A stretch of 64,000 nt of DNA from Methanocaldococcus sp. 16A (GTDB lineage Archaea; AGJL01; Methanococci; Methanococcales; Methanocaldococcaceae), in assembly GCA_049860595.1 (NCBI GenBank), contig CP187551.1; one strand, given 5' to 3'. The notes under the pieces are model-generated. The model saw only the letters and a program-made list of their open reading frames with translations, was not told the origin of the DNA and ran no database searches. Below are positions 1 to 64,000 of the stretch, one piece after another. The number at the start of each line of letters is the position of its first letter. Positions within the stretch are counted from its first letter, which is position 1. A program made the position numbers and the translations under genes.

Positions 1-450
1 ATTGTAGAGATAGCTGAAGATTATGGAATAAAGATTGGTTTAGAGAATATGCCAAACTTTAGAGGATTATTGGGAATAACTCCAGAATCATTATTGGAGA
101 TTGTTAAAGACATTGACTCAAAGAATTTAGGGATAACATTTGATATTGGGCATGCAAACACTGTAGGAAATCCTGCTGAATTTGTTGAAAAACTGCAGAA
201 TATTGGAATGGGTATAATTCATGTCCATGCCCATGACAACAATGGCTATGATGATGAGCATTTAAAAATAGGGGAAGGAAATATCAACTTTATTGAAGTC
301 CTTGAAAAGCTAAAAGAGATTGGATATGATGGAATAATAAGTATAGAAAATAAGAATGTTAGAGATGCCGTAAAGAGTAAGGAAATGTTAAAAGAGTATT
401 TGGAAATTGTTAATGAAAAAATAGCCGAGAAGAAGAAAATAGAAGAATAA
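1..450 (+). CDS. TIM-barrel sugar phosphate isomerase/epimerase (AP endonuclease 2 family), 5' end outside the window
   Basis: Frame is open from base 1 (IVEIAEDYGIKIGLENMP); motifs LEN, TFDIGHA, HVHAHDN, H-LKIGEG and SIE are typical metal ligands of the family. Confidence 0.8.
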   Translation: MVEIAEDYGIKIGLENMPNFRGLLGITPESLLEIVKDIDSKNLGITFDIGHANTVGNPAEFVEKLQNIGMGIIHVHAHDNNGYDDEHLKIGEGNINFIEVLEKLKEIGYDGIISIENKNVRDAVKSKEMLKEYLEIVNEKIAEKKKIEE

Positions 451-460
451 CTTTATAACT

Positions 461-558
461 ATAGGACTTTCGCAGTTTATATTATTAAATGTTTGAACTT
501 TGACACCTTTAGGTGTCTATATTCATAAATAATATATTTATTTCTGCAAAAGTCCTAT
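461..558. repeat. Family-A palindromic MITE-like element (MJRE type)
   Basis: TIR ATAGGACTTTCGCAG...CTGCAAAAGTCCTAT with internal hairpin GACACCT-TT-AGGTGTC. Confidence 0.85.
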
Positions 559-591
559 AATTTTTATTTTTTATTTATTTTGGTGGTTTTA

Positions 592-1548
592 ATGTCTATA
601 GCATTTGGACCTGTTCCATCAAGGAGATTGGGAAAGAGTTTGGGAATAAATAATATTCCTTGTAAGTTTTGTAGTTATGATTGTATATACTGTCAAGTTG
701 GAAGAACTATAGACAAAACCATAGAGAGAAGAGCGTTTTATAATCCTGAAGATATTTTTAAATCAGTAAAAGAGAAGATAAATAAGTTATCTAATGAAAA
801 AATAGATTATCTTACTTTTGTTGCAGATGGAGAGCCTACATTAGATATAAATTTATCAAAAGATGTTGAAATGCTTAGAGATTTTGACATTCCAATAGCA
901 ATAATTACGAATTCTTCATTAATCTGGAAGGAAGATGTTAGAAATGACTTATTAAACTTTGATTTAGTATCATTTAAGATAGATTCTGCAGAAGAAAAAA
1001 TTTGGAAGGAGATAAATAGACCTCATGAAAATTTAAATCTAAATAAAATCTTAGAAGGCATTATATCTTTTAGAGACAACTATAAAGGAGAATTAATAAC
1101 TGAAACGATGATTTTAGGAAATATAAGATATACGGAGGAATCTATAATCAAAACAGCAGAATTTTTAAAAGAGTTAAATCCAGATAGATGCTATCTGAAT
1201 ATACCAATAAGACCTCCCTCTGAAAAATATATAAAACCTCCTAAAATAGAACTGATAAATAAAATATTAGCTATCTTTAATGAAATTGTTGGAATAGATA
1301 AGGTTGAACTCCTAGGGAAATTTGAAGGAAATGAATTTGTATTTTCTGAAAATGTTGAAGAGGATATATTAGCTATAACTTCAGTTCATCCTATGAGGGA
1401 GGAAGTTATTAAAGAGTTATTAAATAAAGCAAATATTAGCTTTGACATTATAGAAAAAATGGTAAATGAAGGAAAATTAATAAAATTAGAATACAATGGA
1501 GAAATATTTTATATGAAAAAGATTAAGAGTAGAAGAGTGCATGTCTAA
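592..1548 (+). CDS. Radical SAM protein (TYW1-like/COG0731-type), function unknown
   Basis: FGPVPSRRLGKSLGIN, CSYDCIYC (CxxxCxxC), GEPTL; GGTGGT RBS before ATG 592. Confidence 0.8.
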   Translation: MSIAFGPVPSRRLGKSLGINNIPCKFCSYDCIYCQVGRTIDKTIERRAFYNPEDIFKSVKEKINKLSNEKIDYLTFVADGEPTLDINLSKDVEMLRDFDIPIAIITNSSLIWKEDVRNDLLNFDLVSFKIDSAEEKIWKEINRPHENLNLNKILEGIISFRDNYKGELITETMILGNIRYTEESIIKTAEFLKELNPDRCYLNIPIRPPSEKYIKPPKIELINKILAIFNEIVGIDKVELLGKFEGNEFVFSENVEEDILAITSVHPMREEVIKELLNKANISFDIIEKMVNEGKLIKLEYNGEIFYMKKIKSRRVHV

Positions 1549-1611
1549 TGCATATTCGTAGATACTGATTTTTTATTTGTATCTAAAACTTGTTGATGCT
1601 CCAATTTTCAG

Positions 1612-2382
1612 CTATTCTACAGTTTCTTGAAGATATTTTAAAATCCCAACATGTTTACAATTTAATAATAGTAACATATACCTTAATAAAAACAACCTCA
1701 CTTTTCTATTTTCAGTATACAAATATGAGGTTATACATTTTCGATTCTTTTTTTGCTGTATTTTTAATATTGGTTTTATTTCCCCACATATCTCTTTTTC
1801 TTCTATTTTTACATCTCTTATATTACTAAATATATCGTATGTTTTAGTATTGTTATTTTCTAATACCTCCACGACTAATTTATACTCAAACTTCACTATA
1901 ACTTCTTCTTTAATACGCTCTTTAATAAATTTTAAATATCCATTTTCCCAAGTTTTATCCCTATAATCCTCTTCTTTAACATCATACAATATTTTAACCT
2001 CTTTGTTATTTAGTAATAAACAAAATAATTTTCTTAAAAAATTGTCTATAGGGGTTTTTCCATATAGTGATGTTTCCGGGGCAAAACCTATCATTATAGT
2101 ACCAAATTCTTTAGATTTAATAACTATTGTTGAATGGAAAGTAATATCTTCCAATAAGCATTTAGCACTATCAAAGACTTTTTTTGGTAGTTTATATCCT
2201 ACATCATCTATATCCTCTATATTTGCTTCAATTTTTTTATCTAAAAATTCAAATACAATTTTGTCTTTATATAATATTATTTCTAATTTTTCCCATCTCA
2301 ATAATGGTTTCTCCATAGTTTTTGGAGTAATCAATACCCCTTTACCAGAAAATCTTGCTATTTCTTGGGATTCATTTATCAT
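1612..2382 (-). CDS. CheF-family (archaeal taxis adaptor-like) protein
   Basis: N-terminal ARFSGKG...W...[10 protein letters not shown] pattern and ~256-aa size resemble CheF; recognised by recall only. Confidence 0.5.
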
Positions 2383-2657
2383 ATAACCACCTAACACTTA
2401 AATTAAATAAATTACAGTTCTATTATTAATAATCCATCTGAATGCTAAAAGTATAAACATTCCTTAGTAAATATTCCAATTTATGTAAAATCCTATACCG
2501 TAATTACTTTATATCATCCGGTAGTTATATAGTTAATCTACGAATCGATACTGAATTTTATAGCACTATCTTAATAACTCACTCCTAATGTCATAAAGTC
2601 ATCACCTAATAAAAGTATAAATACCCCTCTTCTAAATATAGTTAAAAAGGTTACTAA

Positions 2658-4154
<1,497 letters not shown>

Positions 4155-4188
4155 TTGAAATCCTATAATTTTATTTTTTAAAAAAGGG

Positions 4189-4473
4189 ATGATTATGAAG
4201 CCAACATTAATATTTTTAGGGATTATTTTAATGTTTATTGGATTTTTTATGATAACTTTAGGAATGATTTTGCCAAGCTCTCAAGAAGATTATAAAAAGG
4301 TAAAAACAGAAAAAACTGAAGAAAGTAATGTGGAATATTCTGGGATTATAATGATAGGCCCAATACCAATAGTGTTTGGAAATTCCCCAGGTTTAATGAT
4401 GCTTTCCGTGTTAATACTAATACTAATGATTATTTGGATGTTTTTATTTGCTTTCGGAATAAGAATAAAATAA
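4189..4473 (+). CDS. Small membrane protein (DUF131/TIGR00304-like)
   Basis: Two hydrophobic segments and GIIMIGPIPIVFG motif. Confidence 0.75.
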   Translation: MIMKPTLIFLGIILMFIGFFMITLGMILPSSQEDYKKVKTEKTEESNVEYSGIIMIGPIPIVFGNSPGLMMLSVLILILMIIWMFLFAFGIRIK

Positions 4474-4518
4474 ATAAAAATTATTTTTCATATTATATTA
4501 TTCCTACGAAAGTCCTAA

Positions 4519-5244
<726 letters not shown>

Positions 5245-5258
5245 TTACTTTAAATATT

Positions 5259-5332
5259 ATAGGACTTTCGCAGTTTATATCTATTCATGGAAATTAGATG
5301 CCTTAAAACATTTATTCCTGCGAAAGTCCTAT
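5259..5332. repeat. Family-A palindromic element (short variant)
   Basis: Perfect TIR ATAGGACTTTCGCAG / CTGCGAAAGTCCTAT. Confidence 0.85.
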
Positions 5333-5416
5333 ATTCCTCTACATAATATTTTCTGTTAGTTAGAGTATTTATGAATTGTTATCTCTAAAAAACTCTTCTA
5401 ACAAATACGTGAGAAA

Positions 5417-6919
5417 ATGAAAGCATTAATTATTGATTGTTTAGCATCTGGTGATGGGAAAAGAACTTTAACGAGAGACGTTATTGGAGCTGGACCGAGA
5501 ACAGTTAAAGGTATTTTGCAAAACGAAGGAATTGAAGCAAAGATAACCCCTGTAGAGGATTTGGATATTAAAGATGCTAAAAAATATGACCTAATTTTTG
5601 TTAGTGCAATGACTTCTGACTTTAAATGTGTTAAAAAGTTAGTTGAAAGAATTAGATTAAAAACTAACAGTAAAATAATTGTTGGAGGGCCTATAGCTAA
5701 TGATTTATATCTTTTACAAAAAATAGAGGCAGATATAAGCATAGTTGGAGAAGGAGAGTTAACAATAAGAGAATTAATAAAAAAGGATTTTGATGCTGAA
5801 GATGTTAAAGGAACAACATATTGGGATTACAATGAGGATGAATTAAAAATAAACCCTCTAAGAGAAATTCTAACTGATTTAAAATTAATAACACCATCAA
5901 CTGAAATTAAAGATTATAAAAATTACTTCTCTGCAAGAGTTTATGTTGAAGTTGTTAGAGGTTGTAGTAATTTTAAAAGACCCTTATTATTATGCACTAA
6001 CAAAAAATGTAACTTATGTGAAAATGGAACATTAAAATGCCCTTTAAATATAAATCCTGGTTGTGGTTTCTGCTCTGTCCCTTCAGTATTTGGATATGCA
6101 AGAAGTAGGGATGAAGAAGATATATTAAAAGAAGTTGAGGAATTATTGGAAGAGGGTGTTAAGAGGATAGTTCTCTCCGCCCCAGATTTTTTAGATTATA
6201 AAAGAGGAAATAAATTGATAAATCCTCACTTCCCAGAACCAAATTATGAAGCAATTGAATCTTTATTATCAAATTGCAAAGATTTAGCCGATAAATATAA
6301 TGCAAATATTTTAATTGAAAATATAAAGGCTAATTTGTTTAATGAAAAAGTGGCAGAAATATTTAGTAAATATCTAAAAACTCCAATATACATTGGCTGT
6401 GAGAGTGGTGATAGAGAGCACTGCAGATTATTGGGAAGACCTACAACACCAAATGATGTTTTAAAAGCAGTTAAAATAGCAAAAAAATATAATTTAAAGG
6501 CTCAAGTTTATTTTATATATGGATTACCAGGAGAAAATGAAGAAGCTGCAAAAAATACAATAGATTTTATGCGCAAAATTAAAAATTATATTGATAAAAT
6601 AACTGTTTATAAATTTAGACCTCTACCTATGTCTGCATTTCAAAATTTTAAACCAAATATTACAAAATATTCCCTACTAATTAGAGAAACAGCCAACAAA
6701 ATAAATTTAGAGATAAAGAGAAAATATATTGGAAAAACTTTAAAGGTTATAGTATCAGAGAGACACTTTAGAAATAAAAGAGATGCTATTGGCTATCTTC
6801 CAGATAGTGGATTGATGGTTGTTGTTAAAGATGGAGCTAAATTTATTGGAAAAACTAAGAAAGTTAAAATAACTAAAGCTTATGAAAAGTATTTAGAAGG
6901 AAAATTATGGAGGGATTAA
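5417..6919 (+). CDS. B12-binding-like / radical SAM / TRAM-like protein with split cysteine motif
   Basis: N-terminal IIVGGP...VGEGE, VEVVRGC-x32-CGFC, IGCESG, YFIYGLPGE, C-terminal beta-rich TRAM-like segment. Confidence 0.8.
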   Translation: MKALIIDCLASGDGKRTLTRDVIGAGPRTVKGILQNEGIEAKITPVEDLDIKDAKKYDLIFVSAMTSDFKCVKKLVERIRLKTNSKIIVGGPIANDLYLLQKIEADISIVGEGELTIRELIKKDFDAEDVKGTTYWDYNEDELKINPLREILTDLKLITPSTEIKDYKNYFSARVYVEVVRGCSNFKRPLLLCTNKKCNLCENGTLKCPLNINPGCGFCSVPSVFGYARSRDEEDILKEVEELLEEGVKRIVLSAPDFLDYKRGNKLINPHFPEPNYEAIESLLSNCKDLADKYNANILIENIKANLFNEKVAEIFSKYLKTPIYIGCESGDREHCRLLGRPTTPNDVLKAVKIAKKYNLKAQVYFIYGLPGENEEAAKNTIDFMRKIKNYIDKITVYKFRPLPMSAFQNFKPNITKYSLLIRETANKINLEIKRKYIGKTLKVIVSERHFRNKRDAIGYLPDSGLMVVVKDGAKFIGKTKKVKITKAYEKYLEGKLWRD

Positions 6920-6920
6920 T

Positions 6921-7547
6921 TTGCTTCCTGTTTTGTTATCTTTTGATAGAAAAAAAGTAGCAATATTTGGTTGTGGTAGTGTAGGAAAGAGAAGGGCTAA
7001 GAAAATATTAAAAAATGGTGGAATTGTTGATATCTATTCTAAAGAATTTGATGATGAGATGAAAAAATTAAAAGAAAATAACAAAAACCTAAATCTAATT
7101 AAAACTGATATTAACCAATTGAGTGATGAAGAGCTAAAAAATATTATAATGAAGTATGATTTTATAGTAGCAGCTATCAATGAGGAAATTAACAAAAGAA
7201 TCGTTAAATTATCAAGGGATTTAAATAAGTTTGTAAATTCTTCAACAAAGGTAGAAGGCGTTAATTTTATTATTCCTGCCTATACCGAGGTTGATGAAGT
7301 AATATTTAGCATATACACAAAAGGAAAAAGCCCCTTAATAGCTAAGCATATAAGAATTTTTGTAGAAAACTATCTAAAATCAACTGACATAAATATGATA
7401 GCATATATGAGAGAGTATTTAAAAGAGACATATCCAAAACAGAAAGATAGAGAAAAAATATTAAAAAAGATTTTTGAAAACGAAAAATTTAGAGAAGAAC
7501 TAAAAAGATTAATAGAGAAGTGGGAAAATGATAATACTAAAAGCTGA
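6921..7547 (+). CDS. sirC: Precorrin-2 dehydrogenase (SirC/CysG N-terminal type)
   Basis: LPV start, GCGSVGKRR Rossmann motif, T.GKSPLIA; precedes hemA. Confidence 0.85.
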   Translation: MLPVLLSFDRKKVAIFGCGSVGKRRAKKILKNGGIVDIYSKEFDDEMKKLKENNKNLNLIKTDINQLSDEELKNIIMKYDFIVAAINEEINKRIVKLSRDLNKFVNSSTKVEGVNFIIPAYTEVDEVIFSIYTKGKSPLIAKHIRIFVENYLKSTDINMIAYMREYLKETYPKQKDREKILKKIFENEKFREELKRLIEKWENDNTKS

Positions 7548-8706
7548 TTATAAGAAATACAGCGTCTCTGAATTAGAAAAGCTTAGAATGGATGAAGAAA
7601 AATTTTATGAGATGTTTGATAATGCCATATTATTACAAACATGCAATAGGGTAGAGATTATATTTGATGCAAATAGCTTAGAAGAGATTAAAAACATCAA
7701 CTACATAGATTTAGATAAATTTGATATTCTATATGGAGATGAGGCTATTGAACATCTTTTTAGAGTTGCATGTGGTTTAGAGTCAATGATTGTTGGAGAA
7801 AACCAAATACTCGGGCAGTTGAAAAATGCTTATCTAAAAGCAAAAGAGAAAGGAAAAATTTCTAAGAAATTGGAAAAGATTATTTTAAAGGCAATTCATA
7901 CTGGACAGAGAGCGAGAGTAGAGACAAAGATAAATGAAGGAGGAGTTTCAATAGGTAGTGCGGCAGTTGAATTAGCAGAGAAGATTTTTGGATTAGAAGG
8001 GAAAAATGTCTTATTAATTGGAGCTGGAGAGATGGCAAATTTAGTTATAAAAGCGTTGAAGGAAAAAAACATTAAAGCTATTATTGTAGCAAATAGAACT
8101 TATGAAAAAGCTGAAAAATTAGCTAAAGAACTTGGTGGAATGGCTATAAAGTTTGACAAATTGGAAGAAGCTTTGAGGTATGCAGATGTAGTTATCTCAG
8201 CTACTGGAGCCCCACATCCGATTTTAAATAAGGAGAGATTAAAAAACGCTGGAAAGACAGTTATTATAGATATAGCCAACCCAAGAGATACAACCGACGA
8301 TATTAGAGAATTACCTGATGTTTTTTTATTCACTATTGATGATTTGAAGTTGGTTGCTGAAGAGAATTTAAAGAAAAGAAAAGAAGAAATTCCAAAGGTT
8401 GAGATGATTATTTGTGAGGAATTGGAGCAGTTAAAAGAGCTTCTTGATAAAATGAAATTTGAAACAGCAATAAAAGAACTTGGGCTGTATATTGAGAATG
8501 TTAGAAAGAAAGAATTTGAAAAAGCGAAAAAGATATTAAAGAATAAAAATAAGCCGATTGAGGAAGTTTTAGAAGATTTTTCAAAGGCTTTGTGTAAAAG
8601 GATAATTTACGATATAATAAAAATATTTGAAAATGTGGAAGATAAAGAGGTTTTTGAGTGTTTAGCAGAAGAGTTTAAAAAACTTGGAAATAAAAACAAA
8701 AATTAA
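7528..8706 (+). CDS. hemA: Glutamyl-tRNA reductase
   Basis: LQTCNRVE, GLESMIVGENQILGQ, IGAGEMA, ANRT, DIANPRD. Confidence 0.97.
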   Translation: MIILKADYKKYSVSELEKLRMDEEKFYEMFDNAILLQTCNRVEIIFDANSLEEIKNINYIDLDKFDILYGDEAIEHLFRVACGLESMIVGENQILGQLKNAYLKAKEKGKISKKLEKIILKAIHTGQRARVETKINEGGVSIGSAAVELAEKIFGLEGKNVLLIGAGEMANLVIKALKEKNIKAIIVANRTYEKAEKLAKELGGMAIKFDKLEEALRYADVVISATGAPHPILNKERLKNAGKTVIIDIANPRDTTDDIRELPDVFLFTIDDLKLVAEENLKKRKEEIPKVEMIICEELEQLKELLDKMKFETAIKELGLYIENVRKKEFEKAKKILKNKNKPIEEVLEDFSKALCKRIIYDIIKIFENVEDKEVFECLAEEFKKLGNKNKN

Positions 8707-8779
8707 ATAGGATTTCGCAGTTTGAATATTACTTTTGAGCTTAAATGCTATTAAAAATTTATTCCTGCGAAAGTCTTAT
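8707..8779. repeat. Family-A palindromic element between convergent genes
   Basis: ATAGGA-TTTCGCAG...CTGCGAAAGTCTTAT. Confidence 0.8.
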
Positions 8780-8785
8780 TAAATA

Positions 8786-9556
8786 TTATTCTTTATTTAG
8801 CTCTTTTATCCACTCAACATTCCCCTTTAAAACAGTCCTTGCAACAGACACAAAATCAGAGTATTTTAACATTTCTTTAGCTTTTTCTATAGAATCAATT
8901 GAGTTATTTCCAATTATTATTTTATCACTAAATTCTTCTGCCAAGATTTTTAATGAATCCAAATCTGCATAAGGTTTTCCTGGATAAAAACAATCAACAT
9001 GCAATCCATCAAAATAATCTCTCACATAGTTTAAATTATCAATTAACTCTTTTAGTGGGATGTGATTTAATCTTATCTTTAAAAAAATAGGTTTATTTAA
9101 CTCTTTCATTCTATTTAAAAATTCTTCTAAGAGCTTTTTATTTCTCATTAACTCTTGTCCAATGCCCAATGAAGTTATTTCTTTCTGCCTACAATGGCAG
9201 TTAAGTTCTATAATATCAGCATATTTAGAAATAGTTAATAATTTATCATAAGCTTCATCTATATCAACAAATCTAACATTAACTGAAACTAAAGCATTGC
9301 TTTCTCTTGATTTTTTTATTTGCTCAATTATATAGCTATTAAATTCTTCCAAATTTATAGAAAATTCCTTTCTTCCTCTTTTCTCTATGTCTTTACTTGC
9401 TTTATATGTTGCAGTATCTAAGTTGTAGCCACCAATGGTAACAATGGCAAACAAATCAATAAATTTTTTACAGAAATCCCCATCAGTAATGCCTGCCATT
9501 GGAGCTAAGACAATTTTTTTATTCAACTCATTTAATTTTTCTATTTTTTTGTTCAT
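8786..9556 (-). CDS. Dihydrouridine synthase-like FMN TIM-barrel protein (MJ0144 type)
   Basis: LAPMAGITD, ELNCHCRQ, IIGNNSI, SVAR; start at 9556 after an AGGTGA RBS. Confidence 0.8.
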   Translation of the reverse strand: MNKKIEKLNELNKKIVLAPMAGITDGDFCKKFIDLFAIVTIGGYNLDTATYKASKDIEKRGRKEFSINLEEFNSYIIEQIKKSRESNALVSVNVRFVDIDEAYDKLLTISKYADIIELNCHCRQKEITSLGIGQELMRNKKLLEEFLNRMKELNKPIFLKIRLNHIPLKELIDNLNYVRDYFDGLHVDCFYPGKPYADLDSLKILAEEFSDKIIIGNNSIDSIEKAKEMLKYSDFVSVARTVLKGNVEWIKELNKE

Positions 9557-9564
9557 CTCTGCAA

Positions 9565-10371
9565 TCACCTTTGTAATCCACATAATCTTCCAGTTGTTAT
9601 ATTTTGCTCTAAGAAATCGTCCTGCTTTAAAGTGCATACATTTTTATTAACTATCTTTTTTCTAATTTTCTCTAATCCCTCATCAGCCAAGTTTGAGGCA
9701 TCTTCTGCAGTCCTTCCAACTCCAATTCCAGCTTTTAACTCTATATTATACTTTTTATTGATTCTGTTGAAAATATCCAAGAAATCTTCCTCACTCATTC
9801 CATTTGATGGAGCCATGAAGTTATCTCCTCCTATGAAAAACAACAAAGCGTTATGTTTTAAAAGCTCCTCCATCAATGCTAATTTAACCTTATTTACATT
9901 TATATAGGTGTCATAGGCACTCACAATATCTGTAAGAGTTCCCGTAATGTTGTTTATATCAATGTGAGCAATTTGGACATAGCCATCAACAACTAACTCA
10001 TTGGCAACATCTAAAACCTCTTTTCTATTTTCATCTTGAGCACTTCCATGCTCTTGTAGTGTTTTTGTAGCAAGTTTTTGAGCTTCATAAGGTGTTTCAG
10101 CTGAAGCAATAGCCATACTAACTGTAAATGGATATCTGTTTCTTATGCTCTCTTGGATTCTTTTGTGTGTAATTAAATCAATACCATTTGTTATAGCTAT
10201 TAAATTATCAAATCTTGTATAGAACACCAATCCCTTATGAGCTCCAAACATGAGATTTAAATCAGCATATAATCTGCTCTGCAGAGCTTGTAAATCACTC
10301 TCTCTTCTTGGATTTGGAGTAACTGTCCAAGGTCCGTAATTATCTATCTGAATTACCGTTATTTGAATCAT
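9565..10371 (-). CDS. arfA: GTP cyclohydrolase III
   Basis: [37 protein letters not shown]. Confidence 0.92.
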
Positions 10372-10523
10372 CCTCTCATCTCTTCAAATACTTTATATAA
10401 ATGTTTAATAGTTTTGCACAAAACTATAACTTCCTATTAAATGTAGTTTTTAATTTTATTAATTTTATTATTCATTAATTATTATTCATTAAAAAATTTA
10501 TGAGTAGTATTTAAAAAAATTAA

Positions 10524-10724
10524 TTACTCTTCTATTGAGATTGCCTGGTCTGGACATTGTAATATACAGAGATTGCACTTTGTGCATTTTTCAGCATTTA
10601 CTGGGATTGGTGGATAGATACCTTTTTTATTCAACTTTTTTGATTTTTCAAATACTCCTCTTGGGCATACTACAATACATATATCACATCCTTTACAGAA
10701 ATTTTCATTTATTTCTATCTTCAT
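10524..10724 (-). CDS. 2x[4Fe-4S] ferredoxin (oxoacid:ferredoxin oxidoreductase delta-like)
   Basis: CKGCDICIVVCP and CTKCNLCILQCP. Confidence 0.9.
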   Translation of the reverse strand: MKIEINENFCKGCDICIVVCPRGVFEKSKKLNKKGIYPPIPVNAEKCTKCNLCILQCPDQAISIEE

Positions 10725-10750
10725 TATTATCCCTCTATACCATTTTTGAT

Positions 10751-10838
10751 ATTAGGACTTTCGCAGGGATAAATATTAAAAGGCATATTTGATGCTTACG
10801 GCATCATATTTTCATTACTCAATATATAAAGTCCTAAT
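10751..10838. repeat. Family-A palindromic element
   Basis: ATTAGGACTTTCGCAG...AAAGTCCTAAT, internal GATGC-TTACG-GCATC hairpin. Confidence 0.75.
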
Positions 10839-10841
10839 ATA

Positions 10842-11066
10842 TTACAGCACTTTTTTATAGCATTCCAGATTAAAAATGATTGTGGTTTTAAAATTCCTTC
10901 AATTGGATTTAAGAATAGAATATTATTTTTAATTAAAAATTCTTTTTATATCTTCGTCTATGTGGTATTCATCAATTATGTAATCATCTTTAAATAATTT
11001 TAATGCTTCAACAATTTTTTCATAATCAATATCAGCTATCAAAAATCTTATTCTACAAGAAGTCAT
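10842..11066 (-). pseudogene. 3' remnant of a Methanocaldococcus archaeal-ATPase family gene
   Basis: Manual translation across two A-run frameshifts gives ...YEKIVEALKLFKDDY...[36 protein letters not shown], the recognisable C-terminus of that paralog family. Confidence 0.7.
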
Positions 11067-11431
11067 TCCATTAATTCTGTATCCTCATGAGAGTATGGTG
11101 GGAAACTGCAACATAATATCTTTAAAGGAACATCTCCAATATTTTCAATCTTATGGGGAGTTTTGGGAGGAATGCATATAGCATCTCCTTTTTTTACTTC
11201 AAATTTTTCATCACCTAATGTCATTAATCCTTTACCTTCCAAAATGTAATATATCTCCTCAGATTTATGATGTTTATGCAGTAATGTTTTAGAACCTACT
11301 GGAACTATAGCCTCTGCTAAACTTTGTTTTACATTCCCGTGAGCATTTGGATGCATTAATTCACGAATTATTGAGCCATCTTTAGTAACGTATGGTTTAA
11401 TTTTGTCGTATTCACTTTTTATAATTTTCAT
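11063..11431 (-). CDS. Cupin domain protein
   Basis: YVTKDGSIIREL, LHKHHKSEEIYYILEG, IPPKTPHKIEN. Confidence 0.9.
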   Translation of the reverse strand: MKIIKSEYDKIKPYVTKDGSIIRELMHPNAHGNVKQSLAEAIVPVGSKTLLHKHHKSEEIYYILEGKGLMTLGDEKFEVKKGDAICIPPKTPHKIENIGDVPLKILCCSFPPYSHEDTELME

Positions 11432-11688
11432 AGTTATCATCCCAATTTTCATTAAACGAGCATAATGTATAACTCTTATATTTATTAAGAATATTTAATG
11501 TTTAATAGAAACTTATATAAGTTTTAATATTATAAAATTTTATATTTAAATATATAAATTATAAATAAAATAAAAAATAATAATATTGATTATGAAGAGA
11601 TTACGAGAAAATCCAACATACTACAGATTAAACAATTTAATAAAATTATGCGAGACTACGAGTATATACATATTTATTTACCAAAAAA

Positions 11689-12849
11689 TTATTTTTCCCC
11701 TCCTCCATGCTTACTTTTTCTTGGTCTTATTTTTATGATTTTTAGAAATTCTTTTTCATCATCTATAAAGACACATTCTCCTTTATTTAAATCTTTAATA
11801 TACACTTTTAATTCTTTTCCCATATATTCCTGGTTGAGTTTGTTTAATGCATTTATATCTTCTCTATTTGTTACTTTATGTGCAAAAATAATATCACATT
11901 GACTTAAAACCTCATTGTCAATTGCTGAGGGTTGTTGAGTAGCTATAACTAAATTTAATCCTGGCTGTCTTCCTTCCTTTGCCCATCTTATTAATATTTC
12001 TTTTGACAATGTTGATTTTCCAGAAGGAATGAAATTGTGTGCCTCATCAATAAACATCCAAACTTTCGGCATTTTTGATGGTAAATTTAACATTTCCTTT
12101 TTTCTTGATTTCAATCGTTGATTAAATAGATACTTTGCAATTATTGATACAATTAAATCTCTCAATCCGTATCTTCCACTTTCAATAACACTCAAATCAA
12201 TAACATTTATTGCGTTTCTTTCAAAAATTTCTTCTATTGGTATATATTCATCTGAAAAAATACCCCATTTTTTTGCCATATTTAGACGGTTAATTAATGC
12301 TTCTTTTGTGGTTTCTTTTGATTTTGTATCCCTTTCTACTTCATAAATGATATCATCAATTGTAAAAAAATCTTTTTTAATATTATCAATTGCTCTATAT
12401 AATGCGATTCCCATCATTTCATTTATATTCAAATTAAATAGATCACACCATCCTTCTGCTGAAATATCTGATGGATTTAACAAAAGTTTTTTGAATTCTA
12501 CTCCTCTATTTTTCATTTCTCTTATAACATCTTCATCAAATCTTTTGTCTATTTCTCCAGGAACTATCAATTTTACAGGATATCTTTCTGGATATAAATC
12601 CCAATCCCAAAGGTTTTCTTCTTGTTCTTCATTAGGCTCTACCATAGTCCAAAATATCCCCATCGGATCAATTATAATCTTTAAATAATCTGGATGTTTT
12701 TCTTGAATTTCTTCAACTAAAACTCCCAATGTATAGCTTTTTCCACTACCTCTTTTACCACAAATAAAAATTGCATGAGATTTTGAAGCATCTATATAAA
12801 CATCTTCTCCTAACATATCTTTTAGTTTTTCTCTTCCAATAAATAACAT
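11689..12849 (-). CDS. HerA/FtsK-superfamily (DUF87-like) ATPase
   Basis: Walker A GKRGSGKS, IIDPMG, Walker B FIDEAH, KEGRQPG, ATQQPS. Confidence 0.88.
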   Translation of the reverse strand: MLFIGREKLKDMLGEDVYIDASKSHAIFICGKRGSGKSYTLGVLVEEIQEKHPDYLKIIIDPMGIFWTMVEPNEEQEENLWDWDLYPERYPVKLIVPGEIDKRFDEDVIREMKNRGVEFKKLLLNPSDISAEGWCDLFNLNINEMMGIALYRAIDNIKKDFFTIDDIIYEVERDTKSKETTKEALINRLNMAKKWGIFSDEYIPIEEIFERNAINVIDLSVIESGRYGLRDLIVSIIAKYLFNQRLKSRKKEMLNLPSKMPKVWMFIDEAHNFIPSGKSTLSKEILIRWAKEGRQPGLNLVIATQQPSAIDNEVLSQCDIIFAHKVTNREDINALNKLNQEYMGKELKVYIKDLNKGECVFIDDEKEFLKIIKIRPRKSKHGGGEK

Positions 12850-12852
12850 AAT

Positions 12853-13803
12853 CTACCCCTCAATAATAATTAAAGGCACAAAACACTCCTCAAATGATAT
12901 ATTTCCATGAGAACCTTTTTTATATTTTTTTGTAAAATTCCACTTTATACCATGATCAGCTGTAATTACTATAAGATAAGACTGATTTGTTTGATTTAGA
13001 ATATCTATTAAGAGGTTTATATTTTCAAAGATTTCTTTTATTCTATTAATTATTCTTTTTTTACTAACTTCCCTTAATTTATGTGCATCATCATCTAATC
13101 CAATTTTGTAAATTTGAATATATTTTTTTGATAGTTTATTTTTAGATATTATATTATAAATGTCCTCATCATAATGAAAAATGTTCTTTTCACTTATATA
13201 TCTAAATAAAATATCGGTTAATGTATTTTTTCTATTCCAATATGTTTGTCCATATCCTTTATATCCAATCTTATAAAGTTCCTTTGCAATAGGTATGCCA
13301 TTTTTTCCATAAACTATATTTTTAAGCCCATTTTCAGTCGTAGTTTTTCCATTAACAAATATAGGTTCAGCACTATAATTTATGTCTGCATTTATATAAT
13401 CCCAGTAAGATAATCCATCAATAAGATACAATATAACTGTTTTTGGGGTTTTAGTATTAACATAATTAATGATATAATCTTTAACATCTTTTTGTGTTCT
13501 AACATACTTTTCAATTAAATTATATTTTTCATTAATAATTTTATTTAATTCTGGTGTAAAAGGATTATGGTCTATTTCATAAATAGGTAGCCTATAGTCA
13601 AATTTATCAGTTATAACAAATTTTTTTTGAGGAAGTTCTTTATTTGGATTATCAACCATTAACCAAAAATCATTATATGAGATATCTTCAAAATCAAAAA
13701 ATAGAAGAGAAAGTTTATGTTTTATTTTTAAGTAACATGGAGTTTTTATCTTTTTTATTTCTTCCTTACAATTATTTCTACATTCTCCATATTCAATAGA
13801 CAT
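12853..13803 (-). CDS. PglZ-like alkaline-phosphatase-superfamily protein
   Basis: YLIDGLSY, TTTE, LDDDAH, ITADHG, HGNISFEECFVP match the PglZ metal-binding motif series. Confidence 0.8.
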   Translation of the reverse strand: MSIEYGECRNNCKEEIKKIKTPCYLKIKHKLSLLFFDFEDISYNDFWLMVDNPNKELPQKKFVITDKFDYRLPIYEIDHNPFTPELNKIINEKYNLIEKYVRTQKDVKDYIINYVNTKTPKTVILYLIDGLSYWDYINADINYSAEPIFVNGKTTTENGLKNIVYGKNGIPIAKELYKIGYKGYGQTYWNRKNTLTDILFRYISEKNIFHYDEDIYNIISKNKLSKKYIQIYKIGLDDDAHKLREVSKKRIINRIKEIFENINLLIDILNQTNQSYLIVITADHGIKWNFTKKYKKGSHGNISFEECFVPLIIIEG

Positions 13804-16800
13804 TTTAATGTCCCCTCAATAGACATATTTAGATGTTTTGCAATATCTTTAATTGAAATTTCACCATATTTATTCAATAACTCAATTATTTTCATTTCTT
13901 CTTCTTTTAACTTACCAAATCTATTTTTTTCAATAATTTCTCTCTTTATCTCTTTTCTAACTTTATCTAACTCTCCCCATATTTCAAGTATATTAGATTT
14001 TACTTCTTCAATAACATTTACTATATTATCAATATTATCTTTATTTATAACATCAATATCTATGCTATTTAATTTATTTTCTATTTCATTTAGTGTTTTT
14101 AGATAGTTTTCATCATTGTCCAATTTTATTTCTACGTCTGTCTTTAATGATACTATGTAATCATATATTCTGTTTAAAACATCTTGAAGATACGTTCTTA
14201 CATTTCTTACGAGATTTTGATAAGCTATATCTCTATCTTCAATAGTAATTGGTTCTCTGTATGAATATGAAGGGATATCTAACAATTTTAATGTATTGGA
14301 CAAAAAGTTCATTTTTGTTTTGATTTCATCTTGAATCCTATTAAATTCATTTCTTAAATTACTCTCTTTTTTCTTTATGTCTTTTTCGATTAACTCTATA
14401 TCTTTTTCAACATCTTTATCCATGTATAAATAGTTTTCACCATCTCTTGCAAAGTTAGTTATTATTTCATTTATTAATTCGTTAAATCTTTCATACTCTT
14501 CATCAATGTCAATATACTCCTTATAAGCATCTATTTTTTCATATAATTCTTTTAATTTTCTAAGAATAACTAACCAAGATTTAAACTTGTTATATTTCTC
14601 ATTGATATTGACATATTCCTTTTTTAATTCATTCATTTTTTTATTAGCTATTTTTAAAACTTCAGCAAGATTTTCAAGATCTCTTGAAGATGTTATAGTT
14701 TCTCTTAATTCTAATAACTCTTTTGATAGTATATTACATTTCTTTTTTGTTATCTTTATTTGTTCCTCTAAATGTCTAACTATCCCCCCTAACGCATAAT
14801 GTGTCTTTGTAATATCCTCTTTTAAATCTTCTATTTTTCTTTTTAGTTCATTAGTTTTTTCTCCTGTTTTTAAAATTTCATTTAACAATTCTTCCTTATT
14901 TTTAGTTATCTCATTTTTAATTATTTCGTAATATCCTCTTAAAGTTCTCTCCCAACTTTCTAAAAGTTCTAAGTCTTTGTATAATAAATCAGAATTTTTC
15001 TGATTCAGAATCTCTTCTTTTTTAGATAGATTTATAGGAATCTTTGGAATATCCTTTCCATATTTTTTATAGAGATTTACAACATTCCTTGCAAGTTTTT
15101 CAACTTCATCAAATTTATTTAAAACATCAGTATTTGTTATCTCCTCAAGCTTAAATATAAATCCTTTATCGATTTCAATATATCTTCTACTTTCAAGGAT
15201 TTTTAAAATTTCTTTAACTTCATCTTCAGTATATCCTAAAGACATTCCATACTTAATTATTTCATCCATATGTATTGGTTGCGTCCATTTTTCAATAAAT
15301 TCTTTTAATATTTTTTCTTCAAGTGAATGTTTTTTTAATCTAACTATAATTTTATCTTTTTTACCCCACTCTTCTAAGTGTATTAAATCCTTCCATTTTC
15401 CACTTTTACACTCTTCATCGAACCCTGCAACACTTGGATTTTTACTACCAGTTAATTTGGAAACTAAGTCCTTTTTAGTAGTTTCGAATTTGTCACCTCT
15501 TCTCTTTGAGATCGGTAATGATTCTAATAATATTCTATATCTTTCTAAATCTCTTTGCCAGTTTGTAGAATGGATTAAAGTTCTATAATCTTTAAATTTA
15601 TATTCACAAATTCTATTAAATATTTCTTCAACCATCTTTTCTAATCGTGCCTTTAACTCATATTTTTCTGCTAATTCATCTGAGAACAAAAATCTTTTTA
15701 AATATCTTATAAGAAGTGACTTTAATGAATCTATTTCACCCTTATATTTTATGTAATCCCCTTCTTTTTCTTTAATTTTGTCAAGATAATCTAAGAGACA
15801 CAGCATAAACATTGGAGTAACTTCTTGTGGTTTAACATACTGTTGAAGTTTTTTTAACTCACCAGGCAAATTATTCTCTCCAACTCTCTTTAAAACATTA
15901 AATTTAAAGATTACATCTCCATTTTTATAGTCAATTATTAAATCATTATTTTCTATATTTTTATCTAATATAAATTTAAACTCAATATCTGGTGAAATAT
16001 CACCTACTAAATTTTTAATAAACTCCATACCTATTTCTCCAGGTTCTTTCTTTAAAGAATATACACTAACAGTTCTAAATGGATATTTCTTATTAAAAGT
16101 CCCAGTTAATAAATGATAATATCCATAGTTTATAGGATATTTTAAATCGAATCTCCACCCTATAATTTGAGATCCTTTTTTCTTTGGAAAGATTTCAGGT
16201 AATAAATGATTTATAAATGCATTAATCATTTCATCTTCCCAAGATTCATCAAATACATGTCTAAATTTTCTTATGTGTTGTTCTACATAACTACCAGAAC
16301 TTTCGTCTAATAATCCTCTTAATGTATATCCTTCAAGGGCATAAACAATTTCAGTTCCATAATAAGCATCTGAAAGTTCTTCAAACTCATTATATAAGCT
16401 ATACTTTTTTATTAAATCATCAGATACTCCTCTTGGAAATGCTCCCAACAATTTAGTAACTTTTCTTTTTTCTTCAGAATTAACTTTACTTAGAGACAAA
16501 CCTTCATTTAAAGCATCTAAATATTTTTGTTGTATATATGCAATTTTGCCATTTAAGATATCATCAACAAAATCAAATACAGAATAGGGTTCTAATTTTT
16601 CTTTATATTTTGTGCAAGCACATTTAAATGCTCCAATAACTGTCCTTGGACCTTTACCTAAATCATCTCTTGAAGAGATCTCACCAATACTTCTTAAACA
16701 GTCCTTTGTTATAATTTCATAAGGATAAAACCCTAAAAGTTCGCCATATTTGTTCCACAATTTTTCTGCAAAGTCTACATTATATATATTTACTAAATTT

Positions 16801-17594
16801 AAATAGAATCCATCTTTTCGTAATCTATCAATTAAATCTCCAGCTCTTATGCTTAAATCCTCTTCTTGATAATCTGGAATTATAAACAATATCCCCAATC
16901 CTATATTACTAATACTAAGTTCAAAAATAAAATTTCTTAAATCGTTAATAATTTCCATATTGTTTATTCCTTGCACTTCATCTACAAAAATTGCTAATCC
17001 GTCATAATGTTCTTTTATAAGATCATATATTTCCTTTAAAAAATTCATTAGGTCTTTTGGGGTTATTGATATAATTAATTTACCTTTTTCTATGAAACTA
17101 TTAATTATTCTTCTAGCTTCATCTTTTGTTAAGTGTTCTTTTTTTGCTAACTCATCAATCTCTTTTTCTATACTTAATGTTTTATATTTTCTATAAATTT
17201 CTTCAATTTTTTCAACATATTCGGGATATTTATATTTATAAACATACTTTGTCCAACCATAAACTGCATCCATGATTGTATCAAGTTTTCTATCGAACTT
17301 AAATGGGGGAATAGATAATATATTATTATTTTTGCAATATTCCCATAAACTCAGTGCCTTACTTGTCTTTCCATATCCATAAGGAGCAGATATATATCCT
17401 TTAACAGTTTTTCCTTTTTTAATTTCTTTTACAAATCTACGATCAAAGTCTTCATCATCAACTTTTATATATGTTTTTAAATGTTTTTCATAATTATCTG
17501 CAACTAAATCAGGATTGTTTATTAAATTTTCAACTGACTGAGTATCCACTACAGGACTCTTATTTATTATATATTCTAATGCACTAATATCCAT
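13755..17594 (-). CDS. Large AAA+/STAND-type ATPase with coiled coil and terminal HTH (BrxC-like)
   Basis: Walker A APYGYGKT, Walker B IFVDEVQ, LIDRL, GPRTVI; long heptad-rich C-terminal third; HTH-like tail; GGGAGGGT RBS before ATG 17594. Confidence 0.7.
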   Translation of the reverse strand: MDISALEYIINKSPVVDTQSVENLINNPDLVADNYEKHLKTYIKVDDEDFDRRFVKEIKKGKTVKGYISAPYGYGKTSKALSLWEYCKNNNILSIPPFKFDRKLDTIMDAVYGWTKYVYKYKYPEYVEKIEEIYRKYKTLSIEKEIDELAKKEHLTKDEARRIINSFIEKGKLIISITPKDLMNFLKEIYDLIKEHYDGLAIFVDEVQGINNMEIINDLRNFIFELSISNIGLGILFIIPDYQEEDLSIRAGDLIDRLRKDGFYLNLVNIYNVDFAEKLWNKYGELLGFYPYEIITKDCLRSIGEISSRDDLGKGPRTVIGAFKCACTKYKEKLEPYSVFDFVDDILNGKIAYIQQKYLDALNEGLSLSKVNSEEKRKVTKLLGAFPRGVSDDLIKKYSLYNEFEELSDAYYGTEIVYALEGYTLRGLLDESSGSYVEQHIRKFRHVFDESWEDEMINAFINHLLPEIFPKKKGSQIIGWRFDLKYPINYGYYHLLTGTFNKKYPFRTVSVYSLKKEPGEIGMEFIKNLVGDISPDIEFKFILDKNIENNDLIIDYKNGDVIFKFNVLKRVGENNLPGELKKLQQYVKPQEVTPMFMLCLLDYLDKIKEKEGDYIKYKGEIDSLKSLLIRYLKRFLFSDELAEKYELKARLEKMVEEIFNRICEYKFKDYRTLIHSTNWQRDLERYRILLESLPISKRRGDKFETTKKDLVSKLTGSKNPSVAGFDEECKSGKWKDLIHLEEWGKKDKIIVRLKKHSLEEKILKEFIEKWTQPIHMDEIIKYGMSLGYTEDEVKEILKILESRRYIEIDKGFIFKLEEITNTDVLNKFDEVEKLARNVVNLYKKYGKDIPKIPINLSKKEEILNQKNSDLLYKDLELLESWERTLRGYYEIIKNEITKNKEELLNEILKTGEKTNELKRKIEDLKEDITKTHYALGGIVRHLEEQIKITKKKCNILSKELLELRETITSSRDLENLAEVLKIANKKMNELKKEYVNINEKYNKFKSWLVILRKLKELYEKIDAYKEYIDIDEEYERFNELINEIITNFARDGENYLYMDKDVEKDIELIEKDIKKKESNLRNEFNRIQDEIKTKMNFLSNTLKLLDIPSYSYREPITIEDRDIAYQNLVRNVRTYLQDVLNRIYDYIVSLKTDVEIKLDNDENYLKTLNEIENKLNSIDIDVINKDNIDNIVNVIEEVKSNILEIWGELDKVRKEIKREIIEKNRFGKLKEEEMKIIELLNKYGEISIKDIAKHLNMSIEGTLKCLLNMENVEIIVRKK

Positions 17595-18081
17595 ATACCC
17601 TCCCCCTAAAAATTTTCCATAAATCAATATTTGAATTTTGAATACTAACATTTATATTTTTTCCAATAATTGGAGATAAATTATTCAACACTTGTTTCAC
17701 ATCATATAAATCCAATTTTAGCTCCACTCCATAATCTAAAATTTTCTCTTTTGAGATATATATTACTTTTTTTGCTTTTAGAGAGACCATTCTTCTTACT
17801 TCTCTCCAATCATACAATGTTCCATTATCAATAATTACATTTATATTTCTTGCATTATAATTTTTAAATATTTCTTCATTTTCAAAATATACAAAGTTAT
17901 TATTTTTTGCAAATACCCATCCTAAAAATGTCTTTCCTACGCCTTTTTTTCCATAAAGATTAACAACATCATCATAAATAAGAAATTCTTTCAATTTTTT
18001 ATAAGCTTTTTTTTGGTTATGAGTTAGCCAATCATAAGAATAATTAGTTTTGATATAATTTATTAATGAAATATAATCCAT
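17584..18081 (-). CDS. Small P-loop NTPase-fold protein (BrxB position)
   Basis: LYGKKGVGKT Walker A, VIIDN degenerate Walker B; 165 aa; overlaps the large ATPase start. Confidence 0.6.
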   Translation of the reverse strand: MDYISLINYIKTNYSYDWLTHNQKKAYKKLKEFLIYDDVVNLYGKKGVGKTFLGWVFAKNNNFVYFENEEIFKNYNARNINVIIDNGTLYDWREVRRMVSLKAKKVIYISKEKILDYGVELKLDLYDVKQVLNNLSPIIGKNINVSIQNSNIDLWKIFRGRVYGY

Positions 18082-18089
18082 AATCTCCC

Positions 18090-18830
18090 CTATAATATAT
18101 CCTCAAAAGTCCATGTTCTTTTTAATCGTACATACTTTCCAAACATTTTTATTGAAATCTCAACAAAATCATAGATGAAATCAAGATCTTTCAAGAGATT
18201 ATCTAATGCTTTATCTTCAATCAAGCAAAACTTACAGAGTTCTTCAATTTTATTCTCATCTAAAAGCATTAATGAACCGTATTCCTCTCCCCACTGTTTT
18301 TTATATAAGTAATCAATACCCCATAATAATAGATGTAGTTGGCAGTAATCTCTAAGGTTAAACACATTATTTTCATCAATTGGAGATGGATAAAGTGACT
18401 TAATAAAGTTAATTGCTCCACGAACACTATTACTACTAAATGATATACTACCAAATCCTTCATCAAATGCTCTTTCTTTAACTTTTTGTTCAATATCGTT
18501 ATGATTTATTTTTTTACCCATATATTCTTCCCATAATATGTTAATTACACATCTATATGACCATCCTATTGGAGAGGTGGAAGTATAAAGTTTATAGTGA
18601 AGATAATTATTAAACATCTCATCATCCATTTTTAAAATATTTTCAATTTCATTATTATCTTTAACATTTATTAACTTGTTCATAATTGTATAGTTATCAT
18701 CTATTATGCTTGATTTAATTTCCGGAAATATTTTCTTTAATTCAGATTTTTTTAAATTATTCCCATATTCAAGAAATTTTCTTATAATTTCTGGCTTAGC
18801 GTTATGTTGAATATGGAAACTACCTTTCAT
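18090..18830 (-). CDS. Hypothetical protein, possibly BrxA/DUF4007-like DNA-binding component
   Basis: 246-aa ORF with ATGA overlap to the upstream gene; function inferred from size and position only. Confidence 0.4.
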   Translation of the reverse strand: MKGSFHIQHNAKPEIIRKFLEYGNNLKKSELKKIFPEIKSSIIDDNYTIMNKLINVKDNNEIENILKMDDEMFNNYLHYKLYTSTSPIGWSYRCVINILWEEYMGKKINHNDIEQKVKERAFDEGFGSISFSSNSVRGAINFIKSLYPSPIDENNVFNLRDYCQLHLLLWGIDYLYKKQWGEEYGSLMLLDENKIEELCKFCLIEDKALDNLLKDLDFIYDFVEISIKMFGKYVRLKRTWTFEDIL

Positions 18831-19753
18831 TCTTTCACCATTTCATATAGGACAATTATATTATGTAATGATCTATATATTTTAAATTTTCTTAAATTAT
18901 TTAAATTTTTACAAAAGTAACACTCATGACCATTTCTAAGATTTTCAATTAAATAATCATATCCAATATAATTTTTTTGTGAAGTTCTTGGAGATTTGCC
19001 AGTTATATTAATAGTTCGTGAATTGGGAAAATATATATCTCCGAATCCACTTGCCTTATCCCAACTACTACTATCAAAACTATCTACATAATCTTTAATT
19101 TTATTTACAGAACTACCTCCACCAATCCCAAAAGCATGTAATTCAAATCCATAATCTTTTGCTAACATAGATAGATACTTTAAATTTTCCAAACTTTCTT
19201 TAGTTAATCTGTTAATTTGATTATTTTTTCCACAAGTACCAAAACTTCCAAAACCTAATCGTCTAACATTTAAATCTGCATAATTTTTAACACAATAATA
19301 TATCATCTCTTTATTAATTCCCTGAACTACAGGAACAAATTTTTTTTCTAATTTTCCGTTAAACTCTTCAGCAAAACTCTTTGCAAAATAAACTGTCTCA
19401 TAAACTTTTCCCCATGCAGTCTCTACATTATCAGATGAAACTGGTGGAGAATCTGGTAGAACATACCAATCTCCCCATTTATTATTTTCATAAAATTTTC
19501 TCAAAAATGAAAATAGTTGATGTATTTCAAACTTCCCTTGTTGAACATAGTATCCTCCACTATCAAACATAACAGTTGTTTTATATTTTTTCTTTAAATT
19601 TTTAATTTCCTGTATAGTTCCTTCTGATGAAACTATCGGAGTAAAGATTACATTTTCAAATGCCCATTTTTTTGGCTCATGTTTCTTTAAAAGTTCAACC
19701 ATTCTCCTAATCTGACCTGGGGAAATCGTCAATGATGCATAAAATTCCACCAT
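18827..19753 (-). CDS. Stand-alone tRNA-guanine transglycosylase-fold protein (DpdA-like)
   Basis: FDSGGY, VLPD, PVVQG, LGFGS, HAFG, VDSFDSSSW, Zn-site HECYFC...LHN; 308 aa, no PUA domain. Confidence 0.82.
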   Translation of the reverse strand: MVEFYASLTISPGQIRRMVELLKKHEPKKWAFENVIFTPIVSSEGTIQEIKNLKKKYKTTVMFDSGGYYVQQGKFEIHQLFSFLRKFYENNKWGDWYVLPDSPPVSSDNVETAWGKVYETVYFAKSFAEEFNGKLEKKFVPVVQGINKEMIYYCVKNYADLNVRRLGFGSFGTCGKNNQINRLTKESLENLKYLSMLAKDYGFELHAFGIGGGSSVNKIKDYVDSFDSSSWDKASGFGDIYFPNSRTINITGKSPRTSQKNYIGYDYLIENLRNGHECYFCKNLNNLRKFKIYRSLHNIIVLYEMVKE

Positions 19754-19755
19754 TT

Positions 19756-20337
19756 TTACCCCTCTAAATATTTAGCCATTAATACTAAATCCTTATTACC
19801 TCTTGTATGGTTTTTTAAAATACCTTCAATTATAAAACCATTTTTTATAAAAAATCTAAGCCCTCCTTCATTATCTTTAGGAACCTCGGCATATATCTTT
19901 TTCTTTTTTAATTTTTTAGCTTTTTTTTCCAAAAAGTCAATAAAATATATACCAAGAGATTTATTTTTAAATTTTTTATCTATTGCAATATAATTAATTT
20001 TTAGATAATTTGGTTTTTCTCCATAAACTACAACACCAATCAAATCATTTTTATGGAAAATTCCTGCTACATTTATAGTTTTAGAGGTCGTAATCCATTG
20101 CTTTATTGATGATTTATAAACAAAGCCCCAAATATCTGCATAATTTAACAATATCTCTTGAACCCTGTCAACATAATTAACATCATCAATATCTTTAACT
20201 ATAATTTTATTTTTAATTTTTTCTATTTGTTTCGATGACTTTTTGTTTTTATTTTTGTTATTACTTTCAATTAATTCAAATTTTTTATATAAATCATAAA
20301 TTTCAAAGATTATTTTTTGTTGCGTATTCAAGCCCAT
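19756..20337 (-). CDS. GNAT-family N-acetyltransferase
   Basis: IAIDKKFKNKSLG (motif A), NEGGLRFFIKNGF (motif B). Confidence 0.85.
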   Translation of the reverse strand: MGLNTQQKIIFEIYDLYKKFELIESNNKNKNKKSSKQIEKIKNKIIVKDIDDVNYVDRVQEILLNYADIWGFVYKSSIKQWITTSKTINVAGIFHKNDLIGVVVYGEKPNYLKINYIAIDKKFKNKSLGIYFIDFLEKKAKKLKKKKIYAEVPKDNEGGLRFFIKNGFIIEGILKNHTRGNKDLVLMAKYLEG

Positions 20338-20983
20338 ATTTTCTCGCCCCTATTGCATTTATAAATTGTGGATTTTTAGGAATATAAACATCTTTTTCAG
20401 TAATTTCCTTAAAATATTTCACGAATGCCTCATTTTCTGCAACTCCTCCAATCAAGGCAATAGTATCGCATTCAAATGGGTTCATGTTAGCTATTTTCTT
20501 TGCTATAGTGTAATTTACAGATGATATAATATCTCTGATAGTATAGCCATTCACAAGGTAGTTAATTATTTCAGAAATTGAAAAAACAGCACAAGTGTTA
20601 TTTAATTTTAATGGATTTTTTGAGTAATATTTTCCAAAGTTCTCTATAGGAACATCTAAATACATGGCTATAGTTTGCAAAAATAGTCCAGTACCAGCTC
20701 CACATTTATCATTCATTACAAACTCTAATGTTTTTGTATTTATTATCTTTGTATCCTGTCCTCCAACATCAATTATAACATCAACTTCTTTATCAACACC
20801 GTATATAGCAGCAGTAATTTCAGTTATATGATTTCTAAATCTCTTTCTGAAATATCCTGTTGCGAAGACATCTCTATCATTATATTTCTCCAATATCTCG
20901 TTCAATTTAATTATGGAATATTTTTTGAAACCTTGCTCATCTGCAATTTTTATATTTGTTGAACCAACATCAATGCCTATCAT
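20303..20983 (-). CDS. HgdC/BadFG/BcrAD-type ASKHA ATPase activator
   Basis: GIDVGST, ATGY, IDVGGQDTK, MNDKCGAGTG, TCAVFS, GGVAEN, AIGA. Confidence 0.92.
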   Translation of the reverse strand: MIGIDVGSTNIKIADEQGFKKYSIIKLNEILEKYNDRDVFATGYFRKRFRNHITEITAAIYGVDKEVDVIIDVGGQDTKIINTKTLEFVMNDKCGAGTGLFLQTIAMYLDVPIENFGKYYSKNPLKLNNTCAVFSISEIINYLVNGYTIRDIISSVNYTIAKKIANMNPFECDTIALIGGVAENEAFVKYFKEITEKDVYIPKNPQFINAIGARKYGLEYATKNNL

Positions 20984-20985
20984 AA

Positions 20986-21918
20986 CTACCCCAACAACTC
21001 TATAAATGCTTCAATTCTCAGCTTTGTTTGTTCTGGTGTTTTTTGGGGGATGTCCCCCTCTATTGTTAGTATGGGATAATCAATAAATTCCCTAAGAATC
21101 TCATCTTCTAATTTATGATGACAATTCATTTGGGTATAATGAATTACTCCATCAACTTTTCTCTTTTTTAATTCTTTTTTTAGAATTTTTATTCTTTTAG
21201 TTATGTGATTTGCAAAACTGTATGTTGAATAACTATTTACTATACTCTTTATTGAATCTCCTCCCATTCTTACAAATTCATAAGCAAGTTCATTATAAAC
21301 ACAATGTACATTTATTTCATTTAAGTATTCATAAAAATCGCTAAAAATTGGTGGAATTCCTATTATAGCAATCCTATGTCTATATTCAATGTTTTCATCT
21401 TTGTTTAATATGTTATAGATTTCTTTTTTGTATGCATTTAAATCTCCTTTTAAATCACTTGCAGAAATTGTAATATAAAAGGCATCTTTTCCATTTATTT
21501 TGTCTTTATAGCATAATTCATCTACTTTTTTTGCAAGTTTTTTTATTTGATAAACTTCTCTTAAAGTAGTTTTATCAATATTTCCACCCAAAAAATTAAT
21601 AAGTTTTTTTATTTCATTTTCAAAATGTTTTTTATCTCCAAATTGATAAAAGAAATAATGTGTTGGAATTTTTTTCTTTAGTTCTATCTTTTCAGCATCA
21701 ACAAGAGAATTTTGACAATCACCTCCCGCAACAACAATTAATGTATCAATTTTAATTTCATCTTTTAAAATCAATTCTCTCCAAGTTGCAGTCCATGCAC
21801 ATAGTTTATTTTTAGGATAAATTTTCGATTGTGGAACTAAATTATTTAGATCTATAGGAGTATGACCTGCAGAATAAATAATTTCTGGTGGTACTATAGC
21901 AGTAATTCCAACTTTCAT
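20986..21918 (-). CDS. 2-hydroxyacyl-CoA dehydratase/benzoyl-CoA reductase-family Fe-S subunit
   Basis: PEIIYSAG, three spaced Cys (LCAW, GDCQ, NCHH), VDGVIHY, PILTIEGD, LRIEAFIE. Confidence 0.88.
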   Translation of the reverse strand: MKVGITAIVPPEIIYSAGHTPIDLNNLVPQSKIYPKNKLCAWTATWRELILKDEIKIDTLIVVAGGDCQNSLVDAEKIELKKKIPTHYFFYQFGDKKHFENEIKKLINFLGGNIDKTTLREVYQIKKLAKKVDELCYKDKINGKDAFYITISASDLKGDLNAYKKEIYNILNKDENIEYRHRIAIIGIPPIFSDFYEYLNEINVHCVYNELAYEFVRMGGDSIKSIVNSYSTYSFANHITKRIKILKKELKKRKVDGVIHYTQMNCHHKLEDEILREFIDYPILTIEGDIPQKTPEQTKLRIEAFIELLG

Positions 21919-21998
21919 AAATGCACACCTACTAAAAAATATAATATAAGATAATAATGATAAAAAAATTGACTAATTAAAATAAAAATTTTTTTAAG

Positions 21999-23009
21999 TT
22001 ATTTCTTCCTCTTCCACATCCTTGGATAAGTTCCTCTATCCATATAAACCCTCTCAACATCAACGGCTACACCTTTATCTGCATTTAAAATCTCTTTTGT
22101 GTTCATTAAAGCTTTTCCTACACCAATAGCTTCTCCTTTCAATGTCTCAACTAAAACTGTCTCTCCCTTCCCAATACCTTTACTCAATTTGGCTATTCCT
22201 CTAACATAAACATCTGCTCCATGGCAAATAGCATCAACTGCTGAATCTTTAACAACTACCTTCTTTAAATGCCTCAATCCATATTCCATTGGTTTTATTA
22301 TTCTTCTTAGCTCTTCTTCATCTCCATCCTCTTTCCAAAAATGATAAGCATCAAGTAAATCTTGCAAATATACTGCATCTTTCTCTTCAAAACATCCACT
22401 TTTAACTCTTCTTAGCTCTTGCATATGAGCTGAGGTTCCTAAAGCTTCACCTAAATCTTCACATAGCTTTCTTATATAAGTCCCAGATTGACACTTAACC
22501 CTAAACAAAACATCTTTTCCATCTTTATCTAAAAGCTCTAACTCATGAATTTTCCTTATTCTCAATCTTCTTTTAACAGCTGCTTTTAATGGAGGTCTTT
22601 GGTAAATTCTTCCAGTAAATTCTTTAAAAACTCTCAATATATCTTCTTCAGAGGCATCTCTATGTAGATGCATTAGGCAAATATATTCTTTAGGTGGAAT
22701 ATGCCACATAGGAATTGTTTTTGTAGCTCTCTCTAAAGCTACTGGTAAAACACCAGTAACCTTTGGGTCTAATGTCCCACCATGTCCAGCTTTATCTAAG
22801 TTTAAAATTTTTTTAACCCATGTTGAAACCTCATGGGATGTAGGACCTCTTGGTTTATCAATTACAACAACACCATATTTTATTAAATCCTCTATCTTTC
22901 TTTCATAAGGGTTACAACCATAATCCCAGTTAGTTTCAGCATCTTCTTTAACTATAATCTCTTCTTTATCCTTTATCTTTTTTTCTTGAAATTTTTCCAA
23001 TAAAATCAC
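21999..23009 (-). CDS. cbf5: H/ACA RNA-guided / tRNA Psi55 pseudouridine synthase Cbf5
   Basis: DKPRGPTSHEV, GHGGTLDPKVTG, GTYIRKLC, C-terminal PUA. Confidence 0.96.
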   Translation of the reverse strand: MILLEKFQEKKIKDKEEIIVKEDAETNWDYGCNPYERKIEDLIKYGVVVIDKPRGPTSHEVSTWVKKILNLDKAGHGGTLDPKVTGVLPVALERATKTIPMWHIPPKEYICLMHLHRDASEEDILRVFKEFTGRIYQRPPLKAAVKRRLRIRKIHELELLDKDGKDVLFRVKCQSGTYIRKLCEDLGEALGTSAHMQELRRVKSGCFEEKDAVYLQDLLDAYHFWKEDGDEEELRRIIKPMEYGLRHLKKVVVKDSAVDAICHGADVYVRGIAKLSKGIGKGETVLVETLKGEAIGVGKALMNTKEILNADKGVAVDVERVYMDRGTYPRMWKRKK

Positions 23010-23185
23010 CTTTTTTCATAATCTTTAATAGCTTTAAAAAATCTAACAAATGCACAAAAAATGCCAAACAATAAAAAGACAACTATCCACAAATTATTAT
23101 CTGTATATTCTGCTATGATATAACCAATAAAAATACCTAAGGCAATCATTATAAAGAATTCAAATGCAATATCTCTAAGATACAT
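23006..23185 (-). CDS. 59-aa two-TM membrane protein (AtpZ/AtpI-like), absent from the ORF track
   Basis: Manual translation MYLRDIAFEFFIMIALGIFIGYIIAEYTDNNLWIVVFLLFGIFCAFVRFFKAIKDYEKR*; stop overlaps the cbf5 GTG start. Confidence 0.7.
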   Translation of the reverse strand: MYLRDIAFEFFIMIALGIFIGYIIAEYTDNNLWIVVFLLFGIFCAFVRFFKAIKDYEKR

Positions 23186-23273
23186 AACATTACCTTATTT
23201 TATAATATTATTCACTATATTCTATACTTAACCACCATAACTTATTTTCAATAAAATATAAATTTTTGACTAT

Positions 23274-23792
23274 ATGAGGGATAGCATGGACAAAGAGCTT
23301 TTGCATAAAAAAATAAGGAAAGATATTAAAGATTTAATAAATAATAATCCCCCAGAGAGAACATTGGGAAATCTAATACCATTATCTATATTTCAGGCAG
23401 TGAGAATAGGAGTTTTAACTGCTGGCTGTGGAATTGAGGCAATAATTTACAATATTGGAAAAGATATTGGTAGGGAAGTAATTTCTATGTGTGTTGATGA
23501 ATCTAACTTACTTAAAAGCTTTGCAGAAATATTAAAGAAGTCAAAAATTGGCATCTTAGAAGTAAAAAAAGTTGAAGATGATGAGATGGTTTTAGTTTTA
23601 AAAGATTGTATCTCTTGCCATAATGTTCCAAATGTTGGCACAACTCTATGCCATTTTGAAGCGGGATTAATAGCAGGAACTTTAGAAAAAAAGCTGAGAA
23701 GGAAAGTTAATGCTGTTGAAGTAAAATGCTGTGGTAAGGGGGATGAATACTGTGAATTTTTGGTAAAGATTGGAGATAGATTGTATTGGTGA
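23274..23792 (+). CDS. V4R (4-vinyl reductase) ligand-binding domain protein
   Basis: YNIGKDIG, DCISC, LCHFEAGLIAG, EVKCCGKGDEYCEF. Confidence 0.88.
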   Translation: MRDSMDKELLHKKIRKDIKDLINNNPPERTLGNLIPLSIFQAVRIGVLTAGCGIEAIIYNIGKDIGREVISMCVDESNLLKSFAEILKKSKIGILEVKKVEDDEMVLVLKDCISCHNVPNVGTTLCHFEAGLIAGTLEKKLRRKVNAVEVKCCGKGDEYCEFLVKIGDRLYW

Positions 23793-23796
23793 TTAA

Positions 23797-24243
23797 ATGA
23801 TTGACAGGATTGATTTAAAAATTCTAAGAATTTTAAATGAAAATGCCAGAAAATCATTTAGAGAGATTGGAAGAGAATTGGGAATTAGTGAGGGAACTGT
23901 AAGAAATAGAGTAAAAAAAATGATTGATAAAGGTATTATAACAGGTTTTCATGCATCCATAAATCCAAAAAATTTGGGGTTTGAAGTTATAGCTATTTTG
24001 GGTTTATATATAAAGCCATCCAAAGTTGAAGAAACGCTCAATAAATTAAAAGAACTTAATGAGATTGTAGGGCTTTATCAAACTACTGGGGAATATGACG
24101 CTGTTTGTATAGCAATTTTAAAGGATATGGAAAGTTTAGGGAACTTTTTGGCAGAAAAAATATATCCATTAGTTAATGTTAATGGATGTAAAGTAACTCT
24201 CGTTTTAAGAACATTTAAAGATGGTAGTAAGATGCCAATATAA
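23797..24243 (+). CDS. ptr1: Lrp/AsnC transcription regulator (Ptr1-like)
   Basis: DRIDLKILRIL..NARKSFREI HTH, TTGEYD RAM domain; Ptr1 identity from recalled synteny. Confidence 0.8.
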   Translation: MIDRIDLKILRILNENARKSFREIGRELGISEGTVRNRVKKMIDKGIITGFHASINPKNLGFEVIAILGLYIKPSKVEETLNKLKELNEIVGLYQTTGEYDAVCIAILKDMESLGNFLAEKIYPLVNVNGCKVTLVLRTFKDGSKMPI

Positions 24244-24422
24244 AATTTTATTACATTATAATAAATAAAAAAATTAAATATTACTTAAGAAATCAAATAG
24301 AAACATTTAAAAAAGCCCTATTTTCTATTTTGCAACTCATAAAAATTTTTAATTAATGTTTAAATTTTTTGCTATTTTTCTTTCAAATTTTAAAATTTTT
24401 AGAAAATAATTTGCATAAAAAT

Positions 24423-24448
24423 TTCGCATTGCGTAGTGTCTATATATA
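24423..24448 (+). promoter_or_regulatory. Candidate Lrp/Ptr1 operator abutting the TATA box of the ACS gene
   Basis: TTCGCATTGCGTA (24423-24435) followed by TATATATA (24441-24448). Confidence 0.6.
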
Positions 24449-24519
24449 GTAATGCATAAACTTAAAATTGAAAATCTCATATTAAAATCAAATATTCAAA
24501 AATTTAATTATATGGTGAA

Positions 24520-26736
24520 ATGATGGTTGTGAGTAATATAATAGAAGGTGGAAAGACAGTTCTAAACTTAACAAAAGAGATTTTAGAGAAAGAAGATGAT
24601 AATTTAAAGGTATCATATCCTGGAACTAATTATAATTTGCCAATTATATATGGTCTCTTAGGAAAAAAGATAGAAACAGTTAAAGACTTAAAAGAATTAA
24701 TTAATTCACTTGAAATAAAAGATGAAGAAAGCTTAGAAAATGCCTTAGATGTTGGTGTTATAACTTTAATATGTGCTGAAGCAATTGAGGCATTAAAGTA
24801 TGCAAAAAATAAAAATCCATACAAAGAGCCGTATGTTGGATTTATTCCAGATGAAATATTGAGAGGTTTAGGAGTTCCACTTGTTGAAGGTAAGATTCCA
24901 GCTATTTTAGTAGTTATTGGAAAAGTTGAGGATAAAGATAAACTAAAGAAGCTCATTGATGATATAAAAAAGAGAAACATTTTAGCATTATTGGTTGGAG
25001 ATATAATTAAAGAGATGGATGAGGCAGGAATTGAGTATGGATTAGACAAATTGCTCGTCCCTATTGGTGAGGAAATAACTTCAGCAATACATGCAGCAAA
25101 CTTAGCTATAAGAGCTCCATTAATTTTTGGAGGAATTGAACCTGGAAAAGTGGAAGATATTATTGATTATTTAAAAAATAGAGTTCCAGCAGTTGTTGTA
25201 GCTTTAGGGGAGTTGGATAATATAACATTGGCAGCAGGAGCCGGATGTATAAAAGCAGGGGTCCCAGTTATAACCAATAATGATGTACCCGTTATAGAAA
25301 AAGCCTTAGAGAGTTCAGATATTGATAACATAATAGAAAATGCTCTAAAGATGAAAGATATTAAAACTAAAGTTGTTGAGTTCGATATACCAGTTTCCGT
25401 AGGGCCGATGAATGAAGGGGAGAGAGTTAGAGGCCCAGATATGTATGTAGAGTTAGCAGGGCCTAAGAGTTATGGTTTTGAGTTGGTTAAGGTGGTTGAT
25501 AAAGCAGACGATAAGGTTGAAATTATTGGAAAAGATATCGATGAGATGGAGGAGGGAAGTAGAAATCCATTCGCAATAATAGTTAAGGTAAGTGGAAGTA
25601 ATTTAGAAGAGGATTTAGAAGGAGTTTTAGAGAGAAGAATTCACGAATTCTTTAATTACATAGAAGGTGTTATGCATCTTAACCAAAGAGACCAGGTCTG
25701 GATTAGAATTAATAAGAATTCGTTTAACAAAGGTTTGAGATTAAAGCACATTGGTGAGGTTGTAAAACAACTCTTTAAAGAGCATTTCCCAATAATAGAA
25801 AAATGTGATGTAATTATAATAACCGACCCAGAAAAAGTTAAGGAAGAATTAGAAAAAGCAAAAGAAATTTACAAAAAAAGAGATGAAAAAACAAAATCTA
25901 TAAGAGAAGAAGATGTTGATGTCTTTTATGGATGTATAATGTGCCAAAGCTTCGCTCCTACTCATGTATGTGTTATAACTCCTGATAGGCCAGCGCTGTG
26001 TGGTGGAATTAATTATTTAGATGCGAGAGCAGCTGCTAAGATAGACCCTAATGGACCTATATTTGAAATACCTAAAGGAGAATGCTTAGATGAAAAATTG
26101 GGAATTTACTCTGGAGTAAATGACGTTGTTAGAGAAAGGTCACAAGGTACTGTTGAAGAGATGGCATTGCATAGTGGTTTAAATAACCCCTGTACATCTT
26201 GTGGTTGTTTTGAGGCCATTGTCTTCTATATACCTGATGTAGATGGATTTGGAGTAGTGCATAGGAACTTTAAAGGAGAAACACCTTTCGGATTGCCTTT
26301 CTCTTCATTAGCAGGGCAGTGTAGTGGAGGCAAACAAGTTCCAGGATTTGTAGGGATATCAATTGCATATATGAAATCACCTAAGTTTTTACAAGGGGAT
26401 GGAGGTTGGGAGAGAGTCGTTTGGCTTCCAAAAGAGTTAAAAGAAAGAGTTAAAGATGCTATACCAAAAGAATTGTATGATAAGATAGCTACTGAAGAAG
26501 ATGCTAAAACTACTGATGAATTAATTAAATTCTTGAAAGAGAAGGGGCATCCAATAGTTAAGAAATCAGAAGAGACTGTTGAAGAAGAAAAAGAACAGAA
26601 AACAGTAACTGCTGAAAAAGAAGAAAAAGAGGGTCTTGAAGTTGGTGAAATGATAGCTAAATTAGCAAAAGAGGGAGGAATTCAGATTATTATGAAGAAT
26701 GTTAAGATTGTTATTAACTTTAATGTAAAGAAGTAA
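24520..26736 (+). CDS. acsB: Acetyl-CoA synthase, long (bacterial AcsB-like N-domain plus CdhC core)
   Basis: YPGTNYNLP, GFIPDEILR N-domain; FYGCIMCQSFAP, TSCGCFE, GQCSGG A-cluster motifs. Confidence 0.88.
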   Translation: MMVVSNIIEGGKTVLNLTKEILEKEDDNLKVSYPGTNYNLPIIYGLLGKKIETVKDLKELINSLEIKDEESLENALDVGVITLICAEAIEALKYAKNKNPYKEPYVGFIPDEILRGLGVPLVEGKIPAILVVIGKVEDKDKLKKLIDDIKKRNILALLVGDIIKEMDEAGIEYGLDKLLVPIGEEITSAIHAANLAIRAPLIFGGIEPGKVEDIIDYLKNRVPAVVVALGELDNITLAAGAGCIKAGVPVITNNDVPVIEKALESSDIDNIIENALKMKDIKTKVVEFDIPVSVGPMNEGERVRGPDMYVELAGPKSYGFELVKVVDKADDKVEIIGKDIDEMEEGSRNPFAIIVKVSGSNLEEDLEGVLERRIHEFFNYIEGVMHLNQRDQVWIRINKNSFNKGLRLKHIGEVVKQLFKEHFPIIEKCDVIIITDPEKVKEELEKAKEIYKKRDEKTKSIREEDVDVFYGCIMCQSFAPTHVCVITPDRPALCGGINYLDARAAAKIDPNGPIFEIPKGECLDEKLGIYSGVNDVVRERSQGTVEEMALHSGLNNPCTSCGCFEAIVFYIPDVDGFGVVHRNFKGETPFGLPFSSLAGQCSGGKQVPGFVGISIAYMKSPKFLQGDGGWERVVWLPKELKERVKDAIPKELYDKIATEEDAKTTDELIKFLKEKGHPIVKKSEETVEEEKEQKTVTAEKEEKEGLEVGEMIAKLAKEGGIQIIMKNVKIVINFNVKK

Positions 26737-26828
26737 TTTTTTGCTTTAATTTTTATTTTTTATTCCCATGTTTATTTATTTTTTTAAATTAATTAATATG
26801 TATTTTTATAATGTTTCTAAAAATAACT

Positions 26829-26841
26829 TACGAAATGCGTA
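26829..26841. promoter_or_regulatory. Second candidate Lrp/Ptr1 operator upstream of cdhA
   Basis: Near-palindrome TACGAAATGCGTA, about 70 bp before TTTATATA. Confidence 0.55.
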
Positions 26842-26981
26842 ATTTTTTATTGAAAGGAGAGTCTTAATCCTCATTTTCATACCAAATTTAGCTTTAGTCA
26901 TAACAAACTTTATATATTAAAGTTTTAAAAACTAACCTTAGAATTATAATGATTAATCATGACAATTAAGAAGTGATAGTT

Positions 26982-29303
26982 ATGGGAGATAACATAGAGA
27001 TAGATGTTAAAAAACTTCTCACACCTTTAGTTAAGATGAAAAATGCCAACATATCAATGAATATAAAGTTTGGTGAAGAGAAAGAGGAGGAAGATTGGGA
27101 ACCAATGGGTCCTACACCAATGCCAAAGGTTCCTACATTGAGACATTGGGATTTTAAGCTATTAAAGAGGTATCCCCCATTTTACATGCCAATCTGTGAT
27201 TTGTGTTGTCTCTGTACCTTTGGAAAGTGTGATTTAAGTAGAGGAAAGAAAGGAGCATGTGGTTTAGACATTAAAACACAACAGGCAAGGATTGTCCTAA
27301 TAGCTTGCTGTATTGGGACTGCATGTCATACAGGGCATAGTAGGCACTTAGTTCATCATCTAATTGAAAAGTTAGGAAAGGATTATCCAATTGATTTAGG
27401 TAATGAGATAGAAGTTGAAGCACCAATAACAAGAACGGTTATGGGTATTAAACCAAAGACATTAGGAGATTTAGAGAAAGTTTTAGATTATTGTGAAGAG
27501 CAAATAACTCATCTCTTATCAGCGGCACATACTGGACAGGAGGGCGATTACTTAGACTTTGAAAGTAAAGCACTACATGCAGGAATGATTGATGATTTAG
27601 CAAGGGAAGTGGGGGATATAGCTCAAATAGTAGCATATAATATGCCTAAAGGAGATGATGATGCTCCACTAATAGAGTTAGGATTTGGTTGTATAGATAA
27701 GAATAAGCCAGTTATTTTGTGTATAGGCCATAATGTAGTTCCAGGTAGTTATATATTAGAATATTTGGAAGAAAATAATATGGAAGATGAAGTAGAGGTT
27801 TGTGGTATCTGCTGTACTGCAATAGATGTTTCAAGAGTTTCAGATAAAGCAAAGATTGTTGGTCCTTTATCAAGACAGTTGATGTTCATTAGAAGTGGAG
27901 TAGCAGATGTTGTAGTAGTTGATGAACAGTGTATTAGAACTGATATATTAGAGGAGGTTTTAAAAACTGGAGCTGTTTTGATAGCTACAAATGAAAAGAT
28001 GTGCTTAGGTTTAGAAGATGTTTCTCATTTAAGTGAAGATGAAATTATTGGCTACTTATTAAGGAACAGAGCTGCCTTAATTTTAGATGAGGAAAAGGTT
28101 GGAAAAGTCGCTGTTGAAGTAGCTAAGATAGTTGCTAAAGAAAGAAGAGACAAGAAAGCTTTACCAGATTTAAATGAAGTTGTTGAATTGGCAAAGCAAT
28201 GTACCGAGTGTGGATGGTGTAACAGAAACTGTCCTAACGCATTTAAGGTTAAAGAAGCTATGGTTTTAGCAAAACAAGGTAATTTTGATGGATTTGTTGA
28301 TTTATACAAAAAATGTTATAGCTGTGGAAGATGTGAAACAATCTGCCCAAGAAACATACCAATAGTTAGCATGACTACAAAAGTTGGAGAGGCTTATTAC
28401 AAAGATTTAAAATTCAAGATAAGGGCTGGTAGAGGGCCAATTAAAGATGTTGAGATTAGAAGTGTTGGAGCTCCAATTGTATTTGGAGATATTCCAGGAG
28501 TTGTTGCATTCGTTGGATGTTCAAACCATCCAAATGGAGAGGAGGAAGTTGCTTTAATGGCTAAAGAATTCTTGGAGAGAAAATATATAGTTGTAACATC
28601 TGGATGTGCTGCAATGTCAATTGCAATGTGGAAAGATAAAGATGGTAAAACACTATATGAGAAGTATCCAGGAGAGTTTAGGGCTGGAGGGCTTGTGAAT
28701 TGTGGTTCTTGCCTCTCAAATTGCCACATTACTGGAGCCGCTATAAAAATAGCTAACATCTTTGCTAAAGTGCCATTAAGAGGTAATTATGCTGAAGTAG
28801 CTGACTATATATTAAACAAAGTTGGAGCTGTTGGAGTTGCATGGGGAGCTATGAGCCAAAAAGCTGCTGCAATTGCTACTGGAGTCAATAGATGGGGGAT
28901 CCCTGTTATTGTAGGTCCTCACGGAGCTAAGTATAGAAGGTTGTACTTAAGCAATGGAGAGAAATTCAAAGTTAAAGATAAAAAAACAGGAGAAGTTATG
29001 GAGATAGACCCTGTTCCTGAACATTTAATTGTAACTGCCGAAAATGTTAAAGAATGTATCTGTATGATTCCAAAGCTATGTATGAGACCAAATGATAATG
29101 CAAAAGGTAGAGCTAACAAAATCTATCACTATGTTGATTTATACGAAAAATACTTTGGAAAAATGCCACCTGACTTAGAAAAATTCGTTAGAACTGAAAA
29201 AGACATTCCTTTCATGATGAAAGATAAGATAATGGCATACTTAGAAGAAAAAGGTTGGAAACCATTAGAAAAATATCCACAAGACCCAACAATTCTCTAT
29301 TAA
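26982..29303 (+). CDS. cdhA: ACDS complex alpha subunit (CO dehydrogenase)
   Basis: [21 protein letters not shown], two ferredoxin motifs, GSCLSNCH. Confidence 0.97.
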
Positions 29304-29348
29304 TTTCATTATTAATTTCATTCAAATTTTTTGAATTTGGTGATAGTT

Positions 29349-29789
29349 ATGGATGAGAGATTTACAGCCTATATTCCAACAGCTGGAAGTAATGTGGCTC
29401 ATGCTGAAATAACAAATCCAACATTGGTTAAAATGATGATTAGAAGAGCTAAAAAACCTATTTTAATATTAGGAGAGAACTTAGAAGATGAGGAAAAAGA
29501 GTTAATCAACAAATTAATTGAGAAATATAATTTAAAAGTAATAAAAACACCAGAAGACATGAATCTAATGGCAATAATGAAATATTTATCAAACAGTGAT
29601 TATGATTTAGCTCTATTCACTGGAATAACTTATTATTACTTAGCTCAGGCAGCAACACATCTAAAACAGTTTTCAAATGTAACTACCGTTTCTATAGACA
29701 AGTATTATCAACCAAATACTCTCTATTCATTCCCAAATCTCAGTAAGGATGAGTATTTAGATTATTTGAAGAAATTGTTGGAGGGATAA
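29349..29789 (+). CDS. cdhB: ACDS epsilon subunit
   Basis: MIRRAKKPILILG, DLALFTGITYY, SIDKYYQPN...SFPN; follows cdhA. Confidence 0.92.
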   Translation: MDERFTAYIPTAGSNVAHAEITNPTLVKMMIRRAKKPILILGENLEDEEKELINKLIEKYNLKVIKTPEDMNLMAIMKYLSNSDYDLALFTGITYYYLAQAATHLKQFSNVTTVSIDKYYQPNTLYSFPNLSKDEYLDYLKKLLEG

Positions 29790-29790
29790 T

Positions 29791-30246
29791 GTGAATCCAA
29801 AAATCATTGTCTTAAATCCTGAAAAATGCACTAAATGTTATGATTGCATAAACATCTGCAAAGAGATTCATGGAGAAAGTAGAGTAAGAAAGATTGATGG
29901 TATTCCAATATTTTGTATGCAATGTGAAAAAGCACCTTGTAAAGAAATCTGTCCTGTTGATGCAATTTACCTAAAAGATGGAATTCCTATTGTAGAAAAA
30001 GAAAGATGTATTGCCTGTGGAATGTGTGCAATTGCCTGCCCTATAGGAGCTATATTTATAAAAAATAAGGTTGCTCACAAATGCACTCTCTGCTTAGATA
30101 CTGATAGAATAACACCTGCCTGCATAGAAGCTTGTAAAGATAATGCTTTATTGTTAGTATCTGGAGAAACACTTGATATGATGAAAGAAGAGAAAAGAAG
30201 AAAGATATTGAAGATTTTAAGAGATGAGGTTAAAGAGAATCTATAA
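29791..30246 (+). CDS. CooF-like iron-sulfur protein
   Basis: Four Cys clusters incl. CMQCEKAPCKEICP, CIACGMCAIACP, KCTLC. Confidence 0.88.
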   Translation: MNPKIIVLNPEKCTKCYDCINICKEIHGESRVRKIDGIPIFCMQCEKAPCKEICPVDAIYLKDGIPIVEKERCIACGMCAIACPIGAIFIKNKVAHKCTLCLDTDRITPACIEACKDNALLLVSGETLDMMKEEKRRKILKILRDEVKENL

Positions 30247-30285
30247 AAAAGCAGAAAAAAGCAAAACACTAAAAGGTGAGAGGAT

Positions 30286-31692
30286 ATGTTTGATGATATA
30301 CCAGTTTCCGTAGGGCCGATGAATGAAGGGGAGAGAGTTAGAGGCCCAGATATGTATGTAGAGTTAGCAGGGCCTAAGAGTTATGGTTTTGAGTTGGTTA
30401 AGGTGGTTGATAAAGCAGACGATAAGGTTGAAATTATTGGAAAAGATATCGATGAGATGGAGGAGGGAAGTAGAAATCCATTCGCAATAATAGTTAAGGT
30501 AAGTGGAAGTAATTTAGAAGAGGATTTAGAAGGAGTTTTAGAGAGAAGAATTCACGAATTCTTTAATTACATAGAAGGTGTTATGCATCTTAACCAAAGA
30601 GACCAGGTCTGGATTAGAATTAATAAGAATTCGTTTAACAAAGGTTTGAGATTAGAGCATGTTGGGAGAGTTGTTCAAAGATTGTTTAAGGCAGAGTTTC
30701 CATTCATTGAAAAATGTGATGTTGTATTAATTACAGACCCTGATAAAGTTAAAGAAGAGTTAGAAAAAGCGAGAGAAATATATAACAATAGGGATGAGAA
30801 AACAAAGGCATTACATGAAGAGGATGTTGATGTCTTTTATGGATGTATAATGTGCCAAAGCTTCGCTCCTACTCATGTATGTGTTATAACTCCTGATAGG
30901 CCAGCGCTGTGTGGTGGAATTAATTATTTAGATGCGAGAGCAGCTGCTAAGATAGACCCTAATGGACCTATATTTGAAATACCTAAAGGAGAATGCTTAG
31001 ATGAAAAATTGGGAATTTACTCTGGAGTAAATGACGTTGTTAGAGAAAGGTCACAAGGTACTGTTGAAGAAGTAACTTTGCATAGTGGATTAGAAAAACC
31101 TTGCACTTCATGTGGTTGTTTCGAAGCAGTTGCATTCTACATTCCTGAAGTTGATGGATTTGGTATAGCACATAGAGGATTTAAAGGAGAAACTCCGATG
31201 GGAATTCCATTTTCAACATTAGCAGGACAGTGTAGTGGAGGGAAACAAGTACCAGGATTTGTTGGAATATCTATTGCTTATATGAAATCACCTAAGTTTT
31301 TACAAGGAGATGGTGGTTGGGAGAGAGTCGTTTGGCTTCCAAAAGAGTTAAAAGAAAGAGTTAAAGAAGCAATACCTAAAGAGTTGTATGATAAAATAGC
31401 TACTGAAGAAGATGTTAAAACTACCGATGAGTTAATTAAATTCTTGAAAGAGAAGGGGCATCCATGTGCTGAAAGAATAGGTGCTGGAATTGAAGAAGAA
31501 GCTACTGAAGAGGAAGAAGTAGAAGAAGAGATGGAAGAAGTTGAAGGAATTGAAGTACCAACTATGACTCTACCAGGAACATTTGCTGGATTACCACCAG
31601 GAATAAAAATAGTCTTATACAATGCTGTGATTAAAGCAGAAAAAATAATTATTACAAAAGAAGAACCAGAGAAGAAGAAAAAGAAAAATTAA
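30286..31692 (+). CDS. cdhC: ACDS beta subunit (acetyl-CoA synthase)
   Basis: PVSVGPMNEGER, CQSFAP, TSCGCFE, acidic linker and short C-terminal domain. Confidence 0.95.
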   Translation: MFDDIPVSVGPMNEGERVRGPDMYVELAGPKSYGFELVKVVDKADDKVEIIGKDIDEMEEGSRNPFAIIVKVSGSNLEEDLEGVLERRIHEFFNYIEGVMHLNQRDQVWIRINKNSFNKGLRLEHVGRVVQRLFKAEFPFIEKCDVVLITDPDKVKEELEKAREIYNNRDEKTKALHEEDVDVFYGCIMCQSFAPTHVCVITPDRPALCGGINYLDARAAAKIDPNGPIFEIPKGECLDEKLGIYSGVNDVVRERSQGTVEEVTLHSGLEKPCTSCGCFEAVAFYIPEVDGFGIAHRGFKGETPMGIPFSTLAGQCSGGKQVPGFVGISIAYMKSPKFLQGDGGWERVVWLPKELKERVKEAIPKELYDKIATEEDVKTTDELIKFLKEKGHPCAERIGAGIEEEATEEEEVEEEMEEVEGIEVPTMTLPGTFAGLPPGIKIVLYNAVIKAEKIIITKEEPEKKKKKN

Positions 31693-31844
31693 TCTCTCAC
31701 AATAATTTTTTATTTTTAACTTTTATTTATATATTCAAATTAATAAATATAATATAGTAAAATAAAATATAAACTTCAACTGAATACTCCCTAGCTTTTT
31801 TAGGGCCATGCATAGGCTTCCACATCCGCTTAGTGTCTGGACAC

Positions 31845-34850
<3,006 letters not shown>

Positions 34851-34947
34851 ATCCAGATTTCACCGGGATGTGGAAGCCTATGCATGGCCCTCATGTTTTT
34901 CAGGCCCTTCACCTGCAACTCTTTAGAGTTGCAGGCTGCATATATAG

Positions 34948-35020
34948 TGGACCCGGTGGGATTTGAACCCACGGCCTCCGGCTTGCAAGGCCGGCGCTCT
35001 CCCAGCTGAGCTACGGGCCC
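34948..35020 (-). tRNA. tRNA-Ala(UGC), CCA not encoded
   Basis: GGGCCCGTAGCTCAG...CTTGCAA...GGTTCAAATCC...GGTCCA cloverleaf in the 16S-23S spacer. Confidence 0.97.
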
Positions 35021-35084
35021 ACTTTCCCTATGAGGCAAGCCCACGACTGGTTTGGTGCCCCGCAGCAACCAGCACTTTTTTCTC

Positions 35085-36565
<1,481 letters not shown>

Positions 36566-36812
36566 TAAGTAGGAGTACGGTCGCAAGAAAGGATAAACCT
36601 TTCTTGCGGCTGGTTGCTGCGGGGTTTCACCACCAGTCGTGGGCTTGCCTCAGCCCCAACCCCTTCGGATTGGGGACGCATCCTTCAAGTGCATCCTATA
36701 GTGAGGAGTTGTTATATGTAATGTTTTTAGGATTAGAACAATAAGGATTAATAAATTATTAATACATGCTATTAAGAGAAATTATATTGTAAAATATTTA
36801 GAGCGTGAGATA

Positions 36813-37094
36813 ATGGACGAAATTAACATTAAAGTTGGAGATTATGTAATGTATATAAATACTGGAACAAAAGGAAAAGTAATTGACATAAGAAAGGATG
36901 AAAATGGGGATATTTGGGTTTTATTAGATAACAATTTAATGTATAGACCTCACTTATTAAGAGTTATCGACAAATCAAAAATAACAGAAAGAAAAGAAGA
37001 TATTGACGAAGTTGTTAAAAAATTAGAAAAAGAAGAATTAGACGAAGGAAAATTAACAGATATGGACTTTGGAGATGCTTGTGGAGCTGGATAA
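36813..37094 (+). CDS. DUF2098-like small methanogen protein
   Basis: YINTGTKGKV, W..LD...L.Y, C-terminal CGAG. Confidence 0.7.
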   Translation: MDEINIKVGDYVMYINTGTKGKVIDIRKDENGDIWVLLDNNLMYRPHLLRVIDKSKITERKEDIDEVVKKLEKEELDEGKLTDMDFGDACGAG

Positions 37095-37154
37095 TTCATT
37101 ATTATATCTTTAGTATAAAATTTTTCGTATCATAAACTTGATATTGGTGGTGTA

Positions 37155-38276
37155 ATGCTTTCTGACCACGAAGAGTTTTTGAGATTAGAAAAAGCAAGAA
37201 AAATTATTTTAGAAATATTGAACAAAAATGGTAGAAATGCATTATACGACCTAAGTGGACTATCTGGAGGATTTTTGATAGAAGACAAAGATAAAGATTT
37301 ATTAAATACATATATTGGAGCATCTTATTTTACAGAAAAAGTTAATGAATATGGTTTAAAACATTTAGGTGGAAACGAAGATGACAAATGTGTTGCTTTT
37401 AATAGAACCTCATCTGCAATTTTAGCTACCATATTGGCATTAAAACCAAAAAAAGTTATACATTATTTACCAGAACTACCAGGACATCCGTCAATAGAAA
37501 GAAGTTGTAAAATCATCAATGCTGAGTATTTCGAGTCAGATAATATAAACGAAATCTTAAATAAAATAGATAAAGATACTTTAGTTATTATCACTGGCTC
37601 AACAATGGATTTAAAAGTCATTGAACTTGAAAACTTTAAAAAAGTTATTAATACAGCTAAAAATAAAGGAGCTATTGTCTTTGTTGATGACGCTTCTGGG
37701 GCAAGAGTTAGATTGCTATTCAATCAACCCCCAGCATTAAAGTTAGGAGCTGATTTAGTAGTTACAAGCACAGATAAACTTATGGATGGTCCGAGAGGAG
37801 GTCTATTAGCAGGAAAGAAAGAACTTGTTAATAAAATATATATTGAGGGGACTAAGTTTGGTTTAGAAGCTCAACCTCCATTATTAGCTGGCATATATAG
37901 AGCTTTAAAAAACTTTGACTTAGATAAAATTAAAAGAGCATTTGAAAGGGCTAAAAATTTTGATTTGTCTAAGATTGAACAATTAAATAAAGAACTTAAA
38001 GAAGTCGATAAAAATATAGAAATAAAATATGAAAAAACCCCAACAGGATTTGTAATAAAAAAAGTTCATAGAAATGCAGAAATAAATATCAAAAAACTTG
38101 TTGAGATTGGATTTAATTTGTTAGAAAAGTATAAAATTATAACCATAACTGTAGCTGGTATGCCAGGAGCCAGTAAAAGTTTAAGGATTGATTTAACATC
38201 AAAAGATGCTGAAAGGATTGATGATGATTATATTATAAATGCCATTGTAGATTCAATAAAATTATCTTTTAAATAA
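37155..38276 (+). CDS. SelA-like PLP-dependent enzyme (MJ0158 type)
   Basis: [28 protein letters not shown] (PLP lysine). Confidence 0.85.
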
Positions 38277-38457
38277 TGTATAAATTAATTATCTGAATTT
38301 AGAAATAGGTTATAATGTTTTAAAAATCTTTATAATGCTTTAAATCCGAAAATTTAAGCAACCATAGGGCTTTGCCCTATTGGTATCCCTCTCAATGAGA
38401 AGTATAGCAATTGGAGATGAAACCCCCTATAGTTACAAATACCCATCAATCTACCGC

Positions 38458-40077
38458 TTAAAAATCCCTATAACCCTTTAAATCCGAAAATTTAACGACT
38501 TCATGCATAGCTCTTAATTCAATTGGAATTTCATTCTCTTTTAATAACACTAATGGATTTATTCCTCCTATTGTTACAACTCCACACATGTCTTTATTTA
38601 CATTAATACCATAAAGCTCATTGTTTGGCTCTCCTATAGTTTTAATACCATTCCAATTTAATCTCTTTAAAACTTCCTCTAATTTCTCTCTTGCAACTCT
38701 ATGCACTTCTCTAAAGCCAGCTAAGAATGTCTTTTCACAATCAACAAAGTTGAAGAAAACTTCATGTGGGTCTAATGATGAACCATCATAACCAATTATA
38801 TCTATAAATCTCTCTTTATCTTCAGTTATTTCCAAAACTCCACCATATCTTGGAATTGTTGGAACTGAGTTTCTTAAAAATATTCCATCCAAGGTTACTG
38901 CACAGACTGTTTGAATTTTTATTTTATTGTTCTCTTCTACTATTCCAAATCTATCAGATATTCCTAATCCCTTTTTGTAAGCTTCTTTTAATAAGTCCAA
39001 TGCCTCATCAAGGTATTTTTTATCAATATATGCAATATTTACAACAACATCTCCATCTCCTTCATCTATATCGTAGGTTACTTTTGCCATTGCATTGAAC
39101 ATTTTTGATAGAGCAGTTTTTATTCTTATATTCGCTTTTTTTGTTATAATATCTCTTGGATTTTTCTTAACTTTGTGTAAAGACTCTAATCTAACAATTG
39201 AAGACATTGGAGATATCTCTACACAATAGTTGTTTTCAACAAATGGAGCTATTGGTGTTAAACCTCCAATTAAAGCTACACCAACTTTATCATCCCCAAC
39301 ATCTAAACCTAAAACATTCTCTGTTCCATAACTGATGATACATTTTAGTTCATCCTTCTCTAATATACTTTTGAACCTTTCCAAAAATTCAACACCAAAA
39401 CATCTAAAGTTTGCTGGTAAATAACCTTCTCCATTCTCTATAATTCCAATAACATCCGTTTCTTTCTTTTCAATGAATGCTCTTAATGGGTCTATTGATG
39501 TGGATTTATATTTTATGATTTCTTTAAATTCTACAGGCTTTCCATCTTCATATTTTACAATTCCCGCACACACATGAAGCGGGAAAATTCCATTCTGCAA
39601 GAGTATATTATCAAAGTTTAGTGAGCAGAGTGTATTTATTTCTACAAATTTTTCTCTATCCATAACTCCAACTCTATCTCCAACGGCCAAACCTGACTCA
39701 TAGACGCTCTTTATTATTTTTAGTGCATCGTTAAAATCCGCATAAACCTGACATCTATTTATAACAACGTATCCAAACCTGTAATTGGCAGATATCGTCT
39801 TCTCAAGTATATTTGAATAGATACTTCCTAATCTATAGGATATATTTGCCTTTTCTAACTCTTCCAAACCTCTCTCAGTTATAACCCTTCCAGCATAACC
39901 AACTTTTTTTGTTAATTTCATACCATCCAATAACTTTAAATGGTATCTAACTGCCCTCTCTCCAATTTTATATCCTCTCTTATTAAGTTCTTTAGCTATA
40001 ATCTTAGCCCCTACTGGTTCTTTTGATTTGGATAAAATATCTAAAATCTCAATTAATTTTCTATCAAGGTCTGCCAT
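38458..40077 (-). CDS. nrpR: Global nitrogen repressor NrpR
   Basis: N-terminal wHTH (IGERAVRYHL) and two NRD repeats (TLCSLNFD / TVCAVTLDG, GGLTP / GGINP). Confidence 0.93.
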   Translation of the reverse strand: MADLDRKLIEILDILSKSKEPVGAKIIAKELNKRGYKIGERAVRYHLKLLDGMKLTKKVGYAGRVITERGLEELEKANISYRLGSIYSNILEKTISANYRFGYVVINRCQVYADFNDALKIIKSVYESGLAVGDRVGVMDREKFVEINTLCSLNFDNILLQNGIFPLHVCAGIVKYEDGKPVEFKEIIKYKSTSIDPLRAFIEKKETDVIGIIENGEGYLPANFRCFGVEFLERFKSILEKDELKCIISYGTENVLGLDVGDDKVGVALIGGLTPIAPFVENNYCVEISPMSSIVRLESLHKVKKNPRDIITKKANIRIKTALSKMFNAMAKVTYDIDEGDGDVVVNIAYIDKKYLDEALDLLKEAYKKGLGISDRFGIVEENNKIKIQTVCAVTLDGIFLRNSVPTIPRYGGVLEITEDKERFIDIIGYDGSSLDPHEVFFNFVDCEKTFLAGFREVHRVAREKLEEVLKRLNWNGIKTIGEPNNELYGINVNKDMCGVVTIGGINPLVLLKENEIPIELRAMHEVVKFSDLKGYRDF

Positions 40078-40095
40078 TTTTCTCACCTAAAAAAT

Positions 40096-40213
40096 ATAAG
40101 ACTTTCGCAGTTTATATAATTTTAATGAATATTTTAATGAATATATCGAGAATAATATTTTTTATTAGACAGATAATTAATGATGCTATATTTATTCCTG
40201 CAAAACTCCCTAA
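40096..40213. repeat. Family-A element (degenerate)
   Basis: ATAAGACTTTCGCAGTTTATATA...TTTATTCCTGCAAAACTCCCTAA. Confidence 0.7.
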
Positions 40214-40250
40214 TATAAAAAATTAAAAAATTTAAAAAAATAACAAACAA

Positions 40251-41657
40251 TTATTTATCTAATCTCTCTTTTAATAACTCAATAACTCTCTTAGGCTCTG
40301 CTCTTCCTCTTGTTAATCTCATTACCTGCCCCATTAAGAAATTTAAAGCCTCTTTTTTACCGCTTAAATAATCTTCAACAGCCTTTGGATTGTTTTTAAT
40401 AGCTTCCTCAACCGCTTTAACTAAAGCGTCTTCATCTTTAATAACAGTCAATCCTAGTTCTTCAACTATCTGTTTTGGCATCTTGCTTCCTCTATTTATA
40501 ACCAACAAATCTACAATCTCTTTAGCTATTTTTTGAGATATAACACCCTCCTTAATTAGTTTTATTAATTCAACTATATGCTCTGCCTTAACTCCACTTT
40601 CATACAAATCTACTTTATGATACTGCAAACTTCTTTTTAACTCATTTCTAATCCAAGTTACGGCTAAATCAACATTCTCTCTATTAACTCCTAAAGATTT
40701 AACAACTTCCTCAAACATCTCAGCCATATCTAAGTCAGAAACTAATACCTTAGCATCTTCCTCATCTATACCATATTCCTCAATAAATCTCTTCTTCTTA
40801 GCTAATGGAGTTTCTGGCATCATTTCCTCAATCTCTTTAACCCACTCCTCAGAAATAACTATTGGCTGAATGTCAGGGTCTGGAATGTATCTATAATCTT
40901 CAGCTGTTTCTTTACTTCTCATTGCTTTGGTTATCATCTGACTCTCTAAGAAAGCCCTTGTCTCTCTTTTAATTTCTCCCCCTCTTTTAATAATGTTTTT
41001 CTGTCTAATTACTTCATACTTTAGAACTTTATAAACCCCTTTAATTGAGTTGACGTTTTTAACCTCAACTCTATTTCCTTGAACGCCCATGTATTCAATA
41101 GAAATGTTTACATCAGCCCTCATTGTTCCTTCTCCTCTTAAACATCCGAGGTATCTAAATAAAGTCATTAATTGCTTTAAAAATTCTCTTGCCTCTTCTG
41201 GGCTTTTTATATCCGGTTTTGTAACAATCTCAATTAGTGGTGTACCACTTCTGTTATAATCAACAATTCCAAAACTTGGGTTGTATTGCCCAGGGTCTTC
41301 TTCTAAGTGAACTTCAGCAATTCCAATACCCATAAACTCTCCATCTACACCGATAGGTGTTGAAGTTCTCTGATAACCGCTTGGTAAATCAGGATAATCA
41401 TAATGTTTTCTTTGGAAGTATATATCTTTATCAACAACTATTTTACATCCAAGCATTTTTGCTACCATTATAGCTACTTCTACTGCCTTTTTGTTTGGTG
41501 GTAGTGGCTTTGCTCCTGGTAATCCCAAACAAACTGGACAAACATTCGTGTTGGGTTCAGCATCTAAATAGTTTGTTGAACAATTACAGAACAATTTTGA
41601 TTTTGTATCAATTTGAACGTGTATCTCCAAACCACACTTCATTTTAACATCGTCCAT
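40251..41657 (-). CDS. gatB: Asp/Glu-tRNA amidotransferase subunit B
   Basis: GLEIHVQ, KLFC, RKHYDYPDLP, HLEEDPG, DYRYIPDPD. Confidence 0.97.
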   Translation of the reverse strand: MDDVKMKCGLEIHVQIDTKSKLFCNCSTNYLDAEPNTNVCPVCLGLPGAKPLPPNKKAVEVAIMVAKMLGCKIVVDKDIYFQRKHYDYPDLPSGYQRTSTPIGVDGEFMGIGIAEVHLEEDPGQYNPSFGIVDYNRSGTPLIEIVTKPDIKSPEEAREFLKQLMTLFRYLGCLRGEGTMRADVNISIEYMGVQGNRVEVKNVNSIKGVYKVLKYEVIRQKNIIKRGGEIKRETRAFLESQMITKAMRSKETAEDYRYIPDPDIQPIVISEEWVKEIEEMMPETPLAKKKRFIEEYGIDEEDAKVLVSDLDMAEMFEEVVKSLGVNRENVDLAVTWIRNELKRSLQYHKVDLYESGVKAEHIVELIKLIKEGVISQKIAKEIVDLLVINRGSKMPKQIVEELGLTVIKDEDALVKAVEEAIKNNPKAVEDYLSGKKEALNFLMGQVMRLTRGRAEPKRVIELLKERLDK

Positions 41658-41821
41658 TCCCTTCACCCAAAAAAATTGGTTTTTTTAATTTTAATTAATG
41701 TCTTATTCATCATTAATATAATAATTAATGAACTTTGAACATCCTAGCATCATAAATACCCTTATAACATAAAAATTGTGAATGTGAAAGTCCTATCTAA
41801 TTATCTTATAATTTCAAAAGA

Positions 41822-42328
41822 TTAACTCTTTGGCTTTAAGACCTTTGGACCTCTTGCTAATGCAGTAATCCCAGTTCTTGCCATCTCCTTAATCCCCAAT
41901 GGTTTTACTAATTCAATAAATGCGTTTATCTTATCTTCACTACCTGTTATCTCAACAATTAAAGATTCAGGACTTAAATCTACAACATTTCCTCTAAATA
42001 TACTTGTATATTGAATAACTTGAGATTTAGCACTCTCTGTTGGTGCATATATTTTTATTAGGCAGAGCTCTCTCTGGACAGATTTCTTTTCCTCTAACTC
42101 ACTAACTTTTATAACATCAATTAATTTATTGAGTTGTTTGACAACCTGCTCTAATATCTTATCATCACCATTAACAACTATCGTAACCCTTGAAATTTGT
42201 GGATTCTCAGTTATTCCAACTGTAATACTTGAAATATTAAACCCTCTCCTAGTAAATAATCCTGAAATTCTCTGTAAGACTCCTGGTTTGTTTAAAACTA
42301 ATGCGGAGATAACATGCCTATGTTCCAT
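41822..42328 (-). CDS. ilvN: Acetolactate synthase small subunit
   Basis: [25 protein letters not shown] domain, EMARTG. Confidence 0.95.
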
Positions 42329-42478
42329 TATCTTCACCAATATCTTTTATAGTAAGATTTATAAAATAATAAAATAGATGCTTTATAAGTCTATAGTAGC
42401 TTTACCCTATTTAGTTATATTATGAACTTTCCATTACCTTGTCCTAATGGTCCTTTTTAGTTTTAATATTTAATTTAA

Positions 42479-42572
42479 ATAGGACTTCCGCAGAGATGAG
42501 TATTGAGAGGCATTTCTGATGCCTTTGGCAACATTTTTCCTTATTAAATATTATAAACTACGAAAGTCCTAT
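42479..42572. repeat. Family-A palindromic element
   Basis: ATAGGACTTCCGCAG...CTACGAAAGTCCTAT. Confidence 0.8.
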
Positions 42573-42656
42573 TAACTTTCTGTTTCTTATTTCTTTTGCC
42601 TTAGGGTAAATAGGATTTATTAAAAAAATATATATATAATTTTTGGGATGGTAAAC

Positions 42657-43922
42657 ATGGTTTTATTAAAATTTCATGGAGGTTGTCAGCAAATTGGGAT
42701 GAGTTGTGTTGAAGTAGAAACACAGAAAGGAAGAGTATTGTTAGATTGTGGTATGTCCCCAGATAGTGGAGAAATTCCTAAGTTAGATGATAAAGCAATA
42801 GATGCTGTTATCATCTCTCATGCCCATCTTGACCACTGTGGGGCAATTCCATTCTATAAATTTAAAAAGATTTATTGCACACATCCAACAGCTGATTTAA
42901 TGTTTATAACTTGGAGAGATACTTTAAATTTAACAAAAGCTTATAGTGAGGAAGATATTCAGCAGGCAATGGAAAGTCTTGAATGTTTAAATTATTATGA
43001 AGAGAAGATAATTAATGATAATATAAAATTCAAATTCTACAATGCAGGGCATATATTGGGTAGTGCTTCCATATACTTAGAGGTAGAAGGGAAAAAAATT
43101 CTATATACAGGAGATATAAACGAAGGAGTTTCAAGAACTCTACTTCCAGCAGATACAGATATTGATGAGATTGATGTTTTAATTATAGAATCTACCTACG
43201 GCTCTCCATTAGATATAAAGCCAGCAAGGAAAACATTAGAAAAGCAGTTAATTGATGAAATATCTGAAACAATAGAAAACGGAGGAAAAGTAATAATCCC
43301 TGTTTTTGCTATTGGTAGGGCTCAGGAAATTTTGCTAATATTAAACAACTATATGAGAAGTGGGAGGTTAAAAGAAGTGCCTATTTACACAGATGGCTCT
43401 TTAATTCATGCAACTGCCGTTTATCTAAGTTATGTAAATTGGCTAAATCCAAAAATAAAAAATATGGTTGAGAATAGAATTAACCCATTTGGAGATGTAA
43501 AAAAGGCTGATGAGAGCTTAGTGTTTAACAAAGAACCCTGCATTATTGTCTCAACTTCGGGAATGGTCCAAGGAGGTCCTGTATTAAAATATCTAAAATT
43601 ATTAAAAGACCCGAAAAATAAGCTTATATTAACTGGTTATCAGGCAGAGGGAACATTAGGAAGGGAATTAGAGGAAGGAGTTAAAGAAATACAACCATTT
43701 AAAAATAAAATCCCTGTTAGGGGAAAGGTTGTTAAAATAGAGTTTTCAGCTCATGGGGATTACAACTCCTTAGTAAGATATATAAAAAAGATTCCTAAAC
43801 CAGAAAAAGCTATAGTTATGCATGGGGAGAGGTATCAATCACTATCATTTGCAATGACTATCTGGAAAACTTTAAAAATTCCCACATATGTTCCAGTTAA
43901 GGGAACCATACTACCAATATAA
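42657..43922 (+). CDS. Beta-CASP metallo-beta-lactamase ribonuclease (CPSF-like)
   Basis: SHAHLDH, AGHILGS, YTGD, ESTYG, FSAHGD, MHGE. Confidence 0.92.
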   Translation: MVLLKFHGGCQQIGMSCVEVETQKGRVLLDCGMSPDSGEIPKLDDKAIDAVIISHAHLDHCGAIPFYKFKKIYCTHPTADLMFITWRDTLNLTKAYSEEDIQQAMESLECLNYYEEKIINDNIKFKFYNAGHILGSASIYLEVEGKKILYTGDINEGVSRTLLPADTDIDEIDVLIIESTYGSPLDIKPARKTLEKQLIDEISETIENGGKVIIPVFAIGRAQEILLILNNYMRSGRLKEVPIYTDGSLIHATAVYLSYVNWLNPKIKNMVENRINPFGDVKKADESLVFNKEPCIIVSTSGMVQGGPVLKYLKLLKDPKNKLILTGYQAEGTLGRELEEGVKEIQPFKNKIPVRGKVVKIEFSAHGDYNSLVRYIKKIPKPEKAIVMHGERYQSLSFAMTIWKTLKIPTYVPVKGTILPI

Positions 43923-44004
43923 AATTTAATAGGACTTTCGCAGTTTATTGAGTAATGATTAAAAAAATAAATTAAAAAATAAATAAATTATACTTATACT
44001 AAAG

Positions 44005-44571
44005 TTAACTGCTCAATAATAGTCTCCCTTCAGGAATATCATTTTCTATTGTTTCAATATTCGCGAAATATTTCTCAAGAACATTATATATTTTCCTAAT
44101 GATTTCTTTCTCTTCTAAAACATCAAGCATTATCTTTGACTCTATAATAAGATATAAATTTTCGCCATGAAGATTTAACGGATAGATGTGAATATATGCA
44201 TCATCTTTTTGTATTATAATCTTTTTAACATTGTCATGAAACTTTTTAATATATTCAAATATCCCAAGTCCAATAGCCCCAATATTTTCTGCATTCTTTA
44301 ATGTAGATGCTATAATTAGTCCTTCGTCGCTAACAACAATAATATCTTCTATATCATAAGAAAGAGCCACTTCAACTAAATCAAATTCTTTTGTATATTC
44401 TTTACTCTCATCTGGAGCCACATAGGGTTTTAATTCTTTGAGGTTTTCAACAATTTCCATCTCAATAAGCTTATACGTTTTCTTTTTTTCTTTCTCCTTA
44501 TAGTAATAAACCCCCACTCCAATAACCACCCCCAATATAAATAAAATTAAAAATAAAATTGTTGCATCCAT
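44005..44571 (-). CDS. Membrane-anchored hypothetical protein (roadblock-like domain possible)
   Basis: N-terminal TM helix; IIVVSDEGLIIAST. Confidence 0.6.
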   Translation of the reverse strand: MDATILFLILFILGVVIGVGVYYYKEKEKKKTYKLIEMEIVENLKELKPYVAPDESKEYTKEFDLVEVALSYDIEDIIVVSDEGLIIASTLKNAENIGAIGLGIFEYIKKFHDNVKKIIIQKDDAYIHIYPLNLHGENLYLIIESKIMLDVLEEKEIIRKIYNVLEKYFANIETIENDIPEGRLLLSS

Positions 44572-44620
44572 AGTACGACCTCTTCTTATTTTATTATCTT
44601 ATTTTATTTATTAAAATTTA

Positions 44621-45811
44621 TTACTCAATATTAATTGATATCCTTGATGTATATTTGGAAAGATACTTTTTTATAACATTATCGATTTCAAATTTAACAA
44701 TTGATGGGTCTACATCTTTTTTAATAATCCCCAAAATTTTTTTCCTTTTTACATTAACATCTCCAAATATAAAGTATCTTCCATTTTCCCATTTAACATT
44801 TATATCTGGCTTAACATCATCAACACCATCAATATTTTTTAGTTTTTCAATTATTTCTTTTTCTATTTTTTTCTTTAAGTCTTGTAGTTCCTCATCACTG
44901 GGTTTAACAAAATCTTCTAATATTGCTTCTATCCAATTCTCATCAGGATCTTTTAATCCTAATTTTTTTAGTAGTTCTTCTCTTGATAATTCAGCTTCTT
45001 CCTCTTCAACTTTGCCTAAACTACTATCAGTTTCAGATATAGAAACACTATCCTGTTCCATCTTTCTATCTATTTCTTTTTTGATTTCTTTCTTTTCATC
45101 TTCAATCTTCATCTCAGGATACATATCTAATAAAACATTTAACTTCTTTTCATCATATTCATAAACATCAATAACCGTATTTTCATCAATTAACATCTGC
45201 TTTATCTTTTTATATGCATCTTTCCCAAGTAAAACCCCATGATTGCACTCATAAGCCGCTGCTATAGGAGTTTTTCCATTATATATAATATAACCGTTTT
45301 CGAACATTCCTGATATTTTTCTATATGCATTTATAATAATATATTTGTTATCATTTAGATATGCCTCAAAATCCTTCACATTCATTTCAACAGGAACACC
45401 CAATGGAACATTCAATTTTATGTTTAGATATTTTTCCTCAGCAATATCTTCTACTTTCTTTTCTTCTTTATCTTCTCTTTTTTTAGTTTTCTTTATTATA
45501 AATATTTCTGGATATAACCATTTCATTAGATTTAACTTATCTTTATCATATCTATAAAGTTCTATAACCTTATTTTCATGATTTAATAATTCAAGAACTT
45601 TTTCAGCATTTCCACAAATATCCTCTGAGTTATTATCAGTATAGAAGTATCCAACAATTTCCCCATTTTCAACAAATATATAACCTTCATGTAGTTTATT
45701 ATCGTGTTTAACTAAAATGAGAATATAGCCCGTTCCTAACTCTTTTATAATATCGTCAAGTTTTCCATCAGTTAATGTCTTTATTAATTCTCCCTCAATA
45801 ACTTTTATCAT
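44621..45811 (-). CDS. DUF2226-like protein
   Basis: Two internal repeats (GYI....G.......Y...VI.(L/V)Y.Y) and [18 protein letters not shown] motif. Confidence 0.65.
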
Positions 45812-45896
45812 AATTTCCCTCATTCGTCTTTATGCTATTATTCACATGATACAAAGTTATTATATATTTGATTAGAAAAAATTATAATATTTATAT

Positions 45897-46667
45897 TTAT
45901 CTATATATCTTTTTAGCTATTAATCCTGCAAAAACCCCTGCTCCAAATCCGTTATCAATATTTACAACTGCTATGCCTGGAGAGCATGTATGTAACATTG
46001 TCAGCAGAGGAGTTATTTTTATCCCATAAGATGTTGATGTCGGCACTCCAATAACTGGAATATCAACCATAGACGCTACTACTGAAGGTAGGGCTCCTTC
46101 CATTCCAGCAACAACAATAACACAACAAACGTCTTCTTCAATCATTCTTTTTAGGGCTGGAAACAACCTATGAATACCTGCAATTCCTACATCATAGAAT
46201 GTTATAGCTTCAACTCCCATAACTTCCAAAGTATCTTTCGCCTCCTCCGCTATTGGAATATCTGAAGTTCCTGCCGTTAATATACCCACTTTGCCTATTT
46301 TTTTAATTTCATAATTTTTATTTTTTATTATTAATGTTTTAGCTTTTTTATTAATTTTTATATGATAGTTTTTTAAATCATACTTTCTAATTTCGTCACT
46401 AAGTTTTTCTATATCCTCTATTTTAGTCGCTAAAGCAATGCCATTTTTTTCTGCAAGTTTTAATGTAGCTCTAATTATTTCTTCTATATCTTTTCCTTTA
46501 CCATAAACAACTTCTGGAACTCCAGTTCTGAACTGCCTATTAACATCCAATTTCAATTTATCCTCAATCTCCTCAAAATAATTAAGTTTTATGATTTTTT
46601 CCATTTCTTCTAAGCTAATTTCTCCATTTTTAAATGCCAAAAGTAAATCTTTTAGACTCTTTCCCAT
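45897..46667 (-). CDS. larB: LarB-family (AIR carboxylase-like) protein
   Basis: RTGVPEVVYGKGK, AGTSDIPIAEEA, DVGIAGIHRL, AGMEGALPSVV, VNIDNGFGA; start 46667 after GGAGGG. Confidence 0.88.
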   Translation of the reverse strand: MGKSLKDLLLAFKNGEISLEEMEKIIKLNYFEEIEDKLKLDVNRQFRTGVPEVVYGKGKDIEEIIRATLKLAEKNGIALATKIEDIEKLSDEIRKYDLKNYHIKINKKAKTLIIKNKNYEIKKIGKVGILTAGTSDIPIAEEAKDTLEVMGVEAITFYDVGIAGIHRLFPALKRMIEEDVCCVIVVAGMEGALPSVVASMVDIPVIGVPTSTSYGIKITPLLTMLHTCSPGIAVVNIDNGFGAGVFAGLIAKKIYR

Positions 46668-46704
46668 CCAATTCCCCTCCAATCTTTTAGAAAAAAGCAT
46701 TATT

Positions 46705-46802
46705 TTAGGACTTTTGCAAGAATAAATATATTTTATTATGAATATAGACACCTAAAGGTGTCAAAGTTCCAAAACTAATATTATAAACTGCGAAAATCCT
46801 AT
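46705..46802. repeat. Family-A element, close to the reverse complement of the 461-558 copy
   Basis: TAGGACTTTTGCA...GACACCTAAAGGTGTC...CTGCGAAAATCCTA. Confidence 0.85.
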
Positions 46803-46803
46803 A

Positions 46804-47571
46804 TTAAACTCTTTCCCATTCAATTCCATTATTTTCAAAAAATTCAATATATTTTCTTCTATCCTCTCCCCTACACCCTTTCCAATCAATAAGAACCTTA
46901 TCTACTTCCATCTTATTGATTAGTTGATTTAAAACTTCTTCAGAAACTGAAGCATATTTTGGAACTAAGTAGCCAAAATAATATCTATCTTCTAAAGCAA
47001 GTTTTGTAAATTTTGGAGCATAATGTCCTCCACCAAAGCCAATAGCTCTAAATTTTTTATCATAATTTTTAGATTTTATTGCATCAATAGCTTCTAACAC
47101 AGATTTAGCTATAATTTCTCCAGCTTCTTTTAAAACCCATTCCTTTTCACTACTACCAATTTCAACAAACACCGTTGGAGCATTTAAATCAGTTGGTGAA
47201 TGATGAACTACCTCAAAAGAGACATCAAATTCTTTAATCTTGCCATTTTCATAATAGGTTTTGTAATTTTTGTAAATATTTTTCAATAAAAGAGTGTTTA
47301 ATATTGCATCACATGGACAGATTTCTTTAGGATTACCTCCAAAATCATTATTTTCTGTTAAATTTCCTGGTGTATGAACTGTTAGAGATGGTTTATTAGC
47401 TTTACTTCTATGTTTTGATAAAAATATATAATAATCTGCTTTCTCTAAATCTTCCTGAGTTATTGATAAAAGTTCTTTATCAACTTCAAAAATATCAAAA
47501 TATTCTCTTAAATTATTTGCAATGTTTTTACTTGCCAAATCTTTATTTGATGATATTAACAAAAATTTCAT
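46804..47571 (-). CDS. dtdA: D-aminoacyl-tRNA deacylase (archaeal DTD2)
   Basis: SKHRS, LTVHTPGN, EVVHHSP, FVEIGS, GFGGGHYAP. Confidence 0.92.
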   Translation of the reverse strand: MKFLLISSNKDLASKNIANNLREYFDIFEVDKELLSITQEDLEKADYYIFLSKHRSKANKPSLTVHTPGNLTENNDFGGNPKEICPCDAILNTLLLKNIYKNYKTYYENGKIKEFDVSFEVVHHSPTDLNAPTVFVEIGSSEKEWVLKEAGEIIAKSVLEAIDAIKSKNYDKKFRAIGFGGGHYAPKFTKLALEDRYYFGYLVPKYASVSEEVLNQLINKMEVDKVLIDWKGCRGEDRRKYIEFFENNGIEWERV

Positions 47572-47572
47572 C

Positions 47573-48064
47573 TTATCCCTCTCTTAAATGTCCCAATATA
47601 TGTCCCGTCTCTTCTTTAATTATTTTTAATGCTGTTTTACATGCATTTACTGAACCAGGAAGTGCATATATAATTTTTCCTTTATAGATTCCAGCCATAG
47701 CTCTTGATAACATAGCTGAAAATCCTACTTCCTCATAACTTAACTTTTGAAAAATAATTTTAAATCCATCCAATTCTTTTTCAATAATTTCCTTTAAAGC
47801 TTCAACGGTAACATCCCTCTCAGCTATTCCTGTCCCTCCTGTAAAAACAATACAATCTACATCAAAAGATTCAACTATATGCTCAACTATTCCCTTAATC
47901 ATATTTTTGTTGTCAGGAATTATTGTATATACTTCAGCATTTAATTCGTCTTTTAATAAATTACCAGATTTATCATCAACATCTTTTCCTTTAATTAAAT
48001 CATTATATCTGCTATCGCTCACTGTAACTACAGCATATCTTATATCTTTTATTCTTTTGTGCAT
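47573..48064 (-). CDS. moaB: Molybdopterin adenylyltransferase MoaB/MogA
   Basis: VTVSDSR, DKSG, TGGTGIAERDVT, SRA.AG, LPGS. Confidence 0.92.
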   Translation of the reverse strand: MHKRIKDIRYAVVTVSDSRYNDLIKGKDVDDKSGNLLKDELNAEVYTIIPDNKNMIKGIVEHIVESFDVDCIVFTGGTGIAERDVTVEALKEIIEKELDGFKIIFQKLSYEEVGFSAMLSRAMAGIYKGKIIYALPGSVNACKTALKIIKEETGHILGHLREG

Positions 48065-48178
48065 ATCTTCACCTATTACTCAATATAATGTATATATGCA
48101 AATAAATAAATATAAATTAAAACAGCAAAAAACTCCCTATCAAAATAAAAAATTTTATATAATTAGAAAATTAAAAAT

Positions 48179-48382
48179 TTATTTCTTTAAAGCTAACTTT
48201 ATGTCTTCAACTTTTACAGTTTTTCTTTTAGCATGTTTAGCTAACTCAACAGCTTCCTTAGCAATTTCTAATGCGATTTCTTCAACAGCTTCTGCTAAGT
48301 ATTCTGCAGCTGCTCTACTAACTCTCTCTGCTCCTGCTTTTTTCAAGATTCTTTCAAATGGTGCAACTGGAAGCTCAGCCAT
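48179..48382 (-). CDS. Archaeal histone
   Basis: [22 protein letters not shown]...[12 protein letters not shown]. Confidence 0.97.
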
Positions 48383-48594
48383 AATACCACCTCATAATGG
48401 ATTTTCAATAGATATTGTTATAAAACCCTTTATTTAAACTTTTCGGTTATTTCCATTTTTTATGAAGGTCTTCGAAAAATTTTCACATATATAGACAATG
48501 AACATTAAGAAGTAGAACATTAAATTATAAAAAACACTACCCACAATGAATATTACAAAATTTAAAATTTACTTTATACGTGTTTCTAAACAGT

Positions 48595-48688
48595 GTAGGA
48601 CTTACGTACTTTATATATTTAGTTAGGGAACTTAGATGCCTTTAGGCATCAATATGTCTTTTAATATTTATTCCTGCGAAAGTCCTAT
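48595..48688. repeat. Family-A palindromic element
   Basis: TAGGACTTACG...GATGCCT-TT-AGGCATC...CTGCGAAAGTCCTA. Confidence 0.8.
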
Positions 48689-48690
48689 AG

Positions 48691-48805
48691 TTATAGTTTT
48701 ATGTAAAAATAAACTAAGCTCTATAAGGAAAATTTGAATGTCTTCCAAAAGAAAGACATTCATTAATGCCTTATTCAATTCAAATCCTTTTACACGAAAC
48801 TATAA
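48691..48805. repeat. Family-B palindromic MITE-like element
   Basis: TTATAGTTTTATGTAAAA...TTTTACACGAAACTATAA, internal GAATGTCTT..AAGACATTC hairpin. Confidence 0.8.
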
Positions 48806-48832
48806 AATCAACAAGAATTAAATGTGATATCT

Positions 48833-49612
48833 ATGATTATTACTATCGCTTCTGGTAAAGGTGGGGTAGGAAAAACCACTACTTCAGCATCTTTGGCTGT
48901 AGCTCTCTCTAAATTAGGAAAAAAAGTTTTAGCTGTTGATGGAGACATTTCAATGGCTAATTTAGGAATTCTATTTAATATGGAAAAGAAAAAACCCTCC
49001 TTACATGAGGTTTTAAGTGGAGAAGCTGAGATTAAAGATGCAATTTATAAACACAAAACAGGGGTTTATGTATTGCCAACAAGTTTATCCTTAGAGGGTT
49101 ATAAAAAATCTGATATTGATTTGCTCCCAGATGTTATTAATGAGGTAGCCGACGATTTTGATTATGTAATTATAGATGCACCAGCAGGGTTAAATAGAGA
49201 AATGGCTACACATCTTGCTGTTGCTGATAAGCTTTTACTTGTTGTTACCCCAGAGATGTTCTCAATTATTGATGCTGTTAGATTAAAAGAAAGTGCTGAA
49301 ATGGCTGGAACACCTTTAATGGGAGTCGTATTAAATAGAGTTGGTAGAGATTTTGGGGAAATGAGAAAGGATGAAATAGAGATGCTAATAAAAGGTAAAG
49401 TTTTAGTTGAAGTTCCAGAAGATGAAAGTGTTAGAGCAGGAGCATTAAAAAAGATGAGCGTTATTGAATATAAGCCAAACTCTCCAGCTTCTCATGCGTA
49501 TATGAAATTGGCTTCGATAATAGCAGGAGTTCCTATTTATGTTGAAGAAGGAATTAAAACAATAAGGAGAGAAAGCTTTATAGATAAAATTAAAAGATTG
49601 TTAAGGTTATAA
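48833..49612 (+). CDS. minD: MinD-family ATPase
   Basis: SGKGGVGKTT, VDGD, IIDAPAG, VLNR. Confidence 0.92.
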   Translation: MIITIASGKGGVGKTTTSASLAVALSKLGKKVLAVDGDISMANLGILFNMEKKKPSLHEVLSGEAEIKDAIYKHKTGVYVLPTSLSLEGYKKSDIDLLPDVINEVADDFDYVIIDAPAGLNREMATHLAVADKLLLVVTPEMFSIIDAVRLKESAEMAGTPLMGVVLNRVGRDFGEMRKDEIEMLIKGKVLVEVPEDESVRAGALKKMSVIEYKPNSPASHAYMKLASIIAGVPIYVEEGIKTIRRESFIDKIKRLLRL

Positions 49613-49614
49613 TA

Positions 49615-50664
49615 TTAATTATTATCATTTTCCAAATAAACCGTATATGTAGGAAATGCCATTTCAATCCCTTCTTTTTCAAATTCTTCTTTTATTTTTA
49701 AGTTTATTTCATCAACTGCATTTAAATAATAATCAAAACCCATGTTTCTAACAAAGTATTCAACTCTTAAATTTAAACTCCAATCTCCATATTCATTAAA
49801 ATGAACCCTATATGGAGGAAGAGTAGCAGGATGATTCTCAACAATTTCTTTTATTATCTCCTTGGCTTTTTTAATTTTCTCAACTGGTGTATCATAGGTT
49901 AATCCTATAGTTGTTAAAACTCTCCTCCTATCTCTAACTGTTAAATTTTCAATAGCTGAATTTAGCAGTTCTGAATTTGGAATTGTTATTAAAGTATGGT
50001 CAAATGTTCTAATCCTTACACTTCTTATCCCAATTTCTTCAACAATTCCCTCAACGTCTCCAACCTTAACCCAATGTCCTAATCTGAATGGTCTATCGAT
50101 TAATATTAAAATCCCAGCAATGAAGTTTTTTATTGTATCTTGCATAGCTAATGCTACAGCCAAACCTCCAACTCCTAAACCAGCCAATAAAGCAGTGATA
50201 TCATAACCAACAGAACTTAGAGCTGTTAATACCCCAAGAACTATGGTTATTATTTTTACAACTTTATTTAATGGCTTTATTATATGTTCATCAAGCTCTG
50301 TTTCTGTTTTTTCAGTTAATGGGATTAAATAATGCTCAAATATTCCATCTATAAACTTAACTGCAAAATATGTGGCTGAAAGAATAACAACCACTTTTAT
50401 ACTTTCATCTATTAATTTAAATATGTAATCTGGTAGAATTAGAAACTTCAGACCAAAATAAAAGAACGCTGTTACTACTATTACAATAACTGGCAAATCT
50501 ATGGCCTCTAATAGAATATCGTCAAGTTTTGTTTTTGTTTTATTTATAATTTTTTTAAGATAATTTTTTACTATTTTATCAACAATTCTTCCAATAAAAA
50601 CACCTAACAAGACAATTCCAATAAATATAATTATATCGTAAATAGTGTTTCCAAAAATCTCCAT
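49615..50664 (-). CDS. mscS: MscS-family mechanosensitive channel
   Basis: Multiple TMs, LAGLGVGGLAVALAMQD, PFRLGHWV, IPNS, GIEMAFPT. Confidence 0.93.
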   Translation of the reverse strand: MEIFGNTIYDIIIFIGIVLLGVFIGRIVDKIVKNYLKKIINKTKTKLDDILLEAIDLPVIVIVVTAFFYFGLKFLILPDYIFKLIDESIKVVVILSATYFAVKFIDGIFEHYLIPLTEKTETELDEHIIKPLNKVVKIITIVLGVLTALSSVGYDITALLAGLGVGGLAVALAMQDTIKNFIAGILILIDRPFRLGHWVKVGDVEGIVEEIGIRSVRIRTFDHTLITIPNSELLNSAIENLTVRDRRRVLTTIGLTYDTPVEKIKKAKEIIKEIVENHPATLPPYRVHFNEYGDWSLNLRVEYFVRNMGFDYYLNAVDEINLKIKEEFEKEGIEMAFPTYTVYLENDNN

Positions 50665-50689
50665 TTTTGTTTCACCTCTATCTAAATAA

Positions 50690-50798
50690 TTAGGACCTTC
50701 GCAGGTATAAATATTAATATACAATTAATATACAATAGATTTAATGCCTGTTGGTATCATATTTTCCTTAATAAATATACAAAGTGCGAAAGTCCTAA
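50690..50798. repeat. Family-A palindromic element
   Basis: TTAGGACCTTCGCA...TGCGAAAGTCCTAA. Confidence 0.8.
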
Positions 50799-50804
50799 TA
50801 ATAT

Positions 50805-52526
50805 TTATTTCCTACCTCTTTGAATTTCATATATTCTTTCTACATCTTCTATGGTGTTTATATCCTCTTTTCCTTTATCAAATCTAAACCTCACAACCCT
50901 TGGGAATCTCAAAGCATAGCCGCAAGGATATTTATCAGATTTTTGTATCTCTTCATAAGCAACTTCAATAACTATTTTTGGTTCAACCTCAACCTCATCT
51001 CCTAAATCTCTAATTATTATTTTATCAATCTCCTCCTTCAACATTTCTAAATCACTCTCAGTTAATCCAGTCCCTACATGCCCTACTGGGTAGAGATTGC
51101 CTTCTTCATCCCTAACACAAATCTCAAATGAACCATACCAATCTTTCCTCTTCCCCATACCTCTTTTTGCCTTTGTAATTACAACATCTAAACTCTCAAG
51201 AGTTGGTTTAAATTTATACATAGTTCTAACTCTACTTCCTGGAGTGTAATGGGCTTTTAAGTTTTTAATCATAACTCCCTCATGTCCTATGGAGAGAGAC
51301 CAATTGTAAAACTCTTTTGCTTCTTTTGCATCATTTGTAACCAATTTATAGGATATATCAATTACTTTATCTGATTTAAGCTCTTTCTCTATCCTTTCCT
51401 TTTCAGTCCTCCAATCATTCTCATATCCTACAATATCCTCTAAAACTTTCCTTCTCTTCTCAAATTCTTCGTCTATAAATGATACTCCATCTTTATAAAG
51501 AATATCAAATAAATAAACTCTCAAATTTATTTCTTTCATCATCTTTCCAATATCATACTTCCTCCTAAACCTTCTAAGTATATCTTGGAAAGGTCTTGGT
51601 TTTCCTGTCTCTTTATCAATAGCTACACACTCACCCTCAACAATTAACTTATCCACATCAATTTTTTTAACTGCTTCAACAATCTCAGGCAATGCATTTG
51701 TGACATCCTCCAATCTTCTGCTGTATATTCTAACTTTATTTCCATCTTTGTGGATTTGCACTCTTGCTCCATCATATTTGGTTTCAAATTGGGCTTTACC
51801 CATATCCAATAATGCCTCTTCAATTGAAGGAGTAAGCTGAGCTAACATTGGTTTTATTGGTCTAAATAATTTTAATTTTAACTCATCACTTTCCAAATCT
51901 CCTATCAATAATTTTTCAGCTAAAAGTCCAATGTCGTTGGTTATAGCGTATATCTTCTCCAACTTTTCCTTTGGAACATTGAAGTATAAGGATAAAGCGT
52001 CTAATATCGTTGGGACGTTCATCCCTATTCTCATATCCTCTAAGATTAATCTTGCTAAATATCTACATTCAATTGGTGAGGCTCTAAGGAATAAACTACT
52101 TATTAACCTCAACTTTTTCTTTTGAGAACCCTCCCCTTCAATCTCTCCTACTCTCTTTAAGGTTTCATAAACTTCATCAACTGTTAATGGTTGAAAAAAT
52201 AAAGATACTTGTTTAATTTTTAATTTTAATTGCTCTATGGCTAACCCTATATCTCCCGTCTCTTTAATTTTTTCTAATAGCTCATCTTTATTAATGCCTA
52301 TAGAAATAACAGCATTTATTAAAAGTTTTTCTCCAATTCCTAATTCTCTCTCATCATATTCTGGATAAACTCTCCCTATAGCCATATAACAAATCTTTTT
52401 TAAATCCTCTGGCTTACCTTTCTCTTTAACCATTTCTATTAATTTTATAAAGTAATCCCTTTTTTCCAATCTCTTCGTAGTTTTCTCAATTTTGTTAAAT
52501 ATTTCACAAACTTCTTTCCAAAACAT
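50805..52526 (-). CDS. lig: ATP-dependent DNA ligase
   Basis: PMLAQ, ETKYDGARVQIH, EGVMIK, LRFPR. Confidence 0.97.
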   Translation of the reverse strand: MFWKEVCEIFNKIEKTTKRLEKRDYFIKLIEMVKEKGKPEDLKKICYMAIGRVYPEYDERELGIGEKLLINAVISIGINKDELLEKIKETGDIGLAIEQLKLKIKQVSLFFQPLTVDEVYETLKRVGEIEGEGSQKKKLRLISSLFLRASPIECRYLARLILEDMRIGMNVPTILDALSLYFNVPKEKLEKIYAITNDIGLLAEKLLIGDLESDELKLKLFRPIKPMLAQLTPSIEEALLDMGKAQFETKYDGARVQIHKDGNKVRIYSRRLEDVTNALPEIVEAVKKIDVDKLIVEGECVAIDKETGKPRPFQDILRRFRRKYDIGKMMKEINLRVYLFDILYKDGVSFIDEEFEKRRKVLEDIVGYENDWRTEKERIEKELKSDKVIDISYKLVTNDAKEAKEFYNWSLSIGHEGVMIKNLKAHYTPGSRVRTMYKFKPTLESLDVVITKAKRGMGKRKDWYGSFEICVRDEEGNLYPVGHVGTGLTESDLEMLKEEIDKIIIRDLGDEVEVEPKIVIEVAYEEIQKSDKYPCGYALRFPRVVRFRFDKGKEDINTIEDVERIYEIQRGRK

Positions 52527-52638
52527 TGTTTCACCATAAATTAGTTAAAAATTATTATTTCTGTTTTTAGATTAAGTACAAAAACTTAACTGGATAGATT
52601 GTTATGAGCATAATATCTATGACCATATAAAGTTGAGA

Positions 52639-52754
52639 TTATAGTTGTGTGCAAAATAAAATAAACTTTAAAAAGGAAAATTTAAATGCCTTCCAAAAGG
52701 AAGGCATTCACTAATGCCTTATTTTAATTAAGATACTTTTGCACACAACTATAA
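52639..52754. repeat. Family-B palindromic element (best-preserved copy)
   Basis: Perfect 18-bp TIR TTATAGTTGTGTGCAAAA / TTTTGCACACAACTATAA; internal AATGCCTTCC-AAAA-GGAAGGCATT. Confidence 0.88.
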
Positions 52755-52879
52755 AAATGAAGGATTTGACAACTTTTTAAATGCTGTTAATAATATTATA
52801 TAAAAATAGGGATTATAAAGAAGATTTCGTATTCCAACTTATACAATTCAAATTACCCACAAATCAGAAAAAGCCTGAA

Positions 52880-53527
52880 TTAATCATCAAACCCTTCTTT
52901 ACCGATTAATGGAACAAAAGCTACAGGTCCACAATCTTTTATTATTATATCATCTCCTCTCTTTTCAGCTAAAACTAATTTTTGCATGTATCTACCAACA
53001 GGCATTAGTAATTTTCCGCCATCTTTTAGCTGTTTTAATAAAGGCTCTGGAATCTTCGGTCCAGCAGCAGTTGCATATATTCTATCGTAAGGAGCTAATG
53101 GTTCATAACCTAAACTTCCGTCCCCCACTATTACAATAACATTATCATAACCCAATTTTCTTAAAGTTTTCTCTGCTCTCTCAGCCAATTCTGGAATTCT
53201 TTCAATACTAATAACTAAACCATCCTCTCCAACAATTTCAGCAGTTACAGCTGCATGATATCCACAACCAGTTCCAATTTCTAAAACTTTCATTCCTGGC
53301 TTTAAATCTAAAAGCTCACACATCATTCCAACCATATGGATAGCGGAAATTGTTTGTCCATAACCAATATCTAATGGAGTATCTACATAAGCATATTCCT
53401 TCAAATGTTCAGGAACAAACTCTTCCCTTGGGACTTTTAATAAGGCATCAATAACCCTTTTACTTTTTATATACCCCTCCCTAATTAATTTTTCAATCAC
53501 TGATTTCTTTTGTTCTTCTAAGTTCAT
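52880..53527 (-). CDS. pcm: Protein-L-isoaspartate O-methyltransferase
   Basis: [32 protein letters not shown]. Confidence 0.96.
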
Positions 53528-53595
53528 GATTTCACCAAATAGAATTTATATTAAAGAATATATATAAAGTTAATTATAGAAAATTACATAGAAGC

Positions 53596-53705
53596 TATAG
53601 TTTTGTGCAAAATAAATTAAACTTTATATGAAAAATTTGAACGCCTACCAAAGGAAGATGTTCATTAATGCCTTATTCATTCTAATACTTTTATACAAAA
53701 CTATA
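53596..53705. repeat. Family-B palindromic element
   Basis: TATAGTTTTGTGCAAAA...TTTTATACAAAACTATA. Confidence 0.8.
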
Positions 53706-53718
53706 AATGGTGTTGAAT

Positions 53719-54132
53719 ATGGTTGAAGAATCATTCTTAACAGATACCCAAATTAAAGTTTTAAAATTAAGAAAAAAGGGACTAACACAGGAAGAAATAG
53801 CAAAGATATTTGGAACTAGCAGAGCTAATATCAGTATGATTGAAAAGAGGGCAAAAGAAAATATAAAAAAGGCATATAATACAATAAAAATTTATAATAG
53901 AATAATGGCTCCTCTATCTATTGAAATTGAAGAAGGTACAGATGTTTTAGATATTCCAAATATCGTATTTAAAAAAGCTGATGAAGAAGATATAAAAGTA
54001 AAATACAACACTTTAGAGCTTATAGAATTTATAAAAGAAAATGCTTCAGAATTTATAGAAAAAAGAACAGTTAAAAAGAAATTTAAAATATACATTCTTG
54101 AAAATGGGAACTTAGATGTTGGAGGGAGCTAA
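53719..54132 (+). CDS. Tfx-family DNA-binding protein
   Basis: SFLTDTQIKVL.LRKKGLTQEEIA..GTSRANISMIEKRA. Confidence 0.85.
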   Translation: MVEESFLTDTQIKVLKLRKKGLTQEEIAKIFGTSRANISMIEKRAKENIKKAYNTIKIYNRIMAPLSIEIEEGTDVLDIPNIVFKKADEEDIKVKYNTLELIEFIKENASEFIEKRTVKKKFKIYILENGNLDVGGS

Positions 54133-55176
54133 ATGAAAATCATAGAAGAAATCCCACAAAAAAATATTATTAAGCTTATGCCTGAAAATTTGGATGATTT
54201 ATGGGTTTTGTATAACATTATTGAAGAAGGAGATAAAGTATTTGCAGTTACTGAAAGGAGAGTTCAAGATAAAGGAGATGTTATTAGGGCAGATAGAGGA
54301 GCTAAGAGAAAAATGTTTTTAGGAATAGAGGTAAAAAATGTAGAATTTGATGAAAACACAAAAAGAGTTAGAATTTTAGGGACTATAATTCATGGACCAG
54401 ACGATGTTCCTCTAGGCAGTCATCACACAATTGAAATCAAACCATTTGATGAGCTTTCAATTGAAAAAAAATGGAAAAAATGGCAGATAGAGAGAATAAA
54501 AGAGGCTATTGAATCATCTAAGAGACCAAAGGTTTTAGTTGTAGTTATGGATGATGAAGAGGCTGATATTTTTGAGGTTAGAGATTACAGCATAAAAGAA
54601 ATTTGCTCAATAAAATCTCACACTTCAAAAAAATTAGATTATAAAATTAATGAAGAATTAAAAAAGGAGTATTATCATGAGATAGCTAAAGTTTTATCAG
54701 AGTATGAGGTTGATAATATTTTAGTCGCAGGCCCTGGCTTTGCAAAAAATAGCTTTTACAATTTTATCTCTTCCCAATATCCTGAACTTAAAAATAAGAT
54801 TGTAGTTGAAAGTATATCAACCACCTCAAGAGCTGGATTAAATGAAGTTATTAAAAGAGGAATTATTAATAGAATATATGCTGAGTCAAGAGTCGCAAAA
54901 GAAACACAATTAATCGAAAAACTGTTAGAAGAGATTGCTAAAAAGGGATTGGCTGTTTATGGCATTGATGAAGTTAAAAAAGCCTTAGAATACTCAGCTA
55001 TAGATACATTATTAGTTTCAGATAGCATCGTAAGAAATTATGAGATAGAAAAAATAATAGATACTACAGAAGAGATGGGTGGGAAAGTAGTTATCGTTTC
55101 TTCTGAACATGATGCTGGAAAGCAATTAAAAGCATTAGGAGGAATAGCTGGATTATTGAGATTTCCTATTGAATAG
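54133..55176 (+). CDS. pelA: Pelota (ribosome rescue factor)
   Basis: PENLDDLW, GSHHT, AGPGF, GKQLKALGGIAGLLRF. Confidence 0.95.
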   Translation: MKIIEEIPQKNIIKLMPENLDDLWVLYNIIEEGDKVFAVTERRVQDKGDVIRADRGAKRKMFLGIEVKNVEFDENTKRVRILGTIIHGPDDVPLGSHHTIEIKPFDELSIEKKWKKWQIERIKEAIESSKRPKVLVVVMDDEEADIFEVRDYSIKEICSIKSHTSKKLDYKINEELKKEYYHEIAKVLSEYEVDNILVAGPGFAKNSFYNFISSQYPELKNKIVVESISTTSRAGLNEVIKRGIINRIYAESRVAKETQLIEKLLEEIAKKGLAVYGIDEVKKALEYSAIDTLLVSDSIVRNYEIEKIIDTTEEMGGKVVIVSSEHDAGKQLKALGGIAGLLRFPIE

Positions 55177-55779
55177 CTACTCCTGAACTCTTTTTAAAAG
55201 CTCTCTAAGTTTAAGATTTTCACTAAATGTAACAATATCTCCATGGGTTTTTTCTAAGATTCCTCTGCAGATATCTTGCTTTCTTCTTAAATTATCCACT
55301 ACATGGTAATAATCAAAGTTCATTAAAAATTCATATAAATCTTCCATGAATTTGAAATATCTCTCAACCTCTGCTAAATTATCGTTTTTCATTGCCTCTA
55401 ATACCTCTCTCCTCAACTCTCCAATAACATCAGCCAATCCTAAAATGTAGTTCTCCTCTCTAATAAAATCAAGCTCTTTGAAACTAGGTATTTTATTATC
55501 AAATTTTATCATATATAAGGTGAGTGCTTCAACAAATTCTTGTTGAGGTGTTGATAGATAATTAACAAACTCTGGAAATGTTGCTAAACTATTTAGCTTT
55601 TTAATTTTTTCTGATATTTCATTTAATTTGTCTTTAAATTCATCTTTATCATATGATTTGTGGATTTTTCTAATTAACATTGCACAATCTCTTGTTATTT
55701 CTCTTGATAATTTTAAAATTTCTTCTCTAACACTATCTTTATTTGCAAGGTAGTTTATTAAATAATCTAGCTCGTCCAT
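55177..55779 (-). CDS. Translin/Trax-family protein
   Basis: REEILKLSREI, QEFVEA, YILGLADVIGELRR, LRRKQD. Confidence 0.88.
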   Translation of the reverse strand: MDELDYLINYLANKDSVREEILKLSREITRDCAMLIRKIHKSYDKDEFKDKLNEISEKIKKLNSLATFPEFVNYLSTPQQEFVEALTLYMIKFDNKIPSFKELDFIREENYILGLADVIGELRREVLEAMKNDNLAEVERYFKFMEDLYEFLMNFDYYHVVDNLRRKQDICRGILEKTHGDIVTFSENLKLRELLKRVQE

Positions 55780-55878
55780 AATATCACCAAAAATTTTATA
55801 TACCTATTTGTTAGTATTTGTTTATACACTCCTTTTCTTTTATTACACTAATCCATTATTAATTTATACCTCAATGAT

Positions 55879-55971
55879 GTAGGACTTTCGCAGGAATAAA
55901 TTTCTTATGGTAAATTGATTCCTTTAGGCATCTAAGTTCCTTAATGAATATATAAACTGCGAAAGTCCTAC
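55879..55971. repeat. Family-A palindromic element upstream of rpl3
   Basis: Perfect TIR GTAGGACTTTCGCAG / CTGCGAAAGTCCTAC. Confidence 0.87.
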
Positions 55972-55973
55972 AA

Positions 55974-56015
55974 TGCAAACCTGAAAAGCCCAGATAGGGC
56001 AATGACAGGTTTGCA
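55974..56015 (+). promoter_or_regulatory. Structured leader hairpin ahead of the rpl3 operon
   Basis: TGCAAACCTG-AAAA-GCCC-AGATA-GGGC-AATGA-CAGGTTTGCA. Confidence 0.55.
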
Positions 56016-56100
56016 AAATAAAGCTATTTGGATATTAAATTAAACAAAACACTCAATAAAAAATTTTAAAGATATCAATAAATATGCTGGAGGTTAGATT

Positions 56101-57108
56101 ATGGGGTTAAATATTAACAGACCAAGAAGAGGTTCATTGGCATTTAGTCCAAGAAAAAGAGCAAAAAGACCAGTTCCAAGAATTAGAAGCTGGCCAGAAG
56201 AAGAGACAGTAAGGTTACAGGCATTCCCTGTATATAAAGCAGGAATGAGCCATGCATTTATTAAGGAAGATAATCCAAAAAGTCCAAATGCTGGACAAGA
56301 GATATTTACTCCAATCACAATATTGGAAGCTCCACCAATCAACGTATGTGCTATAAGAGTTTATGGAAAAAATGAGAGAAACTACTTAACAACATTAACA
56401 GAAGTTTGGGCAGACAACTTAGATAAAGAATTAGAAAGAAAAATCAAATTGCCAAAGAAAGAAGATAGAAAGACAATAGAAGATTTAGAAGCATTAAAAG
56501 ATAAAATTGAAGAAGTTAGAGTTTTAGTTCACACAAATCCAAAATTAACATGCCTTCCAAAGAAAAAGCCAGAAATATTAGAAATTAGAATTGGAGGAAA
56601 AGATATTGAAGAAAGATTAAACTACGCTAAAGAGATTTTAGGTAAGCAATTAAACATTACAGATGTCTTCCAAGAAGGAGAGTTAGTTGATACAATTGGA
56701 GTAACAAAAGGTAAAGGATTCCAAGGACAAGTTAAAAGATGGGGAGTTAAGATACAATTTGGTAAGCATGCAAGAAAAGGAGTAGGTAGGCATGTAGGTT
56801 CTATTGGTCCATGGCAACCAAAGATGGTTATGTGGAGTGTTCCAATGCCTGGACAAATGGGATACCACCAAAGAACTGAATACAACAAGAGAATATTAAA
56901 GATTGGAAACAATGGAGAGGAAATTACACCAAAAGGTGGATTCTTACACTATGGTGTTATAAGAAACAACTATGTTGTATTGAAAGGTTCAGTTCAAGGG
57001 CCTGCAAAGAGATTAATTGTATTAAGAAGAGCTATAAGGCCACAGGAACCATTAATCAAAGTATCTGAAATTACATACATAAGTACATCATCAAAGCAAG
57101 GTAAGTAA
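56101..57108 (+). CDS. rpl3: 50S ribosomal protein L3
   Basis: [34 protein letters not shown]. Confidence 0.98.
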
Positions 57109-57151
57109 ATAAAAAACACTTTAAAATAATTGAGAGAGAAGGTGGATAATA

Positions 57152-57910
57152 ATGAAGGCAGTTGTTTATAATTTAAATGGAGAGGCAGTTAAAGAAATTG
57201 ACTTACCAGCAGTATTTGAAGAAGAATACAGGCCAGATTTAATTAAAAGAGCATTCTTATCTGCATTTACAGCAAAATTGCAGCCAAAAGGTTCAGACCC
57301 AATGGCTGGGAAGAGAACAAGTGCTAAGAACATTGGTAAAGGTCATGGTAGAGCAAGAGTAGATAGAGTTCCACAAGGATGGGCAGCATTTGTTCCTCAA
57401 GCTGTAGGGGGAAGAAGAGCACACCCTCCAAAAGTTGAAAAAATATTATGGGAAAGAATAAATAAAAAAGAAAGAATTAAAGCAATAAAGAGTGCTATTG
57501 CAGCTACAGCAAACCCTGAATTAGTTAAAGAGAGAGGACATGTCTTTGAAGCAGAAAACTTACCAATAGTTGTTGAAAGCTCATTTGAAGAGTTGCAAAA
57601 AACAAAGGATGTATTTGCAGTATTTGAAAAATTAGGAATTAGTAGTGATGTTATAAGAGCTAAGAATGGAATTAAGATTAGAGCAGGAAAAGGTAAGATG
57701 AGAGGAAGAAGATACAAAAAACCAAGAAGTATTTTAGTTGTCGTTGGAGACAAATGCAATGCTATATTAGCTTCAAGAAACTTACCAGGAGTTGATGTAA
57801 TTACAGCTAAAGATTTAGGGATTATACACTTAGCTCCTGGAGGGGTTGCTGGAAGATTAACAGTATGGACTGAAAGTGCATTAGAGAAATTAAAAGAGAG
57901 ATTTGAATAA
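57152..57910 (+). CDS. rpl4: 50S ribosomal protein L4
   Basis: [37 protein letters not shown]. Confidence 0.98.
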
Positions 57911-57938
57911 ATAAAAAGATAGAAACAAGGGGATAAAA

Positions 57939-58199
57939 ATGGATGCCTTTGATGTAATAAAAATGCCAGTTGTTACAGAAAAAACTGTTAGAATGATTGA
58001 AGAAGAAAACAAATTAGTATTTTATGTTGATAGAAGAGCTACAAAAGAAGATATAAAGAGAGCTATGAAAGAATTATTTGATGTAGAAGTTGAGAAAGTA
58101 AATACATTAATAACTCCAAGAGGGGAAAAGAAAGCTTATGTTAAGTTGAAAGAAGGATATGACGCAAGTAAAATAGCTGCAAGTTTAGGAATCTACTAA
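57939..58199 (+). CDS. rpl23: 50S ribosomal protein L23
   Basis: [27 protein letters not shown]. Confidence 0.97.
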
Positions 58200-58264
58200 A
58201 TAAATAAATTTTTAAATAAATTGAAACACTATATTGTAAAAATCTATTATAAGTGGTGGTGAAA

Positions 58265-58990
58265 ATGGGAAAAAGATTAATCTCTCAAAGAAGAGGTAGG
58301 GGAACCCCAACCTACACCTGCCCTTCACACAAAAGAAGGGGAGAGGCAAAATACAGAAGATTTGATGAATTAGAGAAAAAAGGAAAAGTTTTAGGTAAAA
58401 TTGTTGATATCTTACACGACCCAGGAAGAAGTGCTCCAGTAGCAAAAGTTGAATACGAAACAGGAGAAGAAGGATTGTTGGTTGTTCCAGAAGGTTTAAA
58501 AGTTGGAGATGTCATTGAGTGTGGTGTTGCTGCTGAAATAAAACCAGGAAATATCTTACCATTGGGAGCTATTCCAGAAGGGATTCCTGTCTTCAACATA
58601 GAAACAGTTCCAGGAGATGGAGGAAAATTAGTTAGAGCTGGAGGTTGCTATGCTCACATATTAACACACGATGGAGACAGAACTTATGTAAAATTACCTT
58701 CTGGACACATTAAAGCTTTACACTCAATGTGTAGAGCTACAATAGGAGTTGTTGCTGGTGGAGGTAGAAAAGAGAAGCCATTCGTTAAGGCTGGTAAGAA
58801 GTATCACGCTATGAAAGCTAAAGCTATTAAGTGGCCAAGAGTTAGAGGAGTTGCAATGAACGCTGTTGACCACCCATTCGGTGGAGGTAGGCATCAACAC
58901 ACTGGTAAACCAACAACTGTTTCAAGAAGAATGCCACCAGGAAGAAAGGTTGGACATATTGCTGCAAGAAGAACTGGAGTCAGAAAATAA
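58265..58990 (+). CDS. rpl2: 50S ribosomal protein L2
   Basis: HDPGRSAP, WPRVRGVAMNAVDHPFGGG. Confidence 0.98.
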   Translation: MGKRLISQRRGRGTPTYTCPSHKRRGEAKYRRFDELEKKGKVLGKIVDILHDPGRSAPVAKVEYETGEEGLLVVPEGLKVGDVIECGVAAEIKPGNILPLGAIPEGIPVFNIETVPGDGGKLVRAGGCYAHILTHDGDRTYVKLPSGHIKALHSMCRATIGVVAGGGRKEKPFVKAGKKYHAMKAKAIKWPRVRGVAMNAVDHPFGGGRHQHTGKPTTVSRRMPPGRKVGHIAARRTGVRK

Positions 58991-59012
58991 TTTCCTCTCT
59001 CAATTTATTAAG

Positions 59013-59089
59013 TTTAGGACTTTCACAGATTATATGACACCTTTAGGTGTCTATATTCAATAAAAATTTATTTCTGCAAAAGTCCTAAA
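59013..59089. repeat. Family-A element between rpl2 and rps19
   Basis: TTTAGGACTTTCACAG...GACACCTTTAGGTGTC...CTGCAAAAGTCCTAAA. Confidence 0.85.
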
Positions 59090-59149
59090 GTTTTAAAATA
59101 AATCATTAAAAACAAAATATATAAACATGATAATTTAAGGTGACTAATT

Positions 59150-59611
59150 ATGGCATCTGCAAAAGCAAGAAGAAGAATTAAAAAGAAAAAACAAGTAATT
59201 TCAAGAAAAGTTGAATTTAGATATAGAGGTTATACGTTAGAAGAGCTCCAGCAAATGCCTTTGAGAGAGTTTGCAAAGTTATTGCCTGCAAGACAAAGAA
59301 GAACTTTATTGAGAGGGTTAACTCCACAACAAAAGAAATTAGCTATGAAAATCAAAAAAGCAAGAAGATTATTAAACAAAGGTAAAGAACCAAGAATTAT
59401 AAGAACACACTGTAGAGATTTCGTTATAACACCAGATATGGTTGGTTTAACATTTGGAGTTTATAACGGAAAAGAGTTTGTTGAAGTTAAAGTAACTCCA
59501 GAAATGATTGGACACTACTTAGGAGAGTTCTCATTAACAAGAAAACCAGTTCAGCACGGTTCACCAGGTATGGGAGCTACAAGAAGCTCAATGTTCGTTC
59601 CAATCAAGTAA
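59150..59611 (+). CDS. rps19: 30S ribosomal protein S19
   Basis: [32 protein letters not shown]. Confidence 0.98.
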
Positions 59612-59658
59612 ATTTGGCAGAATTTTTTACTATTTTTTATTTTATTGGAAAAATTATT

Positions 59659-61215
59659 TTACAGAAATGTTTCTACCATTTTAAAAAGATTTGTGAATGG
59701 ATAATTACTTTTACTTGAGTAATTTTCTATTAAATCCTTATAATTGTTTTTAATATAATCCCAAAATTTAACTGTAATTCCTGCTTTTGAGTATCTTTCT
59801 GTAAAGTTAGTTTCTTTGTCAATATTTTCATCCCCAATACAAGATAAAAATATAGAAACTCCATTTACAAATCTAATAAACTCATCATAGTTTGTATCAT
59901 TGATTCTTCTTAATATGTCCATTAAATCGTTAAATATAATTACATTTTCCATGAAATATTCTTTAGACATTTTACTAATCTTTAAAATTCCAGAAATATT
60001 AAAATAAGAAGTAATATGTGTCTCTGTTGCAGTACGTGATATATATTTTAAATTCTCAACTCTATATTTATATCGTTTAACTTCTAAATATTTCTCGTAA
60101 TAAAACTCATAAAGAATTATAAAATACAAAACAAAAACTGTATCCAACAAATACCCTTTCCTTTCTCCATTTTCAATTCTTATTATTTCTGGAATTAATC
60201 CATCATCAATTTTAGAATTTTTAAACTCAGTTAAAATAGCATATTTATTTAAAACCTTCTTTAAATGTCTTGGATTTGTAAAATTAATTGCTTTAAAGAA
60301 CCTTTCAAGCTTTTCAGCTATTTTATCATCATTAAAGAACTCATATTGTTTAATAAATTCCTTCAATTCATAGGATTTAGGCATACTAAATGAGATATTA
60401 AAAATCTTTTCTAAATATTCTTCTGCTTTTATAACATCTCCATATTTTGTTTTAATTGCTTTAGAAACTGCATCTTTATCAACAGCTACAAAATATATTA
60501 TATTTTTGTTCTCTTTATCATCATCTCCTAAGCTAAAGAATAATTTAATTGATACTAACAAACTTAAAATATTCTCTGCTTCACATCTATCAAGTTCGTC
60601 AATAAAAACAATTAATTTTTTATTATATTCTCTAAGAATATTTGATAATTCCTTAAAACAATTTTTCAATTCTTTAACTTTTTGATGATATGACATTTCT
60701 TTAATATTATTATCATTATTATCCATAAAATAATCAACAGATTTTCCCACATCACACTCAAAATTTATTTCTGGAGCTCCTAAAAGTTGAACTAAGAATG
60801 GTGTTTTTACATTAAATTTTATCCCTTTTGCTAAACCTCCAAGCACATACAATCCAAGTTTAAGAGCTTTTTTAGCATTTTCTTCTATCTTATTTTTAAT
60901 ATCTTCCTTATCTTTAAATTTTTCTTCTAATTCATCCAAAATAAACTCCAATAAAGAATAAGGTAAATTATCATCCCTTTCATAGAGCCAAGCATCAAAT
61001 TTTAAGCAAATAAACTCATTTTTGTCTAATTTACTTATAATATGGTTTATTACGCTACTCTTTCCACTACCCCAAGGTCCGTAAAGAGCTATCATATTAT
61101 TCTTTTGTAAATAATCCCACCTATTTTTAATAAAATTTGTTATAACTTCTGCTTTCTTCTTTATCCCTAATCTATCATTTTCTAAGTCTTCTAATGCAGT
61201 ATCTGGGCTTAACAT
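59659..61215 (-). CDS. KAP-family P-loop NTPase
   Basis: DRLG, ALYGPWGSGKSS, FDAWLYE, VFIDELDRC, EYLEKIF, NPRHLK. Confidence 0.88.
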   Translation of the reverse strand: MLSPDTALEDLENDRLGIKKKAEVITNFIKNRWDYLQKNNMIALYGPWGSGKSSVINHIISKLDKNEFICLKFDAWLYERDDNLPYSLLEFILDELEEKFKDKEDIKNKIEENAKKALKLGLYVLGGLAKGIKFNVKTPFLVQLLGAPEINFECDVGKSVDYFMDNNDNNIKEMSYHQKVKELKNCFKELSNILREYNKKLIVFIDELDRCEAENILSLLVSIKLFFSLGDDDKENKNIIYFVAVDKDAVSKAIKTKYGDVIKAEEYLEKIFNISFSMPKSYELKEFIKQYEFFNDDKIAEKLERFFKAINFTNPRHLKKVLNKYAILTEFKNSKIDDGLIPEIIRIENGERKGYLLDTVFVLYFIILYEFYYEKYLEVKRYKYRVENLKYISRTATETHITSYFNISGILKISKMSKEYFMENVIIFNDLMDILRRINDTNYDEFIRFVNGVSIFLSCIGDENIDKETNFTERYSKAGITVKFWDYIKNNYKDLIENYSSKSNYPFTNLFKMVETFL

Positions 61216-61251
61216 AGTAATCCCTTTCTTATAACAAAAATAAAAAATAAT

Positions 61252-62460
61252 TTAAGTAGTATATTCAGCATTTATCCTTACATACTCATAACTTAAATCA
61301 CATCCATAACAAACATTTTCAAACTCTCCCATTTTTAAATCAACAACTATCTTTATCTCATCAGATTTCATAATCTCTTCAGCTTTTTTTAGCTCTTCAG
61401 TACCTTCATCAGCTAATGGAATCCCATCTTTAACTAAATAAACTTCATCTTCATAATTGCTCAATACAACATCAACAATATTTGGGTTAAAATCAGCTCC
61501 ACTGTATCCAACTGCTGCAACAATCCTTCCCCAATTTGGGTCTCCTCCAAACACAGCAGTTTTTACCAATAAAGAATTAACTATTGCCTTTGATGCTTTA
61601 ATAGCATCTTCCTCACTTTTAGCTCCTTTAACAACAACTTCCATAAACTTTGTAGCTCCTTCCCCATCCTTAACAATCATCTTGGCAAGTTCTCTGCAAA
61701 CATACAATAGAGCATTTTCAAACTCTTCTTTGCATTCATTATAATTAACTCCACTCAATCCATTAGCTAAAATAAAGACAGTATCATTTGTTGAAGTGTC
61801 ACCATCAACAGATATATTGTTGAAAGTTTTATCCACAACTCTCTGCAAAACTTCTGTTAAGCTTTTTTTATCAATCTCAATATCTGTTGTTATAAAGCAA
61901 AGCATAGTAGCATGTAGCATATTTGGAGCAATCATTCCTGCTCCTTTTGCTATCCCACCTACTCTAACTATCTTTCCATTAACTTCAAACTCTACAGCTA
62001 TTTCTTTTGGTTTTGTATCTGTTGTCATTATTGCTTTAGCGGCATTTATTGAACTGTTTCCTTCTTTTATCAAATTATAGACCTTATTTATTCTACTCCT
62101 GATAATATCCATATCCATCTTCCTTCCGATAACTCCAGTTGATGCTACTAAAACTTCCTCCTCTTTAATATTAAAAAGCTCTGCCACCAATCTTTGCATC
62201 TCTTTAGCATCTTCCATACCATCTTTTGTAAAGCAGTTTGCATTCCCACTATTTGCTACTATTGCTCTAAATTTATCCCTATTTTTTATTAATTCTCTTG
62301 ATAAAACTACTGGATGAGCCACAACTTTGTTAGTTGTAAAAACTCCAGAACCAACTGCCTCTTTTTCAGAGATAATTATTGCTACTCCATATTTGCCCTC
62401 TTTATACCCATTAGCTTTAAAACCCTTTGGAGCTACAACTCCACCATCAATAATTTTCAT
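61252..62460 (-). CDS. argJ: Ornithine acetyltransferase
   Basis: NSGNAN, STGVIG, KGAGMIAPNM..TML, DTSTND, DGEGATK, NAEYTT. Confidence 0.97.
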   Translation of the reverse strand: MKIIDGGVVAPKGFKANGYKEGKYGVAIIISEKEAVGSGVFTTNKVVAHPVVLSRELIKNRDKFRAIVANSGNANCFTKDGMEDAKEMQRLVAELFNIKEEEVLVASTGVIGRKMDMDIIRSRINKVYNLIKEGNSSINAAKAIMTTDTKPKEIAVEFEVNGKIVRVGGIAKGAGMIAPNMLHATMLCFITTDIEIDKKSLTEVLQRVVDKTFNNISVDGDTSTNDTVFILANGLSGVNYNECKEEFENALLYVCRELAKMIVKDGEGATKFMEVVVKGAKSEEDAIKASKAIVNSLLVKTAVFGGDPNWGRIVAAVGYSGADFNPNIVDVVLSNYEDEVYLVKDGIPLADEGTEELKKAEEIMKSDEIKIVVDLKMGEFENVCYGCDLSYEYVRINAEYTT

Positions 62461-62473
62461 TGTTTCTCACCAA

Positions 62474-62911
62474 TTATTCTTTTTTTAGTTCAATTAGAGC
62501 AATCTTCTCTAAAACTCTTTCAACAACATTACCAAAACCTTTGATATCAAAAACTTCTCTAATCAATTTTTCTTTTTCTTCATTAATCTCTAAAATAGAA
62601 TCATCAATCTCCCCACCAATTAATTTATGAACTTTTTTAAATGTTTCTTCATCTTCACAAACTAAACAAATATTTCCATCCTTTGCTCCAATAATCTTTA
62701 TAGCCTCATTAATCTGCCTCTGTCCAGAGGCTCTAACTAAAATTTCCATCCAGAAATTCCTTGCTATTGGTTTTTTTGTCTTTGCTTGATTTATAGCATG
62801 TAAAACATGTTTCTTTGTGGCTATTAAATCAGCATTTAAAATTTGAAACTTTAAACCCAAATTAAAGATATCATTATTTATCTTTGCATCTCTTATTCCT
62901 CTAATTATCAT
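62474..62911 (-). CDS. cgi121: KEOPS complex subunit Cgi121
   Basis: QILNAD, H...A, EILVRASGQRQINEAI..G. Confidence 0.9.
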   Translation of the reverse strand: MIIRGIRDAKINNDIFNLGLKFQILNADLIATKKHVLHAINQAKTKKPIARNFWMEILVRASGQRQINEAIKIIGAKDGNICLVCEDEETFKKVHKLIGGEIDDSILEINEEKEKLIREVFDIKGFGNVVERVLEKIALIELKKE

Positions 62912-62913
62912 AA

Positions 62914-63711
62914 TTATCCCAACACTCCATTTTTGTTGTATTTTATTACTTTAACACTATTCTCATCATCGCTATCAACAATCTTAACATCTTTCAATGA
63001 TTTTAAATTCATAATCTCAGCTGTCTTCTCTATCCCAAGCTTTTTATCAGTATCTAAGTAAATAACATAAGCATCTAACTTTGGCACTCCCATCTTATAT
63101 GCAGCAACTGCCCTATGATGCCCATCTACTAATATATAATAATCTCCTCTTTTTGTTTTTATTGCAATTATTGGCTCCGCTAAACCCTTTTTTAGTTCAT
63201 ACATTCTACCAACTAATTCATCAGCGTGAATTTTGTTTTGAGTAGGCTTTAATTTATTAACTTCGACCTCTTCCTTCTCAACTTTCAAATTGTATCCCAA
63301 GTTTTTATAGGTTTTAATAATATTTTCTAACTTTTTAGGAGTTGTTTTTTCTATTTGAGACCTGATAACATCCATATTTGATATAATTCCAATTAGATTA
63401 TTTTCTTCATCAACAACAGGCAATTTTGAAAAACCAGTTCTAAACATAATCCTTCCAACATCCATTATATTGGCATCAGGTGTTGTAACAACCATATCTT
63501 CTCTTTTAGTCATCACATTTTCTACTCTCTCATTATCATCTTTTCCTACAATATCATGAACTGAGACAATTCCAATCAATTTTCCATTTTCTACAACTGG
63601 AAATGAATTATGCCCTGTCTCTTTCAGTAATTTAATAACATCCTTAACAGTATTATCCTTTGAAACTGTAACAACCTTTTTTGTCATATATTCAGAGACT
63701 TTTACTGACAT
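62914..63711 (-). CDS. CBS-pair plus ParB/Srx-like domain protein
   Basis: Two CBS repeats, then LKPTQ...LVDGHHR. Confidence 0.88.
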   Translation of the reverse strand: MSVKVSEYMTKKVVTVSKDNTVKDVIKLLKETGHNSFPVVENGKLIGIVSVHDIVGKDDNERVENVMTKREDMVVTTPDANIMDVGRIMFRTGFSKLPVVDEENNLIGIISNMDVIRSQIEKTTPKKLENIIKTYKNLGYNLKVEKEEVEVNKLKPTQNKIHADELVGRMYELKKGLAEPIIAIKTKRGDYYILVDGHHRAVAAYKMGVPKLDAYVIYLDTDKKLGIEKTAEIMNLKSLKDVKIVDSDDENSVKVIKYNKNGVLG

Positions 63712-64000
63712 AATGCCATCCTCATAAAATTTTTAAATTAGGACTTTTAGATGAATGCAAGTAATTATGAACCTTCTTTAGCATTATAAATATTTTAGTA
63801 ATATATAAATATATAAATTTCAAAGTAATTAGAGGTTATAATTAGCTTTTCTAAAATTATATGACTCATCGGATAATCTTTATTGCCTAAATTTTATATG
63901 CCACATAATTCTACTTAATCAATATATTTATAAATTTGTAGTTGATATCAAACATGTTAAAACCGAAAATAATATATAACTATACCTACAATTAATCATA

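What the first reader, a model, noticed from the sequence alone, without database searches (positions are those of the whole stretch)
11689..21918. Candidate BREX-like defence operon that uses a TGT/DpdA deazaguanine writer instead of a methyltransferase
Seen: nine co-oriented genes separated by gaps of at most 8 nt or overlapping. Order: Fe-S dehydratase-like, ASKHA activator, GNAT, TGT-fold, 246-aa unknown, small P-loop, ~1280-aa ATPase/coiled coil, PglZ-like, HerA-like. No methyltransferase, PAPS reductase or obvious nuclease is present. Established: a BrxC-type ATPase plus PglZ is the core of BREX; BREX types differ in modification module (PglX methylase versus PAPS reductase); DpdA, a TGT paralog, inserts 7-deazaguanines into DNA; methanogens make preQ0 for archaeosine, which would explain the absence of queCDE here. 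Inference: an archaeal anti-virus system marking self DNA with a deazaguanine base. I recall computational surveys mentioning BREX/HerA/Dpd composites, so novelty must be checked against the literature. I know of no experimental characterisation.
Basis: partly seen in the sequence, partly recalled or inferred. Interest (0 to 1): 0.92.

Follow-up and report, generated by a model that had tools for sequence, protein, structure and literature searches.

The report
Archaeal BREX-related defence operon with deazaguanine writer
This nine-gene operon in a heat-loving methanogen matches a recently predicted BREX-related anti-virus system that probably marks its own DNA with a modified guanine, and it carries an extra iron-sulfur reductase pair that may help make that base.

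Summary
Nine co-oriented minus-strand genes lie at 11689-21918, with gaps of at most 8 nt or overlaps, and the domain calls are right. The core matches the "BREX-Related Capture" (BRC) system predicted by computation in NAR 2026 (gkag035), so the central idea is in print but untested. The core is GNAT, a TGT-fold enzyme, a BrxA/SspB-like protein, a small P-loop, a BrxC/D-like ATPase, PglZ and HerA. The same order recurs in 39 of 80 related loci from bacteria and archaea. The cluster is an 11.6 kb versus 1.7 kb indel among congeners.

Three points are not in that paper's main text:
- The TGT-like gene has a GNAT partner in 69 of 80 loci, fused in 32.
- All 10 archaeal loci carry an extra redox module. 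Three have QueF (preQ0 to preQ1), twice overlapping the TGT-like gene by 4 nt. Seven methanogen loci instead have the double-cubane-like Fe-S protein and activase found here (genes 1-2).
- These methanogen hosts have QueC but no QueF.

I infer a preQ1-derived, probably N-acylated, 7-deazaguanine mark, with genes 1-2 as a candidate QueF substitute. One phyletic test of that last idea failed. Nothing has been tested at the bench.

The parts
20986..21918 (-). Gene 1: Fe-S protein of the 2-hydroxyacyl-CoA dehydratase / double-cubane-cluster protein family (310 aa). A methanogen-specific accessory.
   Evidence: PF06050 scores 111.7 bits against a cut-off of 28.4. The family profile's best solved relatives are the double-cubane protein 7yyl/6eno (E 2e-14) and then HgdB 3o3m_B (E 5e-12). 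Three cysteines are invariant: C40, C68 and C266. Orthologues occur only in the 5 of 41 relatives that also hold gene 4.
20303..20983 (-). Gene 2: ASKHA-fold ATP-dependent activase (electron-transfer ATPase) for gene 1 (226 aa).
   Evidence: TIGR00241 scores 132.6 bits against a cut-off of 125.4, and PF01869 gives E 5.9e-24. It is paired with gene 1 in 24 of 25 sampled loci of the class of G041.
19756..20337 (-). Gene 3: GNAT acyltransferase (193 aa), the partner of the TGT-like enzyme.
   Evidence: PF00583 gives E 8e-8. A GNAT of this type is fused to gene 4 in 32 of 80 loci, adjacent in 16 and elsewhere in the locus in 21. The other 11 loci have none, and most of those are short contigs. Fused forms of 460-497 aa are listed.
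18827..19753 (-). Gene 4: TGT-superfamily base-exchange enzyme (308 aa), the predicted writer of the self mark.
   Evidence: The model has pLDDT 89.9. VIA-align gives archaeosine TGT 1iq8 Z 23.7, DpdA 7ui4 Z 22.1 and bacterial TGT 3unt Z 21.7. The Foldseek top 50 are all tRNA-guanine transglycosylases at E about 1e-9. Invariant residues are D64 (FDSGG), D101, D227 (FDSSSW) and the zinc site H276, C278, C281, H297. D227 and the zinc ligands align with 1iq8.
18090..18830 (-). Gene 5: BrxA / SspB (DUF4007)-like helical DNA-binding protein (246 aa).
   Evidence: The model has pLDDT 92.4. Foldseek gives SspB 6juf at probability 1.00 (E 0.026), BrxA 7zge at 0.97 (E 0.046) and 3bhw at 0.60. No Pfam hit was found.
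17584..18081 (-). Gene 6: small P-loop NTPase (165 aa), probably the STAND-type BrxB counterpart.
   Evidence: Only weak hits were found: nSTAND3 at E 0.0054. It is present in 42 of 80 loci, between genes 5 and 7 or after gene 7.
13755..17651 (-). Gene 7: large BrxC/BrxD-type ATPase with a coiled-coil region and a C-terminal wHTH (1298 aa as the longest ORF; the likely start is at 17594).
   Evidence: hhalign of the family's N-terminal region against 30 PF10923 proteins gives probability 97.3, E 2.4e-11 over 214 columns, including Walker A and B. PF10923 scores sub-threshold in 2 of 2 homologues tested. HTH_24 matches at residues 1253-1294. The Atlas record starts at residue 20.
12853..13803 (-). 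Gene 8: short PglZ-type alkaline-phosphatase-fold enzyme (316 aa), the presumed effector.
   Evidence: PglZ gives E 0.018 and Phosphodiest E 0.003. PF08665 gives E 0.002-0.003 in 3 of 3 homologues. PADLOC PglZ gives E 2.9e-5 for a bacterial homologue. Invariant metal-site residues are D129, G130, D237, H241, D283, H284 and H299.
11689..12849 (-). Gene 9: HerA/FtsK-type translocase ATPase (386 aa), the most conserved component.
   Evidence: PF01935 gives E 4.7e-14. PADLOC HerA gives E 6e-28 and mad8 E 4.8e-25 over the full length. Bacterial and archaeal orthologues score E 1e-123 to 1e-153.
21919..21998 (-). An 80-nt leader between the Cbf5 stop and the gene 1 start.
   Evidence: Read directly: a T-run, an A/T-rich TATA-like stretch, and AGGTG 7 nt before the ATG. 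The genome is A+T-rich, so this is weak evidence for a separate promoter.
11681..11688 (-). An oligo-T run directly after the gene 9 stop codon.
   Evidence: Read directly. It is compatible with an archaeal terminator at the end of the operon.

Best explanation
The cluster is a horizontally acquired anti-invader operon of the BREX-Related Capture (BRC) type.

Inferred working:
1. The host makes preQ0.
2. A reductase carried in the locus turns preQ0 into preQ1. In three other archaeal loci this is QueF. Here I propose genes 1-2, a double-cubane-like Fe-S protein and its ATP-driven activase. My odds for this step alone are about 0.25-0.3.
3. The TGT-like gene 4 swaps guanine in host DNA for this 7-deazaguanine.
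4. The GNAT (gene 3) acylates its aminomethyl group, giving the self mark.
5. The BrxA-like protein, small P-loop NTPase, BrxC/D-like ATPase and PglZ form a BREX-like sensing and restricting complex. HerA pumps unmarked DNA to it.

Shown here: gene content, folds, conserved catalytic residues, co-conservation, island behaviour, and the QueF/genes 1-2 alternation.

Inferred: DNA as the target, the identity of the base, the role of the GNAT, the role of genes 1-2, and defence itself.
For: Architecture. Of 80 related loci from one-genome-per-species contigs, 39 have genes 4, 7, 8 and 9, and all 39 are colinear on one strand. Thirty-six have all six genes 4-9. The published BRC description lists the same seven components, including occasional GNAT-TGT fusions.

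Folds and motifs. See, as listed under parts.

Accessory status. Gene 4 is in 5 of 41 relatives. Two congeners have about 1.7 kb where the window has 11.6 kb between Cbf5 and the next shared gene. In G009 the cluster sits elsewhere. Degraded gene 1 remnants occur in G013, beside Cbf5, and in G019.

Deazaguanine link:
- In the 3 of 3 archaeal loci without genes 1-2 (G408, G468, G520), QueF lies in or beside the locus.
- In two of them QueF overlaps the start of gene 4 by 4 nt. In the third it lies 22 bp beyond the terminal GNAT.
- These are the only QueF matches in those genomes.
- The 7 methanogen loci have genes 1-2 instead, either upstream of the GNAT or overlapping the end of HerA.
- QueF is absent from 5 of 5 methanogen hosts tested. 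QueC is present in 10 of 10 archaeal hosts tested.

The gene 1 family is closest to the ATP-dependent double-cubane reductase. N-methyl and N-formyl dPreQ1 are known in phage DNA (abstract of PMC10516641). The host keeps a separate archaeosine TGT at 318 bits, so gene 4 is an extra paralogue.
Against: - No experiment exists for this system. Only one paper describes it and it is computational.
- No full-length QueC was found in 26 of 55 bacterial host genomes, mostly Chloroflexota. These include chromosome-level assemblies. All 5 tested do have canonical Tgt, so they would depend on salvage, or the base differs there.
- Only 1 of 77 bacterial loci holds a QueF-like ORF.
- The prediction that genes 1-2 replace QueF generally failed. 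Among archaea with a bacterial-type Tgt, QueF was found in 2 of 40 without gene 1 and 2 of 40 with it.
- In 24 of 25 sampled Methanosarcinia-class loci, genes 1-2 stand without any BRC gene. They also have a life of their own.
- Pfam DUF6079 and DUF4007 models do not match genes 7 and 5.
- PADLOC recognises only HerA among the window's nine proteins.
- TGT-fold enzymes can also modify proteins: Cap10 scores Z 16.9.
Confidence: 0.55

Rival explanations
1. Genes 1-2 are an unrelated metabolic module that merely travels with the defence genes. The functional system would then be genes 3-9 only.
For: The pair is absent from 77 of 77 bacterial loci and from 3 other archaeal loci. It occurs in 72 of 392 genomes of the class of G041. 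It stands without BRC genes in 24 of 25 sampled loci, often next to the housekeeping mptA (13 of 25). The QueF-replacement phyletic test failed.
Against: Within Methanococcales, orthologues occur only in the 5 genomes that hold the system. They are joined to the operon with a 2-nt gap or an overlap in two different arrangements: at the 5' end here, and overlapping the HerA stop in Methanosarcina. They were lost together with the system, leaving remnants. The corresponding slots hold QueF in the other archaeal loci.
Confidence: 0.35
2. The TGT-like/GNAT pair does not write a mark on DNA. It modifies a tRNA or a protein of the system (as Cap10 deazaguanylates a CD-NTase), or it acts as a base-excising effector.
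For: tRNA transglycosylases are the nearest structures. Cap10 scores Z 16.9. Many bacterial hosts lack QueC, which makes genome-wide marking costly.
Against: The partners are DNA-directed: the BrxA/SspB-like fold, HerA and the BrxC/D-like ATPase. The system has no other candidate for self/non-self marking. DpdA is as close as the tRNA enzymes. No CD-NTase is in the locus.
Confidence: 0.15
3. The base inserted is not a 7-deazaguanine, at least in most bacterial hosts. It would be another guanine analogue made or acylated by the GNAT.
For: No full-length QueC was found in 26 of 55 bacterial hosts. No que genes lie in 76 of 77 bacterial loci. The GNAT is near-obligatory.
Against: QueF is embedded in 3 archaeal loci and 1 bacterial locus. 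The Chloroflexota hosts tested keep canonical Tgt (5 of 5), so they handle salvaged 7-deazaguanines. The conserved Asp and Gln pocket residues are like those of TGT.
Confidence: 0.15
4. The cluster is not a defence system at all, but a housekeeping DNA-maintenance or segregation apparatus.
For: HerA/FtsK ATPases and ORC/Cdc6-like ATPases also serve in repair and segregation (recalled).
Against: The distribution is patchy: 5 of 41 relatives and 4 of 401 genomes of a whole phylum. It is present or absent as an indel at one site and has moved to another site. It is shared between bacteria and archaea at 53-56% HerA identity. It shows PglZ and BrxC/D homology.
Confidence: 0.05

Closest known systems
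BREX-Related Capture (BRC) system (NAR 2026;54(3):gkag035, PMC12839542; passages read)
   Same: It has the same seven components: PglZ, a BrxC-like ATPase, a STAND NTPase, a BrxA-like DNA binder, HerA/FtsK, GNAT and TGT. It also shows occasional GNAT-TGT fusion, sparse spread over archaea and bacteria, and the proposal that GNAT/TGT mark self DNA.
   Different: The paper's main text never mentions QueF, preQ1, QueC, a dehydratase or BadF, and it suggests dPreQ0 alone. It calls GNAT/TGT a subset feature with HerA universal. Seen from the TGT side, the GNAT is in 69 of 80 loci, and 24 loci have TGT plus BrxA-like plus BrxC-like genes without PglZ/HerA. Its DUF6079 and DUF4007 labels are not reproduced by the Pfam models on these proteins. 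Its supplements could not be seen.
Canonical BREX (types 1-6), especially type 4, where a PAPS reductase replaces the methyltransferase
   Same: It has a BrxC/D-type ATPase, PglZ with an intact metal site, a BrxA-like protein and a small P-loop partner. A non-methyl modification module replaces PglX.
   Different: It has no PglX or BrxP and no BrxL or helicase. PglZ is short (316 aa). HerA is added. The writer is a base-exchange enzyme.
Dpd system (DpdA/B/C plus DpdD-K) of Salmonella and others
   Same: A TGT-fold enzyme sits in a restriction-modification-like island. DpdA is a top structural match (Z 22.1).
   Different: The DpdA Pfam model scores below cut-off. No ParB-like DpdB, DUF328 DpdC or Dpd helicases are among the nine proteins. 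The locus points to preQ1 rather than to preQ0/ADG.
Double-cubane cluster protein and 2-hydroxyacyl-CoA dehydratases with their ATP-dependent activators
   Same: Gene 1 matches PF06050 and, best, the double-cubane protein (E 2e-14), with three aligned cysteines. Gene 2 is a bona fide activase.
   Different: Gene 1 is shorter (310 aa against about 420). There is no second dehydratase subunit. The substrate is unknown. It sits inside a defence operon.
QueF (NADPH-dependent preQ0 nitrile reductase)
   Same: QueF occupies the corresponding operon slots in the three archaeal loci that lack genes 1-2.
   Different: There is no sequence or fold relation to genes 1-2. The equivalence is positional and inferred.
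Phage dPreQ1 derivatives (mdPreQ1, fdPreQ1; DpdM, DpdN)
   Same: They are a precedent for N-substituted 7-aminomethyl-7-deazaguanine in DNA (abstract).
   Different: Those are viral anti-restriction marks made by a methyltransferase or formyltransferase, not by a cellular GNAT within a BREX-like system. The family is nearly absent from viral contigs (2 loci).

Membership tests
BRC system (NAR 2026 gkag035) | HerA/FtsK translocase in the operon | tested here: met
   PF01935 E 4.7e-14 and PADLOC HerA E 6e-28.
BRC system (NAR 2026 gkag035) | PglZ effector | tested here: met
   HMM hits are sub-threshold in 4 of 4 family members. PADLOC PglZ gives E 2.9e-5. The alkaline-phosphatase metal ligands are invariant.
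BRC system (NAR 2026 gkag035) | BrxC-like ATPase labelled DUF6079 | tested here: inconclusive
   hhalign to PF10923 proteins gives probability 97.3, E 2.4e-11. The Pfam DUF6079 model finds nothing in 5 of 5 host genomes.
BRC system (NAR 2026 gkag035) | BrxA-like tripartite DNA binder labelled DUF4007 | tested here: inconclusive
   Fold matches are SspB at probability 1.00 and BrxA at 0.97, but with E 0.03-0.05. The Pfam DUF4007 model does not hit gene 5 in 5 of 5 hosts.
BRC system (NAR 2026 gkag035) | Active STAND NTPase (BrxB counterpart) | tested here: inconclusive
   Only nSTAND3 at E 0.0054. A Walker A motif is visible in the sequence.
BRC system (NAR 2026 gkag035) | GNAT plus TGT modification pair | tested here: met
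   GNAT PF00583, the TGT fold and fusions.
BRC system (NAR 2026 gkag035) | This genome listed among the paper's 45 taxa | not testable with these tools
   Supplementary Data S1 is closed. The main text names no methanogen.
Canonical BREX | PglX methyltransferase or BrxP PAPS reductase | tested here: not met
   No such family was hit in any of the nine proteins.
Canonical BREX | BrxC/PglY ATPase plus PglZ | tested here: met
Dpd system | DpdA-family transglycosylase | tested here: inconclusive
   PF23859 scores 14.3 bits against a cut-off of 27. Structural Z is 22.1, tied with tRNA TGTs.
Dpd system | DpdB (ParB-like), DpdC (DUF328) and DpdD-K | tested here: not met
   None was hit among the nine proteins.
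TGT superfamily | TIM-barrel fold with catalytic aspartates and a zinc subdomain | tested here: met
Double-cubane / 2-hydroxyacyl-CoA dehydratase family with activase | HGD-D domain over cut-off, conserved cluster cysteines and an adjacent activase | tested here: met
Double-cubane / 2-hydroxyacyl-CoA dehydratase family with activase | Second (alpha) dehydratase subunit | tested here: not met
   The operon holds only one HGD-D gene. This fits a homomeric double-cubane-type enzyme better than HgdAB.

The most novel reading that the evidence does not exclude
Genes 1-2 are a new, ATP-driven iron-sulfur class of preQ0 (nitrile) reductase that stands in for QueF in methanogens. With them, the operon writes an N-acyl-7-aminomethyl-7-deazaguanine into the archaeal chromosome as the self mark of a BREX-like immune system. 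That DNA base is not yet known from any cell.
Probability: 0.2. Interest if true: 0.85.

Novelty: new variant of a known kind. Interest (0 to 1): 0.6.

Why it matters
The core system was predicted in print in 2025-26, so the headline idea is not new. It is still entirely untested. A cellular BREX-type system that marks DNA by base exchange would add a third chemistry to BREX self-marking, after methylation and phosphorothioation.

The comparison made here turns a vague "GNAT/TGT" proposal into a specific, testable pathway:
- preQ0 is reduced to preQ1 by a reductase carried in the locus.
- preQ1 is inserted by the TGT-like enzyme.
- It is acylated by the GNAT.

The comparison also nominates a double-cubane-like Fe-S enzyme with its activase as a possible second route to preQ1 in strict anaerobes. 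If that holds, it gives this enzyme family a physiological substrate.

Congeners with and without the island offer a natural control pair for mass spectrometry.

Tried and rejected
- PADLOC gave no hit for eight of the nine window proteins.
- Pfam found nothing for gene 5 or for three bacterial and archaeal homologues.
- Profiles of genes 5, 7 and 8 against PDB sequences gave only noise, coiled coils, or weak matches to response-regulator chains (E 0.045).
- The ESM Atlas gave only generic ATPase clusters, with one BrxC_BrxD lead at 0.88.
- Phyletic test of "genes 1-2 replace QueF". In the class of G041, 61 of 72 genomes with gene 1 and 80 of 320 without it carry a bacterial-type Tgt. QueF was found in only 2 of 40 Tgt-positive genomes without gene 1 and 2 of 40 with it, so the predicted complementarity is not seen.
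- Bacterial-type Tgt lies within 4 kb of gene 1 only in seven genomes with neighbouring handle numbers (G163, G191, G597-G601), possibly one lineage. I treat this as a weak lead.
- mptA sits next to genes 1-2 in 13 of 25 loci, but it is each genome's only GTP cyclohydrolase IB. The link may be inherited synteny.
- On the gene 1 tree the BRC label needs two changes. That does not separate one recruitment plus a loss from two recruitments.
- Viral contigs gave 2 loci, one of which also has gene 7, so there is no sign of a phage-borne version.
- The 4.4 kb insert in the Methanothermococcus locus and the PglZ/HerA-less variant were only sketched.

Full report
**Observation.** Searches show nine minus-strand ORFs between 11689 and 21918. 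Successive genes are separated by 2, 2, 8 and 3 nt, or overlap by 35, 4, 68 and 49 nt. The 68-nt overlap shrinks to 11 nt if the large gene starts at its residue 20, where the Atlas record starts. Upstream lies an 80-nt A/T-rich leader after Cbf5, with AGGTG before the first ATG. An oligo-T run follows the last stop codon. G+C across 12-22 kb is 0.245-0.265, against 0.27-0.31 on either side.

- HGD-D, 7e-32.
- Activase TIGR00241, over cut-off.
- GNAT.
- A weak TGT/DpdA signal.
- An unknown 246-aa protein.
- A small P-loop protein.
- A large protein with only a C-terminal wHTH.
- A weak PglZ/phosphodiesterase signal.
- HerA.

No methyltransferase, PAPS reductase or nuclease family was hit.

**Is it one conserved unit?** The TGT-like gene (gene 4) is in 5 of 41 related genomes. 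In the four others all nine genes are colinear. One Methanothermococcus genome has a four-gene insert between genes 5 and 6.

Two congeners without the system have about 1.7 kb between Cbf5 and the next shared gene, where the window has 11.6 kb. In G009 the cluster lies in a different neighbourhood. G013 keeps a 50-codon gene 1 fragment with a stop codon right beside Cbf5, and G019 keeps a 62-codon fragment. The cluster therefore comes and goes as a block.

**Wider family.** Gene 4 has 248 relatives at E<=0.001 in the protein collection. Among them are GNAT-TGT fusions of 460-497 aa.

A scan of one-genome-per-species contigs gave 97 confirmed stretches, of which 80 were kept. With the window's proteins as queries, gene 7 is found in 72 of the 80 loci, gene 5 in 65, gene 6 in 42, and genes 8 and 9 in 41 each.
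- Thirty-nine loci have genes 4, 7, 8 and 9, all 39 in the same order and on the same strand. Thirty-six have all six genes 4-9.
- Twenty-four loci have at least 8.5 kb downstream of gene 4 yet lack PglZ and HerA.
- Thirteen loci are cut short by contig ends.

By their record titles the hosts are mostly Chloroflexota, Poribacteria and Latescibacterota. There are also Gemmatimonadota, Acidobacteriota and Pseudomonadota MAGs, and three archaea. A GNAT of the same type is fused to gene 4 in 32 loci, adjacent in 16 and elsewhere in the locus in 21, usually right after HerA. It is missing in 11, which are mostly short contigs.

**What the parts are.**
- *Gene 4.* It folds confidently (pLDDT 89.9) into the TGT barrel. 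VIA-align gives Z 23.7 to archaeosine TGT, 22.1 to the DNA preQ0 insertase DpdA, 21.7 to bacterial TGT, 20.9 to QTRT2 and 16.9 to Cap10. All 50 top Foldseek rows are tRNA-guanine transglycosylases. The family keeps the FDSGG aspartate, a second aspartate (D101), the FDSSSW aspartate (which aligns with the nucleophile region of 1iq8) and an H-x-C-x-x-C...H zinc site. The host has a separate archaeosine TGT at 318 bits and an ArcS-like gene, so gene 4 is an extra, divergent paralogue.
- *Gene 5.* It folds (pLDDT 92.4) like SspB (probability 1.00) and BrxA (0.97), though with weak E-values.
- *Gene 7.* Its ATPase region aligns with BrxC/BrxD-family proteins at hhalign probability 97.3, E 2.4e-11.
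- *Gene 8.* It keeps every alkaline-phosphatase-type metal ligand. The Methanocaldococcus version lacks a segment of about 50 residues that the others have.
- *Gene 9.* This is the best conserved protein, at 53-56% identity to the versions in G408, G468 and G520.

**Literature.** Full-text searches find one paper that describes this combination: NAR 2026;54(3):gkag035, with a preprint from October 2025. I read passages of it.

[quoted passage not shown] The components are PglZ, a BrxC-like DUF6079, a STAND NTPase, a BrxA-like DUF4007, HerA/FtsK, GNAT and TGT. It proposes that GNAT/TGT may mark self DNA, "perhaps restricted to dPreQ0". The paper is purely computational.

Its main text has no occurrence of QueF, preQ1, nitrile, QueC, dehydratase, BadF, Methano*, Chloroflex*, MADS or Mza. 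On these proteins the Pfam DUF6079 and DUF4007 models do not fire. I therefore call membership probable from architecture, not proven label by label.

**Genes 1-2.** With a family HMM, gene 1 is found only in the archaeal loci: none of the 77 bacterial loci has it. Its closest solved relatives are the double-cubane cluster protein (E 2e-14) and HgdB (5e-12). Three cysteines are invariant. Gene 2 is a standard activase.

In Methanococcales, orthologues occur only in the five genomes that hold the system. Other genomes have only a paralogue at 30-35% identity. In Methanosarcina sp. UBA7, and in G741, the pair sits at the other end of the operon and overlaps the HerA stop.

The pair also exists alone. 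It is in 72 of 392 genomes of that class and stands without BRC genes in 24 of 25 sampled loci. It is often next to mptA (13 of 25), which is each genome's only GTP cyclohydrolase IB.

**The deazaguanine question.** QueC is present in 10 of 10 archaeal hosts tested. QueF is absent from the 5 methanogen hosts tested.

A sample of 401 genomes of the phylum of G041 yielded three more loci (G408, G468, G520). They have genes 4-9 and a terminal GNAT but no genes 1-2. In all three, QueF lies in or beside the locus:
- In G468 and G520 a 142-aa QueF ORF overlaps the start of gene 4 by 4 nt.
- In G408 QueF lies 22 bp beyond the GNAT, convergent to it.
- G520 has a second QueF 1 kb away.
- These are the only QueF matches in those genomes.

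So all 10 archaeal loci seen carry a redox add-on, either QueF or genes 1-2, at the operon ends. QueF makes preQ1, whose aminomethyl group is an obvious acceptor for a GNAT. N-methyl and N-formyl dPreQ1 already exist in phage DNA (abstract of PMC10516641). This is my main reason to favour a preQ1-derived, acylated mark, and to propose genes 1-2 as a QueF substitute in strict anaerobes.

**Results against this reading.**
- Among bacterial hosts, full-length QueC was found in only 29 of 55. The 26 without it are mostly Chloroflexota and include chromosome-level assemblies. All 5 tested do keep canonical Tgt, so salvage is possible, but genome-wide marking by salvage is uncomfortable.
- QueF over cut-off was found in 2 of 5 bacterial hosts. 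A QueF-like ORF lies in only 1 of the 77 bacterial loci.
- My prediction was that archaea with a bacterial-type, preQ1-using Tgt but without gene 1 would have QueF. It failed: 2 of 40, the same as the 2 of 40 among those with gene 1.
- The gene 1 tree needs two changes of the BRC label and does not settle the history.
- No RNA data were available.

This locus is a methanogen variant with an Fe-S reductase/activase pair. Comparison with QueF-bearing loci sharpens the chemistry to a testable pathway. My confidence that this is a BRC-type defence system marking DNA with a 7-deazaguanine is about 0.55. For a preQ1-derived acylated base it is about 0.4. For genes 1-2 as the preQ0 reductase it is about 0.25-0.3.

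Noticed in passing
G013:C1:600443-600592 and G019:C69:10906-11091 (relatives' genomes): Short degraded remnants of gene 1. The first has 70% identity over residues 19-68, carries a TGA and lies directly beside Cbf5. The second has 79% identity over residues 1-62. They look like deletion scars of the whole cluster.
   Followed up: partly
L011:11684-16028: In the Methanothermococcus sp. Ax23 locus, four co-oriented genes (749, 215, 195 and 290 aa) are inserted between genes 5 and 6. The last is a RAMP-superfamily (CRISPR-associated) protein, E 2.9e-19.
   Followed up: partly
L013:7624-9999, L014:2786-5272, L020:6960-9995, L023:7116-9977, L061:7356-9407, L089:7085-9988: In 6 of the 7 bacterial upstream genes tested, the gene directly upstream of gene 4 encodes a 680-1010 aa protein with sigma-70 region 2/4 domains. 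Some also have RNA polymerase alpha-CTD and HARE-HTH domains. One matches PADLOC MzaA at E 1.8e-38. It is not mentioned with BRC in the paper's main text.
   Followed up: partly
L021, L029, L031, L040, L045, L046, L060, L068, L084 and 15 more loci: A second architecture has GNAT plus the TGT-like gene plus BrxA-like and BrxC-like genes (often duplicated) but no PglZ/HerA. In the loci looked at (L021, L031, L040, L045, L046, L084) it sits next to divergently transcribed unknowns of about 450-660 aa and a 1450-1890 aa protein. The one scanned, from L046, has DEAD/Helicase_C domains.
   Followed up: partly
L091, L092, L136, L138, L140-L142, L144, L146, L147, L149, L150, L153: In 13 of 25 sampled loci of the class of G041, the stand-alone gene 1-2 pair lies directly next to mptA (TIGR00294, 458 bits). 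In seven genomes with neighbouring handle numbers, possibly one lineage, a bacterial-type Tgt (TIGR00430, 443 bits) lies within 4 kb.
   Followed up: partly
class of G041, 392 genomes: A bacterial-type queuosine Tgt is found over cut-off in 140 of 392 genomes of this archaeal class. QueF was found in only 4 of the 80 Tgt-positive genomes tested. How these archaea obtain the base is unexplained.
   Followed up: no
G468:C9:51210-51836: This genome's only QueC gene lies about 1.5 kb beyond the 3' end of its BRC locus.
   Followed up: no
window 32001-36000: This stretch has 63% G+C in a genome of 25-34% G+C. A tRNA-Ala(TGC) lies at 34947-35020 on the minus strand. It is presumably the rRNA operon of a hyperthermophile.
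   Followed up: no
window 12853-13803: The Methanocaldococcus PglZ-like protein lacks a segment of about 50 residues (alignment columns 346-400) that the 19 other aligned homologues have. All metal ligands are kept.
   Followed up: no

Follow-up and report, generated by a model that had tools for sequence, protein, structure and literature searches.

What do an HGD-D-like protein and its activase do in an archaeal defence locus, where their genes stand directly in front of those for a GNAT and a TGT-like protein? The four genes are found in a 64,000-nt stretch (the window) of contig CP187551.1 of Methanocaldococcus sp. 16A (GCA_049860595.1), where they head a cassette of nine:

20986-21918, minus strand: HGD-D-like catalytic subunit, 310 aa; candidate preQ0 reductase component
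20303-20983, minus strand: compact HgdC/BadF-type activase, 226 aa; 2-nt gap to the HGD-D-like gene
19756-20337, minus strand: GNAT, 193 aa, with a Lys-rich N-terminal extension; overlaps the activase gene by 35 nt
18827-19753, minus strand: TGT-like protein, 308 aa, putative DNA 7-deazaguanine insertase; 2-nt gap to the GNAT gene
18090-18830, minus strand: p246; overlaps the TGT-like gene by 4 nt
17584-18081, minus strand: p165, small P-loop NTPase with weak nSTAND3 and AAA_24 matches (E 0.005-0.008)
13755-17651, minus strand: 1298-aa protein, Pfam matches to PCI and a C-terminal HTH_24 only
12853-13803, minus strand: PglZ-like protein of alkaline-phosphatase fold, 316 aa, weak PF01663 match (E 0.003)
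11689-12849, minus strand: HerA/FtsK-type translocase, 386 aa, DUF87 match (E 4.7e-14)

All nine ORFs are encoded on the minus strand, and the first four are tightly packed; their coordinates, 2-nt gaps and 35-nt overlap agree with the original prediction that they form a single unit. This unit is more than a chance arrangement, because the order of all nine genes is colinear in five of the 40 Methanococcales genomes (G000, G003, G007, G010 and G036) and the order pair-GNAT-TGT-like recurs in five metagenome contigs (L109, L110, L111, L113 and L114), only the last of which has the length to accommodate all nine. Upstream of the unit, Pfam identifies Cbf5, a V4R protein and an Lrp regulator. 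As had been claimed from the letters, no CoA-transferase or acyl-CoA dehydrogenase is found nearby, that is, by Pfam in the stretch 11689-24243. A promoter and terminator scan, which is uninformative for an archaeon, returned 92 sites versus 91.2 expected.

The six downstream genes with the GNAT and TGT appear to match the published BRC (BREX-Related Capture) system (Nucleic Acids Res 2026, gkag035, PMC12839542). In that description, a GNAT, a TGT, a DUF4007-like protein, a STAND NTPase, a BrxC-like protein, PglZ and HerA stand in the same order as their probable equivalents here, the HerA/FtsK translocase is universal, and the presumed counterparts of p246, p165 and the 1298-aa protein are DUF4007/BrxA-like, STAND/BrxB-like and BrxC-like/DUF6079, respectively. 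The same paper suggests that the BRC mark may be dPreQ0 alone and leaves the substrate of the GNAT open; its main text makes no mention of a dehydratase, BadF, activase, hydroxyglutaryl, QueF or Methanocaldococcus. Both the translocase and the GNAT-TGT module are present in the window. Its HerA-type protein matches PADLOC HerA (E 6e-28) and mad8 (E 4.8e-25) and is 47-58% identical to the HerA of BRC loci outside the Methanococcales, and p246, p165, the 1298-aa protein and the PglZ-like protein are colinear with, and homologous by tblastn to, a widespread six-gene core, their Pfam matches (nSTAND3, Phosphodiest) being weak. Among 81 loci, p246 follows the TGT-like gene in 59, p165 and the 1298-aa protein are each kept in 37, and the PglZ-like protein in 30. 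In the window p246 has no Pfam match, and none of these proteins matches DUF4007, DUF6079 or PglZ in Pfam at E <= 0.01; a p246 homologue (L160:1969-2808) has a winged HTH. PADLOC returned nothing for the pair, the GNAT, the TGT-like protein, p246, p165 or the PglZ-like protein.

The TGT-like protein scores under the cut-off of PF01702 (E 0.0022) and matches no NCBIfam family at E <= 0.01, thus not the DpdA model NF041059 either. Its family alignment (A2) nevertheless keeps FDSGG, GFGSF, FDS..W and H-x-C-x-x-C...H. FDSGG, FDS..W and H276-x-C278-x-x-C281...H297 are invariant, and we take these motifs to be the catalytic Asp residues and the zinc site of the TGT superfamily. A profile search of the PDB gave DpdA 7ui4 (E 0.0021) and ArcTGT 1iq8 (E 0.022), and the predicted model (pLDDT 88.6) has a Foldseek TMq of 0.64-0.70 to Z. 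mobilis TGT and of 0.67 to DpdA. As judged from this model and the family alignment, it is a TGT-fold protein despite its sub-cut-off Pfam score. The Dpd and phage DpdA pathways (dPreQ0, dADG, dPreQ1, mdPreQ1, fdPreQ1) use a TGT-family enzyme that inserts 7-deazaguanines in DNA, as is proposed here; unlike them, the window locus has neither DpdB nor DpdC, and its TGT-like protein lies outside NF041059.

The GNAT matches PF00583 (E 8e-8) and PF13420 (E 1.9e-5), its top NCBIfam matches are weak and varied (RimI, PaiA, PseH), and tblastn detects no similarity between it and other BRC GNATs. A standalone GNAT is present in 21 BRC loci, either beside the TGT-like gene or following HerA; in 20 loci the TGT-like ORF is long, with the size expected of a fusion, and at least nine GNAT-TGT fusions are found among the 120 homologues listed. 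The prediction had coupled the GNAT both to the TGT-like gene and to the reductase pair. The former partnership is borne out by the fusions and the placement, whereas the tie to the pair is not: in BRC systems at large the GNAT accompanies the TGT-like enzyme, mostly where the pair is missing.

The catalytic subunit of the pair scores 111.7 bits with PF06050 (cut-off 28.4), residues 8-309 covering profile positions 3-342. Across 22 sequences of its subfamily, cysteines C40, C68 and C266 are invariant and would be able to hold a putative Fe-S cluster, and the N-terminal motif quoted in the prediction proved to be subfamily-wide, with T6, P10, E12, D23, N25 and N26 invariant in all 22. The predicted model (pLDDT 95.5) matches HadB/C, BzdN/O, MbdO/N and DCCP with a Foldseek probability of 1.00 and TMq of 0.67-0.80. 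Pfam and the model show a single HGD-D domain, no added nucleic-acid-binding domain and no recognisable base-binding motif was found in it. The activase scores 132.6 bits with TIGR00241 (cut-off 125.4) and 85.5 bits with PF01869 (cut-off 31.5), and its N-terminal domain is shortened. At least 95% of 60 aligned partners keep G3, D5, G7, S8, D72, G74, G75, Q76, D77, T78, K79, C94, C131, G179 and G180, presumably the ATP-binding motifs and two cluster-bridging cysteines (C94 and C131). An activase with its catalytic partner is a textbook pair, and the closest solved relatives of this one are ATP-dependent Fe-S reductases and dehydratases.

DCCP/DCCP-R (PDB 6eno, 7yyl, 7yzm) resembles the pair in combining one type of catalytic subunit with an ATP-dependent reductase, and DCCP is the top PDB sequence match of the HGD-D-like protein (E 4.2e-14), with a TMq of 0.74-0.79. 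DCCP reduces small unsaturated molecules. However, the HGD-D-like protein falls short of DCCP by some 110 residues, no more than three of its cysteines are invariant, and it scores 44.6 bits with NF040772 (double_cubane) against a cut-off of 350, over residues 113-309 only, which places it outside that equivalog. HadBC/HgdAB and the class I benzoyl-CoA reductases (BzdNO, MbdON) have the superfamily, the fold (TMq 0.72-0.79 to 3o3m and 0.80 to 8s02_B) and the kind of activase in common with the pair, but they combine two distinct kinds of HGD-D-type subunit, and their substrates are CoA thioesters. Neither the second type of subunit nor the CoA-metabolism neighbours of a 2-hydroxyacyl-CoA dehydratase are found here: the locus has one HGD-D gene, 13-20% identical to those enzymes, and its scanned neighbours are Cbf5, V4R, Lrp and BRC genes. 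The genome has a second HGD-D copy, but at a distance of about 130 kb and in another locus.

The distribution of the pair points to its pathway. In a survey of 401 archaeal genomes of one phylum, a profile of the pair subfamily (E <= 1e-40) matched eight, five of them from an even sample and three reached via the pair itself. QueA matched exactly these eight, whereas QueF, present in 33 of the 401, was found in none of them. In five pair-bearing archaeal genomes tested, QueF is found in none, QueA in all and QueH in four. The pattern is repeated in eight bacterial genomes in which a distant clade of the pair occurs, with QueA in 8/8 and QueF in 0/8. QueD is present in 20 of 20 pair-bearing genomes. 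Near the pair we found the position-34 Tgt (TIGR00430, 442 bits) in 11 of 80 loci, QueA in eight and QueH in five. In the WOR-3 bacterium L106 the plus strand carries a row of QueD, QueE-like, FolE2, HGDD, activase and QueC genes; the subfamily occurs in only one of 79 genomes of a WOR-3 sample, the starting genome itself, so that statistics are impossible there. Hosts of pair-bearing BRC loci, G000 included, have neither QueA nor QueF (0/6 each), and G000 has QueC and QueD. QueF is the only queuosine-pathway step not found in pair-bearing genomes. Its absence from any single genome is soft evidence, since incomplete MAGs make up many of the genomes searched; the evidence as a whole is one of association, and related genomes do not count as independent.

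Within the same 401 genomes, the BRC TGT-like gene is present in only three (G210, G284 and G349). All three are devoid of the pair and have QueF in the locus, its gene overlapping the TGT-like gene by 4 nt in two of them. This QueF is the unimodular QueF-II (TIGR03139, 146 and 149 bits), which acts on free preQ0 in bacteria. QueF thus stands beside the BRC TGT-like gene where other loci have the pair, and the archaeal versions of BRC analysed here differ from the published ones in bearing a candidate preQ0 reductase, either pair or QueF. In metagenomic BRC loci, the scan of flanking ORFs showed QueF in one (L167, where it abuts the TGT-like gene) and a queuosine-precursor transporter in another (L182). 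Most of these loci, apparently bacterial, have neither pair nor QueF; in many hosts, then, preQ0 itself may serve BRC, as suggested in gkag035. In the subfamily tree, BRC-linked copies of the pair stand in two places with a 98* branch between them and differ in gene order; by this tree the pair joined BRC at least twice.

The deazaguanine association and queF anti-correlation foreseen in the prediction are hence observed in three separate settings: the archaeal queuosine pathway, the bacterial operon and genomes, and the BRC loci. On these grounds comparative genomics, by QueA co-occurrence, QueF absence and the QueF swap, supports the predicted QueF-independent nitrile reductase as the best reading of the pair. 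We consider it probable that the HGD-D-like protein and the compact activase make up an ATP-driven low-potential Fe-S reductase, which would convert preQ0 (7-cyano-7-deazaguanine) to preQ1 (7-aminomethyl-7-deazaguanine) and, in BRC, would feed DNA marking by the GNAT and the TGT-like enzyme. The methanogen host, which has neither QueF nor QueA, makes preQ0 for archaeosine, and the pair would supply preQ1 within the defence cassette. The GNAT would plausibly acylate the primary amine of preQ1, be it prior to insertion or thereafter, guanine in DNA would give way to this base through the action of the TGT-like enzyme, and the base would mark self DNA for the restriction part, namely the BrxC-like, PglZ-like and HerA proteins. 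The pair would be a non-homologous replacement of QueF, with which it would share the reaction and the position in the pathway. Their likeness is one of function and not of family: Pfam finds HGD-D alone and no QueF T-fold homology in the HGD-D-like protein, and the two are unrelated in sequence and fold. QueF is a T-fold enzyme that uses NADPH and a covalent thioimide, whereas the pair is an HgdB/HgdC-type Fe-S system predicted from its family to need ATP and a low-potential donor. We found no precedent for the four-electron nitrile reduction that the HGD-D family would carry out here, and a literature search that covered few subscription journals found no link between the HGD-D/activase family and queuosine.

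The phyletic and gene-order evidence is blind to whether the nitrile is reduced on the free base or in a polymer, DNA here and tRNA in the queuosine archaea. According to PMC10516641, all DpdAs characterised before it insert preQ0 into DNA, and dPreQ0 is also what the authors of gkag035 expect. We regard reduction in the polymer as unlikely, given that the 310 residues hold one HGD-D domain and no added nucleic-acid-binding domain and that the pair of L106 lies within an operon for free-base biosynthesis. The in-locus alternative, too, is a QueF-II of the type that uses free preQ0. It is still less probable that the pair performs another step of the pathway, such as epoxyqueuosine reduction in place of QueG/QueH or a step before preQ0. 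The link to queuosine genes tells which pathway is involved but not which step, and reduction of an epoxide to an alkene would also suit a low-potential reductase. Nevertheless, replacement of QueD and of QueC could be rejected, since QueD is present in each of the 20 pair-bearing genomes and QueC is present in G000 and beside the pair in L106. Replacement of QueH was rejected as well, QueH being present in four of the five archaeal pair genomes and the six BRC hosts having no QueA and, consequently, no epoxyqueuosine; the gene that takes the place of the pair at BRC loci is QueF. The prediction had also allowed for a metabolic passenger, and an unrelated anaerobic reductase or dehydratase, or a regulatory module, linked to these genes by ancestry or chance would suit a family best known for acyl-CoA chemistry, the 37 of 79 tree rows that have no deazaguanine neighbour in the available flanks, the many of the 80 loci with housekeeping neighbours only and the single WOR-3 genome. 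We find this quite improbable. It requires the complete co-occurrence with QueA and exclusion of QueF in both archaea and bacteria, the L106 operon, the QueF swap and two recruitments to BRC to be coincidences, and enzymes of acyl-CoA metabolism are absent from the scanned locus. Moreover, conservation of the cassette extends to the pair, and the six BRC hosts, having no QueA, offer no tRNA queuosine pathway that could use it, which speaks against a passenger.

The role of the GNAT is more debatable, and it is quite possible that it leaves the base alone and serves as an acetyltransferase for a protein of the system or of an invader, a toxin or a regulator, the mark then being plain dPreQ1 or dPreQ0. 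GNATs are versatile, the substrate is left open in gkag035, and the sequence offers no residue-level support for a preQ1 pocket, its RimI, PaiA and PseH matches being weak. On the other hand, the fusions and the fixed placement argue for a substrate path common to GNAT and TGT, and BRC loci recruit preQ1-making genes, whose product has an acylable primary amine. There is also a parallel in phages: those with QueF make dPreQ1, the amine of which is then methylated by DpdM or formylated by DpdN, according to PMC10516641, in which the word acetyl does not occur. We advance only tentatively the combined reading, in which the pair would be the first QueF-independent preQ0 reductase, filling the QueF gap in queuosine synthesis of archaea and of some anaerobic bacteria and captured by BRC in methanogens lacking QueF for an N-acyl-preQ1 mark so far unseen in DNA.

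According to a Protein Science review (November 2026), direct reduction of a nitrile to an amine is known from no enzyme family other than QueF. If our reading of the pair is correct, it would be a second route, mechanistically unrelated to QueF, and would interest biocatalysis as well as enzymology. A gap in the archaeal queuosine pathway would be closed, too: a paper that reports Tgt, QueA and QueH from 34 archaeal genomes nowhere mentions QueF. The BRC mark would then be predicted to derive from preQ1 rather than to be dPreQ0, giving a concrete mass to seek in cultivable Methanococcales, of which Methanocaldococcus indicus SL43 and Methanothermococcus sp. Ax23 carry the cassette. PMC10516641 gives [M+H]+ 296.1 for dPreQ1, and a form heavier by 42 Da would be expected near 338.1.

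A further neighbour of the pair was noticed in Methanoperedens, where a GTP cyclohydrolase gene lies beside it in 19 loci. As evidence this is weak, because in most of them a small reverse-strand ORF intervenes and the enzyme belongs to methanopterin synthesis: its assignment to FolE2 was rejected, and NCBIfam places it with MptA (TIGR00294, 461 bits).

Nine tightly packed open reading frames (ORFs), which overlap or are separated by a few bases, occupy positions 11689-21918 on the minus strand of the window; the host belongs to the Methanococcales and has a low-G+C genome of 1.62 Mb. The ORF coordinates and the Pfam and NCBIfam matches bear out the original prediction that the first four genes form one unit with the following spacing.

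20986-21918, minus strand: HGD-D-like protein, 310 aa (PF06050, 111.7 bits, Pfam)
20303-20983, minus strand: activase, 226 aa, 2-nt gap to the HGD-D-like gene (TIGR00241, 132.6 bits, cut-off 125.4, NCBIfam)
19756-20337, minus strand: GNAT, 193 aa, overlapping the activase gene by 35 nt (PF00583, E 8e-8, Pfam)
18827-19753, minus strand: TGT-like protein, 308 aa, 2-nt gap to the GNAT gene
After the TGT-like gene, to 11689, minus strand: p246, p165, a 1298-aa protein, a PglZ-like protein and HerA, in that order

The TGT-like protein matches PF01702 (Pfam) with an E of 0.0022 and no better. The alignment of its family keeps FDSGG, GFGSF, FDS..W and the H-x-C-x-x-C...H motif, and its model (pLDDT 88.6) gives a TMq of 0.63-0.70 to bacterial TGT, ArcTGT and the DNA insertase DpdA. 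Elsewhere in the window, positions 32001-36000 have a G+C of 0.63 against about 0.29 in the remainder, and we take this block to be probably the ribosomal RNA operon of a hyperthermophile.

The GNAT, the TGT-like protein and the downstream genes of the cassette match the BREX-Related Capture (BRC) defence system, which, as described, consists of PglZ, DUF6079, a STAND NTPase, DUF4007, HerA, GNAT and TGT and is known from 45 taxa (Nucleic Acids Res 2026, gkag035). Its authors suggest that the DNA mark is possibly dPreQ0 alone, and the terms dehydratase, BadF, activase, hydroxyglutaryl, QueF and Methanocaldococcus are absent from the main text of the paper. With 248 proteins at E ≤ 0.001, the TGT-like family has a wide distribution, and a comparison of 80 metagenome loci and one Methanosarcina locus shows a conserved row of TGT-like protein, p246-like protein, small P-loop protein, a protein of about 1300 aa, PglZ-like protein and HerA. 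In 21 BRC loci, a standalone GNAT either precedes the TGT-like gene or follows HerA, in 20 loci the TGT-like ORF has the size of a GNAT-TGT fusion (457-527 aa), and GNAT Pfam domains are present in 9 TGT-like homologues among the 120 matches listed.

The HGD-D-like protein belongs to a subfamily whose members are about 310 residues long; it comprises 235 proteins at E ≤ 1e-5, and its named sources are Methanoperedens, ANME-2, Methanosarcinales and Thermoplasmata. Its alignment shows no variation at T6, P10, E12, D23, N25 and N26 or at the cysteines C40, C68 and C266. In a survey of 80 genomic loci, the compact activase gene comes after the HGD-D-like gene in 60, and the BRC cassette is found in only three (two Methanococcales and Methanosarcina sp. 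UBA7). The pair is a neighbor of position-34 Tgt in 11 of the 80 loci (PF01702, 464 bits; TIGR00430, 442 bits, above cut-off), of QueA in eight and of QueH in five. In ANME-2, Methanocellales and Thermoplasmata, Tgt and QueA are encoded on the other strand a short distance upstream, and in most such loci they are directly adjacent. A GTP cyclohydrolase gene is found upstream of the pair in 19 loci, but we give it little weight because the Methanoperedens enzyme is MptA by NCBIfam and, in most loci, a small reverse-strand ORF separates it from the pair. Two Thermoplasmata loci (L070 and L072) have no compact activase adjoining the HGD-D-like gene; ORFs of 757-760 and 320-328 aa follow instead and may encode a fused or different activase.

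One locus of a WOR-3 bacterium (L106) contains six plus-strand ORFs that overlap or abut.

First, plus strand: QueD (TIGR03367, 100 bits, cut-off 89)
Second, plus strand: radical-SAM protein, best families all QueE, below their cut-offs
Third, plus strand: FolE2 (265 bits, cut-off 215)
Fourth, plus strand: HGD-D-like protein
Fifth, plus strand: activase (TIGR00241, 160 bits, cut-off 125)
Sixth, plus strand: QueC (199 bits, cut-off 150)

This operon is the whole preQ0 route plus the pair, and its genome has QueA and no QueF. The check suggested with the original prediction, whether the pair co-occurs with deazaguanine genes and anti-correlates with queF, gave a positive result. In a search of 401 genomes from a single archaeal phylum, the profile of the subfamily matches eight (five from an even sample and three reached via the pair itself), QueA matches exactly the same eight, and the QueF family matches 33 genomes and none of these eight. 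The five pair-bearing genomes that were examined contain QueA in all cases, QueH in four and QueF in none. Bacterial genomes with a distant clade of the subfamily (30-38% identity; Planctomycetota, Chloroflexota, Bacillota, Vulcanimicrobiota, WOR-3 and one unclassified bacterium) have QueA in 8/8 and QueF in 0/8, and QueD is present in 20/20 pair-bearing genomes; since MAGs make up many of these genomes and related ones do not count as independent, all these counts are patterns rather than statistics. In a 2021 paper that nowhere mentions QueF, Tgt, QueA and QueH were reported from 34 archaeal genomes. Thirty QueF-family matches fall in archaeal genomes without QueA, the pair or the BRC TGT-like gene (e.g. 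G159, G146, G273 and G244), and most of the ORFs concerned are about 250 aa long; the scores are mainly 57-97 bits, but two matches fall short of the cut-off with about 25 bits. These proteins may be QueF-like archaeosine enzymes.

The archaeal whole-genome BRC loci show either the pair or QueF. The BRC TGT-like profile matches three of the 401 archaeal genomes (G210, G284 and G349), all of which lack the pair and QueA and have QueF within the BRC locus. The QueF gene of G349 and G284 (142 aa) has a 4-nt overlap with the TGT-like gene, and in G210 QueF is located just beyond the GNAT, which itself follows HerA. Against TIGR03139, the G349 protein scores 146 bits and the G210 protein 80 bits, slightly short of the cut-off. 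QueF again abuts the TGT-like gene in metagenome locus L167, and a queuosine-precursor transporter follows HerA in L182. BRC hosts with the pair have neither QueA (0/6) nor QueF (0/6). Hence, six pair-bearing and three QueF-bearing loci place a candidate preQ0 reductase in all nine archaeal whole-genome BRC loci seen. G349 also carries a second, more divergent QueF paralogue (L192:16729-17136, plus strand, 66 bits) about 700 nt from the TGT-overlapping one.

In a quick subfamily tree with several long branches, BRC-linked copies occupy two places, a Methanococcales group and the Methanosarcina-type loci L063 and L115, the latter lying within a set of queuosine-context sequences and separated from the former by a 98* branch. 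The pair precedes the GNAT in one BRC group and follows HerA in the other. Evidence against the preQ0-reductase reading is that most metagenomic BRC loci contain neither the pair nor QueF: a scan of 119 of 126 candidate flanking ORFs (68 + 51) gave one QueF and one transporter, the seven omitted being four known HGD-D/activase ORFs of L063 and L115, two scanned before and one identical duplicate. Hosts of such loci may rely on a housekeeping QueF, or the loci may use preQ0 itself.

The nearest solved relatives of the HGD-D-like protein include DCCP (E 4.2e-14), the 2-hydroxyisocaproyl-CoA dehydratase beta subunit and BzdN, and its predicted fold agrees with theirs (TMq 0.67-0.80). In the class of DCCP, 2-hydroxyacyl-CoA dehydratases and BzdN, a low-potential electron is delivered by an ATP-hydrolysing activase. 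The activase of the pair retains the ATP motifs and both cluster cysteines. The catalytic subunit is encoded by a single gene, is shorter than its relatives and scores far under the double-cubane cut-off (44.6 vs 350 bits), and its three invariant cysteines would fit a [4Fe-4S] cluster with one open iron. The host, which has QueC, QueD and ArcTGT, would supply preQ0, the nitrile of which would bind at or near this iron and be reduced via the imine to the aminomethyl group in four ATP-gated one-electron steps. The GNAT would then acylate the primary amine of preQ1, and the TGT-like enzyme would exchange guanine in DNA.

We consider it very likely that the pair belongs to 7-deazaguanine metabolism. 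The best explanation, that it is a preQ0 reductase within BRC, is reasonably probable, and the main point of the original prediction, a QueF-independent reductase, is supported. It is improbable that the pair reduces preQ0 already in polymer rather than the free base. According to one study, phage DNA contains dPreQ1 and its methyl and formyl forms, and one phage DpdA2 inserts preQ1 into DNA about five times more than preQ0 (PMC10516641); the word 'acetyl' is absent from that paper. The original prediction needed correcting on the GNAT, which is a general partner of the TGT-like enzyme in BRC and is not tied to the pair; acylation of preQ1 by this protein is a tentative assignment that could well be wrong. 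A review of November 2026 states that no enzyme family other than QueF is known to reduce a nitrile directly to an amine, and the full-text literature, with most subscription journals outside coverage, gave no link between the pair's family and queuosine or preQ0. The BRC frame is already known; what is new is the role of the pair and the reading that BRC uses preQ1.

As a unit, the cassette is mobile. Full-length HGD-D-like copies of close similarity (77-95% identity) and TGT-like copies occur in the same five of 40 Methanococcales genomes, with all nine genes colinear, and the cassette adjoins the Cbf5 gene in three of them. Two further Methanococcales genomes carry an N-terminal HGD-D-like remnant beside Cbf5: residues 9-65 with an in-frame TGA in G004 (L027, about 8450-8625) and residues 1-62, running off the contig end, in G038 (L028, 10906-11091). 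Insertion or decay of the cassette seems to recur at this site. Elsewhere, the host genome encodes another HGD-D protein of far more canonical type (408 bits; G000:C1:241147-242160), a second activase (G000:C1:229889-230608) and a methanogenesis-marker-15-like activase (G000:C1:867969-868730).

The Methanothermococcus cassette has about 4.4 kb between p246 and p165, the small P-loop NTPase (L026 of G036, 7476-11883; likewise L030), and this insert contains four ORFs of 749, 215, 195 and 290 aa in L026. A TGT-like gene with 74% identity to that of the window stands without other BRC genes at L112:7789-8697, flanked by 691-aa and 659-aa proteins without an assigned family. In 23 BRC loci (L149:244-3195 and 22 others), the gene immediately preceding the GNAT or TGT-like gene encodes a large protein (983 aa at most) that combines five alpha-CTD repeats of RNA polymerase with a sigma-70 region 4 and a HARE-HTH; such a gene precedes many bacterial BRC loci. 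Accessory genes in or beside BRC cassettes (L132, L133, L162, L142 and L159) encode an Mrr_N-domain protein, a PIN nuclease, DUF3800 and a SNF2-type helicase, and in L165 and L173 a PD-(D/E)XK nuclease and a ClpB-like ATPase replace the usual BRC core.
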